Below are positions 1 to 64,000 of a stretch of DNA of 64,000 nt, piece by piece; within the stretch, counting starts at the first letter, position 1; every line of letters begins with the position of its first letter. The stretch comes from Patescibacteria group bacterium (lineage in GTDB: Bacteria; Patescibacteriota; Patescibacteriia; Patescibacteriales; UBA12465). The notes under the pieces were generated by a model that saw only the letters and a list, made by a program, of their open reading frames with translations, made no database searches and had not been told where the DNA came from. The stretch lies in assembly GCA_041651355.1 (NCBI GenBank), contig JBAZJK010000001.1, positions 37,883-101,882 of the forward strand. The letters are read 5' to 3'. The translations under genes were made by a program, and so were the position numbers.

Positions 1-778
1 CTAAAACGAGGGCGAAATTAGACTTTTGGGGCAAATTTATTTCCCAGCGCTGATTCTTTTCTCCAAAATAATCATTTTTCCCAAGACTGACAATCATCTC
101 TTTGGGTGATTTACAGATAAATTTAGCGTGCCTGGCCGCACCCTCGGGATAGGCGCGCAAGCTAGCGTAGGGCCCAAAGAGTTCGTCATTCTTAACATTC
201 AGCATATCGACGATCGCCTTGTATTTATCTGGCAGGATAAAAGTGAAGAAGGATTGTTTCTTGAAACTACTAGGAACATTTAGACGAGAAATGAAATCTT
301 TTATCGCTTTAGGGTCCTCTTTAGTGGAACTTAGGATCATTCCTAGGTAGGTAGAGAAATTATAAGAATAAGGTTCAGCTATTTTTCGGAAACAGAAAAC
401 CTGATCGGCGATTTTAGCTCCGCTGGACTCAGCGTTGCAAGTTAGAAGGCTAGTTTTGAGCCCAGCTTTCTGGGCGGCTTTTATCTCCCAGATGGAATCT
501 TTTTCTCCGGAAGCTGAAATAATGATCGCTTCTTTGATAGTTCCTTGCTTTATTAGATGGCGATAAGTTTTGAGTGCATCCTTAAAACTGCCCTCATCTG
601 CCAGGAAGGCGGATTGTCCATGAAATAGCATGCGCCCGGTGTTATAAGCATTTACGCTGCCGACGACGAAGCGAGTCGAGCCTTTTGTTAAACTAAGCCT
701 GGGCGGTTTGTTTTTTTGGAAAAAGTCCAAGCCGGCCAAGACGATATTATCTAGATTGGGGATATTTTTTGAAAGCAT
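1..778 (-). CDS. Hypothetical protein with SIS (sugar-isomerase)-like pattern; its 3' end runs off the window
   Basis: This ORF is absent from the supplied track because it has no stop inside the window. ATG at 778 on the minus strand stays open to position 1 (MLSKNIPNLDNIVLAGLDFFQKNKPP...). The segment AIIISASGEKDSIWEIKAAQKAGLKTSLLTCN resembles the SIS phosphosugar-binding loop/helix pattern. Confidence 0.45.
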   Translation of the reverse strand, partial: MLSKNIPNLDNIVLAGLDFFQKNKPPRLSLTKGSTRFVVGSVNAYNTGRMLFHGQSAFLADEGSFKDALKTYRHLIKQGTIKEAIIISASGEKDSIWEIKAAQKAGLKTSLLTCNAESSGAKIADQVFCFRKIAEPYSYNFSTYLGMILSSTKEDPKAIKDFISRLNVPSSFKKQSFFTFILPDKYKAIVDMLNVKNDELFGPYASLRAYPEGAARHAKFICKSPKEMIVSLGKNDYFGEKNQRWEINLPQKSNFALVL

Positions 779-906
779 AAATTTATTATTTAAACCTCGC
801 CTTTTCATTATAATTTAGATTGATTTTTATTTCAATTTGCGCTAAAGTCAAGTTAGAAAATCAAGTTTTTATTTGTTTTTAATTTACCCTTAAAACCTTT
901 TATTTT

Positions 907-1629
907 ATGTCCGGACACTCAAAATGGGCGACTACTCATCGTCAAAAGGCCATAGTCGACGCTAAGCGCGGCGCGGTTTTTACCAAGATGGCTAATATTA
1001 TCACGATTGCCGCCAGGGAGAGAGGCGGAGACCCGAATGCTAATGCCAGCCTGAGATTAGCGATTGACCGTGCTCGGGCCGCAAATATGCCTAAAGATAA
1101 TATTGAGCGAGCAATTAAACGTGGTACAGGTGAGCTCGGCGGCGCTCAGGTAGAAGAGTTGTATTATGAAGCTTTAGGCCCGGCTGGCGTCCAGTTCGTA
1201 GTCAAATGTTTGACCGATAACCGTAATCGCAGCGCTTCGGCTGTTAGGCATCTTTTTACTAAAGTCGGCGGCGCCTTTGGAGCTGTGCTTTGGAATTTTC
1301 AGCAACTAGGGGTAGTCAGGATCGACCAGGAAGAAATAGCTGGCAAGGGAGTTGATATGGAAAATTTCGAATTAGAGCTCATCGATCAGGGAGCAAGCGA
1401 CCTAATCAAAGAAACAGAAGGTATAAGCATCTATACTGATCCGAAAGATTTACACAAGGTTCGGGAATTTATTGAAAAGAAAGGCTTGAAAGTGGCTAGC
1501 GCTGATTTGGAGTATGTAGCCAAAGAAAAAGTGAGTCTAGACCGTTCAGACCAGGAGAAAATTGATAAGCTAATGGATGAGCTGGAAGATAATGAAGATA
1601 TCAATGACTATTATACTAACTTAGCTTAA
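907..1629 (+). CDS. yebC: YebC/PmpR-family (TACO1-like) DNA-binding regulator
   Basis: The N-terminus MSGHSKWATTHRQKA and the motif NMPKDNIERAIKRG are hallmarks of the YebC family. The 240-aa length is typical. Confidence 0.9.
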   Translation: MSGHSKWATTHRQKAIVDAKRGAVFTKMANIITIAARERGGDPNANASLRLAIDRARAANMPKDNIERAIKRGTGELGGAQVEELYYEALGPAGVQFVVKCLTDNRNRSASAVRHLFTKVGGAFGAVLWNFQQLGVVRIDQEEIAGKGVDMENFELELIDQGASDLIKETEGISIYTDPKDLHKVREFIEKKGLKVASADLEYVAKEKVSLDRSDQEKIDKLMDELEDNEDINDYYTNLA

Positions 1630-1642
1630 GTATCATCTTCTC

Positions 1643-2131
1643 ATGTCTAAGATAATCTTAGGAATAGATCCGGGCATTGCCGATACCGGCTACGGTTTTG
1701 TCAAAGCCGAAGGTTCAAGCCTGACTTGTTTGGCTTACGGTTCGATTAAGACGCCGGCTCATGCCGAATTGGCCGACCGCTTGGCTGAGCTATATAAGGA
1801 TTTGGATAAATTAATAGAGAAGTATAAGCCGCAATTAGCCGCTGTTGAGGAATTATTTTTTAATAAGAACGTAAGGACGGCATTGATAGTCGGTCAGGCT
1901 CGTGGTGTGGCTCTCTTAGCTTTAAGGCATAATCAAGTACCGCTTTTAAGCTTTACGCCTTCACAAGTCAAACAGGCAGTGTCCGCTTATGGACAAGCTT
2001 CTAAATTGCAAGTCCAAAAAATGGTCAAACTGATTTTAAATTTAAAAGAACTGCCCCAGCCAGATGACGCCGCTGATGCTTTGGCGGTGGCAGTCTGCGC
2101 TCTAAACCATCGTTTATGCCTAAAAAATTAA
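1643..2131 (+). CDS. ruvC: Holliday junction resolvase RuvC
   Basis: ILGIDPGIADTGYGFV contains the catalytic Asp, and DAADALAVAVC lies at the C-terminus. The 162-aa length fits, and the yebC-ruvC adjacency is common. Confidence 0.9.
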   Translation: MSKIILGIDPGIADTGYGFVKAEGSSLTCLAYGSIKTPAHAELADRLAELYKDLDKLIEKYKPQLAAVEELFFNKNVRTALIVGQARGVALLALRHNQVPLLSFTPSQVKQAVSAYGQASKLQVQKMVKLILNLKELPQPDDAADALAVAVCALNHRLCLKN

Positions 2132-3591
2132 AAATAATCCATATCAGTTCCGAGGTTGCTCCTTTTTCTAAGACTGGCGGCCTCGCTGATGTGGCACGTA
2201 GTCTGCCCAAAGCCTTACATCGTTTGGGCCATCAAGTCAGGATCATCACTCCTCTCTACGGGCAGATGATCGACAAAAAAAAGAACAAGCTCAAGCTCTT
2301 ATTTGCAAACGTTCCCGTTTTTTTGAACTCAGCCGAATCTATCAAGGTTAACTATTGGCAATCTGAGCTTTTACCGGGCCTGCCTGTCTATTTTATCGAG
2401 AATAAGAAATATTTTTCTAAGCATAAGCGTTTGTATGGTTCTAGCCACGAAAACGCTCGTTTTTTAGTTTTTAATATCGCCGCTTTAAAATTAATCTCTT
2501 TGCTTAAGTTCCCGGCGGATATCGTCCATTGCCACGATTGGCAGACAGGTTTGATCCCTTATTACCTCAAGACTGATTTCCGCTATTCCAAGACCCTGAA
2601 GAATGCCAAGACTATTTTCACCATCCATAACCTTATTTTCCAATTAGGTCATAACTGGTGGGAAATCCCTCCGGAAAAGAAGGATTATGGTCGCACCCGG
2701 ATTCCCCATCTAAGCGATCCCAATCTAGAGAATATTAATTTTGCCAAACGGGCCATCTTGTCGGCCGATATCATTAATACCGTCAGCGAACAGTATCGGG
2801 AAGAAATCATGACTAAAAAATTCGGACAGGATTTGAATCGCATTTTACTAAATCGCCAGAAGCGCCTGTTCGGGATAATCAATGGCATTGATTATAATGC
2901 TTATAACCCTCAGAATGACAAGGCGTTAGTGCGCCGCTATAATCACCAATCCCTGCTTGGCAAGTTTGATAATAAGAGGGCCTTGCAGAAGAAGTTTGGT
3001 TTGCCGCTTAACCCGGAGCTGCCGATTTTTTGCACGACTTCGCGGGTTACTTTCCAGAAAGGTTTCGCCTTGATTCTGAAAATATCACAGCAACTAATGC
3101 GTCTGGATGCCCAATTCATCATTATTGGTGCTGGAGATAAGCATTATTTGAAAGACTTGCAGAAGCTAGCTAAAAAATATCCGAAAAAACTAGTAGTTAT
3201 TCCTTCCCATGAAAAAAATCAAAAGTATGAGACCTTGGTTTACGCTGGTTCTGATTTTTTCTTGTTGCCATCCAACCATGAACCTTGTGGCATCAACCAA
3301 TTGATTGCGATGCGCTATGGCTGTGTGCCGATCGTTCGGGAAATCGGCGGGCTCTATGACACAGTAGAAAATTTTTCTGCTGGTGGCCAGAAAGGGAGCG
3401 GCTTCACCTTCAAGCACGAGGATGAGTTCGCTTTCTACGGCGCTATCATCAGGGCTCTGGAGAATTATAAAAATAAGAAACTCTGGCCCAGCCTAGTAAA
3501 ACGGGTAATGAAGCAATCTAACAGCTGGGAAATACCAGCTAAAAAATATTTAGAGTTATATAAGAAAGTTTTAAAGGCGGACAAAGCCTAA
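2116..3591 (+). CDS. glgA: Glycogen/starch synthase (GT5)
   Basis: KIIHISSEVAPFSKTGGLADV matches the KTGGL motif. Also present are HCHDWQTGLIP and the C-terminal EPCGINQLIAMRYG. The gene overlaps ruvC by 16 nt. Confidence 0.9.
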   Translation: MPKKLKIIHISSEVAPFSKTGGLADVARSLPKALHRLGHQVRIITPLYGQMIDKKKNKLKLLFANVPVFLNSAESIKVNYWQSELLPGLPVYFIENKKYFSKHKRLYGSSHENARFLVFNIAALKLISLLKFPADIVHCHDWQTGLIPYYLKTDFRYSKTLKNAKTIFTIHNLIFQLGHNWWEIPPEKKDYGRTRIPHLSDPNLENINFAKRAILSADIINTVSEQYREEIMTKKFGQDLNRILLNRQKRLFGIINGIDYNAYNPQNDKALVRRYNHQSLLGKFDNKRALQKKFGLPLNPELPIFCTTSRVTFQKGFALILKISQQLMRLDAQFIIIGAGDKHYLKDLQKLAKKYPKKLVVIPSHEKNQKYETLVYAGSDFFLLPSNHEPCGINQLIAMRYGCVPIVREIGGLYDTVENFSAGGQKGSGFTFKHEDEFAFYGAIIRALENYKNKKLWPSLVKRVMKQSNSWEIPAKKYLELYKKVLKADKA

Positions 3592-3595
3592 ATTT

Positions 3596-4759
3596 ATGTT
3601 GTGGCTTAATTTTCTCCATCTATACCAACCAGCTAATCTAGATCCCTATTACATCAAGGAGGCGGCTGATAAGAGCTATCGCCGTTTGGTTAATCTCTTA
3701 GAAGAGCATCCCCGTTTGAAATTTACCATAAATATCAGTGCCTGCCTCTTGGATCGTTTAGCTGATATCGGCTATCAAGACCTGTTGCTCCGTTTGCAAA
3801 AATTAATTTGTCGCGGCCAGATCGAGCTTGTCGGCTCGGCTGCTTATCACGCTTTTCTTCCTCTCTTACCCGACCAAGAGATTATCAAACAGATTAAGGA
3901 GCAAGAACAGATAATAAAAAAGTATTTCGGCCCGGTCAAGTTAAAAGGTTTTTTCTCTCCGGAGATGGCTTATAGCCATAAATTGGGGCGTATCATCAAA
4001 TCTCTTGGATATAAATGGCTGATATTAGACGAGATAGCTTTTAATGGTAAATTAAATGCTAATCTAGATTTTAGTCGCGTTTATTTAGATAAGAATAGCG
4101 GTTTGAAAATTATTTTCCGTGACCGGAAGCTCTCTAATTCCTATGTCCCAGATTCGATTTTAACCCTGCTTAAAGAGGAAAAGAAAAGTATAGCTATCAG
4201 CGCTACCGATGGCGAACTGTATGGCCTGCGCCATGAAGACCCGACGGCCGAGTTAGAGAAATTAGCAAAAGCCAATAATTTGCAGAGCCAAATTATTTCT
4301 GAATTCATCGCGGATTTTCCCGCGAAATCTTTAGTTTCCGTCAATTTGCGTCCCTCGACCTGGGAATCGACCCCGGCCGAACTGCGCTGGCGCCGACCCT
4401 TCTGGCTTTGGCGGGCACCCCAAAACAAGATCCATTCTTATACTTGGCGCTTGGCTGAGCTAGCTATGGATCTTGATGAAAGCTATCAGAAGGATAAGAA
4501 TCATTATTATTGCCGCTGGCATTTGGTTAGAGGTTTGGCTAGCTGTACTTTCTGGTGGGCCAGCGGTCGTAATTTTTCCCATAATTTCGGCCCCTTAGCC
4601 TGGAGTCCGGACGAAGTCGAGCGCGGCCTGAACGACCTGATCCGTTCCGTGCGTTCTCTTCAGGATCCCCGGACTAAAAACGCTAAAATCAAGGCAGAAA
4701 AATTATATATCAAAGCCAAGGGCTTGCTGTGGCGCCGCCACTGGGAGAAATATTTTTAA
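3596..4759 (+). CDS. Glycoside hydrolase family 57 protein (alpha-glucan active)
   Basis: GH57 conserved regions are visible by eye: LHLYQP, GQIELVGSAAYHAFLPLL, SPEMAYS (candidate nucleophile Glu) and TDGELYGLRH. Confidence 0.75.
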   Translation: MLWLNFLHLYQPANLDPYYIKEAADKSYRRLVNLLEEHPRLKFTINISACLLDRLADIGYQDLLLRLQKLICRGQIELVGSAAYHAFLPLLPDQEIIKQIKEQEQIIKKYFGPVKLKGFFSPEMAYSHKLGRIIKSLGYKWLILDEIAFNGKLNANLDFSRVYLDKNSGLKIIFRDRKLSNSYVPDSILTLLKEEKKSIAISATDGELYGLRHEDPTAELEKLAKANNLQSQIISEFIADFPAKSLVSVNLRPSTWESTPAELRWRRPFWLWRAPQNKIHSYTWRLAELAMDLDESYQKDKNHYYCRWHLVRGLASCTFWWASGRNFSHNFGPLAWSPDEVERGLNDLIRSVRSLQDPRTKNAKIKAEKLYIKAKGLLWRRHWEKYF

Positions 4760-4763
4760 ATCT

Positions 4764-5792
4764 ATGAATAAAGGTAATTTATTATTCGATGAGAAATACT
4801 TGAACGATTTATTTATTAAGGAAATTTTGCCGCTTTATCCTGATTTCGTGAGCATAGAAAAGATCGAGGTCAAGCCTTATAAGAAATTGATGTGGGAGAC
4901 CACTTACCATTTAGTAGTTAAATATTTAACTCATTTCATTAATCATGAAGGGGAAGTTGTTAAGGTGCCGATAGTAGCGACAGCCCATAGCAGCGAAGAA
5001 AGGGAAAATGTTTTTTTAACCCTATCTTATTTATGGGAACACCATTTAGCTGATCGGGAAATCAGCTTGCCTCGGCCTTTGTTTTATCATTCGGATTTAA
5101 GAGCAACTTTTTATCGGGCGATCGAAGGGCGGAATCTCTTATATTTTATAAAAGACCAAGCTTGGCCAGAGATCGAAGATGGCGTAATTAAAGCGGCCAG
5201 GCTGTTTGCCAAGCTCCACTCCTTACCTTTGGAGGGAGGCTATCAATTCAATCTCGATAACGCTAGGGTAGCTACGGTTTTGCCAGGAGTAGAGTTTACT
5301 TTGAATGAACTTAAGTCTCGTTTTTCTGGGCGTTATTTTGATTTTATAAAATCAGCTTATGAAGTTATCATCGCCAAAGAAAATAACTTCTTAGACAATA
5401 CTTCTCAGCGTTGGCTAGTCCATGGTGATGCTCACCCCGAGAATCTTATTAAGCTGCCTTCGGGTAAGATCGGCTTAATCGATTTTACTGATTTTTGTCG
5501 GGCTGATTTCGCTCGGGATCTAGGCGCCTTCAGTCAGCAACTTGAATACAAGATTATCACCAAGGCGAAGTATGTGGCTGAGGCGGGAAAAATGAAAGAC
5601 CTTTTTATTAGTGAATATTTTAAGAACTCGCAATTAAAATTAACCCCAGAGATAGCTGAGCGAATAGCCTTGTATTATAATTTTGCCTCCTTGCGCACCA
5701 CTGTTTATTGGTTGTTAAAGCATGATTGCGACCCGAGTCGAGCTGAATTCTTGATAGATAATATCAGGCGAAGCCTAAACTTGAAAGTTTAA
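4764..5792 (+). CDS. APH/ChoK-type phosphotransferase (kinase-like), substrate unknown
   Basis: WLVHGDAHPENLI (catalytic loop HGDxxxxN) followed by GLIDFTDF (DF metal-binding motif). Confidence 0.6.
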   Translation: MNKGNLLFDEKYLNDLFIKEILPLYPDFVSIEKIEVKPYKKLMWETTYHLVVKYLTHFINHEGEVVKVPIVATAHSSEERENVFLTLSYLWEHHLADREISLPRPLFYHSDLRATFYRAIEGRNLLYFIKDQAWPEIEDGVIKAARLFAKLHSLPLEGGYQFNLDNARVATVLPGVEFTLNELKSRFSGRYFDFIKSAYEVIIAKENNFLDNTSQRWLVHGDAHPENLIKLPSGKIGLIDFTDFCRADFARDLGAFSQQLEYKIITKAKYVAEAGKMKDLFISEYFKNSQLKLTPEIAERIALYYNFASLRTTVYWLLKHDCDPSRAEFLIDNIRRSLNLKV

Positions 5793-5795
5793 GTT

Positions 5796-6836
5796 ATGTC
5801 TTTAGATAAGAAAAAAATCAAGATCGCTCACGTCCATGTTTGGGACCAGAAAAATAAAGGAGACGTGGCTATAGTTTTAGCTGTCCAAGAGCTGCTGAGG
5901 AAAAAATTTCCGGCTAGCCGGATTTTAGATTTTCCCGTTGAGACCCTCAAGGAATACGACCAGAAAAAGATTGACCGTATCAACCAAAGCGATGTACTTA
6001 TCTTCGGCGGCGGCGGTTTATTTTATCATTATTTTTTGCCCTATAACCTTAGAGTGATCGCAGCCATCAAGGTGCCGATAATCATTTTCGGTGTCGGCTA
6101 TATCCAGGAAATCGGCGCCTCAGGATTAGACGCTACCAAGCTCCATAGCTTGTTGGCTTTGGCCAAGAAAGCCAAGCTAGTCGGAGTGCGCGATTTTTAT
6201 ACTAAGAATTTTTTGTTAAGAAACAAGATGAGTGCTAGGAAGATAGAGCTGATTGGCGATCCAGCCACTTTGCTGAGCGAACAGGTTCCTATGGTTTCTA
6301 TCCCTAAAGACCGAGTGAAGATAGGTTTGAATTTGAATTATTCTGGTTGGCTTGGTTTTGGTCAGTGGCAGGATGATATTCTCAAGGCTTATCAGGATTT
6401 AGCAAATTATTTTATCAAGGAATATAAAGCCAAGGTTTATTATCTTAAACATCATCCCGGGGAAGATAATATTTATCGCGCTTTAAAGATACCGCGTTTG
6501 GAAGTAATTGACTTATCGCCTCGGGAACAAAAATATGTTTACGGCCAATTAGACCTGGTTGTCGGCATGATGCTCCATGTCGGGGTTATGTCTTTCGGTG
6601 CCTTGACCCCAGAAATAAATGTCGCCTATGATTTGCGTAATTATAGTTTTGCCCGGTTTATCAATTGTCCTGAATTGGTAATCGACCTAGAAAAATTAAA
6701 GCATGGGGAGCTGCTTAAAAGCGCAAAAACAGTCTGGTCCGGGCGTGACGCTTATATCAAGAAATTCGAACGTCGGCGGCGGTTTATCAGAGAACAGCAG
6801 TTAGCGTTTCTAGATAAGATAGCCAGTCTTTTTTAA
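5796..6836 (+). CDS. Polysaccharide pyruvyl transferase-family protein (putative)
   Basis: N-terminal HVWDQKNKGDVAIVLA (NxGD motif), then FGGGGLF and VGVRD motifs typical of the PS_pyruv_trans family. This is a by-eye call. Confidence 0.5.
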   Translation: MSLDKKKIKIAHVHVWDQKNKGDVAIVLAVQELLRKKFPASRILDFPVETLKEYDQKKIDRINQSDVLIFGGGGLFYHYFLPYNLRVIAAIKVPIIIFGVGYIQEIGASGLDATKLHSLLALAKKAKLVGVRDFYTKNFLLRNKMSARKIELIGDPATLLSEQVPMVSIPKDRVKIGLNLNYSGWLGFGQWQDDILKAYQDLANYFIKEYKAKVYYLKHHPGEDNIYRALKIPRLEVIDLSPREQKYVYGQLDLVVGMMLHVGVMSFGALTPEINVAYDLRNYSFARFINCPELVIDLEKLKHGELLKSAKTVWSGRDAYIKKFERRRRFIREQQLAFLDKIASLF

Positions 6837-6842
6837 AAATAT

Positions 6843-7859
6843 ATGCTAGGTAAAGATTTTTCTAAAACTGCCGGTTTCTGGCCGGTATTAGCCGCCCTTT
6901 TGGGTAATTTTTTTGTTGGTATCGCCAAGTTTTTCGGTTTCTTAGTATCAGGTTCCGGCGCCCTCTTCTCTGAGTCCATCCATAGTTTGGCAGATACCGC
7001 TAACCAGTCGCTTCTTATTATCGGCGTTCGCCGCTCGGTGAAACAACCCACAAAGCTTTTTCCTTATGGCTATGGTCGGGAAAGATTTATCTTTGCTCTA
7101 ATCTCGGCTTGCGGCATCTTTTTTATCGGCTGTGGTATAACTGTTTATCATGGCTTGAATTCTTTGATCCATCCTGATTTGGTTCACTTTAAGCCGGTTA
7201 CTCTTTATATCTTGTTTTTAGCCTTATTGATCGAATCCGGCACCCTATGGTTGGCAATCAGAGACATTAGAAAGCATTTCCCTAAAAGCAAATTAAAGAT
7301 TATTTTGAGGGAAGCGGATCCAACCACCTTAGCTGTCGTCTATGAGGACGGCTTGGCCGTCATCGGCGTTTTAGTAGCCTTAGCTAGTATCGTCCTAACT
7401 TATATGACTGGCCAAGTTTATTGGGATGCCATCGGCTCGATTATCATCGGGTTGCTTTTAGGGGTGGCTGCCATCATCCTGATTAATAAGAATCGTCATT
7501 ATCTGATTACCAAGTCTATTCCCAAAGGCCTGGAAGACGAGCTGATTGAGTTGATCGAAAGCGATCCTTTCGTGGAAAAAGTTTCTGATTTTAAATCAGC
7601 CATCTTGGACGTTGATAAGTATCTGATTAAATGCGATATCGAGTTTAACGCCTCAGCCTTGGCAAAAGAACTTTCAGAGCATGGTTTTTTAGAGGACGAG
7701 TATGAAGAGGTTAAGGAAAGCTATCAGAATTTCATGAAATTTTGCGTTGAATATGCTGACCGTGTTCCTAGGATGGTGGGACAGAAAATAGATGGCCTGG
7801 AAAAAAAGATCCGGCAATTAGTGCCTCAGGCTGTTTTTATCGATATTGAAATCAATTGA
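6843..7859 (+). CDS. Cation diffusion facilitator (CDF) metal efflux transporter
   Basis: There are about six hydrophobic segments. HSLADTANQ sits in TM2 (the CDF signature HSLxD), followed by a C-terminal cytoplasmic domain. The gene ends with TGA. Confidence 0.75.
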   Translation: MLGKDFSKTAGFWPVLAALLGNFFVGIAKFFGFLVSGSGALFSESIHSLADTANQSLLIIGVRRSVKQPTKLFPYGYGRERFIFALISACGIFFIGCGITVYHGLNSLIHPDLVHFKPVTLYILFLALLIESGTLWLAIRDIRKHFPKSKLKIILREADPTTLAVVYEDGLAVIGVLVALASIVLTYMTGQVYWDAIGSIIIGLLLGVAAIILINKNRHYLITKSIPKGLEDELIELIESDPFVEKVSDFKSAILDVDKYLIKCDIEFNASALAKELSEHGFLEDEYEEVKESYQNFMKFCVEYADRVPRMVGQKIDGLEKKIRQLVPQAVFIDIEIN

Positions 7860-7910
7860 TTCTTTGGTTTTTTTTTGCAAAATACTCCGCTTTTTTAATA
7901 GAATCGCCTG

Positions 7911-7919
7911 TGTTATACT
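7911..7919 (+). promoter_or_regulatory. Candidate extended -10 promoter element upstream of ftsK
   Basis: The sequence tgtTATACT (TGnTATACT) lies 34 nt upstream of the ftsK ATG. No convincing -35 element is present. Confidence 0.3.
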
Positions 7920-7952
7920 AAATAAAGGTAAAAATATTTTAAGTCTGAATAT

Positions 7953-10487
7953 ATGGGTCGCCACAAAAAAAAGAAAGAAACCAACCCGCTTGATTACGTA
8001 AATCTACCGAATCTTAGCTTAGACGAACGGGCCAAGAAGAGTATCGGCATAGTCTTTATCTTTGTCTTGGGCTTGATCAGCCTTTTGGGCTTATTTGATC
8101 TATCAGGTAAGACTGGGCAATTTTTATCTAGGTATTTAGCCCTTATTTTCGGCTATGGTAAATGGTTGGTACCCTTGGTTTTTATCTTTTGGGGCATACT
8201 CTTAAGCAAGGGAAAAAAATATCATATCCGTTTTAGTGATTATTTAGGGCTTTTTCTATTATTTATCTCCTACCAGACCATTTTCCATTTTTTCATCAAG
8301 CAGGCTAATTGGGAGTTAGCGGCTGACAGCGGGGCAGGCGGAGGATATATCGGTTTTTATCTATCACAATTTTTCGTTTATTTATTCGGTTTTTGGGGTG
8401 GTCTGATCGTCATCTTAGCTTTATTCCTGATTTCCCTGGTCCTCGTCTTTAACACCTCTCTGTCTAAAATCATCGGTCATGAAAGCTGGTTGGCCAACAT
8501 CTTCAAGCCTTTACTTGGTCTAGCGCAGTCCATGTTCAGCCGTTCAGAAGATGAAGGGGAATCTTTAGACCAAGCGCAGCTAGCTTCTATCCAAAATACC
8601 GCCCTTAATTCCTGGCAGCAAAAAGATTTACAGCCTGAGGCCGGGACGGCCGTTGATAGTAACAGTAAATCAGAAGTAGAGCCTGAACCGAGCCTGGCTC
8701 ATCGTGCCCAGCCCAAAGCCCAGGAAAAGATCGTCTGGCCCAAGAGCAAGGTAAAGATAGATTTGCCTTTAGAGTTACTGAATAATAAATTTTCTAAAGC
8801 GATTGGAGGCGATACGGCTGCTAACGCTCTGAAGATAAAAAAGACTTTAGAGAATTTTGGTATCGCGGTCGAGATGGGAGAAATAAAAGTCGGTCCCACA
8901 GTCACCCAATATGCTTTTAAACCGGCGGAGGGTATCAAATTATCCCACATCACCACTTTAAATAATGATCTTAGCTTGGCTTTAGCAGCTCATCCTTTGC
9001 GGATAGAGGCTCCGATTCCCGGTCAGTCCCTAGTAGGCATAGAGGTGCCTAATAAGGCCAAGGCGATCGTCGGCCTGAGAGAAATCTTAGAAGATAACGT
9101 CTTTAAGAATCGGAAGAATAATCTGATGGTAGCCTTAGGTAAAGATGTCGCTGGCACGGCCTGGATGTATGATATTTCTCGGATGCCCCACCTATTAGTG
9201 GCTGGGGCCACCAATTCCGGCAAATCAGTTTGCTTGAATACAATAATCGTTAGTCTCTTATACCAGAATAATCCGGATGATTTGCGCTTTATCATGGTTG
9301 ACCCTAAGCGCGGCGTCGAGCTTAATTTCTACAATGGCATCCCCCATCTTTTAACTCCGGTCATTACGGAAGTTTCCAAAACCATCAATGCTCTGAAGTG
9401 GTGTTTGAATGAGATGGAGAGGCGCTACGATCTTTTAGGCAAAGCGGCTAAGAAGAATATCCAATCATATAATGCTAGTGCCAGTGAGAAATTACCCTAT
9501 ATAATTTTCATTATCGATGAATTAGCGGATTTTATGATGACGGCTGGCAAAGACTTGGAAGCGGCTATCATCCGTTTAGCTCAGATGTCTCGCGCTATTG
9601 GCATCCATTTAATCCTAGCTACCCAAAGACCGAGCGTTAATGTTATCACTGGTTTGATCAAGGCGAATATCCCGACTCGGATTGCTTTTGCCGTCGCTTC
9701 AGCGGTTGATTCTAAGACTATCTTAGACGCTAGCGGAGCTGAGAAACTCTTGGGGCAGGGAGACATGCTCTTTAGCTGTTCAGAATTTGCCAAGCCGAAG
9801 CGGATCCAGGGCGCTTTCTTAAGTGAAGGTGAAATCGTCGAGGTGGTGAATTACATAAAAGAAAAGAGCGGTCCAGCGGAATATTTGGAAGGCGTGACTG
9901 ATCGGCAGAAAGTAGCTGGAGTCGCCGGCGTCGGCTTAGATGGGATCCACGGCGATGAAGATGAGCTGCTTTTGGAAGCGAAGTCTATAATCTTGAAGGC
10001 AGGAAAAGCTTCAACCTCTCTACTGCAAAGACGTCTGAGCATCGGCTATGGTCGGGCGGCTAAGATTCTGGATATGTTAGAAGAAGCTGGAGTCATCGGA
10101 CCGGCCAACGGCTCTAAGCCTAGAGAAATATTGATCAGTGGCTCTGATTTTGTGAGCGCCACGCCTTTACATCATCGATCAGAGACGGATGCCCCAGACA
10201 GCTATCTAGATGAGGACGAGGGCGATGATGGAACCTTAGCTTTTAGCGGCTCAGATGAAGAGGCGGAAGATATAGAAGAGGCCGAAGAGGAATTAGAGTT
10301 AGATTCGCAAGAATTAGATGAAGTAGTGGAGGATGAAGATGAAATTTTAGAGGATATTAAGGAAGATGAGCCCCAAATTGAAGCAGAAGAGCCGCTAGTA
10401 ACGCCCAAAGCACCAAAAATTGAGAAACATGCGAAAAATCTAGATCCCAAAGATGATGATGATGAGGGGATGTACTTTGCTCGGTAG
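7953..10487 (+). CDS. ftsK: DNA translocase FtsK/SpoIIIE with an unusual acidic C-terminal extension
   Basis: The protein has N-terminal TM helices, Walker A GATNSGKS, Walker B FIIDELAD, LILATQRPS, and a gamma winged-helix region (LLQRRLSIGYGRAAKILDMLEEAG). About 115 extra residues rich in D/E follow the gamma domain. Confidence 0.9.
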   Translation: MGRHKKKKETNPLDYVNLPNLSLDERAKKSIGIVFIFVLGLISLLGLFDLSGKTGQFLSRYLALIFGYGKWLVPLVFIFWGILLSKGKKYHIRFSDYLGLFLLFISYQTIFHFFIKQANWELAADSGAGGGYIGFYLSQFFVYLFGFWGGLIVILALFLISLVLVFNTSLSKIIGHESWLANIFKPLLGLAQSMFSRSEDEGESLDQAQLASIQNTALNSWQQKDLQPEAGTAVDSNSKSEVEPEPSLAHRAQPKAQEKIVWPKSKVKIDLPLELLNNKFSKAIGGDTAANALKIKKTLENFGIAVEMGEIKVGPTVTQYAFKPAEGIKLSHITTLNNDLSLALAAHPLRIEAPIPGQSLVGIEVPNKAKAIVGLREILEDNVFKNRKNNLMVALGKDVAGTAWMYDISRMPHLLVAGATNSGKSVCLNTIIVSLLYQNNPDDLRFIMVDPKRGVELNFYNGIPHLLTPVITEVSKTINALKWCLNEMERRYDLLGKAAKKNIQSYNASASEKLPYIIFIIDELADFMMTAGKDLEAAIIRLAQMSRAIGIHLILATQRPSVNVITGLIKANIPTRIAFAVASAVDSKTILDASGAEKLLGQGDMLFSCSEFAKPKRIQGAFLSEGEIVEVVNYIKEKSGPAEYLEGVTDRQKVAGVAGVGLDGIHGDEDELLLEAKSIILKAGKASTSLLQRRLSIGYGRAAKILDMLEEAGVIGPANGSKPREILISGSDFVSATPLHHRSETDAPDSYLDEDEGDDGTLAFSGSDEEAEDIEEAEEELELDSQELDEVVEDEDEILEDIKEDEPQIEAEEPLVTPKAPKIEKHAKNLDPKDDDDEGMYFAR

Positions 10488-10520
10488 ATTTAATTTAATA
10501 TTAGCTATAAATTACTTAAA

Positions 10521-10546
10521 ATCACTGTTGTCGTCAGTGATTTTTA
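10521..10546 (+). terminator. Rho-independent terminator after ftsK
   Basis: Stem atcactg / cagtgat with a 7-nt loop, followed by a T-run. Confidence 0.5.
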
Positions 10547-10553
10547 GTTGATA

Positions 10554-10582
10554 TTGACAAAATTATTAAAATGTAGTATTAT
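10554..10582 (+). promoter_or_regulatory. Sigma70-like promoter for the 10669 gene
   Basis: TTGACA (10554-10559), a 17-nt spacer, then TATTAT (10577-10582). The same TTGACAA...TATTAT architecture occurs at 14190. Confidence 0.4.
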
Positions 10583-10668
10583 ATAAGCATATTTATGGCT
10601 AATATTGTAGCCTTAAATGTTTCTTTGACAATTAAATCATTAATAATAAAAACCAAAAACAGTAAACC

Positions 10669-12675
10669 ATGAAAAATCTTGTAATTGTATTATTTACTTT
10701 GTTGATTTCAGTCAATTTTGGCTTCGGTCAAGTGAATGTCCAGTTCTCTCAAAATAACCAGTTTGAGGCCTGGAACGATTCGGTATTTAACAGCGATGGG
10801 TATTATTGCAATACTAACCTGTTAGCTTACCATGATTTCTCCCTCGCCAATGGCGATAGTATCACTAAGTGGGTGTGGATCTTTGAAGGTGCCACTAATT
10901 ATGACACGTTGGAAATGACCCCAAACAATTATCAGATGCATATCTGGGTGTATTATCCTAATATCCCGGGTAGCTACCAAACCACTTTAACGGTTTATGC
11001 ATTTAATTCCGCTAACGTGGAATATTTTTCTTCAGTGACTGTAACGGTTCATATCGGGCTTGCTAGTATATTTGGTGGCGACTATTATGAAGTTACTCCT
11101 GATGACTCTGTTACTCTTAGTTCCTATTCTTCATCTGGCCCCGGTCATTTTATCTGGTCTAAAGATGGAGTATTCATTCAGGAAAGCTTCAATTCTAACA
11201 GTAGCTACTTGACGGTCAACGAGGTTGGGGAATACATGGTAACCTATATTAACGATCAATCGGGTTGTGAAACTTTCGATTTTAATTATGTTGATTGGGT
11301 TTGGCCTGGGTCAGTTTGCGCCATGTTTGGCACTGACGACAGCCTATCTCTTGGCGGCGGATATTTCTGCAACCAAGCCTCTATCACCTTTTATGACTTG
11401 TCGAGCGTTTACTCGACCGCCCAACTCTATCATTGGACTTGGCGGGTTAAAACAGGCGATGGCAATACGGTTTTACAAGAGATTGTTTTCAACCAGGCTA
11501 ATTATCAGCCTTCGATTACGATCCAGTTCGCTGACAGCACAGCCTACTACCGCGTAGAGTTAGCTGTATCGAGTTACTCTCCTGGTACCTCAACGCTTAA
11601 CGTCGGCTTACACTTAGGATTCTCTGACGTATCCGCTAGCCCTGATGTTACTATCGCCCCTGGCGATTCCGTAACTTTATCTGCCTATACCAATTATGGA
11701 CCGGGGAATTTTCTCTGGTACAAGGATGGTTTTTTAGGTTTTACCAGCAACGCCAATGTTAGCTATTTATCGGTAGCTGATTCGGGAATGTATCTGGTAA
11801 ATTACCATGGTAACGGTTGCGAGTCTTGGGATTCGGTGATGGTTAAGTGGGCCGATCCTATGCCAGCTCCGGTAGCTAGCTTCTCGGTTAATAGCCCAAA
11901 CTATGCTCCGGTGGCCTATTTCTGTAATACGATCCAGGTCTACTGTTACAACCATTCTATTTGCAGTAATATTACCAAATCAGTCTGGGTAATTACTCAG
12001 CAAAACCAGACCAGCTCCATCACTTTAACCGGCCCCAATGCTCTTGATTACATAACCGTGAATCTGATTCCTGGGAATGACCATGTCGACTTGGTTAAAC
12101 TGTTCGTCTATAGTTTTGACGGTAATTATAATGTCGAATTGGTTGATTCAATTGAAACTCAACTAGTAATGGGCTTCTCTGATATCGTAGTATCAGATCC
12201 GGTCGTTGAACTGACAGCCGGTTCAACGGCTAGCCTGCATGCTTATACCACCTTCGGACCGGGGACTTTCATCTGGACAAATCAGAGTGGAGATACCCTG
12301 GCGGTTACAAGTAACGCCATTCAAAGCAACCTGCTTGTTTCCGACACCGGAGTTTATTGGGTAAAGTTCGTTAATGTTTTGGGAAATTGCGAAAATATCG
12401 CTTCTATAAAAGTGATTTATGCCATTACCACCAATTTATCCGAACTGACCCACGCTAACACCCAGGTTTATCCCAACCCGACATTTGAGAGATTCACAGT
12501 GGATAATTTCTCTGGGAAGGTAGAGATTTTTTCTGCCACTGGACAGCTGATTTTCAGCCAGACAGTGTCTGAAAAAACAAGTATCTTATGCCAGGACTGG
12601 AAACCTGGTTTCTATTTCATCCGTCTCAAAACTCTTTCCGGTGAGACCGAAACGGTCAAACTGGTAAAGCAGTAA
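10669..12675 (+). CDS. Secreted repeat protein: signal peptide, 3x (PKD-like + Ig-like) modules, and a T9SS type-A (Por) C-terminal sorting domain
   Basis: The N-terminal signal is MKNLVIVLFTLLISVNFGFGQ. Three repeats have the form S(V/A)TLSxYxxxGPGxF(I/L)WxKDG...S(Y/N)L(T/S/L)V...G(E/M/V)Y(M/L/W)V...G(C)E. The C-terminus is VYPNPTFERFTV...GKVEIFSATGQLIF...KPGFYFIRLKTLSGETETVKLVKQ. Confidence 0.8.
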   Translation: MKNLVIVLFTLLISVNFGFGQVNVQFSQNNQFEAWNDSVFNSDGYYCNTNLLAYHDFSLANGDSITKWVWIFEGATNYDTLEMTPNNYQMHIWVYYPNIPGSYQTTLTVYAFNSANVEYFSSVTVTVHIGLASIFGGDYYEVTPDDSVTLSSYSSSGPGHFIWSKDGVFIQESFNSNSSYLTVNEVGEYMVTYINDQSGCETFDFNYVDWVWPGSVCAMFGTDDSLSLGGGYFCNQASITFYDLSSVYSTAQLYHWTWRVKTGDGNTVLQEIVFNQANYQPSITIQFADSTAYYRVELAVSSYSPGTSTLNVGLHLGFSDVSASPDVTIAPGDSVTLSAYTNYGPGNFLWYKDGFLGFTSNANVSYLSVADSGMYLVNYHGNGCESWDSVMVKWADPMPAPVASFSVNSPNYAPVAYFCNTIQVYCYNHSICSNITKSVWVITQQNQTSSITLTGPNALDYITVNLIPGNDHVDLVKLFVYSFDGNYNVELVDSIETQLVMGFSDIVVSDPVVELTAGSTASLHAYTTFGPGTFIWTNQSGDTLAVTSNAIQSNLLVSDTGVYWVKFVNVLGNCENIASIKVIYAITTNLSELTHANTQVYPNPTFERFTVDNFSGKVEIFSATGQLIFSQTVSEKTSILCQDWKPGFYFIRLKTLSGETETVKLVKQ

Positions 12676-12698
12676 ATAGCACATTGTAAAATGATCAG

Positions 12699-12732
12699 GA
12701 CCCTCGGACTCAAGTTTCGAGGGTCTTTTTTT
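12699..12732 (+). terminator. Rho-independent terminator
   Basis: Stem GACCCTCG (12699-12706) / CGAGGGTC (12718-12725), followed by T7. Confidence 0.7.
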
Positions 12733-12762
12733 ATTATCAGGAATCACTTATAATGGATTTAT

Positions 12763-14181
12763 ATGTTGGCACAGATCAAGAAAATAATTCCGCTCCGCTT
12801 ATTTAAAATTCTCCAACCGCCCTATCATTACCTGATGAATCTAGCGGCGGCTTTAACGTATAGATTTCCTTCCCAGAAATTGATCGTTATCGGCATTACC
12901 GGCACGACTGGCAAAACTTCTACGGTTTATCTGGCTGCTAAAGCCTTAGAAGCCAATGGATATCGGGTTGGCTATAGTTCGACCGCGCAGTTCAGTGACG
13001 GCCGGAAAGAGTGGTTGAATGACAAGAAGATGACAATGGTCGGGCGCTTTTTTACGCAAAGACTATTACGGGAGATGTTAAAAAATTCTTGCCAATACGC
13101 GATTATCGAAACGACCTCGGAAGGCATTAAGCAGTTCCGCCACCGTTTCATTAATTACGACATCCTGTTATTTACTGGCTTATACCCTGAGCACATCGAG
13201 TCCCACGGCAGCTTTGAAAAATATAAAGCAGCTAAGAGTGACTTGTTCAAGCATCTAAAGAATTGCCGGACTAAATATGTTAATGACAAGAAGCTTGTCT
13301 GCCGTCCGAAGAGCGAGCTAAAAAAGCTCGACCTGGAACGTGTTAAAAAAACCATTATCGTTAATGGTGATGATGACCACGCTGCCCATTTCTTGTCTTT
13401 TTGGAGCGAAAATAAGTTTATCTATAGTTCGAGCTTGGCTGATCGGAGCGAAGCGGCAAAATATTTCCGTTTAGATCCCCTAGCTAAAGATTGGCATTTT
13501 TTAGGCTATCATAGCGTGAGGGCCAGTGCTGATGGTACTGAATGCATTATTGACGGGCAGGGCGTCCAACTTTCTCTGCTTGGTGATTTTAACGCTCAGA
13601 ATGCCACCGCTGCCTACGCGGTTACTGTTAGCCAGAATCTAAAGGCTGATTTGAGTCTGCGAGCCCTGGAGAGCGTTAAAAGCCTAGCAGGGAAATTAGA
13701 GAAGATTGATCTCGGTCAAAATTTTTCCGTGATTGTCGATTACGCCTTTGAACCTAGAGCTTTAGAAAAAGTTTATCAGGCTATTTATCTGTTAGAACCC
13801 CAACGCATCATCCATGTTCTAGGTTCAACCGGAGGCGGGCGCGATGTCGCGCGGAGGCCGGAACTGGGCAGGATAGCCGGAGAAAGGGCAGATTGCGTGA
13901 TCGTCACTAACGAGGACCCCTATGACGATAATCCACAATTAATCATTGAGCAGGTAGCTCTAGGCGCGGAAAGAGCTGGGAAAGAACTGGATAAGGATCT
14001 TTTTAAGGTTCTAGATCGCCGTTTGGCCATCAGGCAGGCCCTAAGCCTGGCTCAAGAGGGTGATTTAGTCTTAATCAGCGGCAAAGGCGCCGAACAATAT
14101 ATATGTGTCGCTGGCGGCGAGAAAGTCCCTTGGGATGACCGGAGGGTAGCCAGGGAAGAGTTGACAGCCCTTTGTGGATAA
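12763..14181 (+). CDS. murE: Mur ligase family protein, MurE-like (UDP-MurNAc-L-Ala-D-Glu:diamino-acid ligase)
   Basis: P-loop GITGTTGKTST, then ETTSEGIKQFRH...LFTGLYPEHIESHG, and a C-terminal TNEDPYDDNP (compare MurE DNPR). The N-terminal domain is short. It is not adjacent to other mur genes. Confidence 0.65.
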   Translation: MLAQIKKIIPLRLFKILQPPYHYLMNLAAALTYRFPSQKLIVIGITGTTGKTSTVYLAAKALEANGYRVGYSSTAQFSDGRKEWLNDKKMTMVGRFFTQRLLREMLKNSCQYAIIETTSEGIKQFRHRFINYDILLFTGLYPEHIESHGSFEKYKAAKSDLFKHLKNCRTKYVNDKKLVCRPKSELKKLDLERVKKTIIVNGDDDHAAHFLSFWSENKFIYSSSLADRSEAAKYFRLDPLAKDWHFLGYHSVRASADGTECIIDGQGVQLSLLGDFNAQNATAAYAVTVSQNLKADLSLRALESVKSLAGKLEKIDLGQNFSVIVDYAFEPRALEKVYQAIYLLEPQRIIHVLGSTGGGRDVARRPELGRIAGERADCVIVTNEDPYDDNPQLIIEQVALGAERAGKELDKDLFKVLDRRLAIRQALSLAQEGDLVLISGKGAEQYICVAGGEKVPWDDRRVAREELTALCG

Positions 14182-14189
14182 AATGTGTG

Positions 14190-14218
14190 TTGACAAGCCT
14201 CAAATAATATAATATTAT
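14190..14218 (+). promoter_or_regulatory. Sigma70-like promoter in the long leader upstream of rpoB
   Basis: TTGACA (14190-14195), a 17-nt spacer, then TATTAT (14213-14218), about 260 nt upstream of the rpoB ATG. Confidence 0.35.
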
Positions 14219-14477
14219 TACTTAGACAACTATTATTAAGTAAAAAATGGATAAAGCGGTGATAAAAGCTTAATTTTTTTGTATTATAGCTATTCCGTTT
14301 TTTTTGTTATATTAGTGAAATATTCTTTTTTAAATCTTTATTTTAAAAAAGTGGGCGCCAACAACTCAAATTAACTTAATATCTTTATTTTAACTCAACC
14401 ATCAGGATTGAGATTTTTTGTTTATATAAATTTGTCGGTCTAAAAATTTTAGTCTTGCCAATTTTTAATCTAAATTT

Positions 14478-17400
14478 ATGTCCAAGCTCAAACATGAAGG
14501 CCATAAAACCGAGGCTCGCCGTTTCTTCAAGGATTTTCAAGAAGTCACGGAAATGCCGGAGCTAATCGAGATTCAGAAAGATTCTTATCATTGGTTTTTA
14601 AAGGAAGGCTTGATGGAATTATTCGATGAGATTAATCCGGTGACCGATTTCATCGGTCGTGACTTAGAATTATATTTTGAAGACTATTATCTGGATGAGC
14701 CTAAATTTACCGAAGTGGAAAGCCGGGAAAAAAATATTACCTATGAAGCGCCCCTTAGGGTCAAGACTCGTCTTTTGAATAAGAAGACCGGAGTCGCTAA
14801 TAGCCAGGAGGTTTATTTGGGAGATTTTCCCTTGATGACCGATAAGGGTACTTTCGTTATCAACGGTATCGAGAGAGTGGTTGTCTCACAGTTGATCCGT
14901 TCCGCCGGTGTCATGTTCACGGCTGAATTTGTGAAAGGCAAGAAATGCTATGGTGCTAAGATTATCCCTAACCGCGGCGCCTGGTTAGAAATAGAAACAG
15001 ATTCAAACAAGGTGATTTGGGTAAGGATAGACCGTAAGCGTAAAGTCGCTGTTACTTCATTATTACGCGCTTTTGGTTATGCTGATGATGAGTCGATTCG
15101 CGCTCTATTCAAGGATGTCGATCTAGTAAAAAATAAGGATGAAGAGACATATATCGATGCGACGATTGCTAAAGATGCGGCTAAGGATGAAGCTGAAGGA
15201 TTGCAGGAGGTCTATAAGCGTATTCGTCCAGGAGATTTAGCCTCAGTTGAAAACGCCCGCCAATTGATCTATTCCATGTTTTTCCGCTTTGACCGCTATG
15301 ACTTTGGCCGGGTCGGCCGCTATAAGCTGAACCGTCGTTTCGGTTTGGATTTAGCCAACAAGAAAGAGAACCGCGTTTTACGTAAAGAAGATCTAGTTTT
15401 GATCGTTAAAGAGGTTATCCGTTTAAATATTACTAAAGAACCGGAGGATGATATTGATCATTTAGGTAATCGTCGTGTCCGGGCGATCGGCGGTCTAATC
15501 CAGAATCGTTTCCGCGTCGGTTTAGCCAGAATGGAGCGCATCATCAAGGATCGCATGAGTACTAGCGATATCGCTACCTTATCTCCCGCTAAGTTAATCA
15601 ATGCTCGTCCGGTTATCGGAGTGGTCAAAGAGTTTTTCATGTCTTCCCAATTATCGCAGTTCATGGATCAGACTAACCCTTTAGCCGAGCTCGAACATAA
15701 GCGTCGTCTATCAGCTATGGGTCCAGGCGGCTTAGCCAGGGAAAGGGCTGGTTTCGATGTTCGCGATGTGCATTCTACCCATTATGGCCGTATCTGTCCG
15801 ATCGCTACTCCTGAAGGCCCGAATATCGGCTTAGTCGGCCACTTGGCCAGTTTTGCCCGTTTAAATAGTTATGGATTTTTAGAAGCTCCATACCGCAAAG
15901 TCTTGCACGAGAAAAATGGCAGCCGTCTGAGCGATGAGGTTGTCTATCTCGATGCTTTTGAAGAAGAAAAATATATCACGGCCGATGCTACCATCCCAAC
16001 CGATGAGAATGGCCGCTTTTTAGTGAATAAATATGAGGTTAGAAAATATGGTCAACCTTCAGTCGATGAGGTGAGAAAAATAGATTTAGTCGGCGTAGCC
16101 GCTAATCAGATTATTTCTATCGCCACTAGCTTGATTCCTTTCATGGAACATAACGACGGCCAGCGTTCTTTAATGGGCACGAACATGCAACGTCAGGCTG
16201 TGCCTTTAATCAAAAGCGAGGCTCCGATTGTCGGCACAGGTGTTGAGGCTAGAGCGGCTCGTGATAGTGGCCATGTCGTTATTTCCAAAGAAGATGGTGA
16301 AGTTACTAGGGCGGATTCGGCGGTAATCGAAGTTAGTAACAAGAAGGGACAAACCACTAAATATGTTTTGAATAAATTTTTACGTTCCAACTCTTCCACC
16401 TGTATCAATCAACATCCGATTGTAGAATGCGGCGATAAGGTCAAGGCCGGCCAGGTTTTAAGCGACGGCCCTGCGATTGATAATGGGGAATTGTCTCTGG
16501 GCCGTAATGTTTTAGTTGCTTTCATGACCTGGGAAGGCTTTAACTATGAGGATGCGGTGATTATTTCAGAAAGATTAGTTAAAGAGGATATCTATTCCTC
16601 TATCCATATTGAAAATTATTCGATCGATGTTCGTGATACTAAACTTGGTCCCGAAGTTATCACTAACGATATTCCTAATATCAGTGAGGAAAAACTTAAG
16701 AATTTAGATGAAGACGGTATTATTCGTATCGGTGCTGAAGTGTCATCTGGCGATATCTTGGTTGGAAAGATCACTCCTAAAGGTGAAACCACTTTGTCGG
16801 CTGAAGAGAAATTGTTGCGCGCCATCTTTGGTGAAAAAGCCAAGGATGTTCGTGATTCTTCTTTATATCTAGAACACGGCGAACATGGTAAAGTAGTCGA
16901 TGTAAAAATCTTCTCTCGGGAGGAAGGCGACAAGTTGTCGGCTGGTGTCTTGCAATCCATCCAAGTCTCGGTAGCTAATTTGCGCAAGATCCAAGTGGGC
17001 GATAAGATGTCAGGCCGTCACGGTAACAAGGGTGTTATTTCTAAAGTCGTACCAGCCGAGGATATGCCTTATATGGCTGACGGTACGCCAATCGATATTA
17101 TTTTATCACCTTTAGGTATTATTTCCCGTATGAACCTGGGCCAGTTGTTAGAAACTCATTTAGGTTTTGCGGCCAAAAAGCTTGGCTATCGCGTAGCTAC
17201 TCCAGCCTTAAACGGTATCAGTGAAGATCAGATCAAAGAGGAGCTTAAGAAAGCCGGCTTACCTGAAGATGGTAAAGTCACCTTATATAATGGTAAGACT
17301 GGTGAAGCCTACGATCATAAGATTACGGTTGGTTATAAGTATGTTTTGAAACTGAACCATATGGTCGAAGATAAGATCCATCAGCGCTCTATCGGTCCTT

Positions 17401-17804
17401 ATTCCTTGATTACCCAACAGCCTTTAGGCGGTAAGGCCCAATTCGGAGGTCAGCGTTTCGGAGAAATGGAAGTGTGGGCCCTTGAAGGTTATGGCGCCGC
17501 TCATACTCTGCAGGAGATCTTAACCATTAAGTCTGATGATGTTACTGGCCGTAGTAAAGCCTATGAGTCCATCATTAAGGGTGAAACTATCGAAAAACTC
17601 AATGTCCCGGAATCATTCAATGTCTTAATCAGGGAGCTTAAGGGTTTATGCTTGGATGTTGAATTGCTAGGGGGAAGTCCGATGCCCGAGCCGAGCCGGG
17701 AAGATCTTGAGGCCGATCTCCCAAGAAAGAAAGATGATAAATATGATTATGACAAGCCGGAGATAATCGCGGCTGAAGATAAATCTAGCGATAGCATGGA
17801 TTAA
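14478..17804 (+). CDS. rpoB: DNA-directed RNA polymerase beta subunit
   Basis: Canonical RpoB motifs are present throughout, for example [21 protein letters not shown] and [20 protein letters not shown]. Confidence 0.97.
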
Positions 17805-17831
17805 ATTTAATTGATAATTAAACTCATATAT

Positions 17832-20800
17832 ATGCTTAATCCTATAAAAACCAGCGATTTCGACGCTATCCGGCTCAAATTAGCTTCGCCTGATAATATC
17901 TTGGCTTGGAGCCGGGGCGAAGTTTTACGCCCGGAAACGATTAATTATCGCACTCAAAAACCGGAAAAGGACGGTCTTTTCTGCGAAAAGATTTTCGGAC
18001 CGGTTAAAGACTGGGAGTGTGCTTGCGGTAAATACAAGAAGATTCGTTATAAAGGAATTATCTGTGACAAATGCGGCGTCGAAGTTACTCGGAGCGTCGT
18101 CCGTCGTGAGCGGATGGGGCACATTACCCTGCAGATCCCTTGCTCTCATATTTGGTTTCTACGCGGCTTATCTTCTAAGATCGGGCTTTTGTTAAATCTA
18201 GGAATCCAATCTCTGGAAAAGGTTATTTATTTTGCCAGCTTTATAGTTACCGAGGTGGATGAGAATCTCAAAGAAGCAACCATTGAGCAAATCAAACAGG
18301 AATATAAGTCTAAGCGCAAAAGCATTGAAAATGAATTTAATAACGCTAGCCGTCCTAAAGATAAGGAATTGTCAGCTGGCGATCTCAAGGATTTAACCAG
18401 AGTTAAAGAAGAAAGATTGAAACAGTTAGATGAGGATTTCGCGGCCGCCCAGAAAGAGTTGAAAGAGTTGAAGCCGCTTTTAATCTTATCCGAGAATCAG
18501 TATCAGACCCTTAGTTTGAAATTCGGCCACATCTTTGAAGCAGGTATCGGTGCTGAGGCTATCAGGTATTTATTATCTAAGATAGATTTAGCTAAAAGCA
18601 TCAAGAAAGTAGAAGAAAAGCTGGTAGATGCCATAGAATCAAAGAAGGACAAGCTGACTAAGCGCTTGAAGCTTTTAAAGAGTTTTAATAATAATAACAT
18701 TCGTCCAGAATGGATGATTTTAAATATCTTGCCCGTCGTTCCGCCTGACCTTAGGCCGATGGTAGCTCTAGACGGTGGCCGTTTTGCGGCTTCCGATCTT
18801 AATGATCTTTATCGCCGGGTAATCAACCGTAACAATCGTTTAAAGCAGTTGATAGAACTTAACGCTCCTGAGGTTATTTGCCGCAACGAAAAAAGAATGT
18901 TGCAGGAGGCCGTCGATGCTTTGATTGATAATTCGGCTCGGCATACTAAAACCGTGACCGCTTCTACCGGACAGAAACGCCAGCTAAAATCATTAGCCGA
19001 TGCTTTGAAAGGCAAACAGGGCCGTTTCCGCCAGAATTTATTAGGTAAGCGTGTGGATTATTCTGGACGTTCGGTCATCGTCGTTAATCCGAAATTGAAT
19101 TTAGATCAATGCGGCCTCCCCAAGATAATGGCACTAGAATTATTCAAGCCGTTTATCATTAGTCAGTTGATTAAGCGCGAGATAGTCCATAATGTCCGCA
19201 GTGCTTCCCGCTATATCGAAGCTGGACATGACGAAGTTTTCGATATTTTAGAAGAAACGGTTAAGGAATCTTATGTCCTTTTAAACCGTGCCCCGACTTT
19301 GCATCGTTTAGGTATCCAAGCCTTTAAACCTATCTTAATCGAAGGTAAGGCGATCCAGATCCATCCTTTAGTTTGTACCGCTTTTAATGCCGACTTCGAT
19401 GGCGACCAGATGGCTGTCCATGTCCCTTTGACGATTGAAGCGCGAGCCGAGGCTAAAGATTTAATGTTGTCTTCCCATAATCTATTGAAACCGGCTACCG
19501 GCGATCCAGTGGTAGCGCCAAACCAGGATATCGTTTGGGGTACTTATTATATGACTCTGGAAGACAAGGTTTCAGCTCTTAAGTCTGACAAGGAATTGAA
19601 GAGTTTTTATAGTGAAGATGAAGCCTTATTAGCCTACGAAAGCAACTTTATCGATTTGCATGAGACGATTCGTATTAAGTTCAATCAGGGCGACTTGATT
19701 AGAACTACGGTCGGGCGCATAATTTTTAATTTAATCCTTCCGGAGAAATTACGCTTCATCAATGACGTGGTCGGTAAAGGGAAATTAAAGGATTTGATTA
19801 AAGAGTGCCTACATGTCTATGGCGAGGAGTCGACGGTGCACTTTATTGATAACCTGAAGAATAAAAGTTTTGCCTTCATTACCAAGTCTGGTTTATCTTG
19901 GGGTTTTGGCGACCTGCCTGATCTTAAAGAAAAAGACCTGTTGATCGAGGCGGCTAACCAGAAAGTAGACCTTATCCAAGAACAGTATGAAGAAGGCTTG
20001 CTCACTGAAAGCGAACGCTATGCTAAGGTCATTGAAGAATGGACTAATACTAAGGATAAGATCGCTGATATCTGCAAGCAAGGCCTAAATGATGTTTTGC
20101 CCGTGTTCTCCATGATTGATTCTGGTGCGCGCGGTTCTTGGGCTCAGCCGGTTCAGATTCTAGGTATGAAGGGTTTGGTGACTTCACCTTCCGGCGCGAT
20201 TATCGAATTGCCAGTCAAGGGTAACTTTAAACGCGGTTTCGGTGTGTTGGAATATTTCATTTCGACTCACGGTGTGCGTAAAGGTTTATCTGATACGGCT
20301 TTAAGAACGGCTAATGCCGGTTATCTAACTCGCCGTTTAGTCGATGTTTCTCAAGATGTAATCGTGTCTAGCGAGGATTGTGGCGATAGTGAGGGCTTAT
20401 TATTCAATCGTCAGGAAGCTGAAAAGAATGGTGACGATTTCTTCAAGAAGATTACCGGACGTTATTTGGCTCAGGATCTCTTGGATTCAAAAGGGAAATT
20501 ATTAGCTAAAGCCGGGGATCTTTTAACCGAATCAGTCGTCAAGACTTTTAAAGGTAAAGATTTTTCCGATATCATCATTCGTTCGGTTTTGAGCTGCAAG
20601 CTCCATAAGGGTGTTTGTGCTAAATGTTATGGCTACGACTTAGCTTATAATAAAACCGTGAAGATGGGGGCGACCGTTGGTATTATCGCGGCCCAGTCGA
20701 TCGGAGAACCAGGAACTCAGTTGACGATGAGAACTTTCCATACGGGCGGCGTTGCCGGACAAGATGATATTACCCAGGGTTTGCCGAGAGTTGAAGAAAT

Positions 20801-21776
20801 TTTTGAAGCCCGTCCACCGAAAAAGAAAGCCTTGATGTCGGATGTCGCTGGTAAGGTTAAAGTGGAGTTTGCCCAGAAGATAATTAAAGGTGAGGACGGA
20901 CAGGATATCTTAGTCAACAATCCGCAAGCCAAAGTGTTGAGTATTTATTTTAAAGGCAAGGATTCGGATAAATATTATTTTTCCGAGAAGATTAATGAAG
21001 TTAAGCTGGCTGGCGGGATTACCGGTAAGACCAAGGCGAAGATCGAAGTCAAAGTCTTGGTGCAAGACGGTGATAAGGTTGCCAAAGGTTCGGATCTGTT
21101 CAAGGTCGGAAGCGAATTGGTTAAAGCTAAGGCTGCCGGCGTCGTCGAAGTTAATGATAAGTTCATCAAGATTTCCAAAGAAGTCGATAAGGTTAAGGAG
21201 TTTTCCATTCTCAAAGGTACGATGTTAATGGTTAAGGATGGCGATACAATTGAAAAGGGCCAGCAATTAACTGAAGGCAGCTTAGATTTACGCGAATTGT
21301 ATAAGCTTAAGGGCCGCCTAGAAACCCAGAAATATATTATCAGGGAAATCCAGTACGTTTATTCTTCCCAGGGCCAACCTTTGAATGATAAGCACGTAGA
21401 GATCATTGCTCGTCAGATGTTTTCTCGCTATCTTGTTAAAGATCCGGGCGATTCCGGATTATTGCCAGGTGAGACCGTTGAAGAAGAAGTTTTAAGCGTC
21501 GCCGACAAGAGTGCTGCGACCAAAGTCAAGGCCGAAAGATTACTCTTAGGCATTACTAAGGCTTCTTTAACAACGGATAGCTTCCTATCAGCGGCTTCTT
21601 TCCAAGAGACTTCCCGAGTTTTAATCGAGGCAGCCGTTAATGGCAAAATCGATTATTTGGAAGGACTTAAGGAAAACGTCATCATCGGCTGTCTGATTCC
21701 GGCTGGCACCGGCTATAAAGGTAAGCAGCTACGCGATGATTACGGCCAAGCTAACCCTGAATTATCCGAGAAATAA
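17832..21776 (+). CDS. rpoC: DNA-directed RNA polymerase beta' subunit
   Basis: Zn-finger CACGKYKKIRYKGIICDKCGVEV, catalytic NADFDGDQMAVH, and the trigger-loop region TFHTGGVAG. The track ORF opens at TTG 17811; ATG at 17832 (MLNPIKT...) is the more likely start. Confidence 0.97.
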   Translation: MLNPIKTSDFDAIRLKLASPDNILAWSRGEVLRPETINYRTQKPEKDGLFCEKIFGPVKDWECACGKYKKIRYKGIICDKCGVEVTRSVVRRERMGHITLQIPCSHIWFLRGLSSKIGLLLNLGIQSLEKVIYFASFIVTEVDENLKEATIEQIKQEYKSKRKSIENEFNNASRPKDKELSAGDLKDLTRVKEERLKQLDEDFAAAQKELKELKPLLILSENQYQTLSLKFGHIFEAGIGAEAIRYLLSKIDLAKSIKKVEEKLVDAIESKKDKLTKRLKLLKSFNNNNIRPEWMILNILPVVPPDLRPMVALDGGRFAASDLNDLYRRVINRNNRLKQLIELNAPEVICRNEKRMLQEAVDALIDNSARHTKTVTASTGQKRQLKSLADALKGKQGRFRQNLLGKRVDYSGRSVIVVNPKLNLDQCGLPKIMALELFKPFIISQLIKREIVHNVRSASRYIEAGHDEVFDILEETVKESYVLLNRAPTLHRLGIQAFKPILIEGKAIQIHPLVCTAFNADFDGDQMAVHVPLTIEARAEAKDLMLSSHNLLKPATGDPVVAPNQDIVWGTYYMTLEDKVSALKSDKELKSFYSEDEALLAYESNFIDLHETIRIKFNQGDLIRTTVGRIIFNLILPEKLRFINDVVGKGKLKDLIKECLHVYGEESTVHFIDNLKNKSFAFITKSGLSWGFGDLPDLKEKDLLIEAANQKVDLIQEQYEEGLLTESERYAKVIEEWTNTKDKIADICKQGLNDVLPVFSMIDSGARGSWAQPVQILGMKGLVTSPSGAIIELPVKGNFKRGFGVLEYFISTHGVRKGLSDTALRTANAGYLTRRLVDVSQDVIVSSEDCGDSEGLLFNRQEAEKNGDDFFKKITGRYLAQDLLDSKGKLLAKAGDLLTESVVKTFKGKDFSDIIIRSVLSCKLHKGVCAKCYGYDLAYNKTVKMGATVGIIAAQSIGEPGTQLTMRTFHTGGVAGQDDITQGLPRVEEIFEARPPKKKALMSDVAGKVKVEFAQKIIKGEDGQDILVNNPQAKVLSIYFKGKDSDKYYFSEKINEVKLAGGITGKTKAKIEVKVLVQDGDKVAKGSDLFKVGSELVKAKAAGVVEVNDKFIKISKEVDKVKEFSILKGTMLMVKDGDTIEKGQQLTEGSLDLRELYKLKGRLETQKYIIREIQYVYSSQGQPLNDKHVEIIARQMFSRYLVKDPGDSGLLPGETVEEEVLSVADKSAATKVKAERLLLGITKASLTTDSFLSAASFQETSRVLIEAAVNGKIDYLEGLKENVIIGCLIPAGTGYKGKQLRDDYGQANPELSEK

Positions 21777-21790
21777 TTTTAAATAATTCA

Positions 21791-21817
21791 AAAAGCGCCC
21801 TATTATGGGCGCTTTTT
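21791..21817 (+). terminator. Rho-independent terminator after rpoC
   Basis: aaaaGCGCCC tattat GGGCGCttttt. Confidence 0.75.
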
Positions 21818-21876
21818 ATTATAAGCCTTCAGTCTTTTTAATTTTAGCAAAATAGCTTAAAATATAGACAGAGGCT

Positions 21877-23451
21877 ATGATAGCCAAATTTTTTGCTTTA
21901 GTTCTAAATTTGATTTATTTCTCTATGGGTCGATGGTGGAAAATCATTAAAAATAGCACTTTGTTAAAGATCCGCTTATCTTTAGCTTTTCTCTTAGCTG
22001 TTATCATCTCATTTTTCTTATTGGCTAAAGTCGTTCCTAGCGGCAAAATTGTTTATAGTCGGGACTATTCACGTAGCTTTTTCGGTTTAGGCGGCCAAGG
22101 CTTCTTAAGCCTTTTTAGCCCAGCTGACAGAATTGACGCGATTTCTGGCGCCTATCCCCGTTTTCTGGCCGACCCGATCTATTTTTCTGTTTTTACTCCG
22201 CGGCGTTTTGAGAGGGCGCGCTTAATTATTAAATATCAAGACGCTTTATCTGATAACACCCCGCTTATCGAGGCCGGTGTTTTGAAAGACAAGATGATTT
22301 GGAGTTACCAGATGAAGCCGATAGAAAATAAAATTTTGGATTCATTATCTTGGCCGTCCTTGCGCGATGGATCCTTAGTCTTGTACCAGCGTTCAGAAAA
22401 AGTTAAAGATCTTTCTGTCTTTCAGCAAGATGTCGCGGGCCGAAATGATTTAGCCCTTTATAATTATACTCTGAACAAGCGTTTTTATTTGCCGGATTAT
22501 CAGGCCGGGCAGTCAAGCCGGATAGTAGCTTCGGCTCTGCGGGGGCCTTACCAATTTTATACCTATATTGATAACGAGAGCTTAAATTTTATTTTCTATT
22601 TTCAAGACCTCAACCAAAATTATGATTTAAAAGGTGACGGTATTAATATCGTAGTCAGAGACCAAGCCGGAAAAAATATTTTAAGCCGTGAGATTTCTGA
22701 TGACGGCATTATCGTTGATAGCGGTGATTTAGGCCCCGAGAAAATCAGCTCTTTTATCATAAAAGATTTACCCCGGGGAGTTTATAGGATTGAAGTTAAA
22801 ACTAACGACGATATCCTGACTAAGAAAATAATTAGCACGCAAAGCAAGCTCTCCTTCATTAATAAGGTTTGGCTAGAAGATTCAGATTCAGGCTCGAAAT
22901 CCACGGAGATTTATACTAACGCCGACTATATTAAGGCGACCGCTTTTGGAGCCTCCGGCTTGCAAAACTTATTTTTCCAGGATAAGGCTTATAAGATTGA
23001 TGCTCCTTTTCAGCAGTTTAGTTTCAAGACCAAGAACGGGTCGGGGGCTGGAGCTTACCGGATCAACGCTAAGCCCAAGAATCTTATCTTGGAGAATAAC
23101 GGAGTCTTCGCTTTCAGTCCTGAGGCCTTAGTGATCCCAGATTTCCCTAAAGTTGATGGTAATTGGTCGGATAGTCCAGAAATTAACTATATATTAGCCG
23201 AATATGAACAGCCCCAGAGCTTTGGCGAAGATAAATTGGCAGTCTTAGATTTTGATCTCAGCGATGCTTACCGAGAAAAAGGCAAATATGGTTTTATGAT
23301 ATCCATTCCTGGCCTTTATGCCGATAATCAGAATCGAGCGGCTATTGGCTTGGATCCCGCTTATCTCCAGGTTAAAGAAATCAGAGTAGAGCTGGCTGGC
23401 CAGAGTTTGGGCCAAAAGATTAAAGAATTGTTTAAGCGTTTATATGATTAA
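21877..23451 (+). CDS. Hypothetical membrane-anchored extracytoplasmic protein
   Basis: One N-terminal hydrophobic anchor (LSLAFLLAVIISFFLLAKV) precedes a ~470-aa beta-rich region. I recognise no family. An alternative start is M17 at 21925. Confidence 0.5.
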   Translation: MIAKFFALVLNLIYFSMGRWWKIIKNSTLLKIRLSLAFLLAVIISFFLLAKVVPSGKIVYSRDYSRSFFGLGGQGFLSLFSPADRIDAISGAYPRFLADPIYFSVFTPRRFERARLIIKYQDALSDNTPLIEAGVLKDKMIWSYQMKPIENKILDSLSWPSLRDGSLVLYQRSEKVKDLSVFQQDVAGRNDLALYNYTLNKRFYLPDYQAGQSSRIVASALRGPYQFYTYIDNESLNFIFYFQDLNQNYDLKGDGINIVVRDQAGKNILSREISDDGIIVDSGDLGPEKISSFIIKDLPRGVYRIEVKTNDDILTKKIISTQSKLSFINKVWLEDSDSGSKSTEIYTNADYIKATAFGASGLQNLFFQDKAYKIDAPFQQFSFKTKNGSGAGAYRINAKPKNLILENNGVFAFSPEALVIPDFPKVDGNWSDSPEINYILAEYEQPQSFGEDKLAVLDFDLSDAYREKGKYGFMISIPGLYADNQNRAAIGLDPAYLQVKEIRVELAGQSLGQKIKELFKRLYD

Positions 23452-23674
23452 TCGGTTAAGGATTTTACAGGGGGTTAATCATCCTTGGTGGCCAGTAGTC
23501 GCTCGGGAATTATTTTATTTTTTCTTTTTCACTTGGGTGATTTTAAATCTGATGGAAATTATTTTTTCTAAGATCGTCTTGGTTTATTTTAATTTAAATT
23601 ATTTATTTTTAGTCGCGGTTATTTTCGGCTTAGCTAGCTTAGTCCAGCCCAGAGCAGAAAAGAATAATCCTTAA
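23444..23674 (+). CDS. Small hypothetical membrane protein (two predicted TM helices)
   Basis: The 8-nt overlap with the preceding gene (ATGATTAA) suggests translational coupling. The hydrophobic segments are FYFFFFTWVILNLMEIIF and YLFLVAVIFGLASLV. Confidence 0.35.
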   Translation: MINRLRILQGVNHPWWPVVARELFYFFFFTWVILNLMEIIFSKIVLVYFNLNYLFLVAVIFGLASLVQPRAEKNNP

Positions 23675-23685
23675 TCTATTATAAT

Positions 23686-25758
23686 ATGTCTTTATCTAAT
23701 TTTTTAAAGCCCTCAGCAATTGTTTTGGTCGGCGCGTCTTCTCACCCTGCTAAGATCGGGCACCAGATTTTGAAAAATATCATTAACTCCGGTTTTTCAG
23801 GCAAGATTTATCCGGTAAACTTAAAAGGTGGAAGATTGTTGGGCTGGAAGGTCTATCAGAGTCTAGAAAAACTGCCGTCATTAAAGAAAGTGGGGGCCTT
23901 GGTGGTGATAGCCATTCCCGCTCCCTTAGTTCTGCCTGAGGTCGAGCGGGCCGGCCGCCTGGGCTTCAAGAATCTAGTGATTATTAGCGCCGGTTTCAGG
24001 GAAAGCGGTGCTGAGGGTGTAAATAGGGAAAACCAGCTTAGAGATTTGGCCCAAAAGTTCCATTTGAATATCTTAGGACCGAATTGTTTAGGATTTATAA
24101 ATAATCGCTTACCTTTGAATCTGTCCTTTGCCCAAGCCCTGCCCGCGAGCTCGGGTCAGTCAACCGGCTTAGCCTTCTTATCTCAGTCTGGCGCTTTAGG
24201 TAGCGCCTTGCTTGACTGGTGCCGCGCCAAAAATCTGAATTTCGAACTCTTCATCAGCTTAGGTAACCAAACAGTTCTTTCGGATAATGATTTTTTAGAG
24301 CTCATTTTAAATGATAAGTCGATCAAGGCGGTCTATCTATATTTAGAAGAGATTACCGCCGGGTCAAAATTCATTTCTTTAGTATCGCGCTTGTCTAAGC
24401 GCAAGCCGGTATTTGTATTGTTATCTGGCTTAACTGAACAGGGGGCACAGGCGGCCAAATCTCATACTGGTTCTCTATTGGGCTCATCCTCTTTGGCAAA
24501 GCTGGCCCTAAAAAGAAGTGGCGCAGTCATCTTGGAAAATTTGAGCGCCCTATTCAACAGTTTAGAGTTTTGGTCGTCTCAAAAATGGTCCGGTGATTCG
24601 CCGGCAGACCTTTTTATTGTTTCTAATGCCGGCGGTCCGGCGGTTTTAAGCGCGGATGCCGCTGCTCAGCTGGGCTTAACTTTATCACCCCTGTCTCCTG
24701 GTTTAGCTAAAGAAATGAAAAGGCGCTTACCAATGCTCGATAATTACAACAATCCTTTAGATATTTTAGGCGACGCCGATCCTCAGCGCTATGAGCTGGC
24801 TCTTAAGACTATTTTTGCCAAGCAGGCGAAAGCTCAAGTTTTAGTTTTATTAACTGCCCAGACCATGACTGACCCGATGTCAGTGGCCAAGGTGATGGTT
24901 AAAACAGCCAAAGCCTACCCAAAACAAAGTCTCGCGGCTAGCTTTATCGGGGGTGCCGCCGTCCAAGCCGCTAAAGACTATTTAAGCAAGAACAACATTG
25001 CGGTCTTTGCCAGTCCGGAGGAATTTTTAGGTGCTTATCAAAAATTATTTAACTATATTAAGGGCCGGGCAAGCCTCCAAATTTATGTAGCACCTAAGTC
25101 TTTAAGCAAAAAACCTATTTTAGCCCCTGCCGGCTTTTATGATTATATCGGTTCTTTAGAATTGTTACGTTCTTACGGAATCAAGGTAATAAAAACTATA
25201 AAATATGCAGATTGGCGGCCAGGAGTCCTTAAGTTCCCCGTAGTGCTGAAGGCCGTCGGTCCGGACTTCGTCCATAAAAGTGAAAGCCGCGCGGTCATCC
25301 TTAATCTTCCTGATGATCAAGCGCTTAAGGCGGCGGTTCGGCGTTTAAACCTGTCTTTCAAGAGACAGTTACGCTCCCCGCTTAATTATTTCGTAGTCCA
25401 AGAGAGTGGCCAGGGGCGCCAAGAGATGATATTAGGCTTCAAGCGAGACAAGGTCTTCGGTCCAGTCTTAATGTTTGGCCAGGGGGGTATTTATACTGAA
25501 GTTTTTAAAGATATCGTTTTTAGCTTGCCAGGCTTTGATCAGAAGCAGGCTTTAGAACTGATTAAGCAGTTAAAGATTTACCCGGTATTAAATGGAGCCA
25601 GAGGACAGAAAGCTTATGACCTTAAAGCTTTGATCCAAGCTATTTTAGATTTGAGCCGCTTAGCACTGGAACATCCAGAAATAAAAGAGCTAGATATCAA
25701 CCCCTTGTTTTTAAAGGATAAGGGCGCCCTAGCCGTTGATGTCCGTATTATTATTTAA
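23686..25758 (+). CDS. Acetyl-CoA synthetase (ADP-forming), fused alpha/beta (acetate--CoA ligase, NDP-forming)
   Basis: An N-terminal CoA-binding domain (PSAIVLVGASSHPAKIGHQILKNI), a succinyl-CoA-synthetase-like ligase domain (LGPNCLGF, SQSGALG, HTGSL) and a C-terminal ATP-grasp domain. Confidence 0.8.
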   Translation: MSLSNFLKPSAIVLVGASSHPAKIGHQILKNIINSGFSGKIYPVNLKGGRLLGWKVYQSLEKLPSLKKVGALVVIAIPAPLVLPEVERAGRLGFKNLVIISAGFRESGAEGVNRENQLRDLAQKFHLNILGPNCLGFINNRLPLNLSFAQALPASSGQSTGLAFLSQSGALGSALLDWCRAKNLNFELFISLGNQTVLSDNDFLELILNDKSIKAVYLYLEEITAGSKFISLVSRLSKRKPVFVLLSGLTEQGAQAAKSHTGSLLGSSSLAKLALKRSGAVILENLSALFNSLEFWSSQKWSGDSPADLFIVSNAGGPAVLSADAAAQLGLTLSPLSPGLAKEMKRRLPMLDNYNNPLDILGDADPQRYELALKTIFAKQAKAQVLVLLTAQTMTDPMSVAKVMVKTAKAYPKQSLAASFIGGAAVQAAKDYLSKNNIAVFASPEEFLGAYQKLFNYIKGRASLQIYVAPKSLSKKPILAPAGFYDYIGSLELLRSYGIKVIKTIKYADWRPGVLKFPVVLKAVGPDFVHKSESRAVILNLPDDQALKAAVRRLNLSFKRQLRSPLNYFVVQESGQGRQEMILGFKRDKVFGPVLMFGQGGIYTEVFKDIVFSLPGFDQKQALELIKQLKIYPVLNGARGQKAYDLKALIQAILDLSRLALEHPEIKELDINPLFLKDKGALAVDVRIII

Positions 25759-25759
25759 T

Positions 25760-26485
25760 ATGTATCAAGGCCAAAAAATCATCGTGGTTCTGCCGGCTTA
25801 TAATGCCGCCAAGACGCTGACCCAGACGGTTAATGATCTGCCGTCTTTAGTGGACCAGGTTATCCTAGTTGATGATTTTAGCCATGATGAAACCGTTAAG
25901 ATTGCTCAAGACTTAGGCTTAAGTATTGTTCGCCATGCTAATAATAAAGGCTATGGAGCTAACCAGAAAAGTTGTTACCAGGCGGCGCTGGAGCAGGGTG
26001 GTGATATTATTGTCATGATTCATCCCGATTATCAGTATGACCCTAAATTAGTTAAATATTTTGCTGAGTTTATCGGTGATGGTTATTTTGATGTGATGCT
26101 CGGCACTAGGATCCGGTCGCGCCGTGAAGCCCTGGCTGGCGGCATGCCTTTATATAAATATTTATTTAATCGTTTCTTGACCATTATTGAAAATTTAGTC
26201 AGCGGTTTAAACCTTTCAGAATGGCACACCGGCATGCGGGCCTACAAGAGAGAAGTTTTAGAAAAGATTGCTTGGTCGAAAAATTCCAACGATTTCGTAT
26301 TTGACTCCCAGATACTTTTTCAGATCGCTGCTCAACATTATCGGATCGGGGAAATCCCGGTACCGGTTAGATATTTTCCCGAAGCTTCATCGATTAATTT
26401 TAGACGTAGTTGCCGCTACGGCCTAGGCACCCTGGCGGTTGTATTGAGTTACTTGATTAATAAAGACCGGTGGCGCGGTCATTAG
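25760..26485 (+). CDS. GT2 glycosyltransferase, polyprenol-phosphate sugar synthase-like (DPM1/GtrB type)
   Basis: KIIVVLPAYNAAKTL, VILVDDFSHDET, NKGYGANQK and IHPDYQYDP. The track ORF opens at TTG 25736, inside the previous gene; ATG 25760 sits 2 nt after that gene's stop. Confidence 0.8.
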   Translation: MYQGQKIIVVLPAYNAAKTLTQTVNDLPSLVDQVILVDDFSHDETVKIAQDLGLSIVRHANNKGYGANQKSCYQAALEQGGDIIVMIHPDYQYDPKLVKYFAEFIGDGYFDVMLGTRIRSRREALAGGMPLYKYLFNRFLTIIENLVSGLNLSEWHTGMRAYKREVLEKIAWSKNSNDFVFDSQILFQIAAQHYRIGEIPVPVRYFPEASSINFRRSCRYGLGTLAVVLSYLINKDRWRGH

Positions 26486-26490
26486 CATAT

Positions 26491-28194
26491 ATGAAATTTA
26501 ATTTTTTGAACAAGCTAGAAAACAACGTTAATCCTGGTTCTTTTTGGTTACGCCGCTGGCGGCCCTTTGCGCTTTTTTTGCTTTTAGCCCTGCTAGTTTA
26601 CGGCCAAACCCTATTTTTTGATTTTTCTTATCTAGATGATAATAGTTTGATAATCGATAACGCCCTTATCCTTGATCAAGCCAGCCTGCCCGACCTCTTT
26701 TCTTATGACGTTTTTTTCTCTAACGAAAGATTTTACTATCGCCCGATAATGTCCTTATCTTTATGGGTCGATTTTAAGATAATGGAAGCTTTACCCTTTT
26801 GGTATCATCTTACTAATGTTTTATTGCATGTATTAGCTGCCAGTCTGCTTTTCGTCTTTTTGCAGAAACTAAATATTAGGCGTGTCTTAGCTTGGTGGGC
26901 TTCAGTCATATTTTTAGTTCATCCAGCTTTGGCTGCCGCCGTCGCTTGGGTCCCGGGTCGTAATGATTCTCTTTTAGCGGTTTTTGTGTTAGCCAGCTTT
27001 ATCGCTTTAGATAGGTTCTGGCGCAACGCTAGCTGGAGCGCTTGGATCTGGCACGCGATCTTTCTGATTTTAGCCTTGTTCACTAAAGAGAGCGCCGTAT
27101 TCCTGCCCATTCTCATGTCAATGTATTTGGTTTATTTTGCAGATTTGAAATTAAGGAATATCTGGCGTCGGAATGAAAACTTTTTATCCGAAGATAGCGA
27201 GAAGCCAGCCCTTATTTCTGCTTCTAATCTCGAAACTCAAATTAATCCTTCAGCTAAAAAAATAATTGTTCTCGTCTGTACTTGGCTGACGGCTTTAGTT
27301 GTCTGGTATCTGCCCCGTAGCATTGTTTTAGAAGGCGCAAGTCTAGGATTCAAGCCTTTGGCCTGGTCGTTTTTTACCAACCTGCCTGGGCTTTTCCTTT
27401 ATCTAGGTAAGATAGTTTTCCCTTTGAACCTATCAACCTTTCCGACAGTAATTGATTCGCCTTGGTGGCCAGGTTTGTTCATTTTAATCTTGGCGGTAGT
27501 GATATTTTTCCGTTGGTCGCCTCAGGCCCGTCGCCCTTACCTGATTTTTGGTTTAAGCTGGGGATTTTTATTTATAGCTCCGTCTCTGCTTAATCCTAAC
27601 TATAGCCGCGATTTGCCCTTTGCCTTTTTAGAGCATCGTTTGTACCTGCCTTTCATCGGGGCTCTAATAGTCTTATTAGAACTTGATTTTGTCAAAGCTT
27701 TGAACTTCAAGAGGGCTGGGGTTAAGATCGGATTAGCCCTTTTGCTTTTAGTTTTTATCTTGCTCACCCTTGATCATAGCCGTAATTATCGCGATCGCTT
27801 CGCTTTCTGGTCGAGCGCCGCGACCGCGGCCCCCCACTCCGCTTTTGTCCGGTCTAACCTAGGGGCGATGTATTATTTGTCCGATGATCTTTTCAATGCC
27901 GGTAAGCAGTATCAAAAAGCTTTAGCTCTGAATTACAAAGAGCCGATGACTCATAATAATCTGGGGCTGGTTTATTTAGATCAAAAAAAATACCCTGAAG
28001 CTGAAAAAGAGTTCAATCTAGAATTGGCCTACAATCCCAATTATGATAAAGCTTTGTTTAATCTGGGGCGCTTATATTATTTGCAGAAGCGCTATCTGGA
28101 GGCCGCCTATTATTGGCAAGCAACTCTCGTGATTAACCCCAGCTATTATCAGGCCTATCAGTATTTACTTTTAGTAAGGGATAAAATAGAATAG
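26491..28194 (+). CDS. GT-C-type membrane glycosyltransferase, TMTC/PMT_2-like, with C-terminal TPR repeats
   Basis: The polytopic N-terminal region carries YYRPIMSLSLW, YHLTNVLLHVLAA and VHPALAAAVAWVPGRNDSL (the TMTC/DUF1736-like pattern). Three or more TPR repeats lie at the C-terminus (NLGLVYLDQKKYPEAEKEF...). ATG 26491 is preferred over GTG 26470. Confidence 0.65.
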   Translation: MKFNFLNKLENNVNPGSFWLRRWRPFALFLLLALLVYGQTLFFDFSYLDDNSLIIDNALILDQASLPDLFSYDVFFSNERFYYRPIMSLSLWVDFKIMEALPFWYHLTNVLLHVLAASLLFVFLQKLNIRRVLAWWASVIFLVHPALAAAVAWVPGRNDSLLAVFVLASFIALDRFWRNASWSAWIWHAIFLILALFTKESAVFLPILMSMYLVYFADLKLRNIWRRNENFLSEDSEKPALISASNLETQINPSAKKIIVLVCTWLTALVVWYLPRSIVLEGASLGFKPLAWSFFTNLPGLFLYLGKIVFPLNLSTFPTVIDSPWWPGLFILILAVVIFFRWSPQARRPYLIFGLSWGFLFIAPSLLNPNYSRDLPFAFLEHRLYLPFIGALIVLLELDFVKALNFKRAGVKIGLALLLLVFILLTLDHSRNYRDRFAFWSSAATAAPHSAFVRSNLGAMYYLSDDLFNAGKQYQKALALNYKEPMTHNNLGLVYLDQKKYPEAEKEFNLELAYNPNYDKALFNLGRLYYLQKRYLEAAYYWQATLVINPSYYQAYQYLLLVRDKIE

Positions 28195-28215
28195 AAGTTT
28201 GGAGGTCCCATATTT

Positions 28216-29859
28216 ATGTTTAAAAAAATTTTCCGCCAACAAATAAATAGCGTGACCGTCGCCGCGGCTTTAGTGGCCTTGTCATCTTTAGCTTCCCGCG
28301 CCTTGGGCGTTTTGCGTGACCGAATCTTGGCAGGGCGCTTTGGTGCCGGGCTTGATTTGGATATTTATTATGCCGCTTTCAGGATTCCTGACTTGATTTT
28401 TAATCTCTTAGTCCTGGGCGCTTTGTCAGCCGGCTTCATTCCGATCTTTTCCAGCTTAATCAAAGACATGAAATGTGATCGCCGGGTATGCTATAGTGAC
28501 TCTCCTAACCGTGAAGCCTGGTATTTAGCCGCTAACGTGTTAAATATTTTAAGTCTAGGTTTGATAATCCTTTCTTTAGCGGGCGTTATTCTGGCCCCGC
28601 AGATTATCAGCCTGATTACTCCTGGTTTTAGCCTTGAGGCTAAAGCAAAAACGGTGGAACTAACTAGGTTGATGTTTTTGTCGCCTATCTTTTTAGGGAT
28701 TTCTGGAGTCTTGGGCGGAATTTTGCAATCATTCAAACGTTTTTTCTTATATTCCTTGGCTCCGATATTATACAATCTGGGGATTATTTTCGGGGCCCTA
28801 TATTTATCCGAAGATTTTGGGATGCTAGGCTTAGCTTGGGGGGTAGTGATCGGCGCTGCTCTGCATATGCTCGTTCAGATGCCCACTGTTTTCGGTTTAG
28901 GCTTCCGTTATCATTGGCGCTTTGACTTTAAGGATTTTAAAACCAGGCAGATTGGCCGGATGATGGTGCCCCGGACCTTGAGTTTGGCTATTTCCCAGAT
29001 TAATCTGGTAGTGACGACAATCATTGCCTCCAGCTTGGCTAGCGGGTCGTTGTCGGTTTTTAATTTTGCTAATAATTTACAGTCTTTCCCCATCGGTATC
29101 TTCGGCATTTCTTACGCTGTCGCAGCCTTTCCTGCGCTGGCAGCCGCTGCTTCCGACCGGGAAAAGCTAAAGCAGAATTTTTCTTTGCCTTTTCGGCAGA
29201 TATTATTTTTCATTATCCCGGCTACCGTTTTCTTGATTACATTAAGAGCCCAGATTATCAGAGTGGTGTTAGGAACGGGTGAATTTGACTGGCGAGCCAC
29301 CGTTTTGACTATGGATTGTTTAGCAGCCTTCGCTTTAAGTCTGTTCGCTCAAGCGACCATCCCGCTTTTAGTGAGAGTTTTTTATGCCCGACATAATTCC
29401 AAAACGCCTTTTTATCTCGGTCTAGTTACGGTGATAATTAATATTGTGCTGGCTTGGTATTTAGCACCGATCTGGGGCGTCACCGGCTTAGTTTTAGCTT
29501 TCTCTGTCGCTAATATCATCAATTTTATCCTCCTAGGCGTTTGGCTTTATAGTGAAGTCGGGGATTTGGATATCAGGAAGATCTTGGGGTCCTCCCTTAA
29601 ATTCTGTGTCGCCGCTATCTTGGGTGGCACAGTTTTGCAATTAGCGAAGTTAGCGGTTTGGCCCTTTATCGATATGACCAGGTTCTCAGGCGTCTTTATC
29701 CAGCTCTCGGTTTCTCTGGGTTTAGGCCTTTTGGTTTATCTGATGACTTGTTATTTCTTGCGCAGTGAGGAATTATTCGGCCTTTTAGCTTCCCTGAAAA
29801 ACCGTTGGCCTTTCCGCAAGGTAGAGGTTGAAGACCAGGGAGAGGCCCGAGGCGTCTAA
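28216..29859 (+). CDS. murJ: Lipid II flippase MurJ (MviN)
   Basis: SRALGVLRDRILAGRFGAGLDLDIYYAAFRIPDLIFNLL is the classic MurJ N-terminus, and the protein has about 14 TM segments. Confidence 0.9.
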   Translation: MFKKIFRQQINSVTVAAALVALSSLASRALGVLRDRILAGRFGAGLDLDIYYAAFRIPDLIFNLLVLGALSAGFIPIFSSLIKDMKCDRRVCYSDSPNREAWYLAANVLNILSLGLIILSLAGVILAPQIISLITPGFSLEAKAKTVELTRLMFLSPIFLGISGVLGGILQSFKRFFLYSLAPILYNLGIIFGALYLSEDFGMLGLAWGVVIGAALHMLVQMPTVFGLGFRYHWRFDFKDFKTRQIGRMMVPRTLSLAISQINLVVTTIIASSLASGSLSVFNFANNLQSFPIGIFGISYAVAAFPALAAAASDREKLKQNFSLPFRQILFFIIPATVFLITLRAQIIRVVLGTGEFDWRATVLTMDCLAAFALSLFAQATIPLLVRVFYARHNSKTPFYLGLVTVIINIVLAWYLAPIWGVTGLVLAFSVANIINFILLGVWLYSEVGDLDIRKILGSSLKFCVAAILGGTVLQLAKLAVWPFIDMTRFSGVFIQLSVSLGLGLLVYLMTCYFLRSEELFGLLASLKNRWPFRKVEVEDQGEARGV

Positions 29860-29939
29860 TTGACCAAAATAGTTAAATAATTTAAGATAAAGGTAGGCCT
29901 TAAGCGATATTTAAATGTCGCTTTATTTATATTAAAAAC

Positions 29940-31763
29940 ATGTCAGATTTAAGTAAAATTAGGAATTTTTGCATTATTGCGCATATTGATCATGGGAAGT
30001 CGACTTTGGCTGACCGGATGTTGGAAATTACCAATACGGTCGAGAAGAGAAAGATGAAAGATCAGCTTTTAGACGGGATGGATATTGAAAGGGAGCGTGG
30101 AATTACTATTAAGTTACAGCCGGTCACCATGGAATATCAGGGCTATAAACTCAACTTGATAGATACCCCCGGTCACGTTGATTTCTCTTATGAAGTGTCC
30201 CGGTCTTTAGCGGCGGTGGAAACGGCGGTTTTGCTAGTGGATTGCACTCAGGGCATCCAAGCCCAGACTCTGGCCAATTTATATCTAGCTTTAGAACAGA
30301 ACCTGACCATCATTCCGGTAGTTAATAAGATTGATTTACCGGCAGCGGATGTAGATAAGACGAAGCATGAAATTATCAAGCTGCTTGGGTGTCGGGAAGA
30401 AGAGATAATTTGCAGCTCTGGCAAGACAGGCGTCGGGGTGACTGATATCTTGGAGGCGGTGATTAAACATGGGCCTCAGCCTGCACTTAATGAATCTGAT
30501 AATGATTCCCGCTATCCTCGGGCGCTCATCTTCGATTCTAAATATGATGAATATAAAGGTGTGGTCGCTTACGTCCGGGTGTTTAACGGGGAACTAAAAA
30601 AAGGCGATAAGCTGAGACTTTTGGCGACGGCGGCAGAAAGTGAAATTCTTGATGTTGGCATCTTCCGGCCCGACTATTTTTCTACCGGCACTCTGCAGGC
30701 CGGCGATATCGGTTATGTGATTACCGGTTTCAAACAAGTAGCTGAATGCCGGGTAGGGGACACTTTAACTGCTAATATCGGCACCAGCTTTAACGCCCAG
30801 GTTAAGCCGCTATCTGGCTATAAGGATGTAAAGCCCATGGTGTTTGCCGGAATATTTCCTAAAGAAGGTAATGATTTTAAGGAACTCAGGGAAGCGATGG
30901 AAAAGCTTAAATTAAACGATGCCGCTTTAGCCTATGAGCCTGAACGTTCTGATGCTTTAGGCTTTGGTTTCCGTTGCGGCTTCTTAGGGCTTTTGCATTT
31001 AGAGGTTTTTCAGGAAAGATTGCGCCGGGAATATAATTTAGATCTGATTGTGACTATCCCCAGCGTTGCCTATCGTGTTTTCAAAACTGATGGCGAAGAA
31101 CTGATTATCCGGACTCCTCAGCGTTTGCCTGATCCTAGCATGATTGGCCATATTGAAGAGCCTTGGGTCCTTTTGGATATTGTGACTCCTAAATCTTATC
31201 TAGGTAATATCATCAAATTAACCCAGGAGAAAAGAGGGGTATATAAAAATACGGAGTATCTATCAGATGAGGGTGAAAATAGCCGGGTTCTCCTGCATTA
31301 CGAGATCCCGATGGCCGCAATCCTGACTGACTTCTACGACAAGATTAAGAGCGTGTCTGCCGGCTACGCCTCGATAAATTATGAGTATTTAGATTATCGG
31401 GAAGCTGACGTGGTCAAGATGGATATTTTAGTGGCGGAAGACATTATCGAATCGCTAGCCACTATAGTTTATCGCGACCAAGCGTTCAGAGAGGGTAAGG
31501 AGATCGTCCAGATTTTAAAAGACACTTTGCCCAAACAGATGTTCGTGGTAAAATTACAAGCAGCGATTGGCGGTAAGGTCATCGCGGCCGAACGTTTGTC
31601 AGCGATGCGCAAAGATGTGACCGCTAAGCTCTATGGCGGCGATGTTAGTCGGAAACGCAAGCTTCTAGAAAAGCAGAAGAAGGGTAAGAAAAAAATGATG
31701 GCTGCCGGCAAGGGTAGCGTCGATATACCGCCAGATACTTTTGTTAAGATTTTAAAACGATAA
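29940..31763 (+). CDS. lepA: Elongation factor 4 (LepA)
   Basis: IRNFCIIAHIDHGKSTLADR, DTPGHVDF, NKIDLP, and the C-terminal LepA-specific region. Confidence 0.97.
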   Translation: MSDLSKIRNFCIIAHIDHGKSTLADRMLEITNTVEKRKMKDQLLDGMDIERERGITIKLQPVTMEYQGYKLNLIDTPGHVDFSYEVSRSLAAVETAVLLVDCTQGIQAQTLANLYLALEQNLTIIPVVNKIDLPAADVDKTKHEIIKLLGCREEEIICSSGKTGVGVTDILEAVIKHGPQPALNESDNDSRYPRALIFDSKYDEYKGVVAYVRVFNGELKKGDKLRLLATAAESEILDVGIFRPDYFSTGTLQAGDIGYVITGFKQVAECRVGDTLTANIGTSFNAQVKPLSGYKDVKPMVFAGIFPKEGNDFKELREAMEKLKLNDAALAYEPERSDALGFGFRCGFLGLLHLEVFQERLRREYNLDLIVTIPSVAYRVFKTDGEELIIRTPQRLPDPSMIGHIEEPWVLLDIVTPKSYLGNIIKLTQEKRGVYKNTEYLSDEGENSRVLLHYEIPMAAILTDFYDKIKSVSAGYASINYEYLDYREADVVKMDILVAEDIIESLATIVYRDQAFREGKEIVQILKDTLPKQMFVVKLQAAIGGKVIAAERLSAMRKDVTAKLYGGDVSRKRKLLEKQKKGKKKMMAAGKGSVDIPPDTFVKILKR

Positions 31764-31770
31764 TCAATTT

Positions 31771-31869
31771 ATGAAACGCAAAAAGATCGTCAAAGCGATT
31801 TGGGTAGTTATCTCGGTCATGGTAGTCTTATCAATGATTACCTGGACCCTAGGGATCGGCCTCTTATAA
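31771..31869 (+). CDS. Possible 32-aa hydrophobic micro-protein (MKRKKIVKAIWVVISVMVVLSMITWTLGIGLL)
   Basis: Not in the ORF track because it is too short. It has an ATG start, a basic N-terminus followed by one TM-like helix, and it exactly fills the lepA-recJ gap. No other support. Confidence 0.25.
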   Translation: MKRKKIVKAIWVVISVMVVLSMITWTLGIGLL

Positions 31870-31880
31870 AATAAAGCCCT

Positions 31881-33716
31881 ATGAAGCAATGGCAGTTAGC
31901 GCCACTCGCGCCGTCTGAATTTATCCAGGCCAACCCCGGCGTTAATCCCTTATTATTGCAGCTCCTGTATAATCGGGGCCTAAAAACCGAAGCCAGCCTC
32001 CGGTCTTTTTTAGATAAGCGTCTTGACGCTGATAAGGTTCTGAAACTCAGTGGCAATGATGGTCTAAGCGCTGACGACTTATTATTTTACGATCCCTTCC
32101 TATTCAAAGACATGGCGGCTGTTGTCGACCTGATTATTTCCCATATCAAATCAGGCCATAAGATCCTAGTCTATGGCGATTATGACGCTGATGGTGTCAC
32201 CTCCACCGTAATATTATTGGAAACCCTGAAGATCTTGAAAGCTGAGGTAGATATTTATTTGCCCGATCGGGTCAGTGAAGGCTATGGCTTAAATAAAGCG
32301 GCTATTGAAGTCGCAGCTGAGCAGGGAAACAGATTGATTATCACGGTTGATAACGGTATCCGCAATTTCGCTGAAGTCGCCTATGCTAAGAGCTTAGGCT
32401 TAGAAGTGGTTATCACTGATCATCACATTTTGCCCGAGAATCCTGAGGAAGTTCCAGATTGTCTAATAATTAACCCTTCGGATCCGCGTAACAACTATCC
32501 CTGGCCTTTGTTGGCCGGAGTGGGCACAGCTTTCAAGCTGATAACCGCCTTGCTCCATAAGGCAAACTTACCCTTGAATCAGAAGCGGCTAATCTTGGAA
32601 AAAAGCCTTGATTTGGTAGCGATCGGTACGATTGCTGACTTAGTCAGCCTTTTGGGCGAGAATCGCCTGTTGGTGCAAAAAGGCTTAGAGGTTCTAAATC
32701 GCGGCCAGCGCTTAGGCTTAAATGAACTTATTAAAGTTTCTAAAATAAATGGTGGCAAAAAAATCGAAGCTTGGAATGTTGGTTGGCAGATCGGTCCTCG
32801 CCTTAACGCCGCTAGCCGTATCGGCCATGCCAACAGCGCCTTTTCTTTACTCACCACCAATGATCCCGAAGAGGCTAGGATGCTAGCCCAAGAGCTTAGT
32901 CAGCGGAATTCTAGTCGCCAGCAGATTACCGAAGAAATTATTTCCCAGGTAGATAGCCAGGTTGATAAGGAGAATATTCCTTCTTTGATTATTGGCGTTT
33001 CCGGAGACGATCAGAATTGGAATGAAGGCGTCATCGGCTTAGTAGCTGGCCGGATTTGCGAAAAGTATTATCGCCCCTGTTTGATTATAACCAGGATTAT
33101 CGAAGAGGCCTCTCTTGATCCGGAGAGCGGGCGCTTGGTCGCTAAGAAAGTTAGTTTCAAAGGTTCTGGTCGCTCGATTGAAGAACTTAACCTGATTGCC
33201 GCTATTGAAGATAGCGCTGAGTTTTTAGATAAATATGGCGGCCATCCCATGGCTTGCGGTTTTTCCATTGCTAGCCAAGAGAATCTAAATGGATTCATTA
33301 AGAAAATAAGCCAGGCGGCCGATGTTAAGCTGGCTGGCCAGGAACTTCAGCCTAAAGTCAAAGTCGAAGCTGAATTGAAGATGGATGAACTCAGTCTTGA
33401 TTTAGCTGAAGAACTGAGCCAATTAGCCCCCTATGGCCAGAATAATCCTCAACCTAAGCTCTTGTCTCGGCAGCTGCGCCTGGATGATATCATGACCATG
33501 GGCTTTGAGAACCAGCACATCAAATTTAGGGTGTCTTCCGGACGGAGTAGCGCCTGGGCTCTAGCCTTTGGTGCGGCGGGGGAATATAAAGATTTTCAGG
33601 TGGGCGACCTGGTTGATTTAGTCTATTATTTAGAGATCAATGATTTTAACGGCCGCCGGGAAGTACAGCTCAAGATTGTTGATATGAAATTGGCAGATAG
33701 GGGCGGCGATAAGTAA
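31881..33716 (+). CDS. recJ: Single-stranded-DNA-specific exonuclease RecJ
   Basis: DHH motifs: VYGDYDADGVTS, ITVDNG, VITDHH, plus the DHHA1 motif GGHPMACGF. Confidence 0.9.
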   Translation: MKQWQLAPLAPSEFIQANPGVNPLLLQLLYNRGLKTEASLRSFLDKRLDADKVLKLSGNDGLSADDLLFYDPFLFKDMAAVVDLIISHIKSGHKILVYGDYDADGVTSTVILLETLKILKAEVDIYLPDRVSEGYGLNKAAIEVAAEQGNRLIITVDNGIRNFAEVAYAKSLGLEVVITDHHILPENPEEVPDCLIINPSDPRNNYPWPLLAGVGTAFKLITALLHKANLPLNQKRLILEKSLDLVAIGTIADLVSLLGENRLLVQKGLEVLNRGQRLGLNELIKVSKINGGKKIEAWNVGWQIGPRLNAASRIGHANSAFSLLTTNDPEEARMLAQELSQRNSSRQQITEEIISQVDSQVDKENIPSLIIGVSGDDQNWNEGVIGLVAGRICEKYYRPCLIITRIIEEASLDPESGRLVAKKVSFKGSGRSIEELNLIAAIEDSAEFLDKYGGHPMACGFSIASQENLNGFIKKISQAADVKLAGQELQPKVKVEAELKMDELSLDLAEELSQLAPYGQNNPQPKLLSRQLRLDDIMTMGFENQHIKFRVSSGRSSAWALAFGAAGEYKDFQVGDLVDLVYYLEINDFNGRREVQLKIVDMKLADRGGDK

Positions 33717-33725
33717 TATAATTAT

Positions 33726-34127
33726 ATGAAATTATTCATCTACACTGATGGTGGCGCCCGTGGCAATCCTGGTCCGGCGGGCATCGGAGCCGTGATTTAC
33801 GATGAAGACAAAAAAGTCATAGCCGAGGTGTCGGAATATTTGGGGGTAGCAACTAATAATCAGGCGGAGTATAAAGCCGTGATTGCCGCCTTAAAGAAAG
33901 CCAAAGAGATGGGTGGCACAGAGCTATCTTTTTATTTAGATAGCGAGTTAGCTGTGAAGCAGCTAAACCGGGAGTATAAAGTAAAAAACAAAGACTTGGC
34001 GCCTTTGTTTTTAGAGGTATATAATTTAAGCTTAAGTTTTAAGAAAGTCTCTTTTTCTCATATCCGCCGCGAGTTCAATCAGGTGGCAGATAGATTGGCT
34101 AATGAGGCGATGGATAGGGGAAATTAA
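33726..34127 (+). CDS. rnhA: Ribonuclease HI
   Basis: TDGGARGNPGPAGIGAVI, NNQAEYKAVIAAL and NQVADRLAN cover the DEDD catalytic residues. Confidence 0.85.
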   Translation: MKLFIYTDGGARGNPGPAGIGAVIYDEDKKVIAEVSEYLGVATNNQAEYKAVIAALKKAKEMGGTELSFYLDSELAVKQLNREYKVKNKDLAPLFLEVYNLSLSFKKVSFSHIRREFNQVADRLANEAMDRGN

Positions 34128-35284
34128 TATCTTTTAGTATATAATCTGCCATCAGAATGACTGTTGGCATATTTTTTTACTGTTTCAAAACTCATTGAGC
34201 TACTAACACAGTTGCCTGGTTCTTTTCCTGAACCTCCGTGGCAGTCCCCGAATAATCCTTTGCCCATATAGATAATAACATGCCCACTGCCTTTTTTATT
34301 ATTTTTTGGTGCCCAACCAACCATATCTCCTGGTTTGAGGCTTTCTAGCTTTTGGTCCCAAACTTGTTGGTCTTTAAATATGTCAGCGCTTCGGCCACCG
34401 GTATCTCGACCAGTGGCACATTTAAAAACAAAGGAAGAAAAGCTGGAACAATCTAAGTAAACGAAATTTCCTGGCGCTGATTGTCCTCGCAATTTCTGGC
34501 TGTAAGTAACTTTACCTTTTGCCTTTTTTACAATCTGCTCCACTGAATCCTGATTACAGTTTACACCCAACACAGAGGCTATACCGGTTACATCAAGTGA
34601 TATTCCTGGCGACTCGTTATCGCCTTCAAGCTCTATTTCCTCTATGTATCCCAGAGACAGGGCTTTGAATTTTGTCAGGTCAGGATTGATCTGGTAGAGG
34701 ATTACATAAGAACAGAGAAGAAGCACCAAGCCGCTAATACTGCCGATGATTAGTTCTTTGGATTGGGTAATTTTGGAAGCGTCGCCACCAGAAACCAGCC
34801 AGATTATACCCCCAATCATCAAAACTATGACGGCTGCAATGCCGGCGATGCCGACGGCGTATTTATAAACACCCCCGATATATTCACCTATCCAATTAAC
34901 CTTGCAGACCGGAGGCGTGCCGGTACATTTGGCTTCGGAGAAATTAGCCATGCCCGGTATTTTTATGGCTAATTCCGGGATTTTGAATTTAGGCTGTTCT
35001 GCTTCTGGCGCCGTCGCATTATTTGTTAGTTGGCCATTGGTAAGAGAAAAATTTCCGATATCACAGCAACATTCTGCTTTTATTAATCCGCATGAACCTT
35101 TGCCGGTGCAAGCGCCAAGGCCGCCAACAGTTCCTCCTAAACTATAGCAAAAATCAGCTGTTGTTTTATGTATTGAGAGATCATTGCATTGCCAGCTACA
35201 GGTTGCAGCTGAAGCAACACTAGATAGGGATAAGCCCAATATGCAGAAAAATAGTATCATTATTGTCTTTTTACCATTTTTCAT
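34124..35284 (-). CDS. Exported Cys-rich protein with a VirB2/TrbC-pilin-like two-helix membrane module fused to a C-terminal NlpC/P60 peptidoglycan endopeptidase domain
   Basis: Four parts are visible: a signal peptide (ILFFCILGLSLSSVASA), a Cys-rich N-domain (CSWQC...ECCCD), a hydrophobic hairpin (AVGIAGIAAVIVLMIGGIIWLVSGGDASK...GSISGLVLLLCSYVILYQINPDL), and NlpC/P60 motifs YLDCSSFSSFVF (catalytic Cys) and GHVIIYMG (His). The start overlaps the porB stop by 4 nt. Confidence 0.65.
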   Translation of the reverse strand: MKNGKKTIMILFFCILGLSLSSVASAATCSWQCNDLSIHKTTADFCYSLGGTVGGLGACTGKGSCGLIKAECCCDIGNFSLTNGQLTNNATAPEAEQPKFKIPELAIKIPGMANFSEAKCTGTPPVCKVNWIGEYIGGVYKYAVGIAGIAAVIVLMIGGIIWLVSGGDASKITQSKELIIGSISGLVLLLCSYVILYQINPDLTKFKALSLGYIEEIELEGDNESPGISLDVTGIASVLGVNCNQDSVEQIVKKAKGKVTYSQKLRGQSAPGNFVYLDCSSFSSFVFKCATGRDTGGRSADIFKDQQVWDQKLESLKPGDMVGWAPKNNKKGSGHVIIYMGKGLFGDCHGGSGKEPGNCVSSSMSFETVKKYANSHSDGRLYTKRY

Positions 35285-36153
35285 ATTTTGTATTTCCTGA
35301 TATTCTCATCCGCTAGGCTTTGGATATATTTTATATCATCCGGTTTTAAATGTTTAAATCTTCCTTGGGCTTTTAAATATTCTTCTACGGGAATAGGCTT
35401 AGATTCTTTCTTGATGCTAGAAGAGCTTAATTTCCCCTCCGTATACTCTAGTAAAGGATAGAGGGCGGTCTGAACGGCTAGTTTACCCATTTTGACTGCC
35501 TCATCATTGTTTATCTTCCAACCGGGCATACAAGGAGAAAGAATCTGGATATAGCTCGGGCCTTGGATGGCCAGGGCTTTTTTAATTTTGTTAGTAATAT
35601 CATCGGGAAAGCCAGCCGTGCTTTGGGCTACATAATTTAGACCATGAGCCAAGGCAACCGCGAGCATGTCTTTTTTTCTTTGCGCTGAACCGATGGATTT
35701 TAGACCATCAGGAGTGGTGGTAGTGCTAGCTCCATAGGGAGTGGCTCCGGAAGCCTGGATGCCGGTGTTGGAATAGGCTTCGGTATCATAACAAATGTAT
35801 AGGATATTTTCTCCTCTTTCCCACATACCGCTGATTAAGCCGAAGCCAATATCAAAAGTGCCGCCATCACCAGCTTGTACGACTACTTTTGTTTTATTAT
35901 CTCCCTTCTTATTCAAAGCGGCCAAGATGCCGGAAGCGACCGAAGCAGCATTCTCGAATAAAGAGTGAATCCAGGGTAGGCCCCAGGCGCTTTGCGGATA
36001 TGAGGTTGTAGTTACTTCAAGACAACCAGTAGCATTGGCGATAATAACATCTTTATTTAAAGCTCTCATGACCGCCTGAGCGGCGACCATCTGGCCGCAA
36101 CCCGCGCAGGCATTATGGCCAGGCGAGAGGAAGGAATTATTTTTATTTAACAT
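35281..36153 (-). CDS. porB: Pyruvate:ferredoxin (2-oxoacid) oxidoreductase, beta (TPP-binding) subunit
   Basis: CAGCGQ, GDGGTFDIGFG (TPP/Mg motif) and SPCMPGW. Confidence 0.9.
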   Translation of the reverse strand: MLNKNNSFLSPGHNACAGCGQMVAAQAVMRALNKDVIIANATGCLEVTTTSYPQSAWGLPWIHSLFENAASVASGILAALNKKGDNKTKVVVQAGDGGTFDIGFGLISGMWERGENILYICYDTEAYSNTGIQASGATPYGASTTTTPDGLKSIGSAQRKKDMLAVALAHGLNYVAQSTAGFPDDITNKIKKALAIQGPSYIQILSPCMPGWKINNDEAVKMGKLAVQTALYPLLEYTEGKLSSSSIKKESKPIPVEEYLKAQGRFKHLKPDDIKYIQSLADENIRKYKI

Positions 36154-36174
36154 ATATCTCTGTCCCCTAGTTTT

Positions 36175-37287
36175 TTATTGGCAAATATTTGGTCCATTTA
36201 ATTTAAGCTTACAGTCGCCATGACTTTCAGAACCGCATTTACAAGTGAGGTTATTATCAGAATTACAGCATTGGTAGTTTTCCCAGTTTGCGCTGCCACA
36301 CTCAGAACCAAAAAGTTTGCAACGTTGACAGGTTTTATTTAGGCAATAACCCGCGATATTTCTGAATAAGATTTGTTCGCCGTTAACATTTGCAAACTCA
36401 TCAAAAGCACAAGAAGATTCATCTGCTAGCTGAGCGCAAGCCTCAGCCGCGCTGACAATAGTTTCTGGTGGTTCCGGTTGGGCGGCCGCAGTTTCAGCTT
36501 CGGCGCATTTATAAGCGCTGTTTTCTGGTACTTTAACGTATTGAGTTCCGCAGGCAATGCAGTCGCCACCGTGAGGTGCACCAGTATTCCCCGAGCCCAT
36601 TGAACTCCCCATATAGGTTGCCCATTTGCAATAGACGTATGAATAATCTGCTGGAGACTGCTGGCAACAACAAATCTGTTGTCCGGGAACTTCAGCTTTT
36701 TTAACCGAACATTTAGCTAGGCCAGCCTCTATTTTATTCATGCATTTATTATCTTTCCAGGCACACATAGCTATCGCGTTACAGGTTGAAGAGGCCACGG
36801 CGTCTTCGCATGATACGGCCGAATCTATGTTAAGGTTCTTTTCTTTAATCTGGGTGACATTTTGTATCTTGAATTTAAGAAGATCGGGATTAATCGTATT
36901 AAGTAGTATCCAAGAGCAGAGCAGTAAGGCCAGGCCAGTGATGCTGCCACCTATCAGGTCTTTGGCTTGCCCGACTTTACCGGGGTTGCCTCCGGATGTC
37001 AGCCAAATGATGCCGGCAATCATCAAGACGATTACCGCTACGATACCGACAATCGCTAAAGCATAGTTATAAAAAGCGGCCACATATTCTCCTATGTACA
37101 CAGTGCTACTTGTAGTCATGGATCTTGGCGCGTCATTTTGGAAATTGGAGCCAGGGATGCTAATAGAGGTTTTGAGTTCTATCGGATCGGCTGCGCTTGC
37201 TGGGTTGGGAGAAATTAATAAATTAAAGGTTCCTATAATTACAGTAAATAGAACCAAAAGAAAAACAATTGTTGTTTTTTTCTTCAT
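36175..37287 (-). CDS. Exported protein with a VirB2/TrbC-pilin-like two-helix module and a large Cys-rich C-terminal ectodomain
   Basis: A signal/anchor is followed by the module YIGEYVAAFYNYALAIVGIVAVIVLMIAGIIWLTSGGNPGK...GSITGLALLLCSWILLNTINPDLLKF, which is paralogous to the module in the 34124..35284 product. About 230 aa with many Cys residues follow (ICCCQQ, CIACG, CQRCKLFGSECG, CKCGSESHGDC). Confidence 0.55.
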   Translation of the reverse strand: MKKKTTIVFLLVLFTVIIGTFNLLISPNPASAADPIELKTSISIPGSNFQNDAPRSMTTSSTVYIGEYVAAFYNYALAIVGIVAVIVLMIAGIIWLTSGGNPGKVGQAKDLIGGSITGLALLLCSWILLNTINPDLLKFKIQNVTQIKEKNLNIDSAVSCEDAVASSTCNAIAMCAWKDNKCMNKIEAGLAKCSVKKAEVPGQQICCCQQSPADYSYVYCKWATYMGSSMGSGNTGAPHGGDCIACGTQYVKVPENSAYKCAEAETAAAQPEPPETIVSAAEACAQLADESSCAFDEFANVNGEQILFRNIAGYCLNKTCQRCKLFGSECGSANWENYQCCNSDNNLTCKCGSESHGDCKLKLNGPNICQ

Positions 37288-37298
37288 ATATTAAATAA

Positions 37299-38465
37299 TT
37301 ATCCCCAAAACTTCACTTCCTTTGCTTTCTTTTTGGAAAACTTAACTATGTCTTTAATAATCTTCTGAGTGACATCACGGCCGCCGAGGCCGACAATATG
37401 GTTAGTGATGTTTAGCTTATGCGTTCCTAACCCAGCCTTGATATCGCTATACAAAGGCCCCATTTCCCCTAAGCTAATCGCTTTTTCTATGACAGCTAAA
37501 TTTTTGGCTTTAGCTAGGATCTTATTTATTTCCTCTTTCGGGAAGGGCCGGTAGCTTTTTATTTTTAATAATCCGACATTTTTCTCTTTTTTAATGGCTT
37601 CTTGGATGGTGCCGGTAACTGAACCCATGGCGGCAATTACCAGATCGGGGGCGTTGGGGCCGTAGTATTCAACTAAGCCATTGTCAATTTGCGGTTTGAG
37701 AGCGCTTAATTCTTTTCTTTGGCTAAGCTTTTTGTATAAAACATACTCCTGTTTTATTATACTTTGGCTAGCTAGCAAATCCTGATGCAGTTTCTGTCTG
37801 GTCTCTTGGTAATATTCTGGCGTAAAGAAGGCGCCTAGGGTGATAGGTAATCTAGGATCAAGGTAGCTGCCCAGGGTAGGGTTGTAGTCTGGCAGATATC
37901 TTCTGATTAGTTTGCTATCGGGAATGATGACATTCTCATAAGAATGGGTGATGATAAAGCCATCGACATTAACCATCACTGGCAGGTTCAGTTTTTCTGC
38001 CAGCTTATAGGCGATGACGTGAAGATCGACTGCTTCTTGGTGGTTAGCGGCAAAGAGAAGGATCCAGCCGGCGTCGCGGATAGCCATAACGTCGCTTTGG
38101 TCATTAAAGATATTAATCGGAGCGGAAACGGCGCGGTTGGCACAGGTCATAACTATCGGCAAACGCAGGCCGGCAATATTAAAAACCACCTCAGTCATTA
38201 GCAACAGGCCCTGGGAGCTAGTCGCGCTATAGACGCGGCTACCGGTAGCACTAGCCCCGAGGATAATCGAGGCGGCTGCAAATTCACTTTCAGCTCGGAC
38301 ATATTCATAATTAGCCTGTCCTTCAGCTTTATATTTAGCCAACGTTTCTACGATATGGGTCTGGGGTGTAATCGGATAGGCAGAAATTACGCTTGGTTCC
38401 AAATTTTTTATCGTCTGAGCGATGGCTTGCGAGCCTTCGAGTAATTGAGTTTTGTTTAGAGACAT
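37299..38465 (-). CDS. porA: Pyruvate:ferredoxin oxidoreductase, alpha subunit
   Basis: MSLNKTQLLEGSQAIAQ...AYPITPQT...EFAAASIILGASATGSRVYSATSSQGL. The track ORF extends to 38633, overlapping porD in another frame; the internal ATG at 38465 gives the canonical N-terminus. Confidence 0.9.
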   Translation of the reverse strand: MSLNKTQLLEGSQAIAQTIKNLEPSVISAYPITPQTHIVETLAKYKAEGQANYEYVRAESEFAAASIILGASATGSRVYSATSSQGLLLMTEVVFNIAGLRLPIVMTCANRAVSAPINIFNDQSDVMAIRDAGWILLFAANHQEAVDLHVIAYKLAEKLNLPVMVNVDGFIITHSYENVIIPDSKLIRRYLPDYNPTLGSYLDPRLPITLGAFFTPEYYQETRQKLHQDLLASQSIIKQEYVLYKKLSQRKELSALKPQIDNGLVEYYGPNAPDLVIAAMGSVTGTIQEAIKKEKNVGLLKIKSYRPFPKEEINKILAKAKNLAVIEKAISLGEMGPLYSDIKAGLGTHKLNITNHIVGLGGRDVTQKIIKDIVKFSKKKAKEVKFWG

Positions 38466-38469
38466 AATT

Positions 38470-38751
38470 TTAATAGTCTTTTTCCATACTGATAGCCTTG
38501 ACCGGGCATTCAGCCGCGCAGAGGGCACAGCCTTTACAATAATCGTAATCAGTAATCGGGATGTTCTTATCGTTTCTTTTAACCATTGTGATACAAGCTT
38601 CAGGGCAGACCTTAGAACACAAAGAACAGCCAATACATTTCTTGTAATCCGTCTGCGGCCGAAAACTGCGCCAGGGGCCGGTTTTATTATCCAGGGATGA
38701 ATTCGCTTTGACGGCGGGAATTTTGTTTATTTTTTTGGTTTTGGTCTTCAT
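38470..38751 (-). CDS. porD: Pyruvate:ferredoxin oxidoreductase, delta (2x[4Fe-4S] ferredoxin) subunit
   Basis: CIGCSLCSKVCP and CKGCALCAAECP. Confidence 0.9.
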   Translation of the reverse strand: MKTKTKKINKIPAVKANSSLDNKTGPWRSFRPQTDYKKCIGCSLCSKVCPEACITMVKRNDKNIPITDYDYCKGCALCAAECPVKAISMEKDY

Positions 38752-39320
38752 ATGGAAAAAGCTTTAAGGGCGGCTTGGATATTCTGGCTGACAACTGCCT
38801 GGCCTTTGCCGCTGAATTTATTTTCCATAGCTTTTTTGATCGAGGCTAGGCTAATCAGCTGGCTATAGCGAGCCAAGGCTCCTAACAGGGGAGCGTTAGC
38901 CAGATTTTTCTTGAATATTTCTATAGCGATAGCGGTGGCCGGAGTGATAAATATGTTTTTTTCCGTAATCAACCCTTTGTTTTTGCTAGATTTTTTAATA
39001 ATTTGGTATATTTCTTTAGCGCTTAGGGAGCTGTTAACTATTATTTTAGTATTTTTCTTAGCTCCAACTAGAACGTCTACGCTGTTAAGCAGGCTGTCAT
39101 CTTGGATAATCAGGATATCCGGTTCGTAAATCTGTTCCCGATTGTTTATCGGTTTATCATCCAGGCGGACGAAGGATTGGATAGGGGCGCCACTCCTTTC
39201 TACACCGAAAAGAGGGAAGGCTTGGGCATAGCGTCCTTCATTAAAAGCGGCTAAAGCAATCAGCTCGGCCGCCGTGACTACGCCCTGGCCGCCGCGGCCA
39301 TGGATGCGGATTTGGATCAT
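38748..39320 (-). CDS. porG: Pyruvate:ferredoxin oxidoreductase, gamma subunit
   Basis: IRIHGRGGQGVVTAAELIALAA. The 190-aa length fits, and there is a 4-nt overlap with porD. Confidence 0.9.
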   Translation of the reverse strand: MIQIRIHGRGGQGVVTAAELIALAAFNEGRYAQAFPLFGVERSGAPIQSFVRLDDKPINNREQIYEPDILIIQDDSLLNSVDVLVGAKKNTKIIVNSSLSAKEIYQIIKKSSKNKGLITEKNIFITPATAIAIEIFKKNLANAPLLGALARYSQLISLASIKKAMENKFSGKGQAVVSQNIQAALKAFSI

Positions 39321-39325
39321 AATTT

Positions 39326-40075
39326 TTACTGGTTTAGATATTTTTCTATTAAGGCGTTAAACTGTTCTTTTTCCATATGTCCGGTGACGCGATGGCGGCC
39401 GATGAACCAAGTCGGTGTTTTTTCTACTCCCAAAGCCTCACCATCTTCCAGATTAGCCCGGATATTGTCTAAATAGGCTTTGTCGTTGAGACAAGCGCTA
39501 AAATCGTCAGTGTTAAGTTTGAGGTCTAGGGCTAGGGACCTGAGATTGATGTCTAAATCGGCTTCGCTAGCCTTGAGACTGTCTTGGTTGGCAAATAGAG
39601 CGTCATGCATCTCCCAAAATTTTCCTTGGGCGCCAGCACACCAGGCTGCTTGCGATAAATCGATCGATTTTTCGCTGATGACCGGGAAATCGCGGAAGAT
39701 AATCTTGACTTGGTCCTTATATTTTTCTCCGGCTTGCCTGATTACTTCTGATAGTTGTTTGCAATAAGGGCAAGCGAAGTCAGAGAATTCAACAATAATC
39801 AGCTTAGGGCTTCCGGCACCTAAGTAATAATTATTTGCGCCATATAAGGTGGCCTCGGCTTGTTTTTGTAAGATTAAATTCTGGCTGTCAGCTCTTTCTT
39901 GGTTGATTCGTTTAGCTTCGTTTATGACATACCAAAAAGACAGGGCCGCAATTATCATAATCAACGCCAAAATCCCGATTAGTACCTTTCCCCAGGGTTT
40001 TTTATACCAAGGCCTCAGGGTTTTTTGGTGGCGAGATTTCATCTCCGCCAGCTTGATTCTATCTTCTAAGCTCAT
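39326..40075 (-). CDS. Membrane-anchored DsbA-family thiol:disulfide oxidoreductase
   Basis: An N-terminal TM helix (VLIGILALIMIIAALSFWYVI) and a thioredoxin-fold CxxC active site (FSDFACPYCKQ). The gene ends 5 nt upstream of porG. Confidence 0.8.
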   Translation of the reverse strand: MSLEDRIKLAEMKSRHQKTLRPWYKKPWGKVLIGILALIMIIAALSFWYVINEAKRINQERADSQNLILQKQAEATLYGANNYYLGAGSPKLIIVEFSDFACPYCKQLSEVIRQAGEKYKDQVKIIFRDFPVISEKSIDLSQAAWCAGAQGKFWEMHDALFANQDSLKASEADLDINLRSLALDLKLNTDDFSACLNDKAYLDNIRANLEDGEALGVEKTPTWFIGRHRVTGHMEKEQFNALIEKYLNQ

Positions 40076-40142
40076 TGAAAAATAAGTTAAGATTAACTAT
40101 ACTTTTATTATAACATAAAGCCTGAAAAAAGTAATGAAATAT

Positions 40143-40910
40143 ATGAAGATAATCTCCTGGAATGTGAATGGTATTAGGGCGATAGCTAAGAAAGGCTTGT
40201 CCGACTTTTTGCAAGCGGCCCAGCCAGATATTATTGGCTTGCAGGAGACGAAAATTTCTGACGCCAAGAAGGCAGAACATGATTTCGGCTTTAAGAATTA
40301 TCAGGAATATTGGTTCGGAGCGGAAAGGCCTGGCTACAGCGGCACGGCTTTGCTGGTCAAGAAGGGGGTAAAGGTCTTATCGTACAAAAGCGGCTTCGGT
40401 CAGAAGGAGTTTGATCGTGAAGGGCGAGTCCAGATTTTAGAGCTCGATAAATTATATCTGTTGAACGTTTATTTTCCCAACGCCAATGCCGAGTTGAGTC
40501 GCTTGCCTTATAAGTTAAATTTTAATGCTTCGCTTTTATCATATCTAAGGCGTTTATCTAAGAAGAAGCCGGTCTTGGTGATGGGTGATTTTAATGTCGC
40601 TCATCAGGAGATAGATTTGGCGCGGCCTCAGGCTAATATCGGCAGCGCTGGCTTCACCCCGGAGGAACGCCGCAGTTTTCATAAATTCTTAGAAAAGGAT
40701 TTCATAGATTCTTTCCGTCATCTTTACCCTGATAAGATCCAGTATTCTTGGTGGAGTTTCCGGGCGGCCGCCCGGGAGCGTAACGTTGGTTGGCGGATTG
40801 ACTATATCATCATATCCGCTAAACTAAAAAAACACCTGAAACAAGCCTTTATTTTGGATAAGGTGACTGGTTCCGACCACGCACCGGTTGGTGTAGAATT
40901 AGAGTTTTAA
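40143..40910 (+). CDS. xth: Exodeoxyribonuclease III (AP endonuclease)
   Basis: MKIISWNVNGIRA, LQETK, GDFNVAH and SDHAPV. The upstream in-frame ATG at 40134 is an alternative start. Confidence 0.9.
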   Translation: MKIISWNVNGIRAIAKKGLSDFLQAAQPDIIGLQETKISDAKKAEHDFGFKNYQEYWFGAERPGYSGTALLVKKGVKVLSYKSGFGQKEFDREGRVQILELDKLYLLNVYFPNANAELSRLPYKLNFNASLLSYLRRLSKKKPVLVMGDFNVAHQEIDLARPQANIGSAGFTPEERRSFHKFLEKDFIDSFRHLYPDKIQYSWWSFRAAARERNVGWRIDYIIISAKLKKHLKQAFILDKVTGSDHAPVGVELEF

Positions 40911-40928
40911 AAATTACAATTTTTTTGT

Positions 40929-43358
40929 ATGTATAACCATCAAGAACTTGAAAAAAAATGGCAAAGGATCTGGCAGGAGCAAGATCTGTATCATACTGAT
41001 GATAAGCGCCAGAAGCCTAAATATTACGTTTTAGACATGTTTCCCTATCCTTCGGGGCTTGGTTTGCATGTCGGCCACCCCAAGGGTTATATCGCGACCG
41101 ATGTCTTGGCGCGCCTCAAGATGATGCAGGGTTTCAACGTCCTTCATCCTATGGGTTTTGATGCTTTCGGCTTGCCGGCGGAGAATTATGCCCTGAAGAA
41201 TAAGGTTCACCCTAGGGTCTCTACCGCCCAGAATGTCGCTAATTACAAGAAACAACTAGAAATTATCGGCTTAGCCTATGATTGGCAGAGAGAAATAAAT
41301 ACCACCGATCCAGAATACTATAAATGGACCCAATGGATGTTTATCAAGATGTGGGAAAAGGGTTTGGCCTATGAATCATATGAACCGATAAATTGGTGCC
41401 CCTCCTGCCAGACTGGTTTAGCCAATGAAGATTTAGAAAATGGCCATTGCGAACGTTGCGGCAGTCTGGTCGAACAAAAGCCTTTACGACAGTGGGTCTT
41501 GAAAATTACTAATTACGCGGAAAGATTATTGAATGATTTGGATAAACTGCCCGATTGGGAAGAAGCGACTAAAGACATGCAGCGGAATTGGATTGGACGG
41601 AGCGAAGGAGTTGAGGTTAGTTTTCTAATCAAAAACAGCCCAGAGCAGATCAATGTTTTTACCACTAGAGTAGATACGATTTTCGGTTGTACCTATCTCG
41701 TCTTGGCGCCGGAGAATCCTTTGGTAGAGCGCTTATCTTCGCAGATAAATAATCTAGACGCAGTCCGCGCCTATGTTAACGAGATTAAGAATAAAAGCGT
41801 TTTAGAGAGAACGGATTTAAATAAAGATAAGACGGGGGTCCTGTTAAATGGTATTAAAGCCATTAATCCTTTTAATCAGGAAGAACTAGATGTTTTCATA
41901 GCCGATTACGTTTTAAACGCTTATGGCACTGGCGCAGTGATGGCGGTGCCGGCTCACGATGAACGTGATTTTGCCTTTGCTCAGAAGTATCAGCTTAAAA
42001 TCAAGACGGTGGTCGTACCGGAAGACACTTTGATCCCCAGAGTCCATGAGGCCTATACTTCAGATGGCTTGTTGACCGACTCAGGGGAATTTTCTCGTCT
42101 CAAGTCAGAAGCGGCTCGTGCTAAGATGCTTAGATGGTTAAAGAATAGAAAGCTGGGCAACAAGAAGATTAATTATAAATTAAAAGATTGGGTCTTCTCC
42201 CGTCAACGCTATTGGGGTGAACCGATCCCTATGATCCATTGTCCGGCCTGTGGTGTGGTACCCGTGCCTCTTAATCAGTTGCCAGTCGTTTTACCGGAGG
42301 TGGAATCATATGAACCGAGCGGTACTGGAGAATCGCCTCTAGCCAAGATAGATTCCTGGGTTAATGTCGCTTGTCCAAAGTGCGGCGGCGCGGCCAAGAG
42401 GGAAACTAATACCATGCCGCAATGGGCCGGATCGTCTTGGTACTATTTGCGATATATCGATCCCAAGAACAAAGAAGAATTTGTGAATCGTCGCCAAGAA
42501 AAATATTTTTCTCCGGTTGATTTCTATGTTGGCGGCGCTGAACACGCTACCCGTCATCTAATATATGCTCGTTTTTGGCATAAATTCCTTTATGATCTCA
42601 AGCTAGTTAAATATCCTGAGCCTTTCCTAAAATTAAAGCACGTCGGCTTGATTTTGGGAGCTGATGGGCAGAAGATGTCGAAGCGCTGGAATAATGTGGT
42701 TAATCCCGATCAAGCGGTGGCTGATTTTGGAGCCGACGCCCTAAGAGTTTATGAGATGTTTATGGGCCCTTTCGAGCAAGTCGGAGTTTGGAATAACCAG
42801 GGCTTGGTTGGCGCGAGGAAATTTTTAGAGAGGGTAAGCCAATTGTATGAAGATAATCTACCAATCAAACCAGATGGCAGTATTCTTGGTAGATTACATA
42901 AGACTATTAAGAAAGTAGGCGCGGATATAGCTGACTTTAAATTCAATACCGCTATTTCCAGCTTGATGATTCTGGTCAATGAAATTTCTGATTTTAAATC
43001 TAAGGAAAAGGCTTGGCCTTTATCTCAAGAAGATTGGTGTAAATTCATAGCGCTTCTTGCGCCCTTCGCGCCGCATCTTTGCGAGGAACTATGGTCGCAG
43101 CAAGGGAAGACTGACAGCATCTTCCGGTCTGTTTGGCCTAAATTCAATAAAAAACTGATCAAGGACGAAATAATTTCTTTGGTCGTGCAGGTTAACGGTA
43201 AATTAAGGGCGACCTTGAAGGTGGTCTCAGATATTTCTGAATCGGAAGCTAAGGAGGCCGCCTTAGCTGATGATGGCGTGAAAAAGTGGCTAGAGGGAAA
43301 AGAGATTATTAGGGTCATTTTCGTGAAAGGGAAGCTCTTGAACATTGTTGTTAAATAA
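40929..43358 (+). CDS. leuS: Leucyl-tRNA synthetase
   Basis: PYPSGLGLHVGHP (HIGH region), KMSKRW (KMSKS), and CP1 editing-domain motifs. Confidence 0.97.
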   Translation: MYNHQELEKKWQRIWQEQDLYHTDDKRQKPKYYVLDMFPYPSGLGLHVGHPKGYIATDVLARLKMMQGFNVLHPMGFDAFGLPAENYALKNKVHPRVSTAQNVANYKKQLEIIGLAYDWQREINTTDPEYYKWTQWMFIKMWEKGLAYESYEPINWCPSCQTGLANEDLENGHCERCGSLVEQKPLRQWVLKITNYAERLLNDLDKLPDWEEATKDMQRNWIGRSEGVEVSFLIKNSPEQINVFTTRVDTIFGCTYLVLAPENPLVERLSSQINNLDAVRAYVNEIKNKSVLERTDLNKDKTGVLLNGIKAINPFNQEELDVFIADYVLNAYGTGAVMAVPAHDERDFAFAQKYQLKIKTVVVPEDTLIPRVHEAYTSDGLLTDSGEFSRLKSEAARAKMLRWLKNRKLGNKKINYKLKDWVFSRQRYWGEPIPMIHCPACGVVPVPLNQLPVVLPEVESYEPSGTGESPLAKIDSWVNVACPKCGGAAKRETNTMPQWAGSSWYYLRYIDPKNKEEFVNRRQEKYFSPVDFYVGGAEHATRHLIYARFWHKFLYDLKLVKYPEPFLKLKHVGLILGADGQKMSKRWNNVVNPDQAVADFGADALRVYEMFMGPFEQVGVWNNQGLVGARKFLERVSQLYEDNLPIKPDGSILGRLHKTIKKVGADIADFKFNTAISSLMILVNEISDFKSKEKAWPLSQEDWCKFIALLAPFAPHLCEELWSQQGKTDSIFRSVWPKFNKKLIKDEIISLVVQVNGKLRATLKVVSDISESEAKEAALADDGVKKWLEGKEIIRVIFVKGKLLNIVVK

Positions 43359-43370
43359 TCCTCTAAATAC

Positions 43371-43392
43371 AAAAAATCCCCCAATCGGGGGA
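43371..43392 (-). terminator. Hairpin terminator, strong on the minus strand and possibly bidirectional for leuS
   Basis: Read on the minus strand: TCCCCC gatt GGGGGA followed by TTTTTT. On the plus strand the same hairpin is followed only by cttt. Confidence 0.5.
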
Positions 43393-43425
43393 CTTTCGTG
43401 GTTTGCAAGTAGCAACTTTTAATCT

Positions 43426-43532
43426 AACCGAAGTTTAGCTAAGACAATATTACATTATTTATTGGTAAAAGTCAATCCATTAGTGGACCCGCGGGGAATC
43501 GAACCCCGAAACCAAATTGCTAAACTTCGGTT
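43426..43532. repeat. 14-nt perfect inverted repeat (aaccgaagtttagc at 43426-43439; gctaaacttcggtt at 43519-43532)
   Basis: Read directly from the sequence. The right arm is the anticodon-arm region of the tRNA-like gene. The left arm lies in the spacer between that gene and the terminator. Confidence 0.85.
43447..43475 (-). promoter_or_regulatory. Candidate minus-strand sigma70-like promoter
   Basis: On the minus strand: TTGACT (43475-43470), a 17-nt spacer, then TAATAT (43452-43447). It would drive a ~70-nt transcript ending at the 43371-43392 terminator. Confidence 0.3.
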
Positions 43533-43552
43533 TGTAGCCACTTACCGGGCCC
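43484..43552 (-). tRNA. Non-canonical tRNA-like gene (69 nt, CCA not encoded); candidate anticodon UAG (Leu) with a degenerate D-arm and no long variable arm
   Basis: The minus-strand read is GGGCCCG GTAAGTGGCTAC AAAC CGAAG TTTAGCA ATTTG GTTT CGGGG TTCGATT CCCCG CGGGTCC A. It has a 7-bp acceptor stem (one G-U), a perfect T-arm with a TTCGATT loop, and discriminator A. The anticodon stem has 4 pairs plus one G.A mismatch. I cannot draw a 4-bp D-stem. Confidence 0.45.
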
Positions 43553-43614
43553 AGGCCATCAGTCTAGCACTTGGGGCCTAAATTATTTCTAAATTTTTAT
43601 TAGCATCTTTAATC

Positions 43615-44457
43615 ATGGATATTTCTGCTAAGACAAAAGAGCTCTGCCGTTTATATCAGATAAAGCCCAGTCGTTCTAAGGGGCAAAATTTTTTAATTAA
43701 CGAAGCGGTTTATGAAGAAATAATCCGGAGTGCTGATTTGAAAAAAACCGACGAGATTCTAGAAGTCGGTCCGGGTTTGGGTTTCTTGACGGCGCGTTTA
43801 GCCGCTAAATCTAAAAAAGTAAGTGCCGTCGAGTTGGATGATAAATTAGCTTCTTTCTTGCAGGCAGGCTTGTCTGCTCAAGAAGTTAAGAATGTCCAAG
43901 TTATCAATACAGATATTTTACAGTTCGATGAAGCGCAGTTAGGCCAGCCTTATAAGATTGTGGCCAACCTGCCTTATAATATTTCCTCCTTTTTTTTAAG
44001 GAAATTCCTCAGTACTGATTTCCGTCCAGAACTCATGGTTCTTCTGCTACAGAAAGAAGTTGCCGAAAGAATCGTCGCCTGGCCAGGCAAGATGAGCCTT
44101 TTGGCTGTGTCGGTACAGTATTACGCCCAAGCGGAGATTATAAAGATTGTGCCGCCTGGAGATTTTTGGCCGGCACCGCAAGTAGAAAGTGCGATTATCA
44201 AAATCAAGCCCAATCCAGACGGCTTGAAATATAAGAACCGGGCGCAAGTTGACGCTTTTTTCCGCTTAGTGAAGATGGGTTTTAGCGCCAAGCGAAAAAT
44301 GCTTAAAAATAACTTGGCCGCCGGCCTAAAACTTGAGGCTAAAAATCTAGAAGAGGTTCTTGTGTTTAAAGGATTTAATCCTAAGGCCAGGGCGGAGGAT
44401 TTGAGCGTCGCCGATTGGCAGAAATTATTTGCGGCTTTAGCGCCTTTTATGTTATAA
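43615..44457 (+). CDS. rsmA: 16S rRNA (adenine1518/1519-N6)-dimethyltransferase
   Basis: SKGQNFL, the SAM-binding motif EVGPGLGFLT, and NLPYNISS. Confidence 0.9.
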   Translation: MDISAKTKELCRLYQIKPSRSKGQNFLINEAVYEEIIRSADLKKTDEILEVGPGLGFLTARLAAKSKKVSAVELDDKLASFLQAGLSAQEVKNVQVINTDILQFDEAQLGQPYKIVANLPYNISSFFLRKFLSTDFRPELMVLLLQKEVAERIVAWPGKMSLLAVSVQYYAQAEIIKIVPPGDFWPAPQVESAIIKIKPNPDGLKYKNRAQVDAFFRLVKMGFSAKRKMLKNNLAAGLKLEAKNLEEVLVFKGFNPKARAEDLSVADWQKLFAALAPFML

Positions 44458-44458
44458 T

Positions 44459-44492
44459 AAGCCTAGATTAATCTTTAGGCTTTCATTTTTTT
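44459..44492 (+). terminator. Rho-independent terminator after rsmA
   Basis: Stem AAGCCTA / TAGGCTT with a 10-nt loop, followed by tcattttttt. Confidence 0.55.
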
Positions 44493-44530
44493 AAGGGAAA
44501 TCTGCGAAGCCAATTTTTATATATTTTTTT

Positions 44531-45169
44531 ATGTTGGCCAGTAGTCAATCCGATAAAAATATTTCCCAGACCGCTAATGATTCTAAGGCTCTTCCGCCGC
44601 AACAACGCTGGGCCGTTATTTTGTTATCAGCCCTTGGCTTGTCAGTCATAATATTTTGGGCTTGGCAGTTTAAATCGCGGGTTAGCGGTCCCTTCCAGAT
44701 ACCCGAGAATAAGGATAAATATGCGGCTATCGCCAGTTCTACTGATTTGACTAAAGATACGGATGGCGATGGCCTAACCGATTATGAAGAAAGCTCTGTT
44801 TACGAGACCTCTCCTTATTTAGCTGATTCCGATAGCGATAATATAAATGATGGCCAAGAGATAAAGCAGGGAACTAATCCAAATTGCCCAACTGGGCAGA
44901 CCTGCGGCCTAGAAGCGATTGCGCCTCCTTCAGCCAGCTCTTCTAATATCTTGGGTGAAACGACCGCCTCGGAAACCGATGTGACTTTAGAAGAAAAATT
45001 AGTTAACGGCGATATCAGTCCGGCTGAGTTGCGCCAGCTCCTCTTAGATAATGGTGCCGACCAAGCATCTTTAAGCCAGATAAGCGACCAAGATTTGTTG
45101 CAATTCTATCAAGAAACCCTTCAATCTCAGATGAACGCTAGTTCGTCTCTGCCCGCGTTATCACAATAA
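44531..45169 (+). CDS. Membrane-anchored protein with thrombospondin type-3-like Ca-binding repeats
   Basis: One TM helix (WAVILLSALGLSVIIFWAW) followed by DTDGDGLTDYEE...DSDSDNINDGQE. It ends 15 nt before the giant ORF. Confidence 0.5.
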   Translation: MLASSQSDKNISQTANDSKALPPQQRWAVILLSALGLSVIIFWAWQFKSRVSGPFQIPENKDKYAAIASSTDLTKDTDGDGLTDYEESSVYETSPYLADSDSDNINDGQEIKQGTNPNCPTGQTCGLEAIAPPSASSSNILGETTASETDVTLEEKLVNGDISPAELRQLLLDNGADQASLSQISDQDLLQFYQETLQSQMNASSSLPALSQ

Positions 45170-45184
45170 AATCTTTATAAAAAC

Positions 45185-48100
45185 ATGTCTCAAGATTTTA
45201 AAAGTCAGCCGAAAAATCCAAATCGTCAGGCTTTTTTTAGTTTTAGAAAAAAGATTGTCAGCGCCATATTCCTCTTAGCCTTCGGTGCCTTGGTTTTTGG
45301 CGTTCAGAATGTCAGGGCGCAACTAGTCACTACCGACCCTGGGTCTACAGCCGCGACGGTTGTCCAAACGAGTAAGGATATAATGAAAACAGTAAAGGAT
45401 ACTTGGTGGAATAAAATGGTAAAAATTTTGACCAGAGCCGGCTCGAAGGCTTTTAATGTAACTTTAAGAAGGGCTCTTAATAAAGTTGCCTATGATTATG
45501 CCACTGCTTTAGGTTCTGGAGATTGGGGGCAACAACCTTTATTCCAAGCCAGGAATTGGGGTGATTATTTTTCTGATATTGGAGATGAAGCCGCTGGTGA
45601 ATTCATTGAAGGCTTCGCCAATGATTTTAGTGAAGAGAACGCTAAACTAACCAAAGAACTTAACACCCAAGAAGTTAATGCTCATAATGATAGGGCTAAT
45701 TGTCTTAAGGCCTGCGAAGAATCAGCAGGCAGCGGAGCTTTGATGGGGGGAGATTACAGCCAACTTTTAGCTCAGTGCCAATCAGGCTGTATGTCTGCAT
45801 ATGATGCCACCATGGGGCCAATCAAAGAGAAAGAAAAAAGCTTGGGACAAAATAATCGCCCAATCGCTACCTGCCAACCGTCCTCGATTGATGTCAAACT
45901 GAAGATCGCTTTAGGTTTAGCTCAGGTTAACCGTCCCGCCGCCCCCAACTGTTCGGCTACAGAAATGATTAATAATTGGGGTAAGTTAGCTGATAACTAT
46001 CCTGATAAGTTAAAAAGTTTCAGTAGTCCAGACTATTTAGCTAAAACTTTGCCCAACATCTTTAATCCGGTTTCTAATGATTTAGGCATCGCCTTGACTC
46101 TGAGAAGTGATTTGTTGAGCAAGCAGGCTGAAAAAGATGCAAACGCTAAATTACAAGCCTCTATCGGTCAAGGTTATACGGATAAGCGCAATATCGCTGG
46201 CAATTTAATCAGTATTCCTAACAAGTCACGCATGGATACCGAAGCTTCTGGGCAGATGTATGCCGAAAATTTTGGCCAGTATACTGGCGACGCTTTCATT
46301 GATGCGGCCAATATTTTTATCAACCAAGCCGCTTTGACAGCTTGGAATAAATTGATGGCTTCTTTAGCTGAAAAGGCTAAAAAAGGCAATGATAAAGATA
46401 AAGATGACCCTTGTGCATCAAACCTCAACTCTGAAGCTTGTTTATTCTGTACTAAAAATCCCAATGATCCAAGCTGTCGAAAAACTACCAAGGTAGCTGG
46501 ATGCAACCCTCTCACCGACCCAAGTTGTGCTCCGGTCAGCTATGCCGAAGGCAATGTCCAGGAAGCGGCCTCGGTTTTAATCAAGCCTAGCTTTACCACT
46601 CAGGCTGATTATGATATTTTGCCCAGTTTGAGCACTTGTGTCGATCCGAATAACCCTGGTCCGACCGAGTGCGTTATTGATGAGCGCTTCTTGCAGGCGG
46701 TAACGGAGAAAAAGACTGTGGCTGAAGCCATAAAAGATAATTTTTTGAATAAAACCTGGCTCTTAAGCGGTAACAGCAAGGACTATAACAGTTATAATAT
46801 TAGGAACATCAGTATTTTAAGAAAATATAGAATTTTACCGGTCGGCTGGGAGGAAGCAGCTAACAAGATTGCTAAATTAAATAAGAAAGCCAGTTTAATG
46901 GATTTGGTTTCTTGCTTTAACCCTAATGATGAATATAACGAATTTGGCAGCCAGTTCGATGTCCGCGACCAAGCTTGGTGTGAAGGTTTAGTTGATCCTA
47001 ACTGGGTTTTGAAAGCACCTTTGAATTATTGTCGTAAACAAGGATCCGGCGGTCAGATTAGGGATTTACAGATCGTTCCTGGGCAATCAGGCCAGGGAGC
47101 TATTTCTGATCTGCCCAGTTCTCTGATTGTCAGCCGGGCGGACGAATATTGTGCCGATGAACAGTCATGCATCAAAGAAAAGGCCGATGGCAGCTGTGAG
47201 GCCTATGGCTATTGTAATACAGAAAAACGGACCTGGTCTTTCGGCCAAGATGCTTGCGAACCTATCTATAATACTTGCCAGACTTTTACCAAGGCTAACG
47301 GATCTTCGGTCTCTTATCTAAAAAACACCTTGGATTATGGTACCTGTAATGCTGATAATGCTGGTTGCCAAGCCTATTCTTGGTTTGGTTCATATAACTC
47401 AAGCAACGGACAAGTAGCTTGGGATATCGCTAAGCAGATTTACTTAAATGATAAGGCCGGCGTATGTTCGGCTAATGAAGAGGGCTGTACGGCTCTATAT
47501 CGGGTAAAACCGAGTTGGGGTTCTAATTTAATCATGAATGCTAATTTTGATAATGACCAAATTGGTGATACTTCTGATGATTTGGCGCAATGTACTACCT
47601 TGGGATCTCATTTAAATGATTGGTATTTTAGGAGCATGAGCTCTTCAGCTAATAATTGCAACGCCGAGATTTTTGACGCTTCAGGCTTGTCAGTTAATGG
47701 CAAGGCCCTTAAGCTTTCAGCCCAGTCTGGAGATATCGGTATCTATTCCGGAGATAATCATTCTTTACTGCCCGATGATTTTTCTTTCTTGAGCGGGCAA
47801 TCATATACATTTAGCGCTGATGTCTATCTCGTTTCTAGCAGCGGCGTCAGTCTCTGGATTGGGGATGATGCAGCTATTCCTAGCAATGCCGCTTCCACCA
47901 GCCAAAAAGGCTCTTGGCAACACCTTAGTTTCACCCGGAGCGCTCTGGATAATATTAATGATCCGGAGTTCGCGGTCAGGGGTGAAGCGGAATCCGGTTC
48001 GGTGGAATTTTATATCAAGAATCTTAAGTTCGAATTAAGTGATTTTGATACCGGCTACAGGTTGTATGGCGCCTATAAAGTCTATGAAAAAGTTTTGCCT

Positions 48101-51100
48101 CCATACCTTGAAGCCGCTTGTTATGTAAATGCCGGCTCGGGCGTTAGTGATTATACTTTAAAGCCGAATGCTCCTAGTATTTGTTCTACTTTTGCCCGTA
48201 AGTGTAATAAGAATGAAGCTGGTTGCGAACTTTATTCCTCTTTGGATAATTTCGCTATCCCGGCCCAGACCGTTCCTGCTGATTATTGCCCCGGCGAATG
48301 TTTAGGCTATGATACCTATGTTTCCAAGCAAAGTTATTTTAATTCACCAGCGGCGGAAAATCTTATTCCTAGAACAGCTCGTACTTGTACAGCTGCTAGC
48401 GTCGGTTGCAGCGAATTTACCAATTTAGACGAAACGGCTCGGGGAGGAGAGAATAAAGAGTATTATTCTTTCTTGAAGCAATGTATCAAACCGGATCCTA
48501 ATGCTTGCGGTGATTTCTATGTTTGGCAGAATGGCAATGAGAGCGGCTATCAACTCCAGGCGTTAAGCTTAAAGATCGATACGGCCGACCAAGATCCTTA
48601 TACGGTTGAAGATGATAGTGCTGCTTGTAGTGAAACAGTCTATAATTCTTTACCCGGTGATCCGAATTATAATCCAGATTGCCGCCAATTCTACAATAAG
48701 GCCGGTAATGTTTCATATCATTTAATCTCTAAGACGGTCAGTTGTTCGGATGAATGTAAAACTTTCCGCATGTCGGAAAAGAACATCGATGCTACTATTG
48801 TAAACCAGGCGGCTTGTAATGCTAGTAACCAGAGTTGGGATGCGGTTAATAACGTTTGTTATTCCTGCTTGAGCGGCGGCCAATGGGACGCCGGCCAGCA
48901 GGCCTGTCTGTATAAAGCTATTCCGAGCGAAGGGACTAAGTGCAGCGCTCAAGAAAACGGTTGCCGTGAATTCAACGGTAATCGCGGCAACAATTTACGT
49001 CTAATCCAGACCTATGATTTCGAAAATGGCATTTCTCCTTGGGAAACCGATGACGCTACCGCTACTTCCAGTCCGGACTCGAATAATAAAGACGGCAGTT
49101 CGATTAAGATCGATCCGAGCGGCATGGGAGGAATCAAGACTACTCTCGGCTATATTATAAATAGCCAAGCTTCTTATGTCATTAAATTTTTAGCCAAAGC
49201 GGAAAATACCACCAAGATGAGAATTTCCTTATCTAATAATGATGGCGGAGTCAGCGTCTTTGGTCCGGCTAATCCCGATAGCTTAGAGCTTAAGGGCGAT
49301 AACAGTTGGCACAGCTATCAAATCAATCTTAATGTCTTAAACCACGAAGTCAGCAGTGAAGAGTACTTGCTCTTAGAGGTGGACAATATTGTTAAGCTCG
49401 ATAATGTTGTCTTACAGGAAATTAGTGATAAGTATTATCTAATCGCGCGTTCCAGCGCTATTCCGGATATCTGCTATTATGACATGTTGGATAAATTTCA
49501 AGGCGCTGATTATAATCTGGGTTGTTCCGCTTATGCTGATCGTAACGGTGTCCAGCATAATTTGCATCAATTCAGTCGCCTGTGCCAAGATTCGGCCGTC
49601 GGTTGTGAAATGATGATTAATACCTATAATTACAGCCCCTATAACAGTCGGCTCTTCAATGATCTTAACGACAATAAAGTCTGTGATAGTAATGAGCCTG
49701 ATTGCGTCAAGGTTAAGCAGGATGGCATCGTTTACGCCGTTTTCGATAAGAGCAAGCAATGTAATAGCGCCGACCAAGGCTGTTCGTTGTTTGGCCAAGC
49801 CCAGAAACAAGGCGTGACTTGGTATTTTAACAATGTCTATAAGAAAAATAATCCTGACAGTTACGATCAGTCCCTCTGCCGCAGCGGCGATGTCGGCTGC
49901 GCTAAGTGGAGTGATGATAATGGCGGCGAAAGCTACTTTAAAGATCCCGGCCTTAATGCCTGTGTCTATCGCAATGCCGCTAGCGGCAGCGGTAAAGATT
50001 GGTTCCGCATTCCAGTCAAGCGTTGCGACCTTAATGACGATGGCCAGATCAAGAATGTTAGCGGCGCCAATGAGTCTGCCGGCAGTCTGTGTTTTAGTGA
50101 TACTGATTGCAGTGATGGTCACAAGTGTTTAGTGGACAATAATGATTACAGTTGCAGTTCTTCTTATCTAAAGACCATCGGCTACGGCGGGGTTAATAAC
50201 CGCATCCCTACTCCTGATGGATCGGCTGGTTTATGCGAGGCCACAGCTTCTGGCTGTACAGAGTATATTGACCCGGTTAGTAAATTTTCTAGCAATTTAG
50301 TGATCAATCCTAACTTCGAAGATACTAATGGCGACGGCAAGATAGGGGACGGTTGGACTACTTATACATATGGCTCCGAGATTTTCTATAAACAGAGAAT
50401 TTCTATCCAAGCTGGCCGCCTGTATAAATTCTATTTCTCCAATCCGGTAAACAATTTTGCTATCAATTTCAAATGTGATGAAGATTTCCGGGCTCTAGGA
50501 CCTGATAACCAATTCAGCGGACCGCAAAAGAGCTCAAAGGTCTTGGCTAACAGCCCGCTCCTATTCTTATCCCCAATCAATAATACTTGCGAGATAAGGG
50601 AGGGTAAGGCTGATAGAAGTTTTGAACTTAAAGAAGCGATTGTCAGTTATCAAAAACAGAATGAAGTTGACCAGAAAAGCTGTAATGGAATAGTTAATTT
50701 TGAAAATGGTTGTGTTTTATTCAACGAAAGGAGCCAATCTGGGTCCAAGCCTTCAAGCCTTTTGGGCGCGTGGGATGCCGGAGCTAGCCGGGATAAGAAT
50801 TCGCCTGCTGCTTGCGGGACAACCACGGTTTCTAACGTTAGCCAGTCTTGTGAAGATACTTGCTATCCTCTAGCCGATATATCCTTTAATACCTGTAATA
50901 CTAATAAACTGATTAAGGTCAGACCTGACCGAACTTGCGGCGCCTGGTTAGATTGCAGCTCCTATGCTATCGATCCGGAAACCAAGGAAAAGACTTGCTA
51001 TGCCGTCAGCCAATGCGATCGCTTGGATGATAAGAAGGAGTGCGCTAGTTTCGTTAAGGCGGCGGCTACTTCCACTTCTATCCATAGTTTCAGTTTTGGC

Positions 51101-53626
51101 AGTGACAAGAATTCGACTGGTTATTCCTTGTTAGATAAATACTATCTGCCTAACATGAAGGAGGTTGGCAGTGATATTGGCTGGCATGTCGACTTTGAAA
51201 GCAAAGCAACGCCATTGTCGTGCCGTAAGCTTAACACCTCTAACACCTTCGGGACCTGCGTCTTTGATAAAAATATTAATACCGACAGTATCGTGAGCGA
51301 ACCAGAGAACGCCCCGACCGATTACCCGGCTCATGGCACCGGCTATCTTAAGGTTTTAAGTTTCTATCAGATTTCTCCCATGCCCGGGGCTAGCTGTATC
51401 CCCGTAGTCAAAGGTCAAGATTATTATCTAAACTATTTAGTTAATACTAAAAATTCTGGCATCAAGGCGAAGATTATCATCGGAAAATGCAGCGATAATA
51501 CTCCTGGCGGTAGTCTGACCTCTTATTTAGCTGAAGCTCCTGATGGTTGGGAAAGAAAGGTTAATAAGATTAGTATTCCTAGTAACTTTAATAGTGATGG
51601 CATCAGGATTTTCTTGACCTCTGATGCCTTGGATGGCTCGGCGCCAGATTACAAGGAGAATTACGTTTATTTTGATGATTTAAATATCGAACCGGTTTTG
51701 AAGGTTGGTTCGGGCGCGAACGATTATATCGCCAAAGAGTGCCGCCTGTATCCCAGTAATGACAGTTTGACTTGTCTGAGTCGGGGAGAAAATGTCATTA
51801 GCGACGGGCTTTATGGCTATTGTCTGGAACATGATAAGAATAATAAGAACGTCTGCCTGCTGTGGTATCCTTTGGATAGTATTAGCGCCGGAGTGAATCG
51901 CAACAACAAGATCAGCGGCTATAAAGGAACTTTCCCCTTAAATTATTGCACGGAAATGAATGGTAATTTCAATCTATTAGAAAACAGAAAGACGGTCTTT
52001 ATGGGGTGTTTTACTCATAATACCGGGGATAATTGGAACCGTTGTTATCTTAATTCTCCCGCCGGCGGGACTCTCCATGCGATAACCAGTGGCTCAACTG
52101 CTGCCAAAGAAGTGGGCGATTTTTCCTGGGCTTGTAACGTGGGTAATACTGGTAGCGATGCTTCTAGTATCTTCTATAATCAGGACAGCGATATCGCCAG
52201 CCTATGCGGTAATAACGATTACTGGATCTTTAAGCGTCAGATAGGTGGTAAGGCCGCTACTTTCTGCGTCCCGACTTTTTATAACGGCTGGCCCTCATCA
52301 ACGATTACTACGGACTATCCTTATGTTGGCCAAGAAAACGTAGTGGCGGAAAAACCAACATCCCAAGAATTTTCTTGTAACTCGGGAACAGATTCCTTTT
52401 CTATGAGCGAAGGTTGGTGGCCCTATAACGGCATGAATAATAAGGGAAATGTGGATGAATCAAAAAATATAGAGAACCCGATCAGGGTTTGGGATAATAT
52501 AGCTAAGCCGAGAGATCCGCGCGATCTTAAGTTCGCCCCTTTGAGTAATAATGACAAGGAAAGTAACTATGACTTAGTCTGTAATAAGTTTACCCAGTTG
52601 GTAGATTTGAATGGCTATAATATGTCCTGGGTCGACCGTTTGAGCAAAAATTCCGCTTATCCTACTTCGACGCCAGATTTTTTCAAGTACGGTGCCAATA
52701 CCTATAAGAATGCGCCATACAATTTGATCGGCTATGGTCGGAATCGGGAATCCATTCCTTTCGGGGCCGCTATCTTGCCGGCGAATGTAGATATTTTCGG
52801 TTTAACAGCGATTAAGTTCCGCGATCAATATTCAGAGAAGAACCAAGAGGACATCTTAGCCGGACGACCCTATGGTTGCGTGGGTTCTGGTTGTAGCAAC
52901 ATCGGCTCTTGTAGTCTAAACCCCAACGTGTTCTGTCTCTTAGCCCAAGAACAGGATGGGAAGGGTTATCTGGCCAGCCGATCCTGTTATGGCGGCGCTT
53001 ATGGTAAATGCGAGCCGATTTGGCAGAAGCCTTTACAGGTTAGTGGTGTGGGGACGGTCCAGAAAGATTATGAAAATATCTTAAAAACCCTGTTTATCAA
53101 GAGTTATGCCGCCTATGATTTAAGTGGTGGGACCTATAATTATGGCAGCTATAACTTCAATCATTCGCAAATGGCGCCGAGCGCTGATCGTATTCCTTTG
53201 TGTCCTAGTACTACTGGCCGCCCAGCCGATAATAGCGACTCTTTCTGTGCCGTCACGCCCGTCATCGAGAATGCGATGATATCTTCCAATAGCAATCCGG
53301 TCAGCGTTCCGTCTTCCGGCGTAGTCAACATTGCCAGCGCCGGCGTGTATCGCTTGGATTTCAATACTACGATTGATAAGGAACAGCAACCCCTACGGGA
53401 TATTTATATCGATTGGGATGACGGTAATATCCAGGTGATTAATAATCAGGATAGTCGTCCGAGTCCAGCTAGCCCGCATCGGATTTATCACTATTATTCC
53501 ACGACCGGCAACAAGACCTTGAAGTTGGCAGTTTATGACAATTGGGGAATATATATAAATGCCTTTGCTCAACCAATCAAAGTGGAAGAAGTTTCTAATT
53601 CAACCCTTTTGAATATAGTGGAATAA
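45185..53626 (+). CDS. Giant (2813 aa) Cys-rich surface protein: N-terminal anchor/signal, four jelly-roll/CBM-like modules, recurrent C-x5-G-C motifs, and a PKD-like C-terminal domain
   Basis: This is an uninterrupted 8.4-kb ORF. The N-terminal hydrophobic segment is IVSAIFLLAFGALVFGV. Modules begin at LIMNANFDND, YDFENGISPWETDD, VINPNFEDTNGDG and VDFESKATP. The C-terminus is IDWDDGN...HRIYHYYSTTGNKTLKLAVYDNWG. Confidence 0.7.
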   Translation: MSQDFKSQPKNPNRQAFFSFRKKIVSAIFLLAFGALVFGVQNVRAQLVTTDPGSTAATVVQTSKDIMKTVKDTWWNKMVKILTRAGSKAFNVTLRRALNKVAYDYATALGSGDWGQQPLFQARNWGDYFSDIGDEAAGEFIEGFANDFSEENAKLTKELNTQEVNAHNDRANCLKACEESAGSGALMGGDYSQLLAQCQSGCMSAYDATMGPIKEKEKSLGQNNRPIATCQPSSIDVKLKIALGLAQVNRPAAPNCSATEMINNWGKLADNYPDKLKSFSSPDYLAKTLPNIFNPVSNDLGIALTLRSDLLSKQAEKDANAKLQASIGQGYTDKRNIAGNLISIPNKSRMDTEASGQMYAENFGQYTGDAFIDAANIFINQAALTAWNKLMASLAEKAKKGNDKDKDDPCASNLNSEACLFCTKNPNDPSCRKTTKVAGCNPLTDPSCAPVSYAEGNVQEAASVLIKPSFTTQADYDILPSLSTCVDPNNPGPTECVIDERFLQAVTEKKTVAEAIKDNFLNKTWLLSGNSKDYNSYNIRNISILRKYRILPVGWEEAANKIAKLNKKASLMDLVSCFNPNDEYNEFGSQFDVRDQAWCEGLVDPNWVLKAPLNYCRKQGSGGQIRDLQIVPGQSGQGAISDLPSSLIVSRADEYCADEQSCIKEKADGSCEAYGYCNTEKRTWSFGQDACEPIYNTCQTFTKANGSSVSYLKNTLDYGTCNADNAGCQAYSWFGSYNSSNGQVAWDIAKQIYLNDKAGVCSANEEGCTALYRVKPSWGSNLIMNANFDNDQIGDTSDDLAQCTTLGSHLNDWYFRSMSSSANNCNAEIFDASGLSVNGKALKLSAQSGDIGIYSGDNHSLLPDDFSFLSGQSYTFSADVYLVSSSGVSLWIGDDAAIPSNAASTSQKGSWQHLSFTRSALDNINDPEFAVRGEAESGSVEFYIKNLKFELSDFDTGYRLYGAYKVYEKVLPPYLEAACYVNAGSGVSDYTLKPNAPSICSTFARKCNKNEAGCELYSSLDNFAIPAQTVPADYCPGECLGYDTYVSKQSYFNSPAAENLIPRTARTCTAASVGCSEFTNLDETARGGENKEYYSFLKQCIKPDPNACGDFYVWQNGNESGYQLQALSLKIDTADQDPYTVEDDSAACSETVYNSLPGDPNYNPDCRQFYNKAGNVSYHLISKTVSCSDECKTFRMSEKNIDATIVNQAACNASNQSWDAVNNVCYSCLSGGQWDAGQQACLYKAIPSEGTKCSAQENGCREFNGNRGNNLRLIQTYDFENGISPWETDDATATSSPDSNNKDGSSIKIDPSGMGGIKTTLGYIINSQASYVIKFLAKAENTTKMRISLSNNDGGVSVFGPANPDSLELKGDNSWHSYQINLNVLNHEVSSEEYLLLEVDNIVKLDNVVLQEISDKYYLIARSSAIPDICYYDMLDKFQGADYNLGCSAYADRNGVQHNLHQFSRLCQDSAVGCEMMINTYNYSPYNSRLFNDLNDNKVCDSNEPDCVKVKQDGIVYAVFDKSKQCNSADQGCSLFGQAQKQGVTWYFNNVYKKNNPDSYDQSLCRSGDVGCAKWSDDNGGESYFKDPGLNACVYRNAASGSGKDWFRIPVKRCDLNDDGQIKNVSGANESAGSLCFSDTDCSDGHKCLVDNNDYSCSSSYLKTIGYGGVNNRIPTPDGSAGLCEATASGCTEYIDPVSKFSSNLVINPNFEDTNGDGKIGDGWTTYTYGSEIFYKQRISIQAGRLYKFYFSNPVNNFAINFKCDEDFRALGPDNQFSGPQKSSKVLANSPLLFLSPINNTCEIREGKADRSFELKEAIVSYQKQNEVDQKSCNGIVNFENGCVLFNERSQSGSKPSSLLGAWDAGASRDKNSPAACGTTTVSNVSQSCEDTCYPLADISFNTCNTNKLIKVRPDRTCGAWLDCSSYAIDPETKEKTCYAVSQCDRLDDKKECASFVKAAATSTSIHSFSFGSDKNSTGYSLLDKYYLPNMKEVGSDIGWHVDFESKATPLSCRKLNTSNTFGTCVFDKNINTDSIVSEPENAPTDYPAHGTGYLKVLSFYQISPMPGASCIPVVKGQDYYLNYLVNTKNSGIKAKIIIGKCSDNTPGGSLTSYLAEAPDGWERKVNKISIPSNFNSDGIRIFLTSDALDGSAPDYKENYVYFDDLNIEPVLKVGSGANDYIAKECRLYPSNDSLTCLSRGENVISDGLYGYCLEHDKNNKNVCLLWYPLDSISAGVNRNNKISGYKGTFPLNYCTEMNGNFNLLENRKTVFMGCFTHNTGDNWNRCYLNSPAGGTLHAITSGSTAAKEVGDFSWACNVGNTGSDASSIFYNQDSDIASLCGNNDYWIFKRQIGGKAATFCVPTFYNGWPSSTITTDYPYVGQENVVAEKPTSQEFSCNSGTDSFSMSEGWWPYNGMNNKGNVDESKNIENPIRVWDNIAKPRDPRDLKFAPLSNNDKESNYDLVCNKFTQLVDLNGYNMSWVDRLSKNSAYPTSTPDFFKYGANTYKNAPYNLIGYGRNRESIPFGAAILPANVDIFGLTAIKFRDQYSEKNQEDILAGRPYGCVGSGCSNIGSCSLNPNVFCLLAQEQDGKGYLASRSCYGGAYGKCEPIWQKPLQVSGVGTVQKDYENILKTLFIKSYAAYDLSGGTYNYGSYNFNHSQMAPSADRIPLCPSTTGRPADNSDSFCAVTPVIENAMISSNSNPVSVPSSGVVNIASAGVYRLDFNTTIDKEQQPLRDIYIDWDDGNIQVINNQDSRPSPASPHRIYHYYSTTGNKTLKLAVYDNWGIYINAFAQPIKVEEVSNSTLLNIVE

Positions 53627-53651
53627 GAAATAGAAAGTTATATTTTTCAGT

Positions 53652-53677
53652 AAACGCCCCAAAATTGGGGCGTTTTT
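53652..53677 (+). terminator. Rho-independent terminator after the giant gene
   Basis: aaaCGCCCC aaaatt GGGGCGttttt. Confidence 0.75.
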
Positions 53678-53731
53678 GTCTTTACAAAGGCTTTTTTTGC
53701 CTGTATGATGGTCTTATAAATATTTAAACAT

Positions 53732-55039
53732 ATGTCCAATCATCCAAGAGTTTTAATAAAAGACTTAAGCCAAAATTTCGAGAAAACTGTATGCATCAAG
53801 GGTTTTGTTGATAGCCTGCGCGATCAAAAGAAATTCGTTTTTTTAATCCTAAGAGATGGAAACGGCCAGGCACAGATTTTCTGCGATAAAGATGGTAAAT
53901 TTGATGAAATATTAGAAAAAATTACTCCAGAATCAACTTTGGAAATAACGGGAAAAGTTGTTAAAAATGAGTCGGTTAAGCTTAATGGCCTAGAGTTGAT
54001 TCCGGAAGAGATAAAGATTCTGAGTTTAGCGGCCACTCCTTTGCCGATCGATGCCGCTACTAACCTGAACGATCGTCTGGATTGGCGTTTTTTAGACTTG
54101 CGTCGAGCTGAGAACCTCTTAATTTTTAAACTCCAAACTTTGGCTGAAAAAGCGATGCGTGATTTTTGGCAGGAAAGAGGCTTTATTGAAATCCATTCCC
54201 CCAAGTTGATGGGAGCGGCTAGCGAATCAGGCGCTGAATTATTTGAAGTAAAATATTTTGACGGCAAAGCCTATTTGGCCCAGAGTCCCCAGTTCTATAA
54301 ACAAATGGCAATGGCAGCTGGGTTTGATAAGGTATTTGAAATCGGTCCGGTCTTTAGGGCTAACCCCTCCTTCACCTCCCGCCATGATACGGAATTCACT
54401 AGCATTGACGTGGAAATCGCCTGGATAGATTCGGTAGAAGACGTTATGAAACTGGAGGAGGAATGGCTAAATTATATTTTTTCTCGGATAAAGGAAGGGC
54501 TAGGGGAAGAGATCAAAGCCTTATTTAATATTGATATCGAAGTGCCCAGTTTGCCTTTCCCAAGATTAAAGATGAAGGAAGCTAGAGAAATAGTCACTAA
54601 GTCCGGACATAAGATCGGTCCTGACTACGAGGGGGAACTAGACCCTGAAGGTGAAAAGATTGTAGCCGAACACGTCAAGAAAGAATTAAACCACGATTTT
54701 GTTTTTGTGACCGATTATCCAGCAGCTATCCGGGCTTTCTATCATATGCGGGACGAGGATAATAAGACGACTTTAAGTTTCGACTTACTTTATAAAGGTT
54801 TAGAGGTGACTACGGGAGCGCAAAGGGAACATCGCTTAGATGTTCTAACCAGGCAAGCCGAGGAAAAGGGAATTTCTCCGGCTGCCGTCCAATTCTATCT
54901 TGATTTCTTCAAGTTCGGCATGCCACCGCACGGCGGTTTCGGTTTCGGTTTGACTAGACTGATAATGTTAATGCTTAACCTAAAGAACGTCCGGGAGGTC
55001 ACTTATATTTATCGCGGTCCTAACCGTTTATTTCCTTGA
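53732..55039 (+). CDS. aspS: Aspartyl-tRNA synthetase, archaeal/eukaryal type (short, ~435 aa)
   Basis: An N-terminal OB fold, LAQSPQFYKQ, motif 2 FRANPSFTSRHDTEFTSIDVE and motif 3 PPHGGFGFGLTRL. It lacks the bacterial-type insertion domain and ends with TGA. Confidence 0.85.
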   Translation: MSNHPRVLIKDLSQNFEKTVCIKGFVDSLRDQKKFVFLILRDGNGQAQIFCDKDGKFDEILEKITPESTLEITGKVVKNESVKLNGLELIPEEIKILSLAATPLPIDAATNLNDRLDWRFLDLRRAENLLIFKLQTLAEKAMRDFWQERGFIEIHSPKLMGAASESGAELFEVKYFDGKAYLAQSPQFYKQMAMAAGFDKVFEIGPVFRANPSFTSRHDTEFTSIDVEIAWIDSVEDVMKLEEEWLNYIFSRIKEGLGEEIKALFNIDIEVPSLPFPRLKMKEAREIVTKSGHKIGPDYEGELDPEGEKIVAEHVKKELNHDFVFVTDYPAAIRAFYHMRDEDNKTTLSFDLLYKGLEVTTGAQREHRLDVLTRQAEEKGISPAAVQFYLDFFKFGMPPHGGFGFGLTRLIMLMLNLKNVREVTYIYRGPNRLFP

Positions 55040-55063
55040 TCATATTAAGTCAGTAGTATTTAT

Positions 55064-55096
55064 AAAAGAGGCTATAAGCAGCCTCTTTTATTTTTG
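55064..55096 (+). terminator. Rho-independent terminator after aspS
   Basis: Stem aagaggct / agcctctt with a 6-nt loop, followed by ttatttttg. Confidence 0.6.
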
Positions 55097-55204
55097 CCTT
55101 TTCTTGTGATTTATTGTAAAATAAAGACAAGAATGGCCTGTTAAAATCTCTTTGCCTGTTGTATAATTAGCTTGTATTCAAGCTATTAGTATTTTTCCAG
55201 GCCT

Positions 55205-55852
55205 ATGTCCATTGACGAACAACTTTTAGCCGCTTCTAACGAGTCGGAATCCGCTGGTCAGCAAGATACATCTAGCGATCCAGGCGCTTTTCGTGAAGAT
55301 AAAAGAAATTCAACTCCTAACGGACCAGATGGTAACACGGGTGATAGCGGCCAGAGTTTTAGGATGGCTAAGCAAGCCGCTAAGAACCAGGCGAAAGATC
55401 AGGATGAGTCCAGTGGCCTTAAAGGGGCAGCCATGGATAAGGCAACCGCTCCTGCTAGAAAAGCGACTGGTTCTTGCTTGAAACAAGCTTGGTTGAACGC
55501 TCCGGAAACCTTTGGCTGTACTCTGGCCTGGGTTAATATCCATGTTTTTTTGCGCCAGGTATTGGGTAAGAAATTATTCGGCCCCTTGGGCTCAGAATGG
55601 TTGCCTGGGGAAACGCCGTTTGCGGGAGCTGATAAAACCGGGGCGAGTAAAAGCTTAGAAAAAGGGATGCAATTAGGGGAGGGGTGCTTGTTGGTAATAC
55701 TTGATCTTGGCTGCCTAATAATACTCATAGTGACGATCGGAGGCATAGCCGCTGTCCTTTATCTTTTAACCCACCCGGGAGAGGTTATAGGTGCAGTTCT
55801 AAATGCGGTTTGGGATCAGGTTACTTCTTGGGTGTCCGGTATATTTTCATAG
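55205..55852 (+). CDS. Hypothetical protein with a disordered polar N-terminal half and a C-terminal TM helix; first gene of the T4SS-like cluster
   Basis: An ORF with a low-complexity N-terminus and the hydrophobic segment CLLVILDLGCLIILIVTIGGIAAVLYLL. I recognise no family. Confidence 0.4.
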   Translation: MSIDEQLLAASNESESAGQQDTSSDPGAFREDKRNSTPNGPDGNTGDSGQSFRMAKQAAKNQAKDQDESSGLKGAAMDKATAPARKATGSCLKQAWLNAPETFGCTLAWVNIHVFLRQVLGKKLFGPLGSEWLPGETPFAGADKTGASKSLEKGMQLGEGCLLVILDLGCLIILIVTIGGIAAVLYLLTHPGEVIGAVLNAVWDQVTSWVSGIFS

Positions 55853-55864
55853 TTTCAAAACCAA

Positions 55865-58426
55865 ATGCGTGGGAAAATAAAATTTAACAAAAAGTATTTC
55901 TTTTTAACCCTGCTTCTAGTGGTAAGCAGTTTTTTTGTAGCTTCAAATGCTTGGGCACAAATATCTTTCGGTGAACTGATCACCCAACTCATTGGCTGGG
56001 TGGCCCAGGTAATAGTTAGCGCCTTGGGTTTGATATTAATTTTGTTGATGAGAGTTTTGATTTATATCGCCCAATATAATGATTTTATTGGTTCTCAAGC
56101 AGTATCTAATGGCTGGATTATAGTCAGGGATCTGTGCAATATGTTTTTTGTGGTAATATTGCTGGCCATATCATTTGCCACTATTTTACATATTGAACAA
56201 TACAGTTACAAGAAATGGTTGCCGAAGTTAGTAATGATGGCGATTTTAATAAATTTTTCTAAAACGATTTGCGGACTTATTATTGATTTCGGCCAAGTTA
56301 TCATGTTGACCTTTGTCAATGCTTTCAAGGATATTGGCGGCGGTAATTTGGCTGATATGTTAGGGATTACAGAGTGGCTCAAGATTAAAGAGAGTGGAGA
56401 TGAAAATGCGGTAAGCAATTGGAATGTTATCGGCGCTTATATTTTAGCAGTCATATATGTTTTTATTGCTGTCGGCGTGATTGCTACCATGATTGCGATG
56501 TTGATCATGCGGATTATGATGTTGTGGGTCTATGTCGTCTTATCTCCGGCCGCTTATCTTTTAGCCTCTTTTCCTGGCGGACAAAAATATTCCTCCCAAT
56601 GGTGGAGCGAATTTACTAAAAACGTTATTATCGGTCCGGTGTTGGCCTTTTTTATTTGGTTATCGTTTGTGACTGTTGTCCCTGGTTCTACGGGTGCGAC
56701 TATTTTAAGTATGGAGAACGTGCCGTCTCAAGAGGCCGCTAATTTAGGAGAATCTCAAGCGGTCGGTGCCGGTACCGCCGATTTCATGGTTAAATTCATC
56801 ATTTCGATTGCAATGTTGATTGGTGGTCTCAAGATATCTCAAGAAATTGGCGGGGCGGCTGGCAGTATTGCCGGGAAAGGAATGAATAATATACAGAAAT
56901 ATGGCTTAGGAACCGCCGCGGCCGTTACCGGCTATCGTTACGCAGCGGGCGTGATGCAGAATTATCAAAGTATCCGTAAATCTAGGCGTGAAGAAAAATA
57001 TGCCTCCGCCGGAAAGAGCTTGGTCAGCGCGGTCGATACAACTAAAGCCGCGGCCGGCGCTCCAGTTAAAGGAGCGGCTAAAGTAGTTGGCGGCTGGGGC
57101 AAAAAAGCGAAAACTTGGACGGCAGCGAAAATGAACAATGAAACGGTTAGTGATTATAAGGAGAGAAAAGAACAGGAAACTAAGAAGAAAAGAGAAGAGA
57201 AGGCTAACAAGAAATATGACAAGGCAGCCAAAAGAGAAGCCTATAACTCTGGTAAATATACTGATAAAAGCGGCAAAGAGTACGATCTTGATACTAGTAC
57301 TAATACCTATAAAGATAAGGCTGGCAATGAAGCTAAGGATACCAGTGGCAAGGTTGTTAAAAAAATGTCTGATACAACGGCTAATTATTATAATAGCGTT
57401 GAAGACAGCATGACAAAATCAAGGGCTTTTAGGAACCAGATTCAGGAAGAAAGAGCGGGTAAGAAACAGAAGATATTAGAAGACGCTGGCACCTCAAGTA
57501 CCGACCTGAAGAGGGTAATGAATGATTCCAGCGCTAGTAGTGATAAGCGTTTAGCCGCTGCGATCAGCTTAGCTGTTAAGGAGGGCTTTAAGACTAAAGA
57601 TCATACCAAGGGTCGTCAAGAAGTGTCTAACGCCAAGGCAGTTATCGGAGATAACAAGGTCTTGTTAAAGAAATTTAATGACACCGTTAATAAGAAATTC
57701 GCTCACTTGAATTATAATTTAGATAATGCTGACGGAACGATAAATGTAGATGAAAAAGAAAGATTTAAGCAGGCGATGGATAATGGTTTGTTTGATGGCT
57801 ATAGTCAGGATAGTACAGCTTATAGCGAGAATGTTCTAAAAACATTAGAGGAGTATTCGGGCATAGATTTCCCTGAAAAAATTAGCAAGGTGGCGGGAAA
57901 TAGCAAACAAGCCAGAGATACTATCGGCGACAGCATGGCTAAATTAAAGGATCAAGATTTAGCTAGTGGAGGGACAATGATTAACGCCGATGGAGACCTG
58001 AATAAATACGCGAAGTTGACGGCTAGAATTAGTGGAAATGTTGAAGCAGCTTTTAGTCAGACTAGTACGTCTGGTGTTAAGACATTTAATAAAGATGCTG
58101 CTACTAAATATTTCACCGACGCTAAAGCTAGTTGGATGAATAGCTTTGATGCCAGTCAATTAAAAATAAAAACCGACGCCTCTGGTGCAACCAATGCTGC
58201 TTTCGTGAAAGATTTACAAGAAGCCATAGCTAACGGAATCCAGGTTAACACCTTAGTTTCGATGCAAAGAGCTGACCAATCTCCTGATTTAATCAGAAGA
58301 ATATTAGGAATTGTTGAACAAGAAGCATTTAAAGCATCCGCTTCGCCTGAATTAATGAAAAAATATGATGATATTGATGATAACAATGTGTTAAAAAATA
58401 TCCCTCGCACAACCCCGCCCGTTTAA
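55865..58426 (+). CDS. Polytopic membrane protein, VirB6/TrbL-like (putative T4SS channel component), with a long Lys-rich C-terminal domain
   Basis: A signal peptide plus at least 6 TM segments within the first ~330 aa (for example WVAQVIVSALGLILILLM, MFFVVILLAISFATIL, VIGAYILAVIYVFIAVGVIATMIAMLIM), then about 500 hydrophilic residues. The call rests on architecture and context only. Confidence 0.45.
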   Translation: MRGKIKFNKKYFFLTLLLVVSSFFVASNAWAQISFGELITQLIGWVAQVIVSALGLILILLMRVLIYIAQYNDFIGSQAVSNGWIIVRDLCNMFFVVILLAISFATILHIEQYSYKKWLPKLVMMAILINFSKTICGLIIDFGQVIMLTFVNAFKDIGGGNLADMLGITEWLKIKESGDENAVSNWNVIGAYILAVIYVFIAVGVIATMIAMLIMRIMMLWVYVVLSPAAYLLASFPGGQKYSSQWWSEFTKNVIIGPVLAFFIWLSFVTVVPGSTGATILSMENVPSQEAANLGESQAVGAGTADFMVKFIISIAMLIGGLKISQEIGGAAGSIAGKGMNNIQKYGLGTAAAVTGYRYAAGVMQNYQSIRKSRREEKYASAGKSLVSAVDTTKAAAGAPVKGAAKVVGGWGKKAKTWTAAKMNNETVSDYKERKEQETKKKREEKANKKYDKAAKREAYNSGKYTDKSGKEYDLDTSTNTYKDKAGNEAKDTSGKVVKKMSDTTANYYNSVEDSMTKSRAFRNQIQEERAGKKQKILEDAGTSSTDLKRVMNDSSASSDKRLAAAISLAVKEGFKTKDHTKGRQEVSNAKAVIGDNKVLLKKFNDTVNKKFAHLNYNLDNADGTINVDEKERFKQAMDNGLFDGYSQDSTAYSENVLKTLEEYSGIDFPEKISKVAGNSKQARDTIGDSMAKLKDQDLASGGTMINADGDLNKYAKLTARISGNVEAAFSQTSTSGVKTFNKDAATKYFTDAKASWMNSFDASQLKIKTDASGATNAAFVKDLQEAIANGIQVNTLVSMQRADQSPDLIRRILGIVEQEAFKASASPELMKKYDDIDDNNVLKNIPRTTPPV

Positions 58427-58436
58427 TTGATTATTT

Positions 58437-59630
58437 ATGGATTATATTAATGAAATAAAAAAATTACCTCAAGAAATCCAAGATATTTTAATATCCCCTT
58501 TTGGTGCAAAAATAAATAGGGAAATGATTAATAAGTATAACTTAGATAAAAAGTCGGCCGGCGTGATAGTGGATATAGTTAATGACATCTATTTAAAGAA
58601 ACTCAACCTAGTAAACCTGAAGGAAAAGATTATCAATATTATCAGTTTGCCACCAGACCGGGTCCAGTCATTGTGCCTCGATTTAGCCGGCCTAAAACTA
58701 CTAATTGCCGATGATTATTTTAAGGGGATAGTTAAAGATTTTATCTTAGCTAATCGCGGAGATTTGGCTACTTACCAAGCAAAAGCTCAAGAGTGGAAAG
58801 AGGCTATCAAACGTGAACAGGAAATTTATATCAGCGAGACGGCAGAGCCAAAATATGAGTCGAAATTAGTTAATCTCAACGATGACGAAGAAGACCCAGC
58901 TTTAATCAATCAAGAAAAAATAGACGCCGTATCTTTATTCAAAGAGGATGTGATTAATGCTTTAAAATTGGGGCCGGACAGTTCAGAGATGACCGCAATC
59001 TATAACGAATTTTTGATAGATCTGATCAAAGACGATGAAAATTTTAGAAAATCTTTAGAGACGTCCCTTTATAATAACCAAGAGTTGGTAGTCCCAGAAA
59101 AGATTATTGTGAACGGAAGCGAAGTTAAAGCCTCGGTGGCTAATTGGATAAAAGATTTTATCAGTCAAAATGGTAGCGAGATGTTTAATAACGTTGTCTT
59201 GGTAAAATATCTATCCGATAATCCTAATGTAAAAAAATTAAAAGATGCGGACAGGGAAATAGTAAAAAAGGTATTGAAACTATATCGTAATTTAGTATTT
59301 TTCCCCGATAGCATGGAGAATGTCCCCCTAGAAGAATGGGAAATATTTCCAGTTGATCAAACTCAAGCGCTTGCAACAATCGGTCCTAGAAAAGGAGGCA
59401 AGATACTTAATGTCTTAGATGAAAATAACCAGGAAGCGGTAGAAGCTAAAATAGCTGAGCCAGAAATTGATAATCAAGTTAGCCAGTCCATAGATCCCGC
59501 TCCCGTACAAAAAGAACCCAGCGAGTTGGATCAGTTGGAGAGTTTATTACAAAAATACTCCCCCGGCAGTTTTGAATACAAGACTATCCAGCAGGAGATC
59601 AAGCGTTTGAAGAGATTGGGGCAAAAATAA
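58437..59630 (+). CDS. Hypothetical protein (N-terminal domain paralogous to the 59779 product)
   Basis: A 397-aa ORF. The N-terminus is MDYINEIKKLPQEIQDILISPFGAKINREMINKYNLD... Confidence 0.5.
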   Translation: MDYINEIKKLPQEIQDILISPFGAKINREMINKYNLDKKSAGVIVDIVNDIYLKKLNLVNLKEKIINIISLPPDRVQSLCLDLAGLKLLIADDYFKGIVKDFILANRGDLATYQAKAQEWKEAIKREQEIYISETAEPKYESKLVNLNDDEEDPALINQEKIDAVSLFKEDVINALKLGPDSSEMTAIYNEFLIDLIKDDENFRKSLETSLYNNQELVVPEKIIVNGSEVKASVANWIKDFISQNGSEMFNNVVLVKYLSDNPNVKKLKDADREIVKKVLKLYRNLVFFPDSMENVPLEEWEIFPVDQTQALATIGPRKGGKILNVLDENNQEAVEAKIAEPEIDNQVSQSIDPAPVQKEPSELDQLESLLQKYSPGSFEYKTIQQEIKRLKRLGQK

Positions 59631-59654
59631 TTAGCAGCTTAATATCATTTAGAA

Positions 59655-59679
59655 ACGAGACCACGAGGTCTCGTTTTTT
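59655..59679 (+). terminator. Rho-independent terminator inside the T4SS-like cluster
   Basis: ACGAGACC acga GGTCTCGT followed by ttttt. Confidence 0.75.
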
Positions 59680-59778
59680 GCTAAACTTTAGCTTCTTCGT
59701 AAAGAGCTAGGCTCTCTTTCCTCTTTTTGGCAAAATGTGCTAAAATAAAACCAGAATAAATTATTTTTTGCCGGTTTC

Positions 59779-61101
59779 ATGTTCGATTATTTGCAAAAAT
59801 TTAACGCCCTGCCTAAGGATTTGCGCGATAAGATTTCTTCCCCTGCCGTTATGGCCGCGATTTCCGCTTTAGAAAGCAAATATGGGGTTGATTTGGCTAT
59901 GACCGTGATGCGGGTGATGATAAAAACCCTTAGTTTGGAGAATTTGCCTTTCCATCTAGCTAGTGAATTCGGCCTTAATCAAACCCAGGCAGAAAGCTTG
60001 AACCGTGATCTTAAAGACCAGGTTTTTTTAGTTGTTGCTACCTATTTAGGCCTCAATTCAGATTCATCAGCTCTTGATTTAAACCAAAACTTAGAGCGGA
60101 TCGTTAAAGAGTCAGGAATCAGGTTCACGAGTACCGATGCTTTGGCTCGCTTCAAACAAATCCTTAACACTTATCTGCGTGGTGTCAGAACCAAGATTGA
60201 TACTCGTAATTCTTTAGCCAAGAGCGTTGTCTCTGGCGGCCTTAATTTGGACACTTTTACCATTGATAAGGTTTTTAAGATTTGCGACGAGCTAACCAAA
60301 GCCTTGCCGGCTCCGGAAATCGTCAAGCCGTCTGCCTCGCCAGCTTTAGATAGGTTGATCGTGGCTGATGCCGTTAAGGATAAAACAGCCATCACCCATG
60401 AATCAGAATATAATCTTAAAGACCTGGCCGCTAAAGGAAAATTAAAACCGTTAGGCAATTTGGATACTAGTCACGAGCTTCCTTCAGGGGAAATGAAAGA
60501 CCTGCCGGCTCCGCCTAGTATTGATGCCGAAGCCGCCGCGATTGCCGATTTAGCTTCAGCTAAGATCACTGAAGCCTTATCCAAGATCAACCCGGTGCCT
60601 AGCACTCCATCTCCGGAACTTGCTCCTAAGGTAGAGGCTCCAGCTCCGGCAGCCACGCTGAGACAGGAAGCAGCCCCGAAACCATTAGTTAAGTCGCCCC
60701 TGCCGGCGGCGGCTAATTTGCGCCCGGCGGCTGATCCCTCCCGGCCCAAAGTCGCCGATATCCGACCGATGCCCAAGATCATGGGTCCGATTGAAGAATT
60801 ACAATTTTTGGATCTAGTTAATTTCCGTCGCTTGGGCGTGAATCCCAGTGATATCACTAGCAAGATTTATACCAAGATCAGATTGCTGGAAAAGACTGGC
60901 TATGACCAGATGATTCAAGGGGTAGTGGCTTGGCGGAAGGGTATTATTAATCGTGTCTATTTGAAGATGTGCCAAGAGGCTTTCGCTAAAGGAATGCCAC
61001 TTAAGGAGATTATTGCCAAGCGGCAGTCCGAAAACCGTGAATATTTGACTTGGGATGAAATCAACGCGATCGTCGACCTTAATAAAAAGCTCATGTTCTA
61101 A
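59779..61101 (+). CDS. Hypothetical protein with a Pro/Ala-rich linker (N-terminal domain paralogous to the 58437 product)
   Basis: A 440-aa ORF. The N-terminus is MFDYLQKFNALPKDLRDKISSPAVMAAISALESKYGVD..., with a central region of the form PAPPSIDAEAAA...APAPAATLRQEAAPKP. Confidence 0.5.
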   Translation: MFDYLQKFNALPKDLRDKISSPAVMAAISALESKYGVDLAMTVMRVMIKTLSLENLPFHLASEFGLNQTQAESLNRDLKDQVFLVVATYLGLNSDSSALDLNQNLERIVKESGIRFTSTDALARFKQILNTYLRGVRTKIDTRNSLAKSVVSGGLNLDTFTIDKVFKICDELTKALPAPEIVKPSASPALDRLIVADAVKDKTAITHESEYNLKDLAAKGKLKPLGNLDTSHELPSGEMKDLPAPPSIDAEAAAIADLASAKITEALSKINPVPSTPSPELAPKVEAPAPAATLRQEAAPKPLVKSPLPAAANLRPAADPSRPKVADIRPMPKIMGPIEELQFLDLVNFRRLGVNPSDITSKIYTKIRLLEKTGYDQMIQGVVAWRKGIINRVYLKMCQEAFAKGMPLKEIIAKRQSENREYLTWDEINAIVDLNKKLMF

Positions 61102-61104
61102 TAT

Positions 61105-61575
61105 ATGCAGCAATTTACCGTTCCTCAATTCATTGACGTGGAAAGCAAGATTATCGGTCCAATCACTACCCGGCAATTTTTAATCTTTCTGGCCACCGCG
61201 GCTTTAATCGGAATCTTCTATAAATTATTCGATTTTGCCCTTTTCTTGGCAACCGGTCTGCCAGTCCTAGGTTTGGCTATCCTTTTTGCCTTCGTGAAGG
61301 TTAATGGCCAGCCTTTCCATCTTTTTGTTTTAAGCTTGGTAAAGACCTTGCGGCGGCCCAACACGAGGATTTGGAATAAGCAGACGACCGTTCAAGAGGT
61401 TCCAGAATTCACCCCGATCATCAAGAATGAATACCAGGCTCAATTCAAGCCGGCCTTTAAGAGCTCTCATTTAGCCGATTTATCTTTAGTGGTAGACACC
61501 CAGGGCAGATATAAAGGGCAAGAAAATGCGCCTAATCAAAGCTTGGCCGAGAAAAAAGATTTTAATAATAATTAA
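61105..61575 (+). CDS. PrgI-family (VirB3-like) small membrane protein
   Basis: The N-terminus FTVPQFIDVESKIIGPITTRQFLIFLATAALIG is followed by a second TM helix (FLATGLPVLGLAILFAFV). This matches my recollection of the PrgI family signature. Confidence 0.7.
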   Translation: MQQFTVPQFIDVESKIIGPITTRQFLIFLATAALIGIFYKLFDFALFLATGLPVLGLAILFAFVKVNGQPFHLFVLSLVKTLRRPNTRIWNKQTTVQEVPEFTPIIKNEYQAQFKPAFKSSHLADLSLVVDTQGRYKGQENAPNQSLAEKKDFNNN

Positions 61576-61584
61576 GTTTAAAAT

Positions 61585-62259
61585 ATGGCTGATAAGGCAG
61601 CTAGTAAAATTAGCGCTTCCACCCAAGATTTCCTAGATATCGCTGAAATAAAGGAGAACACCGTGGTGATGAAAGATGGCACCTTGCGGGCGGTCTTATT
61701 GGCGTCCAGCATCAATTTTGCTTTAAAAAGCGAAGATGAACAGAATGCGGTAGTTGATTCCTATATCCGTTTCCTGAATAACCTATCTTTTACCCTGCAA
61801 ATCGTCATTCAATCACGCGAGTTAGACATTGATAATTATCTTGAGTATCTCAGAACCAAAGAGAAGGAGCAGACTAACAAGCTGCTCAAGCTCCAAACCG
61901 GGGAATACATCGAATATATCAAGGAATTAACTTCTTTGGGCAAGATCATGAATAAGCGTTTTTACATTATCGTCCCCTATAACGCCTTGTCTGATAAGAA
62001 GAAGAATTTTATGGCCCAGTTAGGCGAAGCCTTGAAGCCAGCTACTTCCATCAAATTAAAGGAGAAGACTTTCTTGCGCTATCAGGAGATGCTTAATCGG
62101 CGGATAGATAGCGTGGCCGGCGGTTTAGAGGCCATGGGTATTAATGTGATTAGATTAGATACTCAGAGTCTGATTGAATTATATTACCGCACTTATAACC
62201 CGGAGACCGCTAAGAACCAAGCTTTGGGCGAAATCGACAAGATGCGCGTCGAGTCTTAA
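61585..62259 (+). CDS. Stand-alone protein resembling the N-terminal domain of Gram-positive-type VirB4 ATPases
   Basis: STQDFLDIAEIKENTVVMKDGTLRAVLLASSINFALKSEDEQNAVVDSYIRFLNNLSFTLQIVIQS resembles the N-terminal pattern I recall from Tn916 Orf16/TraE-type proteins (..DINYQLA..D..AIF..fLN.fd..i..Q). It has no Walker motifs. Confidence 0.4.
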   Translation: MADKAASKISASTQDFLDIAEIKENTVVMKDGTLRAVLLASSINFALKSEDEQNAVVDSYIRFLNNLSFTLQIVIQSRELDIDNYLEYLRTKEKEQTNKLLKLQTGEYIEYIKELTSLGKIMNKRFYIIVPYNALSDKKKNFMAQLGEALKPATSIKLKEKTFLRYQEMLNRRIDSVAGGLEAMGINVIRLDTQSLIELYYRTYNPETAKNQALGEIDKMRVES

Positions 62260-62277
62260 TTAATCCAAGGGAAAATT

Positions 62278-64000
62278 ATGATAAATTTCAAAAAATCAGA
62301 TTCTCCAAATAACCGCTTGACCCTAAATAGTAGTTTAGGTGCTCGGCCGGATAGTCCGGCGCCAGTGGAAGCTAACCCGGAGCTAACGCGGGAGATTATT
62401 GAGGAGGAAAAAGCTTTCCGGCGAGGGGTTATTTCTGTCCGGGACATCATTTCTCCGGCGAGCATGAAAGTCGAGCCGACGCTTTTGCGTTTAGGAGACA
62501 AATTCGTCCGGACGATCTTTATCATCAATTATCCTCGTTATATCAGTGTCGGTTGGTTCGCTCCGGTCATTAATCTTAATTTGACCTTCGATATCTCCAT
62601 GTTTTTCTATCCTGTTTCCAGCGCAATTATTCTGAAACAGCTGAAGAACAAAGTCGGTATCTTAGAGGCACAGATTGCTGGCGATGCCGAGAAGGGCGCT
62701 GCTCGTGATCCTTTGCGGGAAACTGCCTTGCGCGATATTGAATCCTTGCGCGACGCCTTGACCCAGGGAACGGAAAAGTTTTTCCAATTCGCCCTGTATG
62801 TTACTTTATATAGCGATAGTACGGAGGAATTAGATCGTATGTCCGATCAGGTTGAAGATATTTTCGGTTCACGACTAGTTTTCTCCCGGCGAGTTTATTT
62901 CCAAGCCGAACAGGGCTTTAATTCTACTTTACCCTTGGGAAACGACGAGATGTCCATTACTTTTAACATGAACTCTTCGCCGGTCGCTTCATCTTTCCCC
63001 TTCATTTCTAGCGAGCTAACCAGCGATCGCGGCATCTTGTATGGTATCAATCGCCACAATAACAGCTTGATTCTATTCGACCGTTTTAGCCTACAGAACG
63101 CTAATTCAGTCGTTTTTGCCACCTCGGGTGCCGGCAAGAGCTATGCTATCAAATTGGAAGTTCTCCGTTCTTTGATGCTCGGAACCGACATCATTATCAT
63201 CGATCCTGAACATGAGTATAAATATCTATCTGAAGCGGTCGGCGGCACCTATATCAACATTTCGCTGTCTTCGGAGAATAAGATCAATCCTTTTGATTTG
63301 CCACGCTCGATCGGAGCTGAATCAAAGCCGAAAGATATCATCCGGAGCGCTGTCATAACCCTAAAAGGTTTGGTTAGACTTATGATCGGCAACCTTAGCT
63401 ATGATGAAGATTCTATCGTTGACCGCGCTTTGCTGGAAACCTATGCCAAGAAAGATATTACGCCAGATTCAGATTTATCTAAGATTGAACCGCCGGTAAT
63501 GTCGGATTTCGAACAGGTTTTAGAGGGCATGGAAGGTGGCGCTGATTTAGCCTTACGCCTCAAGAAATATACCGAAGGTACTTTTTCCGGCTTGTTGAAT
63601 AATTTTACTAACGTCGAGATGAATAATCAATTGGTCTGTTTCTCGGTGCGTGATTTGGAAGATGAGCTCCGGCCTCTGGCTATATATACGATTATCAATT
63701 ATATCTGGAATATTGTCCGTAGCGAGACTAAGAAGCGCATCTTGGTAATTGATGAGGCTTGGTGGATGATGCAGCATGAAGATAGCGCTAAGTTCGTCTT
63801 CGCCTTAGTCAAGCGTTGCCGCAAATATTATTTGGGCGTGACCACGATTACTCAGGACGTTAATGACTTCTTAACCTCGCCCTATGGCCAAGCCATCGTG
63901 ACCAACTCTTCTTTGCAGATTCTGCTCAAACAATCGCCGGCCGCCATCGACCTAGTCAAGAAAACTTTCATCCTGACGGAAGGCGAGAAATATCTGCTAC
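62278..64000 (+). CDS. virB4: Type IV secretion VirB4/TraE/PrgJ-family ATPase; its 3' end runs off the window
   Basis: Not in the ORF track because it has no stop in the window. ATG 62278 stays open to 64000. Walker A is VVFATSGAGKSYAIK and Walker B is ILVIDEAWWMM, followed by TTITQDVNDF. Confidence 0.85.
   Translation, partial: MINFKKSDSPNNRLTLNSSLGARPDSPAPVEANPELTREIIEEEKAFRRGVISVRDIISPASMKVEPTLLRLGDKFVRTIFIINYPRYISVGWFAPVINLNLTFDISMFFYPVSSAIILKQLKNKVGILEAQIAGDAEKGAARDPLRETALRDIESLRDALTQGTEKFFQFALYVTLYSDSTEELDRMSDQVEDIFGSRLVFSRRVYFQAEQGFNSTLPLGNDEMSITFNMNSSPVASSFPFISSELTSDRGILYGINRHNNSLILFDRFSLQNANSVVFATSGAGKSYAIKLEVLRSLMLGTDIIIIDPEHEYKYLSEAVGGTYINISLSSENKINPFDLPRSIGAESKPKDIIRSAVITLKGLVRLMIGNLSYDEDSIVDRALLETYAKKDITPDSDLSKIEPPVMSDFEQVLEGMEGGADLALRLKKYTEGTFSGLLNNFTNVEMNNQLVCFSVRDLEDELRPLAIYTIINYIWNIVRSETKKRILVIDEAWWMMQHEDSAKFVFALVKRCRKYYLGVTTITQDVNDFLTSPYGQAIVTNSSLQILLKQSPAAIDLVKKTFILTEGEKYLL

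What the first reader, a model, noticed from the sequence alone, without database searches (positions are those of the whole stretch)
10554..12732. T9SS (Por) C-terminal sorting domain on a protein in a genome that otherwise looks CPR-like
The last ~75 aa (VYPNPTFERFTVDNFSGKVEIFSATGQLIFSQTV...KPGFYFIRLKTLSGETETVKLVKQ) fit the type-A T9SS CTD consensus very well. As far as I know, that tag is used by Bacteroidota/FCB bacteria, which have an outer membrane and PorU/PorV. Nothing else in this window suggests such an envelope. The gene is a self-contained cassette between ftsK and a murE-like gene, with its own promoter-like element, terminator and AT-rich upstream spacer. Three explanations are possible: inter-phylum gene transfer, repurposing of the CTD as a beta-sandwich anchor, or chimeric assembly.
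Basis: partly seen in the sequence, partly recalled or inferred. Interest (0 to 1): 0.65.

Follow-up and report, generated by a model that had tools for sequence, protein, structure and literature searches.

The report
T9SS-type sorting domain in CPR adhesin
A secreted, adhesin-like protein of a tiny Patescibacteria (CPR) bacterium ends in a genuine Bacteroidota-style type IX secretion "sorting" domain that is inherited vertically and kept under purifying selection, so in this lineage, which is thought to lack that secretion system, the domain probably has another job.

Summary
ORF 10669-12675 (668 aa) ends in a type-A T9SS C-terminal domain (CTD): TIGR04183 43 bits (cutoff 23), PF18962 42 bits (cutoff 27). 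Its seven-strand model matches solved T9SS CTDs, and the functionally important lysine four residues from the C-terminus is invariant.

The protein has a signal peptide, three PKD-like + Ig-like modules, then the CTD. The genome is Patescibacteria (NCBI label, monoderm-type T4SS genes), and no outer-membrane or T9SS gene lies in the 64 kb.

Chimeric assembly and recent transfer are rejected. Orthologs occupy the same ftsK-X-murE-rpoB slot in seven further loci from at least six other datasets. Codon usage is native, and promoter and terminator are conserved.

The gene diverges faster than any neighbour (27-61% against 62-98% identity) and gains and loses modules, but it always keeps the CTD. 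Against the closest strain dN/dS is 0.15 (CTD region 0.19, p=0.006).

Best reading: a Sec-exported surface or extracellular adhesin whose CTD has been repurposed as a binding or anchoring module. The domain set probably came from FCB bacteria long ago.

Absence of T9SS from the whole genome and the CTD's role remain untested. The family is rare, and PGAP already names the protein. Interest is moderate.

The parts
10520..10547 (+). ftsK terminator-like hairpin (AATCACTG-loop-CAGTGATT followed by a T-run) at the start of the spacer
   Evidence: Seen in the alignment of six orthologous spacers. The stem sequence differs between loci but still pairs. The consensus scan did not list it, so this is an inference from the alignment.
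10554..10582 (+). Promoter-like element TTGACA-17-TATTAT
   Evidence: 11 of 12 consensus matches. The -35 hexamer is invariant and the -10 is TAT(A/T)AT in all six orthologous loci.
10589..10620 (+). AT-rich inverted repeat in the 5' UTR (ATATTTAT...TAAATGT)
   Evidence: Eight-pair stem conserved in five of six loci, with almost no covariation; RNAalifold energy only -1.1 kcal/mol. Function unknown; weak evidence.
10669..10731 (+). Signal peptide, aa 1-21 (MKNLVIVLFTLLISVNFGFG|Q)
   Evidence: Strongest N-terminal hydrophobic 12-mer among the window's ORFs bar one; helix 2-16 in the model. There is no lipobox cysteine. Q follows the predicted cleavage site in every family member. No signal-peptide predictor was available, so the cleavage site is inferred.
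10732..11304 (+). Module 1: PKD-like beta-sandwich (aa 22-131) + Ig-like domain (aa 132-212)
   Evidence: All-beta domains with pLDDT about 80-90. Internal repeats: modA1-modA2 E 2e-8, Ig1-Ig2 E 8e-21.
11305..11856 (+). Module 2: PKD-like (aa 213-318, GGGYFCNQ motif) + Ig-like (aa 319-396); the core shared by all relatives
   Evidence: Most conserved body segment, 63% mean pairwise identity. It is the segment matched by the short relatives. The module profile hits the PKD domain of 2c26 at E 8e-4. The Ig profile hits GhpA at E 1e-18 and CEACAM Ig domains.
11857..12432 (+). Module 3: PKD-like (aa 397-508) + Ig-like (aa 509-588); missing in two orthologs
   Evidence: Deleted in P0003 (480 aa) and P0006 (553 aa). 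Sub-threshold Ig_7 hit of 23.2 bits at aa 513-582.
12433..12465 (+). Flexible linker, aa 589-599
   Evidence: pLDDT below 50 at residues 587-596; lowest conservation, 25%.
12466..12672 (+). Type-A T9SS C-terminal domain (aa 600-668), including invariant K664 (nt 12658-12660)
   Evidence: Invariant residues in the family are P602-N603-P604, G625-Q626, W644, P646-G647, Y649-F650, G658 and K664-L665. For the linker+CTD region dN/dS is 0.19, Fisher p 0.006.
12697..12737 (+). Intrinsic terminator (12-bp stem, T-run)
   Evidence: The hairpin is conserved in five loci, with four pairs kept through changes on both sides, and is followed by an invariant TATAAT for murE.

Best explanation
The gene encodes a fast-evolving adhesin-like protein of a Falkowbacteria-related Patescibacteria lineage, exported by the Sec pathway to the cell surface or the medium. 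After a cleavable signal peptide it is a flexible string of three PKD-like + Ig-like module pairs, and it ends in a domain that belongs to the T9SS type-A CTD family.

The gene is a resident of this clade, inherited vertically at a fixed site between ftsK and murE, with its own conserved promoter and terminator. The domain set (Ig_7-type Ig domains, PKD-like modules, CTD, Q after the signal peptide) most likely came from an FCB/Bacteroidota source before the clade diversified.

These organisms are thought to have no outer membrane and no T9SS, so the CTD cannot act here as an outer-membrane export signal. It is retained under purifying selection as a functional terminal beta-sandwich. Most likely it binds or anchors: either it holds the adhesin on the CPR cell surface, or it is itself a contact point with a partner cell. 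The variable PKD/Ig modules would provide reach and specificity.

Shown here: domain identity and fold, the architecture, the CPR context of the locus, synteny and vertical descent, native composition, rapid divergence with module gain and loss, and purifying selection on the CTD.

Inferred: Sec export and the cleavage site, absence of T9SS and an outer membrane in the rest of the genome, the ancient foreign origin, and the anchoring or binding role.
For: - Domain identity: TIGR04183 43.3 bits and PF18962 41.9 bits, both above their cutoffs. Profile hits to solved T9SS CTDs. The seven-strand model matches the NucA, RemA, RemZ, mirolase and RgpB CTDs.
- Key lysine: K664 sits four residues from the C-terminus, like the near-invariant functional lysine RemZ K1110 of 1114 (PMC10994853), and is invariant in the family.
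- Architecture: full-length model with pLDDT 80.9, seven beta domains and flexible linkers; internal repeats; PKD and Ig profile hits.
- CPR context: NCBI organism labels; T4SS_pilin x2, PrgI and a VirB4-like fragment. [quoted passage not shown]
- No outer-membrane or T9SS family in any of 38 window ORFs. By contrast, a 21-kb FCB-type control locus shows a TonB-dependent receptor, OmpA, CHU_C and two CTD proteins.
- Vertical descent: the same slot is occupied in L003/L004/L016, L005, L006/L007, L008, L009 and L022. Target identity is 27-61%, against 62-98% for the neighbours and 91-98% for RpoB.
- Native composition and conserved promoter and terminator.
- Selection: dN/dS is 0.152 for the whole gene and 0.19 for the CTD region, p 0.006. 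The CTD is present in every length variant from 455 to 679 aa while body modules come and go.
Against: - Only 64 kb of an 881-kb genome was examined, so absence of T9SS and outer-membrane genes is an expectation from the phylum, not a result for this genome.
- No experiment or expression data exist.
- Purifying selection on the CTD could reflect only the need for a stably folded terminal domain, not a specific binding role.
- No anchoring partner, cell-wall-binding motif, transmembrane segment or sortase signal was found, so the protein might simply be released.
- The foreign origin is circumstantial. Named nearest CTDs are Bacteroidota but only 30-39% identical, and a 70-residue domain cannot give a robust tree.
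- Retention of the lysine that matters for T9SS transport is not predicted by a purely structural role.
Confidence: 0.6

Rival explanations
1. Host-directed mimicry. The CPR cell is an episymbiont of a Bacteroidota/FCB host, and its CTD-tagged adhesin engages the host's surface-exposed T9SS attachment machinery (PorV shuttle, PorU sortase, PorZ), tethering the symbiont to the host or even becoming covalently attached.
For: - The CTD keeps every hallmark of a T9SS-competent type-A CTD, including the near-invariant lysine. PMC10994853 singles out this lysine as the one conserved residue not explained by the fold.
- The CTD is under purifying selection in a lineage not expected to have a T9SS.
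- The variable body evolves fast and recombines, as expected of a host-contact protein.
- The best solved match of its Ig modules is GhpA, a T9SS-secreted prey-catching hook.
Against: - The host is unknown and no co-occurrence data were examined.
- T9SS substrates are normally recognised from the periplasmic side, and no precedent for capture of an exogenous CTD was found in the papers searched.
- The lysine may also be structurally needed.
- The resemblance to GhpA is generic for strings of Ig domains.
Confidence: 0.07
2. Genuine T9SS cargo. This organism, or its clade, has an outer membrane and a complete or minimal T9SS elsewhere in the genome, and the CTD works as usual.
For: - The domain passes every sequence and fold test of a type-A CTD.
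- Only 7% of the genome was inspected.
Against: - No outer-membrane or T9SS family occurs in 38 ORFs over 64 kb.
- The T4SS genes present are of the monoderm type, and Patescibacteria are reported to lack an outer membrane (PMC12102498).
- T9SS is described as confined to the FCB superphylum or Bacteroidota (PMC11205867; abstracts of PMC10202324 and PMC11611037).
- An 881-kb genome has little room for the roughly 20 proteins of a T9SS (that count is from the abstract of PMC8754138).
Confidence: 0.04
3. Recent horizontal transfer of a Bacteroidota gene cassette into this one genome.
For: - The gene is a self-contained unit with its own promoter and terminator.
- Its tetranucleotide profile is the most deviant 2-kb tile of the window.
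- Named nearest CTDs are from Bacteroidota.
Against: - GC 0.432 and GC3 0.463 against a window mean of 0.457; synonymous codon deviation ranks 25th of 38.
- The tetranucleotide deviation is reproduced by re-encoding the protein with window codon usage: 0.577 +/- 0.046 against 0.569 observed.
- Orthologs sit in the same slot in lineages down to 71% FtsK identity.
- The body has no detectable close homolog outside this group among 1.84 billion representatives.
Confidence: 0.02
4. Assembly chimera or binning contamination that joins a Bacteroidota fragment to a CPR contig.
For: It is the simplest explanation a priori for a phylum-inappropriate domain in a MAG.
Against: - The junctions are identical in the NCBI (881 kb), ENA MEGAHIT (372 kb) and Logan contigs.
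- Seven further loci from at least six other datasets have the same neighbours.
- The spacers on both sides are conserved.
Confidence: 0.01
5. Inert relic. The CTD is a leftover of an old acquisition with no role beyond being a stable terminal domain, and the protein is simply released.
For: - PMC10994853 says the conserved type-A motifs specify the fold rather than contacts, so conservation may only reflect foldability.
- No anchoring partner was identified.
Against: - The CTD is kept in every ortholog and in the short subfamily, while whole PKD/Ig modules are lost, gained or swapped.
- dN is significantly below dS in the CTD region.
- A dispensable 70-residue tail would be expected to be lost in some of these reduced genomes.
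Confidence: 0.2

Closest known systems
Type-A CTD cargo proteins of the Bacteroidota T9SS (e.g. F. johnsoniae RemA/RemZ/NucA, P. gingivalis RgpB, T. forsythia mirolase)
   Same: - N-terminal Sec signal peptide, passenger domains, and a C-terminal seven-strand beta-sandwich of the TIGR04183/PF18962 family.
- The same motifs (PNP, G-x-Y, K-L-V-K) and the lysine four residues from the end.
- Structural superposition with TM about 0.63-0.76.
   Different: - The host genome is a Patescibacteria, reported to be monoderm, with no T9SS gene seen (window only).
- The CTD is only 30-39% identical to the nearest outside CTDs.
- T9SS-dependent export cannot be assumed.
GhpA grappling-hook protein of Aureispira (PDB 9flp and others)
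   Same: - A bead-on-a-string of Ig-like domains of the same subtype.
- It is the best solved match both by fold for the whole chain (E 7e-21) and by sequence profile for the Ig module (E 1e-18).
- It is a surface protein used for contact with another cell and is linked to the T9SS (10.1101/2025.08.19.671072, citing Lien et al. 2024).
   Different: - GhpA has 5,898 residues and forms heptamers on an outer-membrane basal body; the window protein has 668 residues.
- TM-scores for the whole chains are low (0.15-0.21), so the likeness is at the level of domain type, not assembly.
Fibrillar adhesin-like proteins with Por_Secre_tail or CHU_C anchors (Monzon et al. 2021, PMC8286594); Ig_7 'CHU_C-associated' repeat proteins of Cytophagia
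   Same: - Stalk-like tandem Ig/PKD domains plus a C-terminal anchor domain.
- Relatives found by the exhaustive search carry Ig_7, PKD and Por_Secre_tail together.
   Different: - The Ig_7 score is below the Pfam cutoff in the window protein (23.2 against 27.3).
- That paper found Por_Secre_tail anchors 'mostly in Bacteroidetes'.
- No separate adhesive head domain is evident here.
Short CTD proteins of 203-293 aa (P0051, P0052, P0065, P0142, P0155, P0198, P0199)
   Same: - Same layout in miniature: signal peptide ending in A-Q, one PKD-like module with the GGG(Y/W)FCNQ motif, one Ig-like domain (absent in P0155), and Por_Secre_tail.
   Different: - Different genomic slot (Pterin_4a ... rplT-rpmI-infC), and variably present between close relatives.
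- Their CTDs form a separate cluster.
- Their taxonomy is not established, only CPR-compatible.

Membership tests
T9SS type-A C-terminal sorting domain (TIGR04183 / PF18962), as a domain family | HMM score above the curated cutoff, covering the whole model | tested here: met
   TIGR04183 43.3 bits against 23, model positions 1-72 of 72. PF18962 41.9 bits against 27.
T9SS type-A C-terminal sorting domain (TIGR04183 / PF18962), as a domain family | Located at the extreme C-terminus of a protein that has an N-terminal Sec signal peptide | tested here: met
   The domain spans aa 600-668 of 668. The N-terminus has a K-containing n-region and a hydrophobic h-region, and forms helix 2-16 in the model. 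The signal peptide was judged by inspection, not by a predictor.
T9SS type-A C-terminal sorting domain (TIGR04183 / PF18962), as a domain family | Seven-stranded Ig-like beta-sandwich fold superposable on solved CTDs | tested here: met
   CTD-only model with pLDDT 87.8 and seven strands. Foldseek hits: 8gl6_D TM 0.72/0.76 at 2.0 A rmsd, plus 8glk_D, 8gl8_D, 8qb1, 7pq4 and 5ag8.
T9SS type-A C-terminal sorting domain (TIGR04183 / PF18962), as a domain family | Near-invariant, functionally important lysine close to the C-terminus | tested here: met
   K664 of 668 has the same offset as RemZ K1110 of 1114 (PMC10994853). It aligns to the K of ...GKIIKQ in 8glj_D and is invariant in the six-member alignment. 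A lysine is also kept in the short subfamily.
T9SS substrate (functional class) | Same genome encodes the T9SS machinery (SprA/Sov, PorV, PorU, PorK/L/M/N or GldK-N, etc.) and an outer membrane | tested here: inconclusive
   None was found in any of 38 ORFs of the 64-kb window (Pfam; NCBIfam). The remaining 93% or so of the 881-kb genome could not be read. The literature describes Patescibacteria as lacking an outer membrane.
T9SS substrate (functional class) | CTD-dependent export across an outer membrane, with CTD removal or attachment by PorU | not testable with these tools
   This needs genetics or proteomics.
PKD domain (PF00801 / PF18911) | HMM score above the Pfam gathering cutoff | tested here: not met
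   No PKD family appears at E<=1 for the window protein. The module profile hits the PKD domain of 2c26 at E 8e-4. Only the relative P0052 passes the cutoff (24.6 against 23.5). The module is therefore called 'PKD-like' only.
Ig_7 (PF19081, CHU_C-associated Ig-like domain) | HMM score above the Pfam gathering cutoff | tested here: not met
   23.2 bits against a cutoff of 27.3, at aa 513-582. More distant relatives with the same Ig type pass clearly: P0045 172.6 bits, P0066 68.4 bits.
Candidate Phyla Radiation / Patescibacteria genome | Phylogenetic placement or source label, with a CPR-typical gene set | tested here: met
   NCBI labels are 'Patescibacteria group bacterium' and 'Candidatus Falkowbacteria bacterium'. 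The window has two T4SS_pilin PF18895 proteins, PrgI and a VirB4-like fragment. The identical protein's NCBI contig is a single 881-kb sequence. No marker-gene phylogeny was run here.

The most novel reading that the evidence does not exclude
The CTD is not a leftover. It is the working end of a host-attachment device: an episymbiotic Patescibacteria secretes an Ig/PKD adhesin whose authentic type-A CTD is recognised by the surface-exposed T9SS shuttle and attachment complex (PorV, PorU, PorZ) of a Bacteroidota host. That would dock the symbiont, or even couple it covalently, to the host's outer membrane. It would be the first case of one bacterium exploiting another's secretion-signal recognition from the outside, and the first molecular clue to the host range of this CPR clade.
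Probability: 0.07. Interest if true: 0.85.

Novelty: new variant of a known kind. Interest (0 to 1): 0.45.

Why it matters
T9SS and its CTD signal are treated as a hallmark of Bacteroidota and the FCB group. This is a bona fide type-A CTD that has been stably inherited and selectively maintained in a Patescibacteria clade, which is expected to have neither an outer membrane nor a T9SS.

That has three consequences:
- The CTD fold can have a function independent of the translocon. This bears on what the conserved lysine and motifs really do.
- A TIGR04183 hit cannot by itself be used to infer a T9SS or to flag contamination in MAGs.
- It supplies a concrete, testable candidate for a cell-contact protein in a CPR lineage with no known host, with a specific hypothesis (binding to FCB-type surfaces) that a simple binding or heterologous-secretion assay could test.

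The weight is limited: the family is rare and narrow, the protein is already auto-annotated in GenBank, and no function is shown.

Tried and rejected
- CTD-only profile search of the 5.8-billion-protein database. It returned only proteins shorter than 150 aa and missed the family's own members, so it could not show whether CTDs are widespread in Patescibacteria. It showed only that the named nearest CTDs are Bacteroidota at 30-39% identity.
- Taxonomy of the short subfamily by exact-sequence cluster look-ups of neighbouring housekeeping proteins. No organism names were returned. The only hints are a CPR-compatible context and the missing uL1 after L11 in L020.
The long-family alignment found only two loci.
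- The Foldseek afdb50 library was unavailable.
- Whole-chain Foldseek against the PDB gives generic Ig-string matches with low TM, so it informs on domain type only.
- The tetranucleotide outlier looked like evidence of foreign origin but disappeared under the amino-acid-composition control.
- The 5'-UTR inverted repeat was considered as a structured RNA. There is almost no covariation and negligible energy, and Rfam found nothing in the window.
- The sub-threshold TIGR04183 hit inside the 524-aa membrane protein at 21877-23451 is not supported by profile comparison (probability 2%).
- Literature searches combining T9SS or Por_Secre_tail with Patescibacteria, CPR or DPANN terms found no paper that addresses CTDs in CPR.
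- The Litorilinea grappling-hook preprint is not a CTD precedent.
Full report
**1. What is there**

The finding's coordinates (10554-12732) run from a promoter-like site to the end of a terminator hairpin around one ORF, window 10669..12675 on the + strand, 668 aa.

The C-terminal 69 residues match the T9SS type-A sorting domain. TIGR04183 gives 43.3 bits (cutoff 23, E 2.8e-11, model 1-72 of 72). Pfam PF18962 gives 41.9 bits (cutoff 27). A profile of the family's CTDs finds solved T9SS CTDs by sequence: 8glj_D at 2.8e-7, then 8glk_D, mirolase 8qb1, gingipain 5hfs/7pq4, Hbp35 5y1a and RemZ 8gl8. A CTD-only AlphaFold model (pLDDT 87.8, pTM 0.75, seven strands) has as its best structural matches the NucA, RemA, RemZ, mirolase and RgpB CTDs, with TM 0.63-0.76 and 2.0 A rmsd for RemA.

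**2. Anatomy of the protein**

The N-terminus (MKNLVIVLFTLLISVNFGFG|QVNV) is a typical Sec signal peptide with no lipobox. The full-length model (mean pLDDT 80.9) is a string of seven all-beta domains with low-confidence linkers at residues 211-213 and 587-596.

Self-comparison shows three tandem bipartite modules. Each has a ~105-aa domain (22-131, 213-318, 397-508; modA1 against modA2 E 2e-8) followed by an ~80-aa Ig-like domain (132-212, 319-396, 509-588; Ig1 against Ig2 E 8e-21). After the third module come a linker and the CTD.

The first domain type is PKD-like. Pfam PKD models do not hit the window protein. A profile of the module reaches the PKD domain of 2c26 at E 8e-4, and relatives score 20-25 bits on PKD. 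The Ig-like domain gives a sub-threshold Ig_7 (CHU_C-associated) hit (23.2 against 27.3 bits). Its profile's best solved match by far is the Aureispira grappling-hook protein GhpA (E 1e-18), followed by CEACAM-type Ig domains. GhpA is also the top whole-chain Foldseek hit, though with low TM.

There is no C-terminal transmembrane segment, LPXTG motif or SLH domain.

**3. What genome this is**

The identical protein is GenBank MFA5162946.1, named by PGAP 'T9SS type A sorting domain-containing protein [Patescibacteria group bacterium]', on an 881,714-bp contig. The 49%-identical MCX6798361.1 is from a Candidatus Falkowbacteria MAG from Lac Pavin.

The window's other 37 large ORFs are housekeeping and CPR-typical genes:
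- YebC, RuvC, glycogen synthase, GH57, FtsK, MurE, RpoB/C, an ADP-forming acyl-CoA synthetase, MurJ, LepA, RecJ, PFOR subunits, a DsbA-like protein, LeuRS, KsgA and AsnRS/AspRS
- two T4SS_pilin (PF18895) proteins, PrgI and a VirB4-like fragment
- several large ORFs without family matches

. No outer-membrane, LPS or T9SS family appears.

[quoted passage not shown] As a contrast, the 21-kb neighbourhood of an unrelated PKD+CTD protein (P0206) shows a SusC-like TonB-dependent receptor, OmpA, a CHU_C protein and two Por_Secre_tail proteins. Only about 7% of the genome was visible to me, so absence of T9SS in this genome is an inference.

**4. Chimera and recent transfer are excluded**

The ftsK-X-murE-rpoB-rpoC arrangement is identical in the NCBI contig, an ENA MEGAHIT contig of 372 kb and a Logan contig. 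These may derive from the same reads.

More importantly, orthologs occupy the same slot in other datasets:
- L022 (ERR7015357), 97% identical
- L005 (SRR29243427)
- L006/L007 (SRR30949872 and SRR30949877)
- L003/L004/L016 (a co-occurring sister lineage, also in JGI Ga0265297)
- L008 (Lac Pavin)
- L009 (SRR28423913)

.

Identity to the window is 27-61% for this protein, against 62-96% for eight neighbouring genes and 91-98% for RpoB.

GC (0.432), GC3 (0.463 against a window mean of 0.457) and synonymous codon usage (rank 25 of 38) are ordinary. The gene's deviant tetranucleotide profile (r 0.57 against 0.87) is reproduced when the same protein is re-encoded with the window's codon preferences (0.577 +/- 0.046), so it only reflects the S/T/N/Y/V-rich, K/R/E-poor composition.

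The upstream spacer has the same order of elements in six loci: an ftsK terminator hairpin, an invariant TTGACA-17-TAT(A/T)AT, and an AT-rich inverted repeat. The downstream hairpin keeps pairing through compensatory changes and is followed by an invariant TATAAT for murE. The 'cassette' is therefore a conserved, resident transcription unit, not a mobile insert.

**5. How it evolves**

The gene is the fastest-diverging in its block, and its modules are gained and lost. P0003 (480 aa) and P0006 (553 aa) lack module 3. P0006 has a different first module plus an extra Ig. P0043 (455 aa) has one PKD-like module and three Ig domains. Every variant keeps the signal peptide, at least one PKD-like module with the GGG(Y/W)FCNQ motif, at least one Ig domain, and the CTD.

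Mean pairwise identity is 53% for the CTD, against 39-45% for the Ig domains and 40-63% for the PKD-like modules. The family's CTDs cluster with each other (46-69%) and are 31-39% identical to everything else, so the CTD has co-evolved with the body.

Against the closest strain (L022), NG86 dN/dS is 0.152 for the gene. The six neighbours give 0.00-0.10. For the linker+CTD region it is 0.19 (5 non-synonymous and 7 synonymous differences; Fisher p 0.006).

Divergence along the gene is mosaic. There is about 1 mismatch per 300 nt at 10196-11395, against 12-20 per 300 nt at 11696-12595, which suggests recombination inside the gene.

**6. Distribution**

The family is rare:
- six proteins in the word-indexed search
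- only 12 hits at E<=1e-30 among 1.84 billion representatives, the rest being CTD-only or Ig-repeat matches
- one of 185,579 GTDB species representatives
- two loci in the JGI metagenome collection

A second, short subfamily (203-293 aa) has the same layout in miniature. It sits in a different slot (Pterin_4a ... rplT-rpmI-infC) and is absent from that slot in a close relative (L020; L20 85% and ATPase 92% identical), so it is an accessory gene. Its contigs show no outer-membrane genes, and L020 lacks uL1 after L11, a trait listed as frequent in CPR (abstract of PMC9297842, seen). Its taxonomy could not be established.

Four literature searches found no paper on the subject.

**7. Mechanism**

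Lauber et al. [quoted passage not shown] The exception is an almost invariant, functionally important lysine near the C-terminus (RemZ K1110 of 1114). The window protein has K664 of 668 at the same offset. It is invariant in the family and aligns to the equivalent K of 8glj_D.

My best reading (confidence about 0.6) is as follows. The protein is a Sec-exported, flexible adhesin-like protein. Its CTD cannot work as an outer-membrane export signal in a cell without a T9SS. It has instead been retained as a functional terminal module, probably for anchoring or binding. The variable, recombining PKD/Ig modules would mediate contact with a partner.

The domain set points to an old acquisition from FCB bacteria, but this is circumstantial:
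- the Ig_7-type Ig domains
- the CTD
- a glutamine after the signal peptide in every member, which resembles the Bacteroidetes Q-rule of PMC5837995

Rivals:
- an inert but fold-constrained relic (0.2)
- mimicry directed at the T9SS attachment complex of a Bacteroidota host (0.07)
- a real T9SS elsewhere in the genome (0.04)
- recent transfer (0.02)
- chimera (0.01)

**8. Comparison with known systems, and verdict**

As a domain, the tail passes every membership test of TIGR04183/PF18962: score, position, fold and lysine. As a T9SS substrate, membership is unproven and unlikely, because the machinery was not seen and is not expected.

It is best filed as a new variant of a known kind: a T9SS-type CTD protein that lives outside the T9SS context. 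GenBank already carries the automatic name, so the annotation itself is not new. What is added here:
- evidence that the gene is native, vertically inherited and fast-evolving in a CPR clade
- evidence that its CTD is selectively maintained
- a set of decisive tests

Interest is moderate (0.45). It is surprising to a T9SS or CPR specialist and readily testable, but it is confined to a rare, narrow family and has no functional data.

Noticed in passing
window 10729-10734 (target), 45185-53626 and 55865-58426; also P0002-P0006, P0043 and the short subfamily: Glutamine sits at +1 of the predicted signal-peptidase site in the target (GFG|Q) and in every relative. It is also there in two of the four other signal-peptide proteins of the window (NVRA|QLVTT, NAWA|QISFG). 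This resembles the Bacteroidetes 'Q-rule', which PMC5837995 describes as Bacteroidetes-specific. The sample is small and no glutaminyl cyclase was sought.
   Followed up: partly
window 10196-12595 compared with L022: Divergence from the closest strain is mosaic. There is about 1 mismatch per 300 nt across the end of ftsK, the spacer and the first ~240 codons of the gene, against 12-20 per 300 nt in the 3' part. This suggests a recent recombination tract ending inside the gene.
   Followed up: partly
window 10589-10620: An AT-rich inverted repeat (ATATTTAT...TAAATGT) lies in the 5' UTR between the conserved promoter and the start codon. It is present in five of six orthologous loci, followed by a conserved TTTCTTTGACAA. 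There is almost no covariation and the predicted stability is very low.
   Followed up: partly
window 21877-23451: A 524-aa predicted membrane protein just downstream of rpoC has no Pfam family. It gives a sub-threshold internal TIGR04183 hit (17 bits against a cutoff of 23, aa 250-319; motif GVYRIEVKT...TKKII). Profile comparison with the family CTD is not significant (probability 2%).
   Followed up: partly
L010 3536-4384, L014 4840-5721, L011, L012/L013, L017; absent in L020 7073-7118: A miniature version of the protein (signal peptide ending in A-Q, one PKD-like module, one Ig domain, CTD; 203-293 aa) lies next to rplT-rpmI-infC in unclassified, CPR-compatible contigs. It is missing from the same slot in a close relative, so it is an accessory gene.
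   Followed up: partly
window 34124-37287 (-) and 55205-62259 (+): Two T4SS_pilin (PF18895) proteins, one fused to an NlpC/P60 domain, flank a PFOR TPP-binding subunit gene (35281-36153). At the window's end, PrgI and a VirB4-like N-terminal fragment follow four ORFs of 215-853 aa with no family match. This is probably the monoderm-type T4SS cluster described for Patescibacteria (PMC12102498).
   Followed up: no
window 44531-53626: A 2,813-aa secreted giant protein (weak DUF4141 N-terminal hit and weak CBM_4_9) is preceded by a 212-aa TSP3-repeat protein with faint similarity to gliding/cohesion proteins CglD and MtsD. It is another candidate surface or contact protein.
   Followed up: no
window 12763-21776; L020 14060-15806: In the window, rpoB-rpoC is preceded by murE rather than by rplJ-rplL. 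In L020, secE-nusG-rplK is followed by a dCMP deaminase instead of rplA. Absence of uL1 is reported as frequent in CPR (abstract of PMC9297842).
   Followed up: no
window 26001-30000: There is a strongly negative AT skew (-0.21 to -0.23) over four consecutive 1-kb windows. It coincides with membrane-protein genes: the end of a GT2 gene, a TPR membrane protein and MurJ. It is probably compositional, from T-rich hydrophobic codons.
   Followed up: no

Follow-up and report, generated by a model that had tools for sequence, protein, structure and literature searches.

Seven genes of a patescibacterial genome raise the question of why the subunits of a cytoplasmic enzyme of central metabolism should be interleaved with genes for cysteine-rich, pilin-like proteins, and whether the two sets of genes depend on each other. 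They lie on the minus strand at positions 34124-40075 of the 64,000-nucleotide stretch of DNA analysed here ("the window"), in the order dsbA, porG, porD, porA, S1, porB and S2, as read from the ORF listing and the sequence.

Architecture of the array

These seven genes are the sole block of minus-strand genes in the 64-kb window, so the unit is bounded on both sides by strand switches. It starts with dsbA (39326-40075, 249 aa), separated from the divergent xth by a 58-nt intergenic region (40076-40133) in which the operon promoter probably lies, and continues with the genes for the gamma (porG, 38748-39320, 190 aa), delta (porD, 38470-38751, 93 aa) and alpha (porA, 37299-38465, 388 aa) subunits of the oxidoreductase; the real ATG of porA is at 38465, the mechanical ORF beginning farther upstream at a TTG. 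The VirB2-like gene S1 (36175-37287, 370 aa) separates porA from porB (35281-36153, 290 aa; the TPP-binding beta subunit), and S2 (34124-35284, 386 aa), encoding a VirB2-like hairpin and an NlpC/P60 domain, comes last. Junctions from dsbA to S2 measure, in order, 5, -4, 4, 11, 21 and -4 nt, both overlaps being ATGA sequences in which the stops of porG and porB overlap the starts of porD and S2, respectively. The convergent plus-strand rnhA (33726-34127; RNase_H and RVT_3 in Pfam), a flank conserved in relatives, marks the 3' end of the unit, and its stop (34125-34127) and that of S2 (34124-34126, minus strand) both fall within the sequence TTAA. Composition is uniform over the block. Pfam and NCBIfam confirmed all seven gene identities, and these, like the spacing and the stop overlap, agree with what the first-pass annotation had listed. 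That the DNA comes from Patescibacteria was likewise borne out.

The metabolic half of the array is readily recognised. PorG matches Pfam POR (3.1e-39) and TIGR02175 (186 bits, above cut-off); PorD matches Fer4 families in Pfam and TIGR02179 (89.8 bits, above cut-off), with two CxxCxxCxxxCP motifs readable in its translation; PorA matches POR_N (3.8e-70) and PFOR_II (3.8e-24), its best NCBIfam match, PorA_Arch, scoring 415 bits where the equivalog cut-off is 550; and PorB, whose translation shows CxxC and GDGG motifs, matches TPP_enzyme_C (1e-18), its best NCBIfam match, PorB PRK11865, reaching 363 of the 405 bits set as cut-off. The product is most likely a four-subunit 2-oxoacid:ferredoxin oxidoreductase with pyruvate as its substrate (POR). 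Its downstream partner, ADP-forming acetyl-CoA synthetase, is encoded apart at 23686-25758.

DsbA and the two pilin-domain proteins

An N-terminal hydrophobic segment and CPYC and TP motifs, the former being the active site, can be read in the dsbA translation (MFA5162965.1 at NCBI, "thioredoxin domain-containing protein"), which matches Pfam Thioredoxin_4 (1.1e-26) and DSBA (2.3e-17); these features identify the product as a membrane-anchored DsbA-type thioredoxin-fold oxidoreductase. S1, called "pilin" by NCBI, scores 35.1 bits against PF18895 (T4SS_pilin; cut-off 26.6), and its AF2 model has a signal helix (residues 4-23) and a helical hairpin (63-97 and 102-132, pLDDT 82-90), from which S1 is predicted to be an exported two-helix hairpin protein. 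Its C-terminal ectodomain, 225 aa with 24 cysteines, matched no Pfam family. S2 (MFA5162959.1, "NlpC/P60 family protein") scores 34.2 bits against PF18895 and 25.6 bits against NLPC_P60 (cut-off 23). Its N-terminal region is cysteine-rich, with 10 Cys, residues 125-212 form a VirB2-like hairpin, and at the C-terminus lies a peptidoglycan hydrolase domain of the NlpC/P60 family, whose catalytic DCSSF cysteine motif and GH...IY histidine motif align with PDB 7cfl_A and 6b8c_A.

Of 76 S1/S2 proteins, 73 match PF18895, and the richness in cysteine is kept as well (S1, a median of 18 in about 195 aa; S2, about seven N-terminal and eight C-terminal). The S2 heads vary by lineage: VanY/M15, 3D (weak matches), SLT_3, Peptidase_C39_2, M15_4 and NlpC/P60. 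The two "Cys-rich pilin-like" genes of the first-pass annotation are thus cysteine-rich indeed, while their identity has been revised to VirB2-type proteins of the T4SS_pilin family that form a pilin module with dsbA. Classical VirB2 is about 100 aa long. Since S1 and S2 differ from it in their size of 370-386 aa and in their large ectodomains, they may not polymerise into a pilus.

A proposed link to type IV secretion

The same genome carries a T4SS-like cluster on the plus strand at 61105-64000, with a PrgI/VirB3-like gene (61105-61575; Pfam PrgI), a TraC-like gene (61585-62259) and a VirB4-like gene that starts at 62287 and runs past the window end; residues 3-565 of the VirB4 of locus L085 match 62287-63999 at 71% identity (tblastn). 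The continuation of this genome (L089) reads VirB4-u203-RadA, without DsbA or pilin, so that the full order is PrgI-TraC-VirB4-u203-RadA and the dsbA-pilin-pilin module is absent there. In other Patescibacteria the module sits within such clusters: L085 and L086 have TraC-VirB4-u183-u160-u415-DsbA-pilin (S1-like)-pilin (S2-like, with an M15-type head)-RadA, the order u415-dsbA-pilin(-pilin)-RadA recurs in L151, L163 and L166, L157 has VirB4-u183-u415-dsbA-pilin, and more distant members of the S1/S2 family sit in PrgI/TraC-like/VirB4 clusters. The DsbA of the L085 module is 31% identical to that of the window.

Homology and this context in other genomes suggest that dsbA, S1 and S2 constitute the pilin/envelope module of a patescibacterial T4SS-like system. 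That the DsbA serves the cysteine-rich proteins, as had been proposed, gains comparative support from the contiguous recurrence of dsbA-pilin-pilin in other Patescibacteria and from the conserved cysteines of S1 and S2, which would be oxidised by DsbA.

Conservation of the arrangement

Of 60 distinct related loci containing both the porA end and the porB start, 59 have at least one pilin-domain gene between the two (one in 49, two in 10), and S1 orthologues fill this slot. The shared order, leuS- xth- / dsbA porG porD porA PILIN porB (PILIN) / rnhA- recJ-, is found in about 45 species-level genomes. A subfamily HMM found no other pilin-domain ORFs in the window, nor any outside the por array in the porA-anchored loci L001-L080, and in outgroup loci from outside the Patescibacteria, among them Omnitrophota, Chloroflexi and Azospirillum, the interval from porA to porB gave no pilin-like hit. 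The insertions are therefore not peculiar to this assembly, a doubt that the first-pass annotation had itself raised. Dozens of independent assemblies, produced by different studies, as well as metagenome contigs show identical order, and the NCBI accessions of S2, porB and dsbA (MFA5162959, 5162960 and 5162965) are spaced as expected for seven coding sequences in a row; misassembly, or a recent insertion confined to this lineage, is thereby refuted and keeps a negligible probability. The arrangement is far beyond chance, real and ancient, and clade-wide in ultrasmall Patescibacteria of the Falkowbacteria type. It is apparently undescribed so far, as no paper was found that reports a dsbA-led por operon with interleaved VirB2-like genes.

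Five related loci (L115, L116, L119, L127 and L131) read leuS- xth- / dsbA S1 S2 / rnhA- recJ-, with gaps of 8-15 nt and no por remnants at the locus. In these loci S1 and S2 are orthologues of the por-linked ones, and the S2 head of L131 is 56% identical to the NlpC/P60 head of the window. In neighbour-joining trees of three markers without an outgroup, the por-less lineages nest among por-bearing ones in 96 of 100 bootstrap replicates, which indicates that all four por genes were lost later at this locus in some lineages while dsbA-S1-S2 were kept. As por could be lost without loss of dsbA-S1-S2, the link between por and S1/S2 is probably not one of biochemical dependence, and a biochemical coupling of POR with S1/S2 is unlikely.

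Probable promoter and transcription unit

An extended -10 box, TGTTATAAT, lies at 40115-40107 on the minus strand, 32 nt upstream of the dsbA ATG. Counting TGnTATAAT at a match of at least 5/6 and at most 100 nt upstream of a gene, we found it before dsbA in 55 of 58 related loci (95%), although patescibacterial promoter rules still lack experimental grounding; before internal genes it was rare (porG 12%, porA 3%, porB 10%, S1 4/44, S2 0/27). A promoter-like site for xth on the plus strand (TTGAAA-17-TATACT, 40075-40103) overlaps the intergenic region. No terminator-like sites were found on the minus strand inside the array, as the first-pass annotation had held, and the count of such sites for the array is not above that of shuffled sequence. 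Spacing, promoter motif and missing terminator-like hairpins together suggest that dsbA-S2 is a single transcription unit in which por would be co-expressed with dsbA, S1 and S2; the earlier claim of one transcript is supported indirectly by the motif, which is conserved before dsbA only.

Alternative explanations

One may also consider that there is no true operon, the packing merely reflecting genome compactness, with S1, porB and/or S2 driven by promoters of their own in upstream coding sequence. Same-strand gaps elsewhere in the window are equally short (the plus-strand genes are packed just as tightly, so that short gaps alone are not special), the extended -10 motif is matched at 5/6 four times inside the array, in porB and S2, promoter-like hexamer pairs are present inside S1 and porB, and in some relatives S1, S2 or porB is flanked by gaps of 118-987 nt, with room for unrecognised promoters. 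Yet promoter-like sites in the array are not enriched (18 versus 14.4 +/- 4.4 in shuffled sequence), the conservation of the extended -10 box is confined to dsbA and does not extend to the long gaps before porB of relatives, and there are the two ATGA overlaps and the lack of terminator-like hairpins, all of which make this scenario improbable. Somewhat easier to defend, albeit still unlikely, is the view that S1 and S2 are unrelated to type IV secretion and that the PF18895 hairpin simply anchors the cell's own wall-remodelling enzymes or surface proteins, which would be compatible with the operon reading. The S2 heads belong to ordinary peptidoglycan hydrolase families, both proteins exceed VirB2 three- to fourfold in size, their genes lie 22-26 kb from virB4 in the window genome, and Foldseek found no pilin match; nevertheless, VirB4 clusters of other Patescibacteria directly enclose homologous dsbA-pilin-pilin modules, and the window's T4SS cluster has no other pilin. 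Peptidoglycan hydrolases, moreover, are standard T4SS components. A precedent is Southlakia, where peptidase and lysozyme genes adjoining virB4 are essential (PMC12102498).

A further possibility is adaptive coupling, in which host-contact or T4SS surface proteins and pyruvate oxidation are needed together in fixed proportion, for instance if a host substrate supplied through the T4SS feeds POR. In its favour are the pilin gene kept between porA and porB in all but one of the 60 loci despite PorA divergence down to about 51%, the persistence of porA-S1-porB where an inversion took away dsbA-porG-porD (L033, L040 and L048), the recurrence of the porB/S2 ATGA overlap in 14 related loci, and a precedent in CPR, where the Pam pilus operon and ATP synthase genes are co-localised (bioRxiv 10.64898/2026.03.03.709456). 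However, the por-less relatives retain dsbA-S1-S2 at the same locus, other lineages hold the module in a T4SS cluster with por not nearby, division of the por subunit genes into two units is tolerated, as seen from the inversion, and the acetyl-CoA synthetase is encoded separately. To our knowledge, no mechanism joins a VirB2-like membrane hairpin to cytoplasmic POR. We therefore consider such coupling quite unlikely, and the meaningful tie to energy metabolism that had been proposed is not supported as a functional dependence.

We rather favour, as the probable explanation, a relocated T4SS envelope module that became transcriptionally fused with porGDAB, two once-separate modules now being interleaved in one unit. 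One module would comprise the membrane-anchored DsbA, S1 (signal peptide, hairpin, hypervariable cysteine-rich ectodomain) and S2 with its lineage-varying hydrolase head, and the other the four-subunit oxidoreductase. The dsbA-S1-S2 genes would have departed from the end of a T4SS cluster, where they still lie in other lineages, and landed between xth and rnhA; an insertion, and after it tandem duplication and differential loss, would probably account for the mixing with porGDAB. Transcription would begin at the conserved extended -10 promoter in the xth/dsbA spacer and, there being no conserved internal promoter or terminator and two ATGA overlaps, pass through all seven genes, so that no PorB would be made without S1 transcription. 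POR would assemble in the cytoplasm, while S1 and S2 would be exported by Sec and anchored by their hairpins, with the ectodomains outside and oxidised by DsbA. The link would then be shared transcription, possibly a strong housekeeping promoter used for abundant structural proteins. Against this reading, the near-constant pilin gene between porA and porB could reflect selection for linkage rather than inertia.

Comparison with known systems

Four-subunit pyruvate/2-oxoacid:ferredoxin oxidoreductase operons of the porGDAB/porCDAB type are known from Thermotoga, Pyrococcus and Helicobacter. The por genes of the window resemble them in having four subunits in gamma-delta-alpha-beta order with the diagnostic domains and Cys/TPP motifs, and differ in that dsbA comes first, a VirB2-like gene lies between alpha and beta and a second follows beta. 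T4SS-associated peptidoglycan hydrolases include VirB1, and PrgK/TcpG in Gram-positive systems, and F-like T4SSs have the thioredoxin-fold proteins TraF/TrbB; here, too, a wall hydrolase and a disulfide oxidoreductase accompany secretion machinery, and the DsbA even gives a weak Pfam TraF match (E = 0.0087). In contrast to VirB1 and PrgK/TcpG, S2 joins its hydrolase head to a VirB2-like hairpin, with repeated exchange of the head among lineages, and unlike TraF/TrbB the oxidoreductase is of DsbA/Thioredoxin_4 type.

S1 and S2 share the PF18895 family with the VirB2-like pilin arrays of patescibacterial T4SSs (Quinonero-Coronel et al. 2025, PMC12102498; also Wang et al. 2023, as cited in PMC12102498 and PMC12857230), and the window genome has a PrgI/TraC-like/VirB4 cluster. 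Unlike in those arrays, porB is the non-pilin gene that separates the VirB2-like genes, a central-metabolism operon houses the array at a distance of 22 kb from virB4, and the module includes a DsbA gene and large cysteine-rich or hydrolase ectodomains; the survey of PMC12102498 reports none of these features, and its text contains no occurrence of DsbA, ferredoxin, VanY or NlpC. The Pam pilus operon of CPR, which lies near ATP synthase genes (bioRxiv 10.64898/2026.03.03.709456), likewise shows conserved proximity of surface-filament and energy-metabolism genes in Patescibacteria. Its pilin, Ig-like and assembled by donor-strand exchange, is unrelated to S1 and S2, its metabolic partner differs, and its association is one of neighbourhood, whereas that of the window is gene-by-gene interleaving in what appears to be one operon.

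Gene content of the por block

The array is the only minus-strand block in the 64-kb window, so that its seven genes form a unit bounded by strand switches on both sides. They follow one another as dsbA (39326-40075, read from the ORF listing and the sequence; Pfam Thioredoxin_4/DSBA), porG (38748-39320; POR), porD (38470-38751; 2x[4Fe-4S]), porA (37299-38465, with the true ATG at 38465; POR_N and PFOR_II), the first VirB2-like gene S1 (36175-37287; T4SS_pilin, PF18895), porB (35281-36153; TPP_enzyme_C) and the second VirB2-like gene S2 (34124-35284; PF18895 and NLPC_P60). The junctions measure, in this order, 5, -4 (ATGA), 4, 11, 21 and -4 (ATGA) nt, and the TTAA at 34124-34127 is common to the stop of S2 and that of the convergent rnhA; both the tight spacing and the shared stop had been described in the first-pass annotation, and the ORF listing and sequence bear them out. 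Short intergenic distances are nevertheless the rule all along the window and not peculiar to this array. GC content is even across the block, and a scan of the whole window at Rfam gathering thresholds gave zero matches. The NCBI annotation of the 881,714-bp contig calls S1 "pilin", S2 "NlpC/P60 family protein", porB "thiamine pyrophosphate-dependent enzyme" and dsbA "thioredoxin domain-containing protein", and the accession spacing of S2 (MFA5162959), porB (5162960) and dsbA (5162965) fits seven consecutive coding sequences.

The por part is an ordinary four-subunit member of the POR/VOR family. All four subunits have Pfam matches far over the cut-offs, with POR_N and PFOR_II in alpha and the POR domain in gamma; a TPP-binding domain, the GDGG motif and the Fe-S cysteines can be read in beta, and two CxxCxxCxxxCP motifs in delta. 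PorG and PorD exceed the subfamily cut-offs of TIGR02175 and TIGR02179, and in NCBIfam the four products fall in the pyruvate/2-ketoisovalerate subfamily. As to substrate specificity, the NCBIfam equivalog cut-offs were all missed: PorA best matches PorA_Arch (415 bits, under the cut-off of 550) and PorB best matches PorB PRK11865 (363 bits, under 405), with the Vor, oxalate and phenylglyoxylate models scoring under these two. An ADP-forming acetyl-CoA synthetase (23686-25758, plus strand; CoA_binding_2, Succ_CoA_lig, Ligase_CoA_2 and ATP-grasp_5) fits a pyruvate-to-acetate route. This expected downstream partner of POR lies 8 kb off on the opposite strand, outside the por unit.

The DsbA protein scores 94.5 bits with Thioredoxin_4 and 63.8 bits with DSBA, and a CPYC motif, a TP motif and an N-terminal hydrophobic anchor are all readable in its sequence. 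These match the thioredoxin fold, CxxC active site, cis-Pro loop and extracytoplasmic location of DsbA-type proteins. The support for DsbA as the putative oxidase of S1 and S2 is contextual, coming from a recurrent dsbA-pilin-pilin module and from the kept Cys content of the pilin-domain proteins.

Conservation of the interleaving

A PorA-based scan with one genome per species recovered about 49 loci from Patescibacteria, many titled Candidatus Falkowbacteria, with PorA identities of 51-78%, plus non-patescibacterial outgroups. By tblastn and ORF synteny, the order in these genomes is leuS and xth on the opposite strand, then dsbA, porG, porD, porA, a pilin-domain gene, porB and, where present, a second pilin-domain gene, followed by rnhA and recJ, again on the opposite strand. 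Between porA and the pilin-domain gene the gap mostly falls within -4 to 13 nt; the ATGA overlap of porB and S2 is found again in 14 loci. The outgroup loci (Omnitrophota, Chloroflexi, Azospirillum and others) gave no pilin-like match between porA and porB, and a PorB homologue search added no taxonomic breadth, the 120 matches listed containing very close relatives only.

These genome loci were pooled with metagenome loci recovered from the pilin side, using an alignment of 10 pilin-domain sequences, and 60 distinct loci that have both the porA end and the porB start were counted. One pilin-domain gene separates porA from porB in 49 of the 60, two do so in 10, and none in a single locus, L047, which is also the sole locus with a PorA at least 50% identical that lacks a pilin gene at this position. 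This contig, 5.7 kb long and labelled Planctomycetia, is of uncertain affiliation, and its PorA is 53% identical. The first-pass annotation had allowed that the inserted genes might prove unique to this assembly; with the gene kept in 59 of 60 loci, this is not so. In the 64-kb window, an HMM of the pilin subfamily detects two ORFs and no more, both within the array; in the porA-anchored loci (L001-L080) it detects no ORF outside the por array.

Evidence for a single transcript

The minus strand carries an extended -10 box, TGTTATAAT, at 40115-40107, which is 32 nt ahead of the dsbA ATG. When TGnTATAAT (at least 5/6) was counted in the 100 nt upstream of each gene in the compared loci, it was present before dsbA in 55 of 58, before porG in 12%, before porA in 3%, before porB in 10%, before S1 in 4 of 44 and before S2 in 0 of 27. 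In the window, the 100 nt upstream of each internal gene contain no such motif and the minus strand of the block contains no terminator-like hairpin; the first-pass annotation had seen no internal terminators, which holds, and had proposed a search for internal promoters and terminators. Promoter-like and terminator-like counts in the block show no excess over shuffled sequence. A separate porB promoter was sought in the long gaps that precede porB in some lineages. These gaps show no consistent or recurring promoter motif, and we regard such a promoter as improbable. At the level of sequence the block has the features of an operon: all genes on one strand, junctions that are short or overlap, a single promoter and no internal terminator. 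We infer with moderate confidence one mRNA spanning dsbA to S2, for which the promoter motif is the best sequence-level support to hand. The TGnTATAAT box is also a candidate promoter motif for an uncultured group.

The divergent spacer between xth and dsbA (58 nt, 40075-40133) holds, here and in relatives, two conserved and overlapping promoter-like elements: TGnTATAAT toward dsbA, and TTGAAA(A) plus TATACT on the other strand toward xth, the xth element showing up in aligned upstream regions as two conserved strings, TTTTTCAA and TATACT. At the other end, the sole terminator-like site for the unit is a 12-bp hairpin between A and T runs (33984-34012, minus strand), 110 nt past the S2 stop and within the rnhA coding sequence. 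Since in most relatives S2 and rnhA overlap or lie end to end, the convergent transcripts must overlap.

S1 and S2 are VirB2-like proteins with large ectodomains

S1 and S2 match PF18895 with 35.1 and 34.2 bits, respectively (gathering score 26.6), and 73 of 76 proteins encoded at the S1 and S2 positions do so at E <= 0.01. Each has a signal peptide with an AxA site (ASA|A in both). The AlphaFold2 model of S1 predicts a helix at residues 4-23 and then helices at 63-97 and 102-132 (pLDDT 82-90), that is, the signal peptide and the hydrophobic two-helix hairpin with a short loop of the PF18895 build. Judging from the topology of VirB2, this VirB2-type hairpin would leave the flanking regions on both sides extracellular. 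Typical T4SS_pilin or VirB2-like proteins have about 100-130 aa and little beyond the hairpin. S1 (370 aa) and S2 (386 aa) do not have this small-pilin size, having ectodomains of 174-225 aa past the hairpin and, in S2, another 124-125 aa or so ahead of it; because they agree with pilins in sequence and hairpin and not in size, we term them VirB2-like rather than demonstrated pilins.

In S1, a short N-terminal region precedes the hairpin, which is followed by a C-terminal domain of 225 aa with 24 Cys. In relatives this domain is hypervariable, yet it keeps a median of 18 Cys per about 195 aa. It matches no Pfam family, and NCBIfam has no model for S1 or S2. As confidence in the S1 model is limited to the signal helix and hairpin, with low pLDDT in the Cys-rich ectodomain, and a Foldseek search of the PDB with this model found nothing significant (best E = 3.2), no fold is assigned to this domain.

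S2 combines a Cys-rich N-terminal region with a C-terminal peptidoglycan hydrolase head, which in the window is NlpC/P60 (NLPC_P60 25.6 bits, cut-off 23), with the catalytic Cys (DCSxF) and His motifs in register with PDB 7cfl_A and 6b8c_A. The head family varies by lineage, among NlpC/P60, VanY/M15 (a cluster of 10), 3D (a cluster of 12, with a weak match), SLT_3, Peptidase_C39_2 and M15_4. S2 may be read as a putative VirB2-VirB1 fusion, a hairpin carrying interchangeable peptidoglycan hydrolase heads, and this reading is separable from any adaptive coupling to por. VirB1 is apparently absent from most patescibacterial T4SS; the hairpin-hydrolase S2 may be a substitute for it, and if S2 is such a fusion, this could account for the apparent absence.

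Relationship to type IV secretion

Distant members of the family occur in T4SS-like clusters with PrgI (VirB3-like), a TraC-like protein and a VirB4-like ATPase (loci L081, L082 and L087). In L085 and L086 the order is TraC-VirB4-u183-u160-u415-DsbA-pilin(245 aa)-pilin(349 aa)-RadA, where the u-numbers denote further ORFs. Here the first pilin has the build of S1 (short N-terminal region, Cys-rich C-terminal domain) and the second that of S2 (Cys-rich N-terminal region, M15/VanY-like head), its head matching the S2 VanY cluster at 1.7e-13. The order u415-dsbA-pilin(-pilin)-RadA recurs in L151, L163 and L166, and L157 has PrgI-TraC-VirB4-u183-u415-dsbA-pilin.

At the 3' end of the window (55205-64000, plus strand) lies a T4SS-like cluster of its own, consisting of u215, three ORFs, PrgI (61105-61575, plus), TraC-like (61585-62259, plus) and VirB4 (from 62287, plus, running off the window), the last being 71% identical to the VirB4 of L085. 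In the 5' part of this cluster, u215 is a homologue of the u160 of L085 and the unannotated ORFs encode 853, 397 and 440 aa. The continuation of the cluster in the same genome (L089) reads VirB4-u203-RadA, without DsbA or pilin. The S1 and S2 genes thus lie 22-26 kb from PrgI, TraC and VirB4 here, while their homologues elsewhere in Patescibacteria are inside such clusters. Since dsbA-pilin-pilin is T4SS-linked elsewhere and the T4SS cluster of the window lacks it, dsbA-S1-S2 would be a T4SS pilin/envelope module that in this clade has, judging from gene order, moved out of the T4SS cluster and is now 22 kb away, mixed with por. This agrees with published data, in which 1,948 patescibacterial assemblies have VirB2-like pilins (PF18895/PF04956) and only 1,135 have them near virB4 (PMC12102498), and in which not only the T4SS and a pilin array but also the adjacent peptidase and lysozyme genes are essential in Ca. 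Southlakia epibionticum (PMC12102498, PMC12857230); the T4SS-like system and its VirB2-like pilins are essential in the single species tested (PMC12102498, PMC12857230).

Other genes of note were seen in the window. Upstream of the T4SS-like region (44531-53626, plus) are genes for a TSP3-repeat protein (212 aa) and then for a 2813-aa protein with matches to CBM_4_9 and DUF4141, which may be a giant surface protein. A 668-aa protein (10669-12675, plus) ends in a Por_Secre_tail domain (type IX secretion sorting; E = 1.3e-10), which is unexpected in a monoderm Patescibacterium.

Locus variants and the loss of por

Five loci (L115, L116, L119, L127 and L131) have no por genes and read leuS and xth on the opposite strand, dsbA-S1-S2 with gaps of 8-15 nt, and rnhA and recJ on the opposite strand, i.e. 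the same flanks as in por-bearing loci; L129 and L152 show this arrangement in part. No por remnants are left in the por-less loci. Their S1 and S2 are orthologous to the por-linked ones: the S2 head of L131 is 56% identical to the NlpC/P60 head of the window, and that of L115 is 56% identical to that of L010. L129 has four pilin genes in succession after dsbA.

In a bootstrapped neighbour-joining tree of RecJ, RnhA and Xth, the por-less loci nest among por-bearing lineages, grouping with some por-bearing taxa (bootstrap 96/100) apart from the window and from a deep group of 11 por-bearing taxa. A tree of LeuS, Xth and DsbA concurs, although it is blurred by two LeuS types in the relatives, and for this reason the RecJ, RnhA and Xth tree was used to infer por loss. 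LeuS is 50-56% identical to that of the window in L011, L022, L029, L040, L075 and L131 and 62-68% identical in other loci, while the other flanking genes are equally similar in both sets, which suggests two LeuS types in the clade and replacement by transfer. The parsimonious reading of the por-less loci is that porGDA and porB were cleanly lost and dsbA-S1-S2 retained.

Other variants affect the por genes themselves. In L033, L040 and L048 the xth-dsbA-porG-porD segment is inverted, which splits the por subunit genes over two strands, and porA-S1-porB stay together and follow xth directly (after 4 nt in L033 and L040). The order dsbA-porGDA-S1-S2-porB is found in L024 and in a deeper lineage (L020, L028, L122, L143 and L150); in the deeper lineage a gap of 0.5-1 kb or small ORFs precede porB and the downstream flanks differ. 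S2 is absent in seven loci and extra pilin copies, in either slot, are present in about ten. The variants show tandem duplication to be active at the por locus. The interleaving could thus have arisen by insertion of porGDAB beside the module, with duplication and differential loss thereafter.

Discussion

The arrangement is real and clade-wide. A misassembly or a recent insertion is ruled out by the comparative evidence from related loci. In the mechanism that we propose, a single promoter upstream of dsbA would give one polycistronic mRNA from dsbA through S2, with translational coupling at both ATGA junctions. POR would be assembled in the cytoplasm, where the acetyl-CoA synthetase at 23686-25758 would be able to complete a route from pyruvate to acetate plus ATP. 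S1 and S2 would be exported by Sec, anchored by their VirB2-like hairpins and oxidised by the membrane-anchored DsbA, and would work with a T4SS-like machine, S2 giving a VirB1-like wall-cutting activity.

One may ask whether the interleaving is adaptive, that is, whether surface proteins of T4SS or host contact are hard-wired, in a fixed ratio, to a POR that oxidises (host-derived) pyruvate. The tight junctions and the conserved position of the pilin gene would suit such coupling. The module is apparently functional without por and the por genes tolerate splitting, and this argues against biochemical dependence; we regard the adaptive reading as quite improbable. A plausible, if speculative, benefit is that a housekeeping promoter would provide high constitutive expression of structural surface proteins. 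Taken together, the anatomy, the conservation, the origin of the module and the loss of por are held with high confidence, the T4SS function of S1 and S2 and the absence of any adaptive coupling with moderate to low confidence.

A large part of bacterial diversity belongs to the Patescibacteria, which have a host-attached lifestyle. In one large clade of them, the pilin part of the T4SS appears to have departed from the T4SS cluster, to include its own DsbA as well as a wall hydrolase that is anchored by a pilin hairpin and has exchangeable heads, and to share a transcript with the probable main enzyme of pyruvate oxidation. In nature the module is found in variants that are T4SS-linked, por-interleaved in two orders, or por-less, making the locus a concrete and testable case of operon remodelling in extremely reduced genomes. 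Annotation pipelines and metabolic reconstructions that seek contiguous por operons should expect split por genes.

A literature search for Falkowbacteria POR and for CPR "T4SS pilin" found no paper, and the survey in PMC12102498 makes no mention of DsbA, ferredoxin, por or pilin-hydrolase fusions; the papers searched do not seem to describe the por interleaving, the dedicated DsbA or the hairpin-hydrolase fusion with exchanged heads. Among described systems, the patescibacterial T4SS with its arrays of VirB2-like pilins comes closest. The theme of pili and metabolism is not unprecedented, since an unrelated pilus operon of CPR that adjoins ATP synthase genes, and for which a metabolic link was suggested, has been reported in a preprint from 2026 (bioRxiv 10.64898/2026.03.03.709456).

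Follow-up and report, generated by a model that had tools for sequence, protein, structure and literature searches.

In the sole genetically tractable Patescibacterium the T4SS and the VirB2-like pilins are essential, yet their function has been described as completely unknown (PMC11665869, PMC12857230). A comparison of 3,035 genomes found PF18895 pilins beside virB4 or other T4SS genes in 1135 of 1948 assemblies and VirB1 absent from most Patescibacteria having VirB2-like pilins, and concluded that no VirB1-type hydrolase seems to be needed for pilus biogenesis in the group; in Ca. Southlakia epibionticum, peptidase and lysozyme homologues adjoining virB4 were essential (PMC12102498). The 'pilin' label of PF18895 was itself assigned by deduction and a T4SS pilus has never been seen in Patescibacteria (PMC12857230). 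No paper describing a pilin-hydrolase fusion was found in the literature searched, the only trace being one row of supplementary Table S3 in which KKT24894.1 (GCA_001000035.1), gene 645, was classed as VirB2 by the T_virB2 profile and carries Pfam PF00877, VirB4 being gene 643 (PMC12102498).

The window analysed here, the whole stretch of 64,000 nucleotides, holds a gene, referred to as X, whose components belong to known families; what is new is their combination, the cassette behaviour of one of them and the genomic setting. With the PF18895 pilins of the essential S. epibionticum array and of the arrays of Quinonero-Coronel et al. 2025, X has in common the hairpin family and a Sec-type signal peptide, but at three times their length it also has a Cys-rich head and an enzymatic tail, and it is located away from the T4SS locus inside a DsbA/POR operon. 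The Gram-positive T4SS hydrolases (PrgK of pCF10, TraG of pIP501, TcpG of pCW3 and the Tn916 Orf14/CD419 class) resemble X in that it is predicted to be membrane-tethered and of the extracytoplasmic NlpC/P60-CHAP type, in the monoderm setting with an MPF-FATA-like T4SS and in having hydrolase chemistries that are interchangeable or combined. The genes for PrgK, TraG, TcpG and CD419 lie inside the T4SS cluster, however, and their products have an ordinary N-terminal TM, whereas the anchor of X is a pilin hairpin and its catalytic module varies between species. KKT24894.1, known here from its table row, likewise seems to join a pilin to NlpC/P60 in a different Patescibacterium, but it is near virB4 and was found by the diderm T_virB2 profile, not by PF18895.

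Gene X encodes a modular pilin-family protein, recognised by its ORF and by Pfam PF18895 and PF00877. It occupies 34124..35284 of the minus strand, exactly where the original prediction had placed it, with an ATG start and 386 aa plus stop, and the predicted architecture of a signal peptide, a ~100-aa head with a CCC triplet, two helices and the NlpC/P60 motifs DC279SSF, GH335VIIYMG and GDCH349 was present in full. There were 81 homologs, and the named ones all had a Patescibacteria-type annotation. The sequence AGGAA stands 12 nt upstream of the ATG, which overlaps the POR-beta stop by 4 nt. Public gene calls start at Met9 and give a 378 aa version; Met1 is preferred because the MKxGKK N-terminus is retained among orthologs. 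The signal peptide (aa 1-26, 35207..35284, minus strand) was delimited by direct reading, hydropathy and an AF2 helix at 4-19, and consists of an MKNGKK n-region with K2/K5/K6, an h-region at 8-20 and a signal-peptidase-I type site, VASA/A, at 26/27; neither a lipobox nor a class III prepilin motif was seen on direct reading. The Cys-rich ectodomain, or head, follows at aa 27-125 (34910..35206, minus strand), defined by direct reading and ortholog comparison. It has 10 Cys, among them the C72-C73-C74 of the CCC motif, which is found in the head of 74 of 84 orthologs, and had no match in a Pfam search. The head is fast-evolving, with 26-44% identity to orthologs, and against one related locus (L019) it had no DNA similarity at all, though the hairpin there had 76% DNA and 89% protein identity.

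The membrane hairpin with its NPDL cap (aa 126-205, 34670..34909, minus strand) was defined from PF18895, AF2 and conservation. Its helices, 131-164 and 169-199, were modelled with a pLDDT of 79-89, have Kyte-Doolittle peaks at 145-161 and 185-191 and are separated by the loop SGGDASKITQSKE. The PF18895 layout, in which a Sec signal peptide precedes a pair of long hydrophobic helices with a short polar loop between them, is present in X, and the T4SS-pilin-like character first proposed for the hairpin was borne out by Pfam T4SS_pilin PF18895, with E=2.6e-8 and 34.2 bits against whole X (cut-off 26.6) and E=1.4e-9 and 38.3 bits against the hairpin alone. A hairpin-profile search gave 782 proteins, the best 120 of which were all PF18895 proteins of 76-146 aa, as against the 386 aa of X, and identity between the X hairpin and the listed short pilins was 29-53%. 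Judging by these matches it is homologous to the ordinary 80-145-aa pilins of Patescibacteria. Matches to TrbC/VirB2 occurred among some of the short relatives but not directly for X: PF04956 had no match to the hairpins, even at E<=10, but short pilins that the hairpin profile had picked up at E 1e-14 to 1e-9 did match it, P0194 with 31.6 bits and P0177 with 28.1 bits, others falling just under the 27.9 cut-off. The Mycoplasma ICE pilin-like conjugal transfer family NF045849 gave a weak match to 59 of 80 hairpins. The hairpin profile drew only chance FXYD matches and no solved pilin from PDB sequences, nor was there a pilin among the Foldseek matches of the models of X and of its partner H2 (see below). 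A search of the 64-kb window with the PF18895 hairpin HMM, T4SS locus included, found only X and H2. It is also clear that the hairpin is strongly conserved. Mean column identity was 62% in 80 sequences, ~20 invariant or near-invariant residues are spread over both helices and the loop, and core identity to the window protein was 50-89%, compared with 26-44% for the head and 62-85% for POR beta of the same genomes, which makes the hairpin much the better conserved part beside the ectodomains. A hairpin conserved like a core enzyme is probably more than a mere anchor.

The tail of X is an NlpC/P60 (C40) domain at aa 230-386 (34127..34597, minus strand), and the assignment made in the original prediction was supported alike by PF00877, by PDB profile matches and by AF2 with Foldseek. 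Pfam NLPC_P60 matched X with E=1.3e-5 and 25.6 bits (cut-off 23), and a profile of the X family found 7cfl (6.7e-7) and CwlO (3.6e-6) in PDB, the alignments matching both catalytic residues (Cys and His), as expected from the residues that had been named. Both Cys279 of DCSSF (34448..34450, minus strand) and His335 of GHVIIYMG (34280..34282, minus strand), the codons of which were checked, are invariant in 39/39 sequences; in the AF2 model the former opens helix 279-291 and the latter is in strand 335-341. Candidates for the third member of the triad are D347 and H349 of GDCHGG (34238..34246, minus strand), each conserved in at least 90% of the 39 sequences, and the 7cfl His falls opposite D347 in the HMM alignment. 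The C-terminal domain was modelled with a pLDDT of ~90 and in Foldseek matched single-domain MepS, SagA, Acd24020 and CI_01448 with a probability of 1.00 and a target TM-score of 0.54-0.67, giving a papain-like alpha+beta fold. The non-catalytic RipD was also among the matches, which is the point in favour of a catalytically dead adhesin whose NlpC/P60 domain merely binds peptidoglycan as RipD does; with the Cys and His invariant, D347 and H349 so widely conserved and the dyad aligned with active enzymes, this is very improbable. On the profiles and the model the tail is an intact NlpC/P60 enzyme, a predicted peptidoglycan endopeptidase.

Both soluble domains of X probably lie outside the cell, with the short loop inside, because the protein has a signal peptide and an even number of TM helices; the original prediction had placed them likewise. 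The 10 Cys of the head, the invariant Cys of the tail and the DsbA gene heading the cluster are consistent with this topology. Of the two outcomes that had been named as contrary to that prediction, a cytoplasmic NlpC/P60 domain and a catalytic triad out of alignment, neither was encountered. Net charge is 0 to +1 on all three hairpin flanks, so the positive-inside rule is uninformative and the topology is drawn from the signal peptide, the even TM count, the number of Cys and where the substrate lies.

The diversity of the tail was apparent from a survey of 84 slot proteins, 83 from 80 species-level genome loci and the window protein. One hairpin was fused in these 80 genomes to NlpC/P60, to two VanY/M15 types, to 3D, to C39_2 or to unknown domains, and at least nine unrelated tail families occurred among the 84 proteins. 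The commonest alleles were 3D and VanY/M15-type tails (34 and 30 of 83 slot proteins), and tail types were scattered over the POR-beta tree. Gene X is one allele of a polymorphic locus. The swappable cassette, delimited by blastn, consists of the last two bases of the Glu216 codon, aa 217-386 and the first two bases of the stop codon (34125..34637, minus strand), and was cleanly replaced in a relative with ~76% DNA identity. Compared with the VanY/M15 allele of locus L007 it had no DNA similarity, whereas both flanks were 76-78% identical (blastn). A protein comparison with P0018 similarly gave 75% identity over aa 1-222 and no similarity beyond (BLASTP). A linker at aa 206-229 (34598..34669, minus strand) was recognised from AF2 and from the ends of DNA similarity; its pLDDT is <50 at 213-218, DNA similarity to X stops at 34638 for L007 and at 34644 for L019, and the recombination junction is at about aa 214-217. 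Some genomes have two tandem fusions that pair different domain types, e.g. NlpC/P60 plus 3D in L009, and these by analogy resemble the two-domain VirB1-like proteins of Gram-positive bacteria. All identifiable exchangeable tails are wall-cleaving or peptidase-type, with differing predicted bond specificities, a mix that would fit hole-making or lytic enzymes better than growth autolysins.

The conserved unit around the slot is DsbA / pilin-2 (H2) / pilin-hydrolase (X), usually interleaved with pyruvate:ferredoxin oxidoreductase (POR) genes. In the window the cluster is on the minus strand and begins with a DsbA-like thioredoxin (39326..40075; Pfam Thioredoxin_4/DSBA), followed by POR gamma (38748-39320), POR delta (38470-38751) and POR alpha (37299 to about 38465/38633), assigned by the Pfam POR, POR_N and PFOR_II set, with a Fer4 delta subunit called in L001; this region, 37299..39320, is interleaved in the same operon as H2 and X. 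H2 is a 370-aa pilin-family partner (36175..37287; PF18895 E=1.4e-8) with its hairpin at aa 58-138 (36874-37116), and the TPP-binding POR beta (35281..36153; Pfam TPP_enzyme_C) separates it from X. A promoter and terminator scan of the POR operon gave counts at shuffle level. Among related loci H2 is upstream of X in nearly all, POR beta is present in 78/88 and the DsbA gene is kept in 70/88; where a lineage lacks the POR genes, it still adjoins H2 and X directly. The C-terminal domain of H2 is Cys-rich, the whole protein having 25 Cys, and DsbA is presumed to act in the oxidative folding of both Cys-rich pilin-family proteins. Only the hairpin of the H2 model is confident, the mean pLDDT being 67 with 112 residues, most of them in the tail, at <50; Foldseek found no fold match for the model. 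The head of X and the tail of H2 were considered as one shared Cys-rich domain, which was rejected at an hhalign probability of 0.3%. A role of H2 as type-specific immunity protein or inhibitor was also rejected, its tail belonging to one family in 60/74 irrespective of hydrolase type. Neither the second pilin-like gene, nearly always alongside X, nor the most informative feature of the locus, a swappable hydrolase cassette at a conserved position, had figured in the original prediction.

The locus lies among housekeeping genes (LeuRS, ExoIII, RNase H, RecJ, LepA, MurJ). This constant chromosomal neighbourhood inside the POR operon, with the slot never near virB4, would suit a surface enzyme independent of the T4SS, in which the PF18895 hairpin is a two-pass anchor, perhaps dimerising with H2, for a housekeeping autolysin that serves growth, division or turnover of the producer's wall, and DsbA is co-expressed for the disulfides. 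The short linker, which leaves the enzyme within reach of the producer's wall, and the closest solved relatives MepS and CwlO, both growth autolysins, point the same way. One would not, however, expect 3D or VanY/M15-type enzymes to take the place of a growth endopeptidase, yet these are the commonest alleles, and a mere anchor would not keep so many invariant or near-invariant residues. The hairpin is moreover clearly homologous to short pilins, many of them beside virB4 (PMC12102498), and such an autolysin is on the whole rather unlikely.

The T4SS core locus of the window is at 55205..64000 on the plus strand and encodes proteins of 215 aa, 853 aa (VirB6-like), 397 aa and 440 aa, then PrgI/VirB3 (61105-61575), a TraC-like protein (61585-62259) and VirB4 (from 62260). 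Gene X is ~20 kb from this locus and 27 kb from virB4, and VirB4, PrgI or VirB6 was within 10 kb of the slot in 0/88 related loci; the T4SS-adjacent placement of PF18895 pilins and of monoderm VirB1-like hydrolases is thus not shared by X. The proposal that the fusion serves as wall hydrolase of a monoderm T4SS stood as to its plausibility, given a core without Pfam-recognisable pilin or hydrolase in the window and the lack of VirB1 in most Patescibacteria having VirB2-like pilins (PMC12102498), and fell as to membership of the T4SS locus.

The best explanation, though its chance of being right falls somewhat short of even, is that X stands in for VirB1, as a modular subunit of the pilin family through which a wall-opening enzyme reaches the T4SS. 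The protein would be exported by Sec and cut by signal peptidase I, with the neighbouring DsbA oxidising its Cys-rich parts, and the two-helix hairpin would be placed in the cytoplasmic membrane with the loop inside and both ends outside. Exposed there would be the fast-evolving head and, on a flexible linker of ~25 residues, the NlpC/P60 endopeptidase, which by analogy with CwlO and MepS may cut peptidoglycan stem peptides or cross-links. The hairpin would dock with the partners of ordinary pilins, that is H2-like pilin-family subunits and the VirB6/VirB4 machine, and docking would focus wall cleavage where the T4SS crosses the producer's wall, so supplying a VirB1/PrgK-type function. The enzymatic module would be exchangeable because any peptidoglycan-opening cut would serve, which would explain the NlpC/P60, VanY/M15, 3D and other domains found on one scaffold among related species. 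The analysis establishes the architecture of X, its family memberships, the conserved catalytic dyad, the fold, the synteny and the exchange of cassettes; topology, disulfide dependence, T4SS docking and the producer's own wall as target are what we infer from such evidence.

This T4SS-hydrolase reading is made plausible by the core that has no recognisable pilin or hydrolase of its own. Several observations count against it. X never adjoins T4SS genes, and the association with DsbA and the central-metabolism POR genes suggests constitutive expression, not co-regulation with the T4SS. No T4SS pilus of Patescibacteria has been seen and the hairpin has no direct match to PF04956 or to a solved pilin. 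The scattered cassette exchange and the fast-evolving head look more like adaptation to a variable external target.

In solved conjugative pili (F-pilus, T-pilus) the lumen is lined by the inter-helix loop, and the pilin termini are exposed on the outside. Both termini of the X hairpin likewise face outward in the predicted topology, and X might be a pilus-displayed weapon, drawn out of the membrane to serve as a minor or tip subunit of a VirB2-type pilus, its head and hydrolase being taken away from the producer to bind and drill the wall of a host or prey, with the cassette matched to host wall chemistry. At least nine unrelated tails at an orthologous slot, with sharp junctions and a rapidly diverging head, form a polymorphic-effector signature, and the strength of hairpin conservation is what a polymerising module would show. 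The Patescibacteria in culture live as epibionts, S. epibionticum cannot do without its T4SS and pilin array, and the secreted hydrolases of CPR predators are thought to attack the host wall. Such a weapon, however, requires an extra unobserved step, the polymerisation of a pilin loaded with globular domains of ~100 aa and ~170 aa, and X is unlinked to the T4SS locus. A cognate immunity gene was not found beside the variable domain, RNase H being convergent downstream of X in 83/88 loci and the H2 tail not co-varying with the hydrolase. A weapon of this kind is therefore on the doubtful side. The notion of 'evolved pilins', VirB2-type structures with outward exchangeable warheads (NlpC/P60, VanY/M15, 3D, amidase, SLT, C39-like) and a variable Cys-rich binding head that drill the host wall by filament or tip, is unlikely.

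'Evolved' VgrG, PAAR and Hcp of the T6SS bear C-terminal effector domains, e.g. VgrG-3 of V. cholerae, which is peptidoglycan-degrading. As proposed for X, an effector enzyme is carried on a structural subunit of a secretion system, and, as in X, the C-terminal domain is variable, here between strains, and the structural part conserved; the machine and the fold are different, however, and T6SS wall-degrading effectors have immunity proteins, whereas none is evident for X. The modular type IV pilins of Streptococcus sanguinis (PilB with vWA, PilC with lectin; PMC8179133, PMC9934059) share with X the concept of a pilin scaffold with a grafted module, in a minor subunit of a monoderm. The likeness goes no further than analogy: their pilin class is unrelated, with a class III signal peptide, a single N-terminal helix and adhesive modules, whereas direct reading of X gave a two-helix hairpin and an AXA site of the signal-peptidase-I type.

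A pilin-family protein that carries a wall hydrolase offers a concrete and testable answer to the question of where VirB1-type activity resides, and the different wall-cutting domains on one conserved scaffold across lineages suggest an undescribed way to open a cell wall. If X leaves the membrane, it suggests how an ultra-small epibiont could breach the wall of its host. Were the 'evolved pilins' to prove true, they would be to the T4SS what the evolved VgrG, PAAR and Hcp are to the T6SS, with cassettes tracking host wall chemistry; the missing VirB1 function would be identified and a job suggested for the essential but unexplained T4SS of Patescibacteria. A caveat that must be applied to 'pilin' counts based on PF18895 is that they include large enzyme-bearing proteins. 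The compact unit of DsbA, pilin-2 and pilin-hydrolase can be traced in metagenomes and expressed for biochemistry.

Polymorphic toxins and phage endolysins also have a conserved N-terminal module and C-terminal catalytic cassettes swapped at a sharp junction, but the X locus differs from them in having no immunity gene and no phage or mobile-element context. An origin of the cassette or hairpin in a phage, plasmid or other mobile element was rejected, phage and plasmid collections giving no tblastn match. Viral contigs gave a single weak match, at 27% identity and confined to the NlpC/P60 domain. The base composition of the cassette is no strong anomaly, with a GC content of 40.7% compared with 43.7% in the rest of X and 43-44% in the flanks.

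X, a modular pilin-family protein, is encoded on the minus strand of the window (34124..35284) by an ORF of 386 aa. Public gene calls begin it at Met9 (378 aa), but Met1 is the better start because the MKxGKK N-terminus is kept among orthologs; this ATG has AGGAA 12 nt upstream and shares 4 nt with the stop of the preceding gene, which encodes the beta subunit of pyruvate:ferredoxin oxidoreductase (POR). A signal peptide with a basic n-region and hydrophobic core (cleavage VASA/A at 26/27) is followed by a Cys-rich head (aa 27-125; window 34910-35206, minus strand) with 10 Cys, including C72-C73-C74. In the AF2 model two long helices (131-164 and 169-199, pLDDT 79-89) are joined by SGGDASKITQSKE, and after a flexible linker (213-218, pLDDT below 50) comes a compact C-terminal domain (aa 230-386, pLDDT ~90). 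Pfam assigned aa 129-196 to T4SS_pilin PF18895 (E=2.6e-8, 34.2 bits; cut-off 26.6), the two-helix hairpin searched alone giving E=1.4e-9, and aa 276-345 to NLPC_P60 (E=1.3e-5, 25.6 bits; cut-off 23). Since both matches exceed their cut-offs the fusion of a pilin hairpin with NlpC/P60 is real and no chance pattern, and the architecture of the original prediction, signal peptide, Cys-rich CCC head, two helices with a loop and NlpC/P60, was correct. A few orthologs in the alignments (A2/A3) weakly matched Nodulin_late, NCR-type Cys-rich peptides, in the head (Pfam; best E=7e-5), and the head pattern CxxxC ... GxC ... CxC bears a loose likeness to Cys-stabilised defensin-like peptides, with moderate AF2 confidence.

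An alignment of 39 NlpC-type homologs revealed that D278-C279-S280 and G334-H335 are invariant and that F345-G346-D347-C348-H349-G350-G351 is kept in at least 90% of sequences. The profile derived from it matched the solved enzymes Acd24020 of C. difficile (7cfl; 6.7e-7) and CwlO (3.6e-6), and the Cys and His first picked out as catalytic, C279 and H335, line up with the catalytic Cys and His of both. Foldseek found that the AF2 C-terminal domain resembles MepS, SagA, Acd24020, CI_01448 and others (probability 1.00), with target TM-scores of 0.54-0.67 against single-domain NlpC/P60 structures. Either D347 or H349 is predicted to be the third triad residue. Judged from alignment and model the enzyme looks active, and it is unlikely that X is a catalytically dead adhesin because the Cys/His dyad is invariant. 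The head and the NlpC/P60 domain would both lie outside the membrane, with an N-terminal signal (cleavable or uncleaved) followed by two TM helices. This placement, proposed at the outset, agrees with the 10 head Cys, tail Cys C243 and C289 (invariant in the 39 homologs) and the DsbA-like thioredoxin that is first in the cluster, but the positive-inside rule was uninformative, giving no orientation for the hairpin. X can be described with confidence as a membrane protein of the pilin family, exported by Sec and probably disulfide-bonded, that exposes an intact predicted NlpC/P60 endopeptidase.

A profile of 80 hairpins (alignment A4) recovered 782 proteins and the best 120 of the 782 were all PF18895 Patescibacteria proteins of 76-146 aa, some carrying the name 'pilin'. 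Several short PF18895 proteins from this search also matched TrbC/VirB2 PF04956 across nearly the whole profile (P0194 31.6 bits, P0177 28.1 bits; cut-off 27.9), and NF045849, the Mbov_0395 pilin-like conjugal transfer protein of Mycoplasma ICEs, was weakly matched by 59/80 hairpins (best E 1.6e-7), with every score under the curated cut-off. Profile searches with the hairpins of the window gave no direct match to PF04956 and none to solved pilins, so that any link of X to TrbC/VirB2 runs by way of the short PF18895 pilins. These profiles argue that the hairpin derives from real pilins. Its mean column identity is 62% over the 80 sequences, and ~20 residues, spread over the loop and both helices, are invariant or nearly so. 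Compared with the window protein, orthologs are 50-89% identical in the hairpin core and 26-44% in the head; POR beta of the same genomes is 62-85% identical. Such conservation exceeds the need of a membrane anchor and would point to specific partners.

The window is Patescibacterium chromosomal DNA, related contigs being labelled Patescibacteria group or Candidatus Falkowbacteria, and housekeeping genes (RpoB/C, FtsK, LeuRS, LepA, RecJ, MurJ, KsgA) surround the locus. Read along the minus strand, the genes are DsbA-like thioredoxin (39326-40075) / POR gamma / POR delta / POR alpha / H2, a partner pilin-family gene (36175-37287) / POR beta (35281-36153) / X, which ends against a convergent RNase H (33726-34127). 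X and H2 were the only hairpin-bearing proteins found by a hairpin search of the window. Relatives whose proteins are 63%, 47% and 40% identical keep the order from DsbA to X. A survey of 88 related loci (80 species-level genomes and 8 metagenome contigs), picked as the closest relatives of X and describing this orthologous group rather than all PF18895 fusions, found POR beta directly upstream of X in 78, RNase H and RecJ downstream in 83 and DsbA in 70; loci missing a neighbour are mostly truncated contigs. VirB4, PrgI or VirB6 were within 10 kb of X at 0/88 loci. DsbA, H2 and X are contiguous in lineages without POR genes (L090, L011, L017, L024, L057), which makes DsbA and the two Cys-rich pilin-family proteins the stable unit, with POR genes interleaved in most lineages.

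The four-subunit POR operon itself (gamma, delta, alpha, beta; 35281-39320, minus strand) is split by the two pilin-family genes as alpha / H2 / beta / X, an arrangement shared by at least 66 species-level genomes (examples among L009-L088). With an ADP-forming acetyl-CoA synthetase at 23686-25758 on the plus strand (CoA_binding, Succ_CoA_lig, ATP-grasp_5), POR would provide a fermentation route from pyruvate to acetate and ATP. H2 has its pilin hairpin near the N-terminus, a C-terminal domain of ~230 aa and 25 Cys in the whole protein, a CCC among them; in orthologs Cys makes up ~10% of the tail. Its tail gave no Pfam match, no fold match and an AF2 model of low confidence. Many MAG records with an X-type locus (L010, L011, L013 and others) are titled 'uncultured Gammaproteobacteria bacterium' (binchicken/SRP co-assemblies) and single records bear the names Bacillota, Planctomycetota or Saccharimonadales, labels that seem to be placeholders or taxonomic errors.

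The related contig L007, whose flanks have 76-78% DNA identity to the window, follows it collinearly between 40199 and 34638; in blastn the similarity is absent over 34637-34125 and is back exactly at 34124. The stops of X and RNase H overlap by 4 nt (34124-34127), which puts the 3' cassette junction precisely at the end of the gene. The L007 protein (P0018) is 75% identical to X over aa 1-222 and then has VanY/Peptidase_M15 in place of NlpC/P60. L019 shares the hairpin (76% identity in DNA, 89% in protein), whereas its head (35276-34907) and tail (34643-34129) are both unrelated to those of X, the tail being a 3D domain. A tally of 83 proteins from 80 genomes at the position orthologous to X, with the window protein counted apart, gave tails of 3D (34), VanY type a (18), NlpC/P60 (13, plus the window protein), VanY/M15 type b (12), an unknown family (2) and C39_2 (1), with 3 singletons; Amidase_2, SLT, SLT_3 and Amidase_5 came from a wider metagenome set. 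Tail types are scattered across the POR-beta tree, and some genomes have two tandem fusions with different enzymes, e.g. NlpC/P60 and 3D in L009. It is solidly supported that the modular-pilin locus is polymorphic and that X is one of its alleles. Both the tail polymorphism and the fast-evolving head would be accounted for if X were a weapon extruded as a subunit on the pilus and attacking the host wall, an unlikely reading that requires the as yet unobserved polymerisation of a heavily loaded pilin. Polymorphic toxins have an immunity gene, whereas no candidate for one was found at the X loci, H2 tails being of one family in 60/74 loci whatever the hydrolase type. It is similarly doubtful that X is a T4SS-independent autolysin on a borrowed anchor, which suits the housekeeping neighbourhood but is hard to square with a hairpin so well conserved and with the swapping of an endopeptidase for 3D or VanY-type enzymes. 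Searches of phage, plasmid and viral contigs gave no sign of a phage or plasmid origin of cassette or hairpin. A second, occasionally a third, pilin-hydrolase gene directly follows X in some relatives (L009 10872-12389; L032 11022-12047; L045, L057, L068), usually with another hydrolase type, e.g. NlpC/P60 then 3D.

The T4SS core lies ~20 kb from X, downstream in the window (55205-64000, plus strand; L089 1-13711). Its products are a 215-aa protein, a VirB6-like polytopic protein of 853 aa (55865-58426), two proteins of 397 and 440 aa, PrgI/VirB3, a TraC-like protein, VirB4, which is 634 aa long on the full contig, and finally a protein of 203 aa. No PF18895 pilin, Pfam-recognisable wall hydrolase or recognisable coupling protein was found at this core locus. 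Patescibacteria T4SSs are MPF-FATA-like (PMC12102498; PMC10633639; PMC12857230), VirB1 is absent from most genomes with VirB2-like Patescibacteria pilins (PMC12102498) and the function of these T4SSs has been termed completely unknown (PMC11665869). In S. epibionticum the T4SS, a pilin array and virB4-adjacent peptidase and lysozyme homologues are essential (PMC12102498; PMC10633639; PMC12857230). No discussion of pilin-hydrolase fusions was found in the literature searched; KKT24894.1, classed as 'VirB2' with Pfam PF00877 and two genes from VirB4 (Table S3, PMC12102498), is an apparent, undiscussed precedent for a pilin and NlpC/P60 fusion, known from the table entry alone. There is perhaps slightly less than an even chance that X is a wall opener at the T4SS, standing in for VirB1. 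Docking of the hairpin with VirB6/VirB4 or with partner pilins would focus wall cleavage where the T4SS crosses the producer's own wall, X thereby replacing VirB1. Hairpin-mediated targeting is the sole extra assumption needed, and this reading explains the missing hydrolase and the interchangeable glycan-cutting and peptide-cutting modules, but leaves unaccounted for why cassettes are exchanged repeatedly and why X is unlinked to the T4SS locus. The original idea of a pilin-borne hydrolase serving the T4SS thus stands in part, in that the core has no Pfam-recognisable hydrolase, although X is not at the T4SS locus.

X belongs to PF18895 and to NlpC/P60; it varies kinds that are already known and is no new kind. 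Its nearest counterparts in possible mode of action are the Gram-positive VirB1-likes (PrgK, TraG, TcpG, Orf14/CD419), which, unlike X, are encoded in the T4SS cluster, and it differs from ordinary pilins in size and genomic location. There is a conceptual likeness to 'evolved' T6SS components and to modular type IV pilins (PMC8179133). The main interest is the conserved, cassette-swapping unit of DsbA, pilin and pilin-hydrolase, and with X the way in which the T4SS of Patescibacteria copes with cell walls becomes testable.

GC falls to 37% around 58-60 kb, within the T4SS core. Just upstream of the T4SS locus is a giant protein of 2813 aa (44531-53626, plus strand) whose only matches, DUF4141 (N-terminal) and CBM_4_9, are weak; it may act at the surface or in adhesion. 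The gene before it encodes 212 aa with a bacterial TSP3 repeat. A 668-aa protein (10669-12675, plus strand) carries Ig_7 and Por_Secre_tail, the T9SS C-terminal sorting domain (PF18962, E=1.3e-10), a Bacteroidota-type sorting signal that is unexpected for a Patescibacteria genome.
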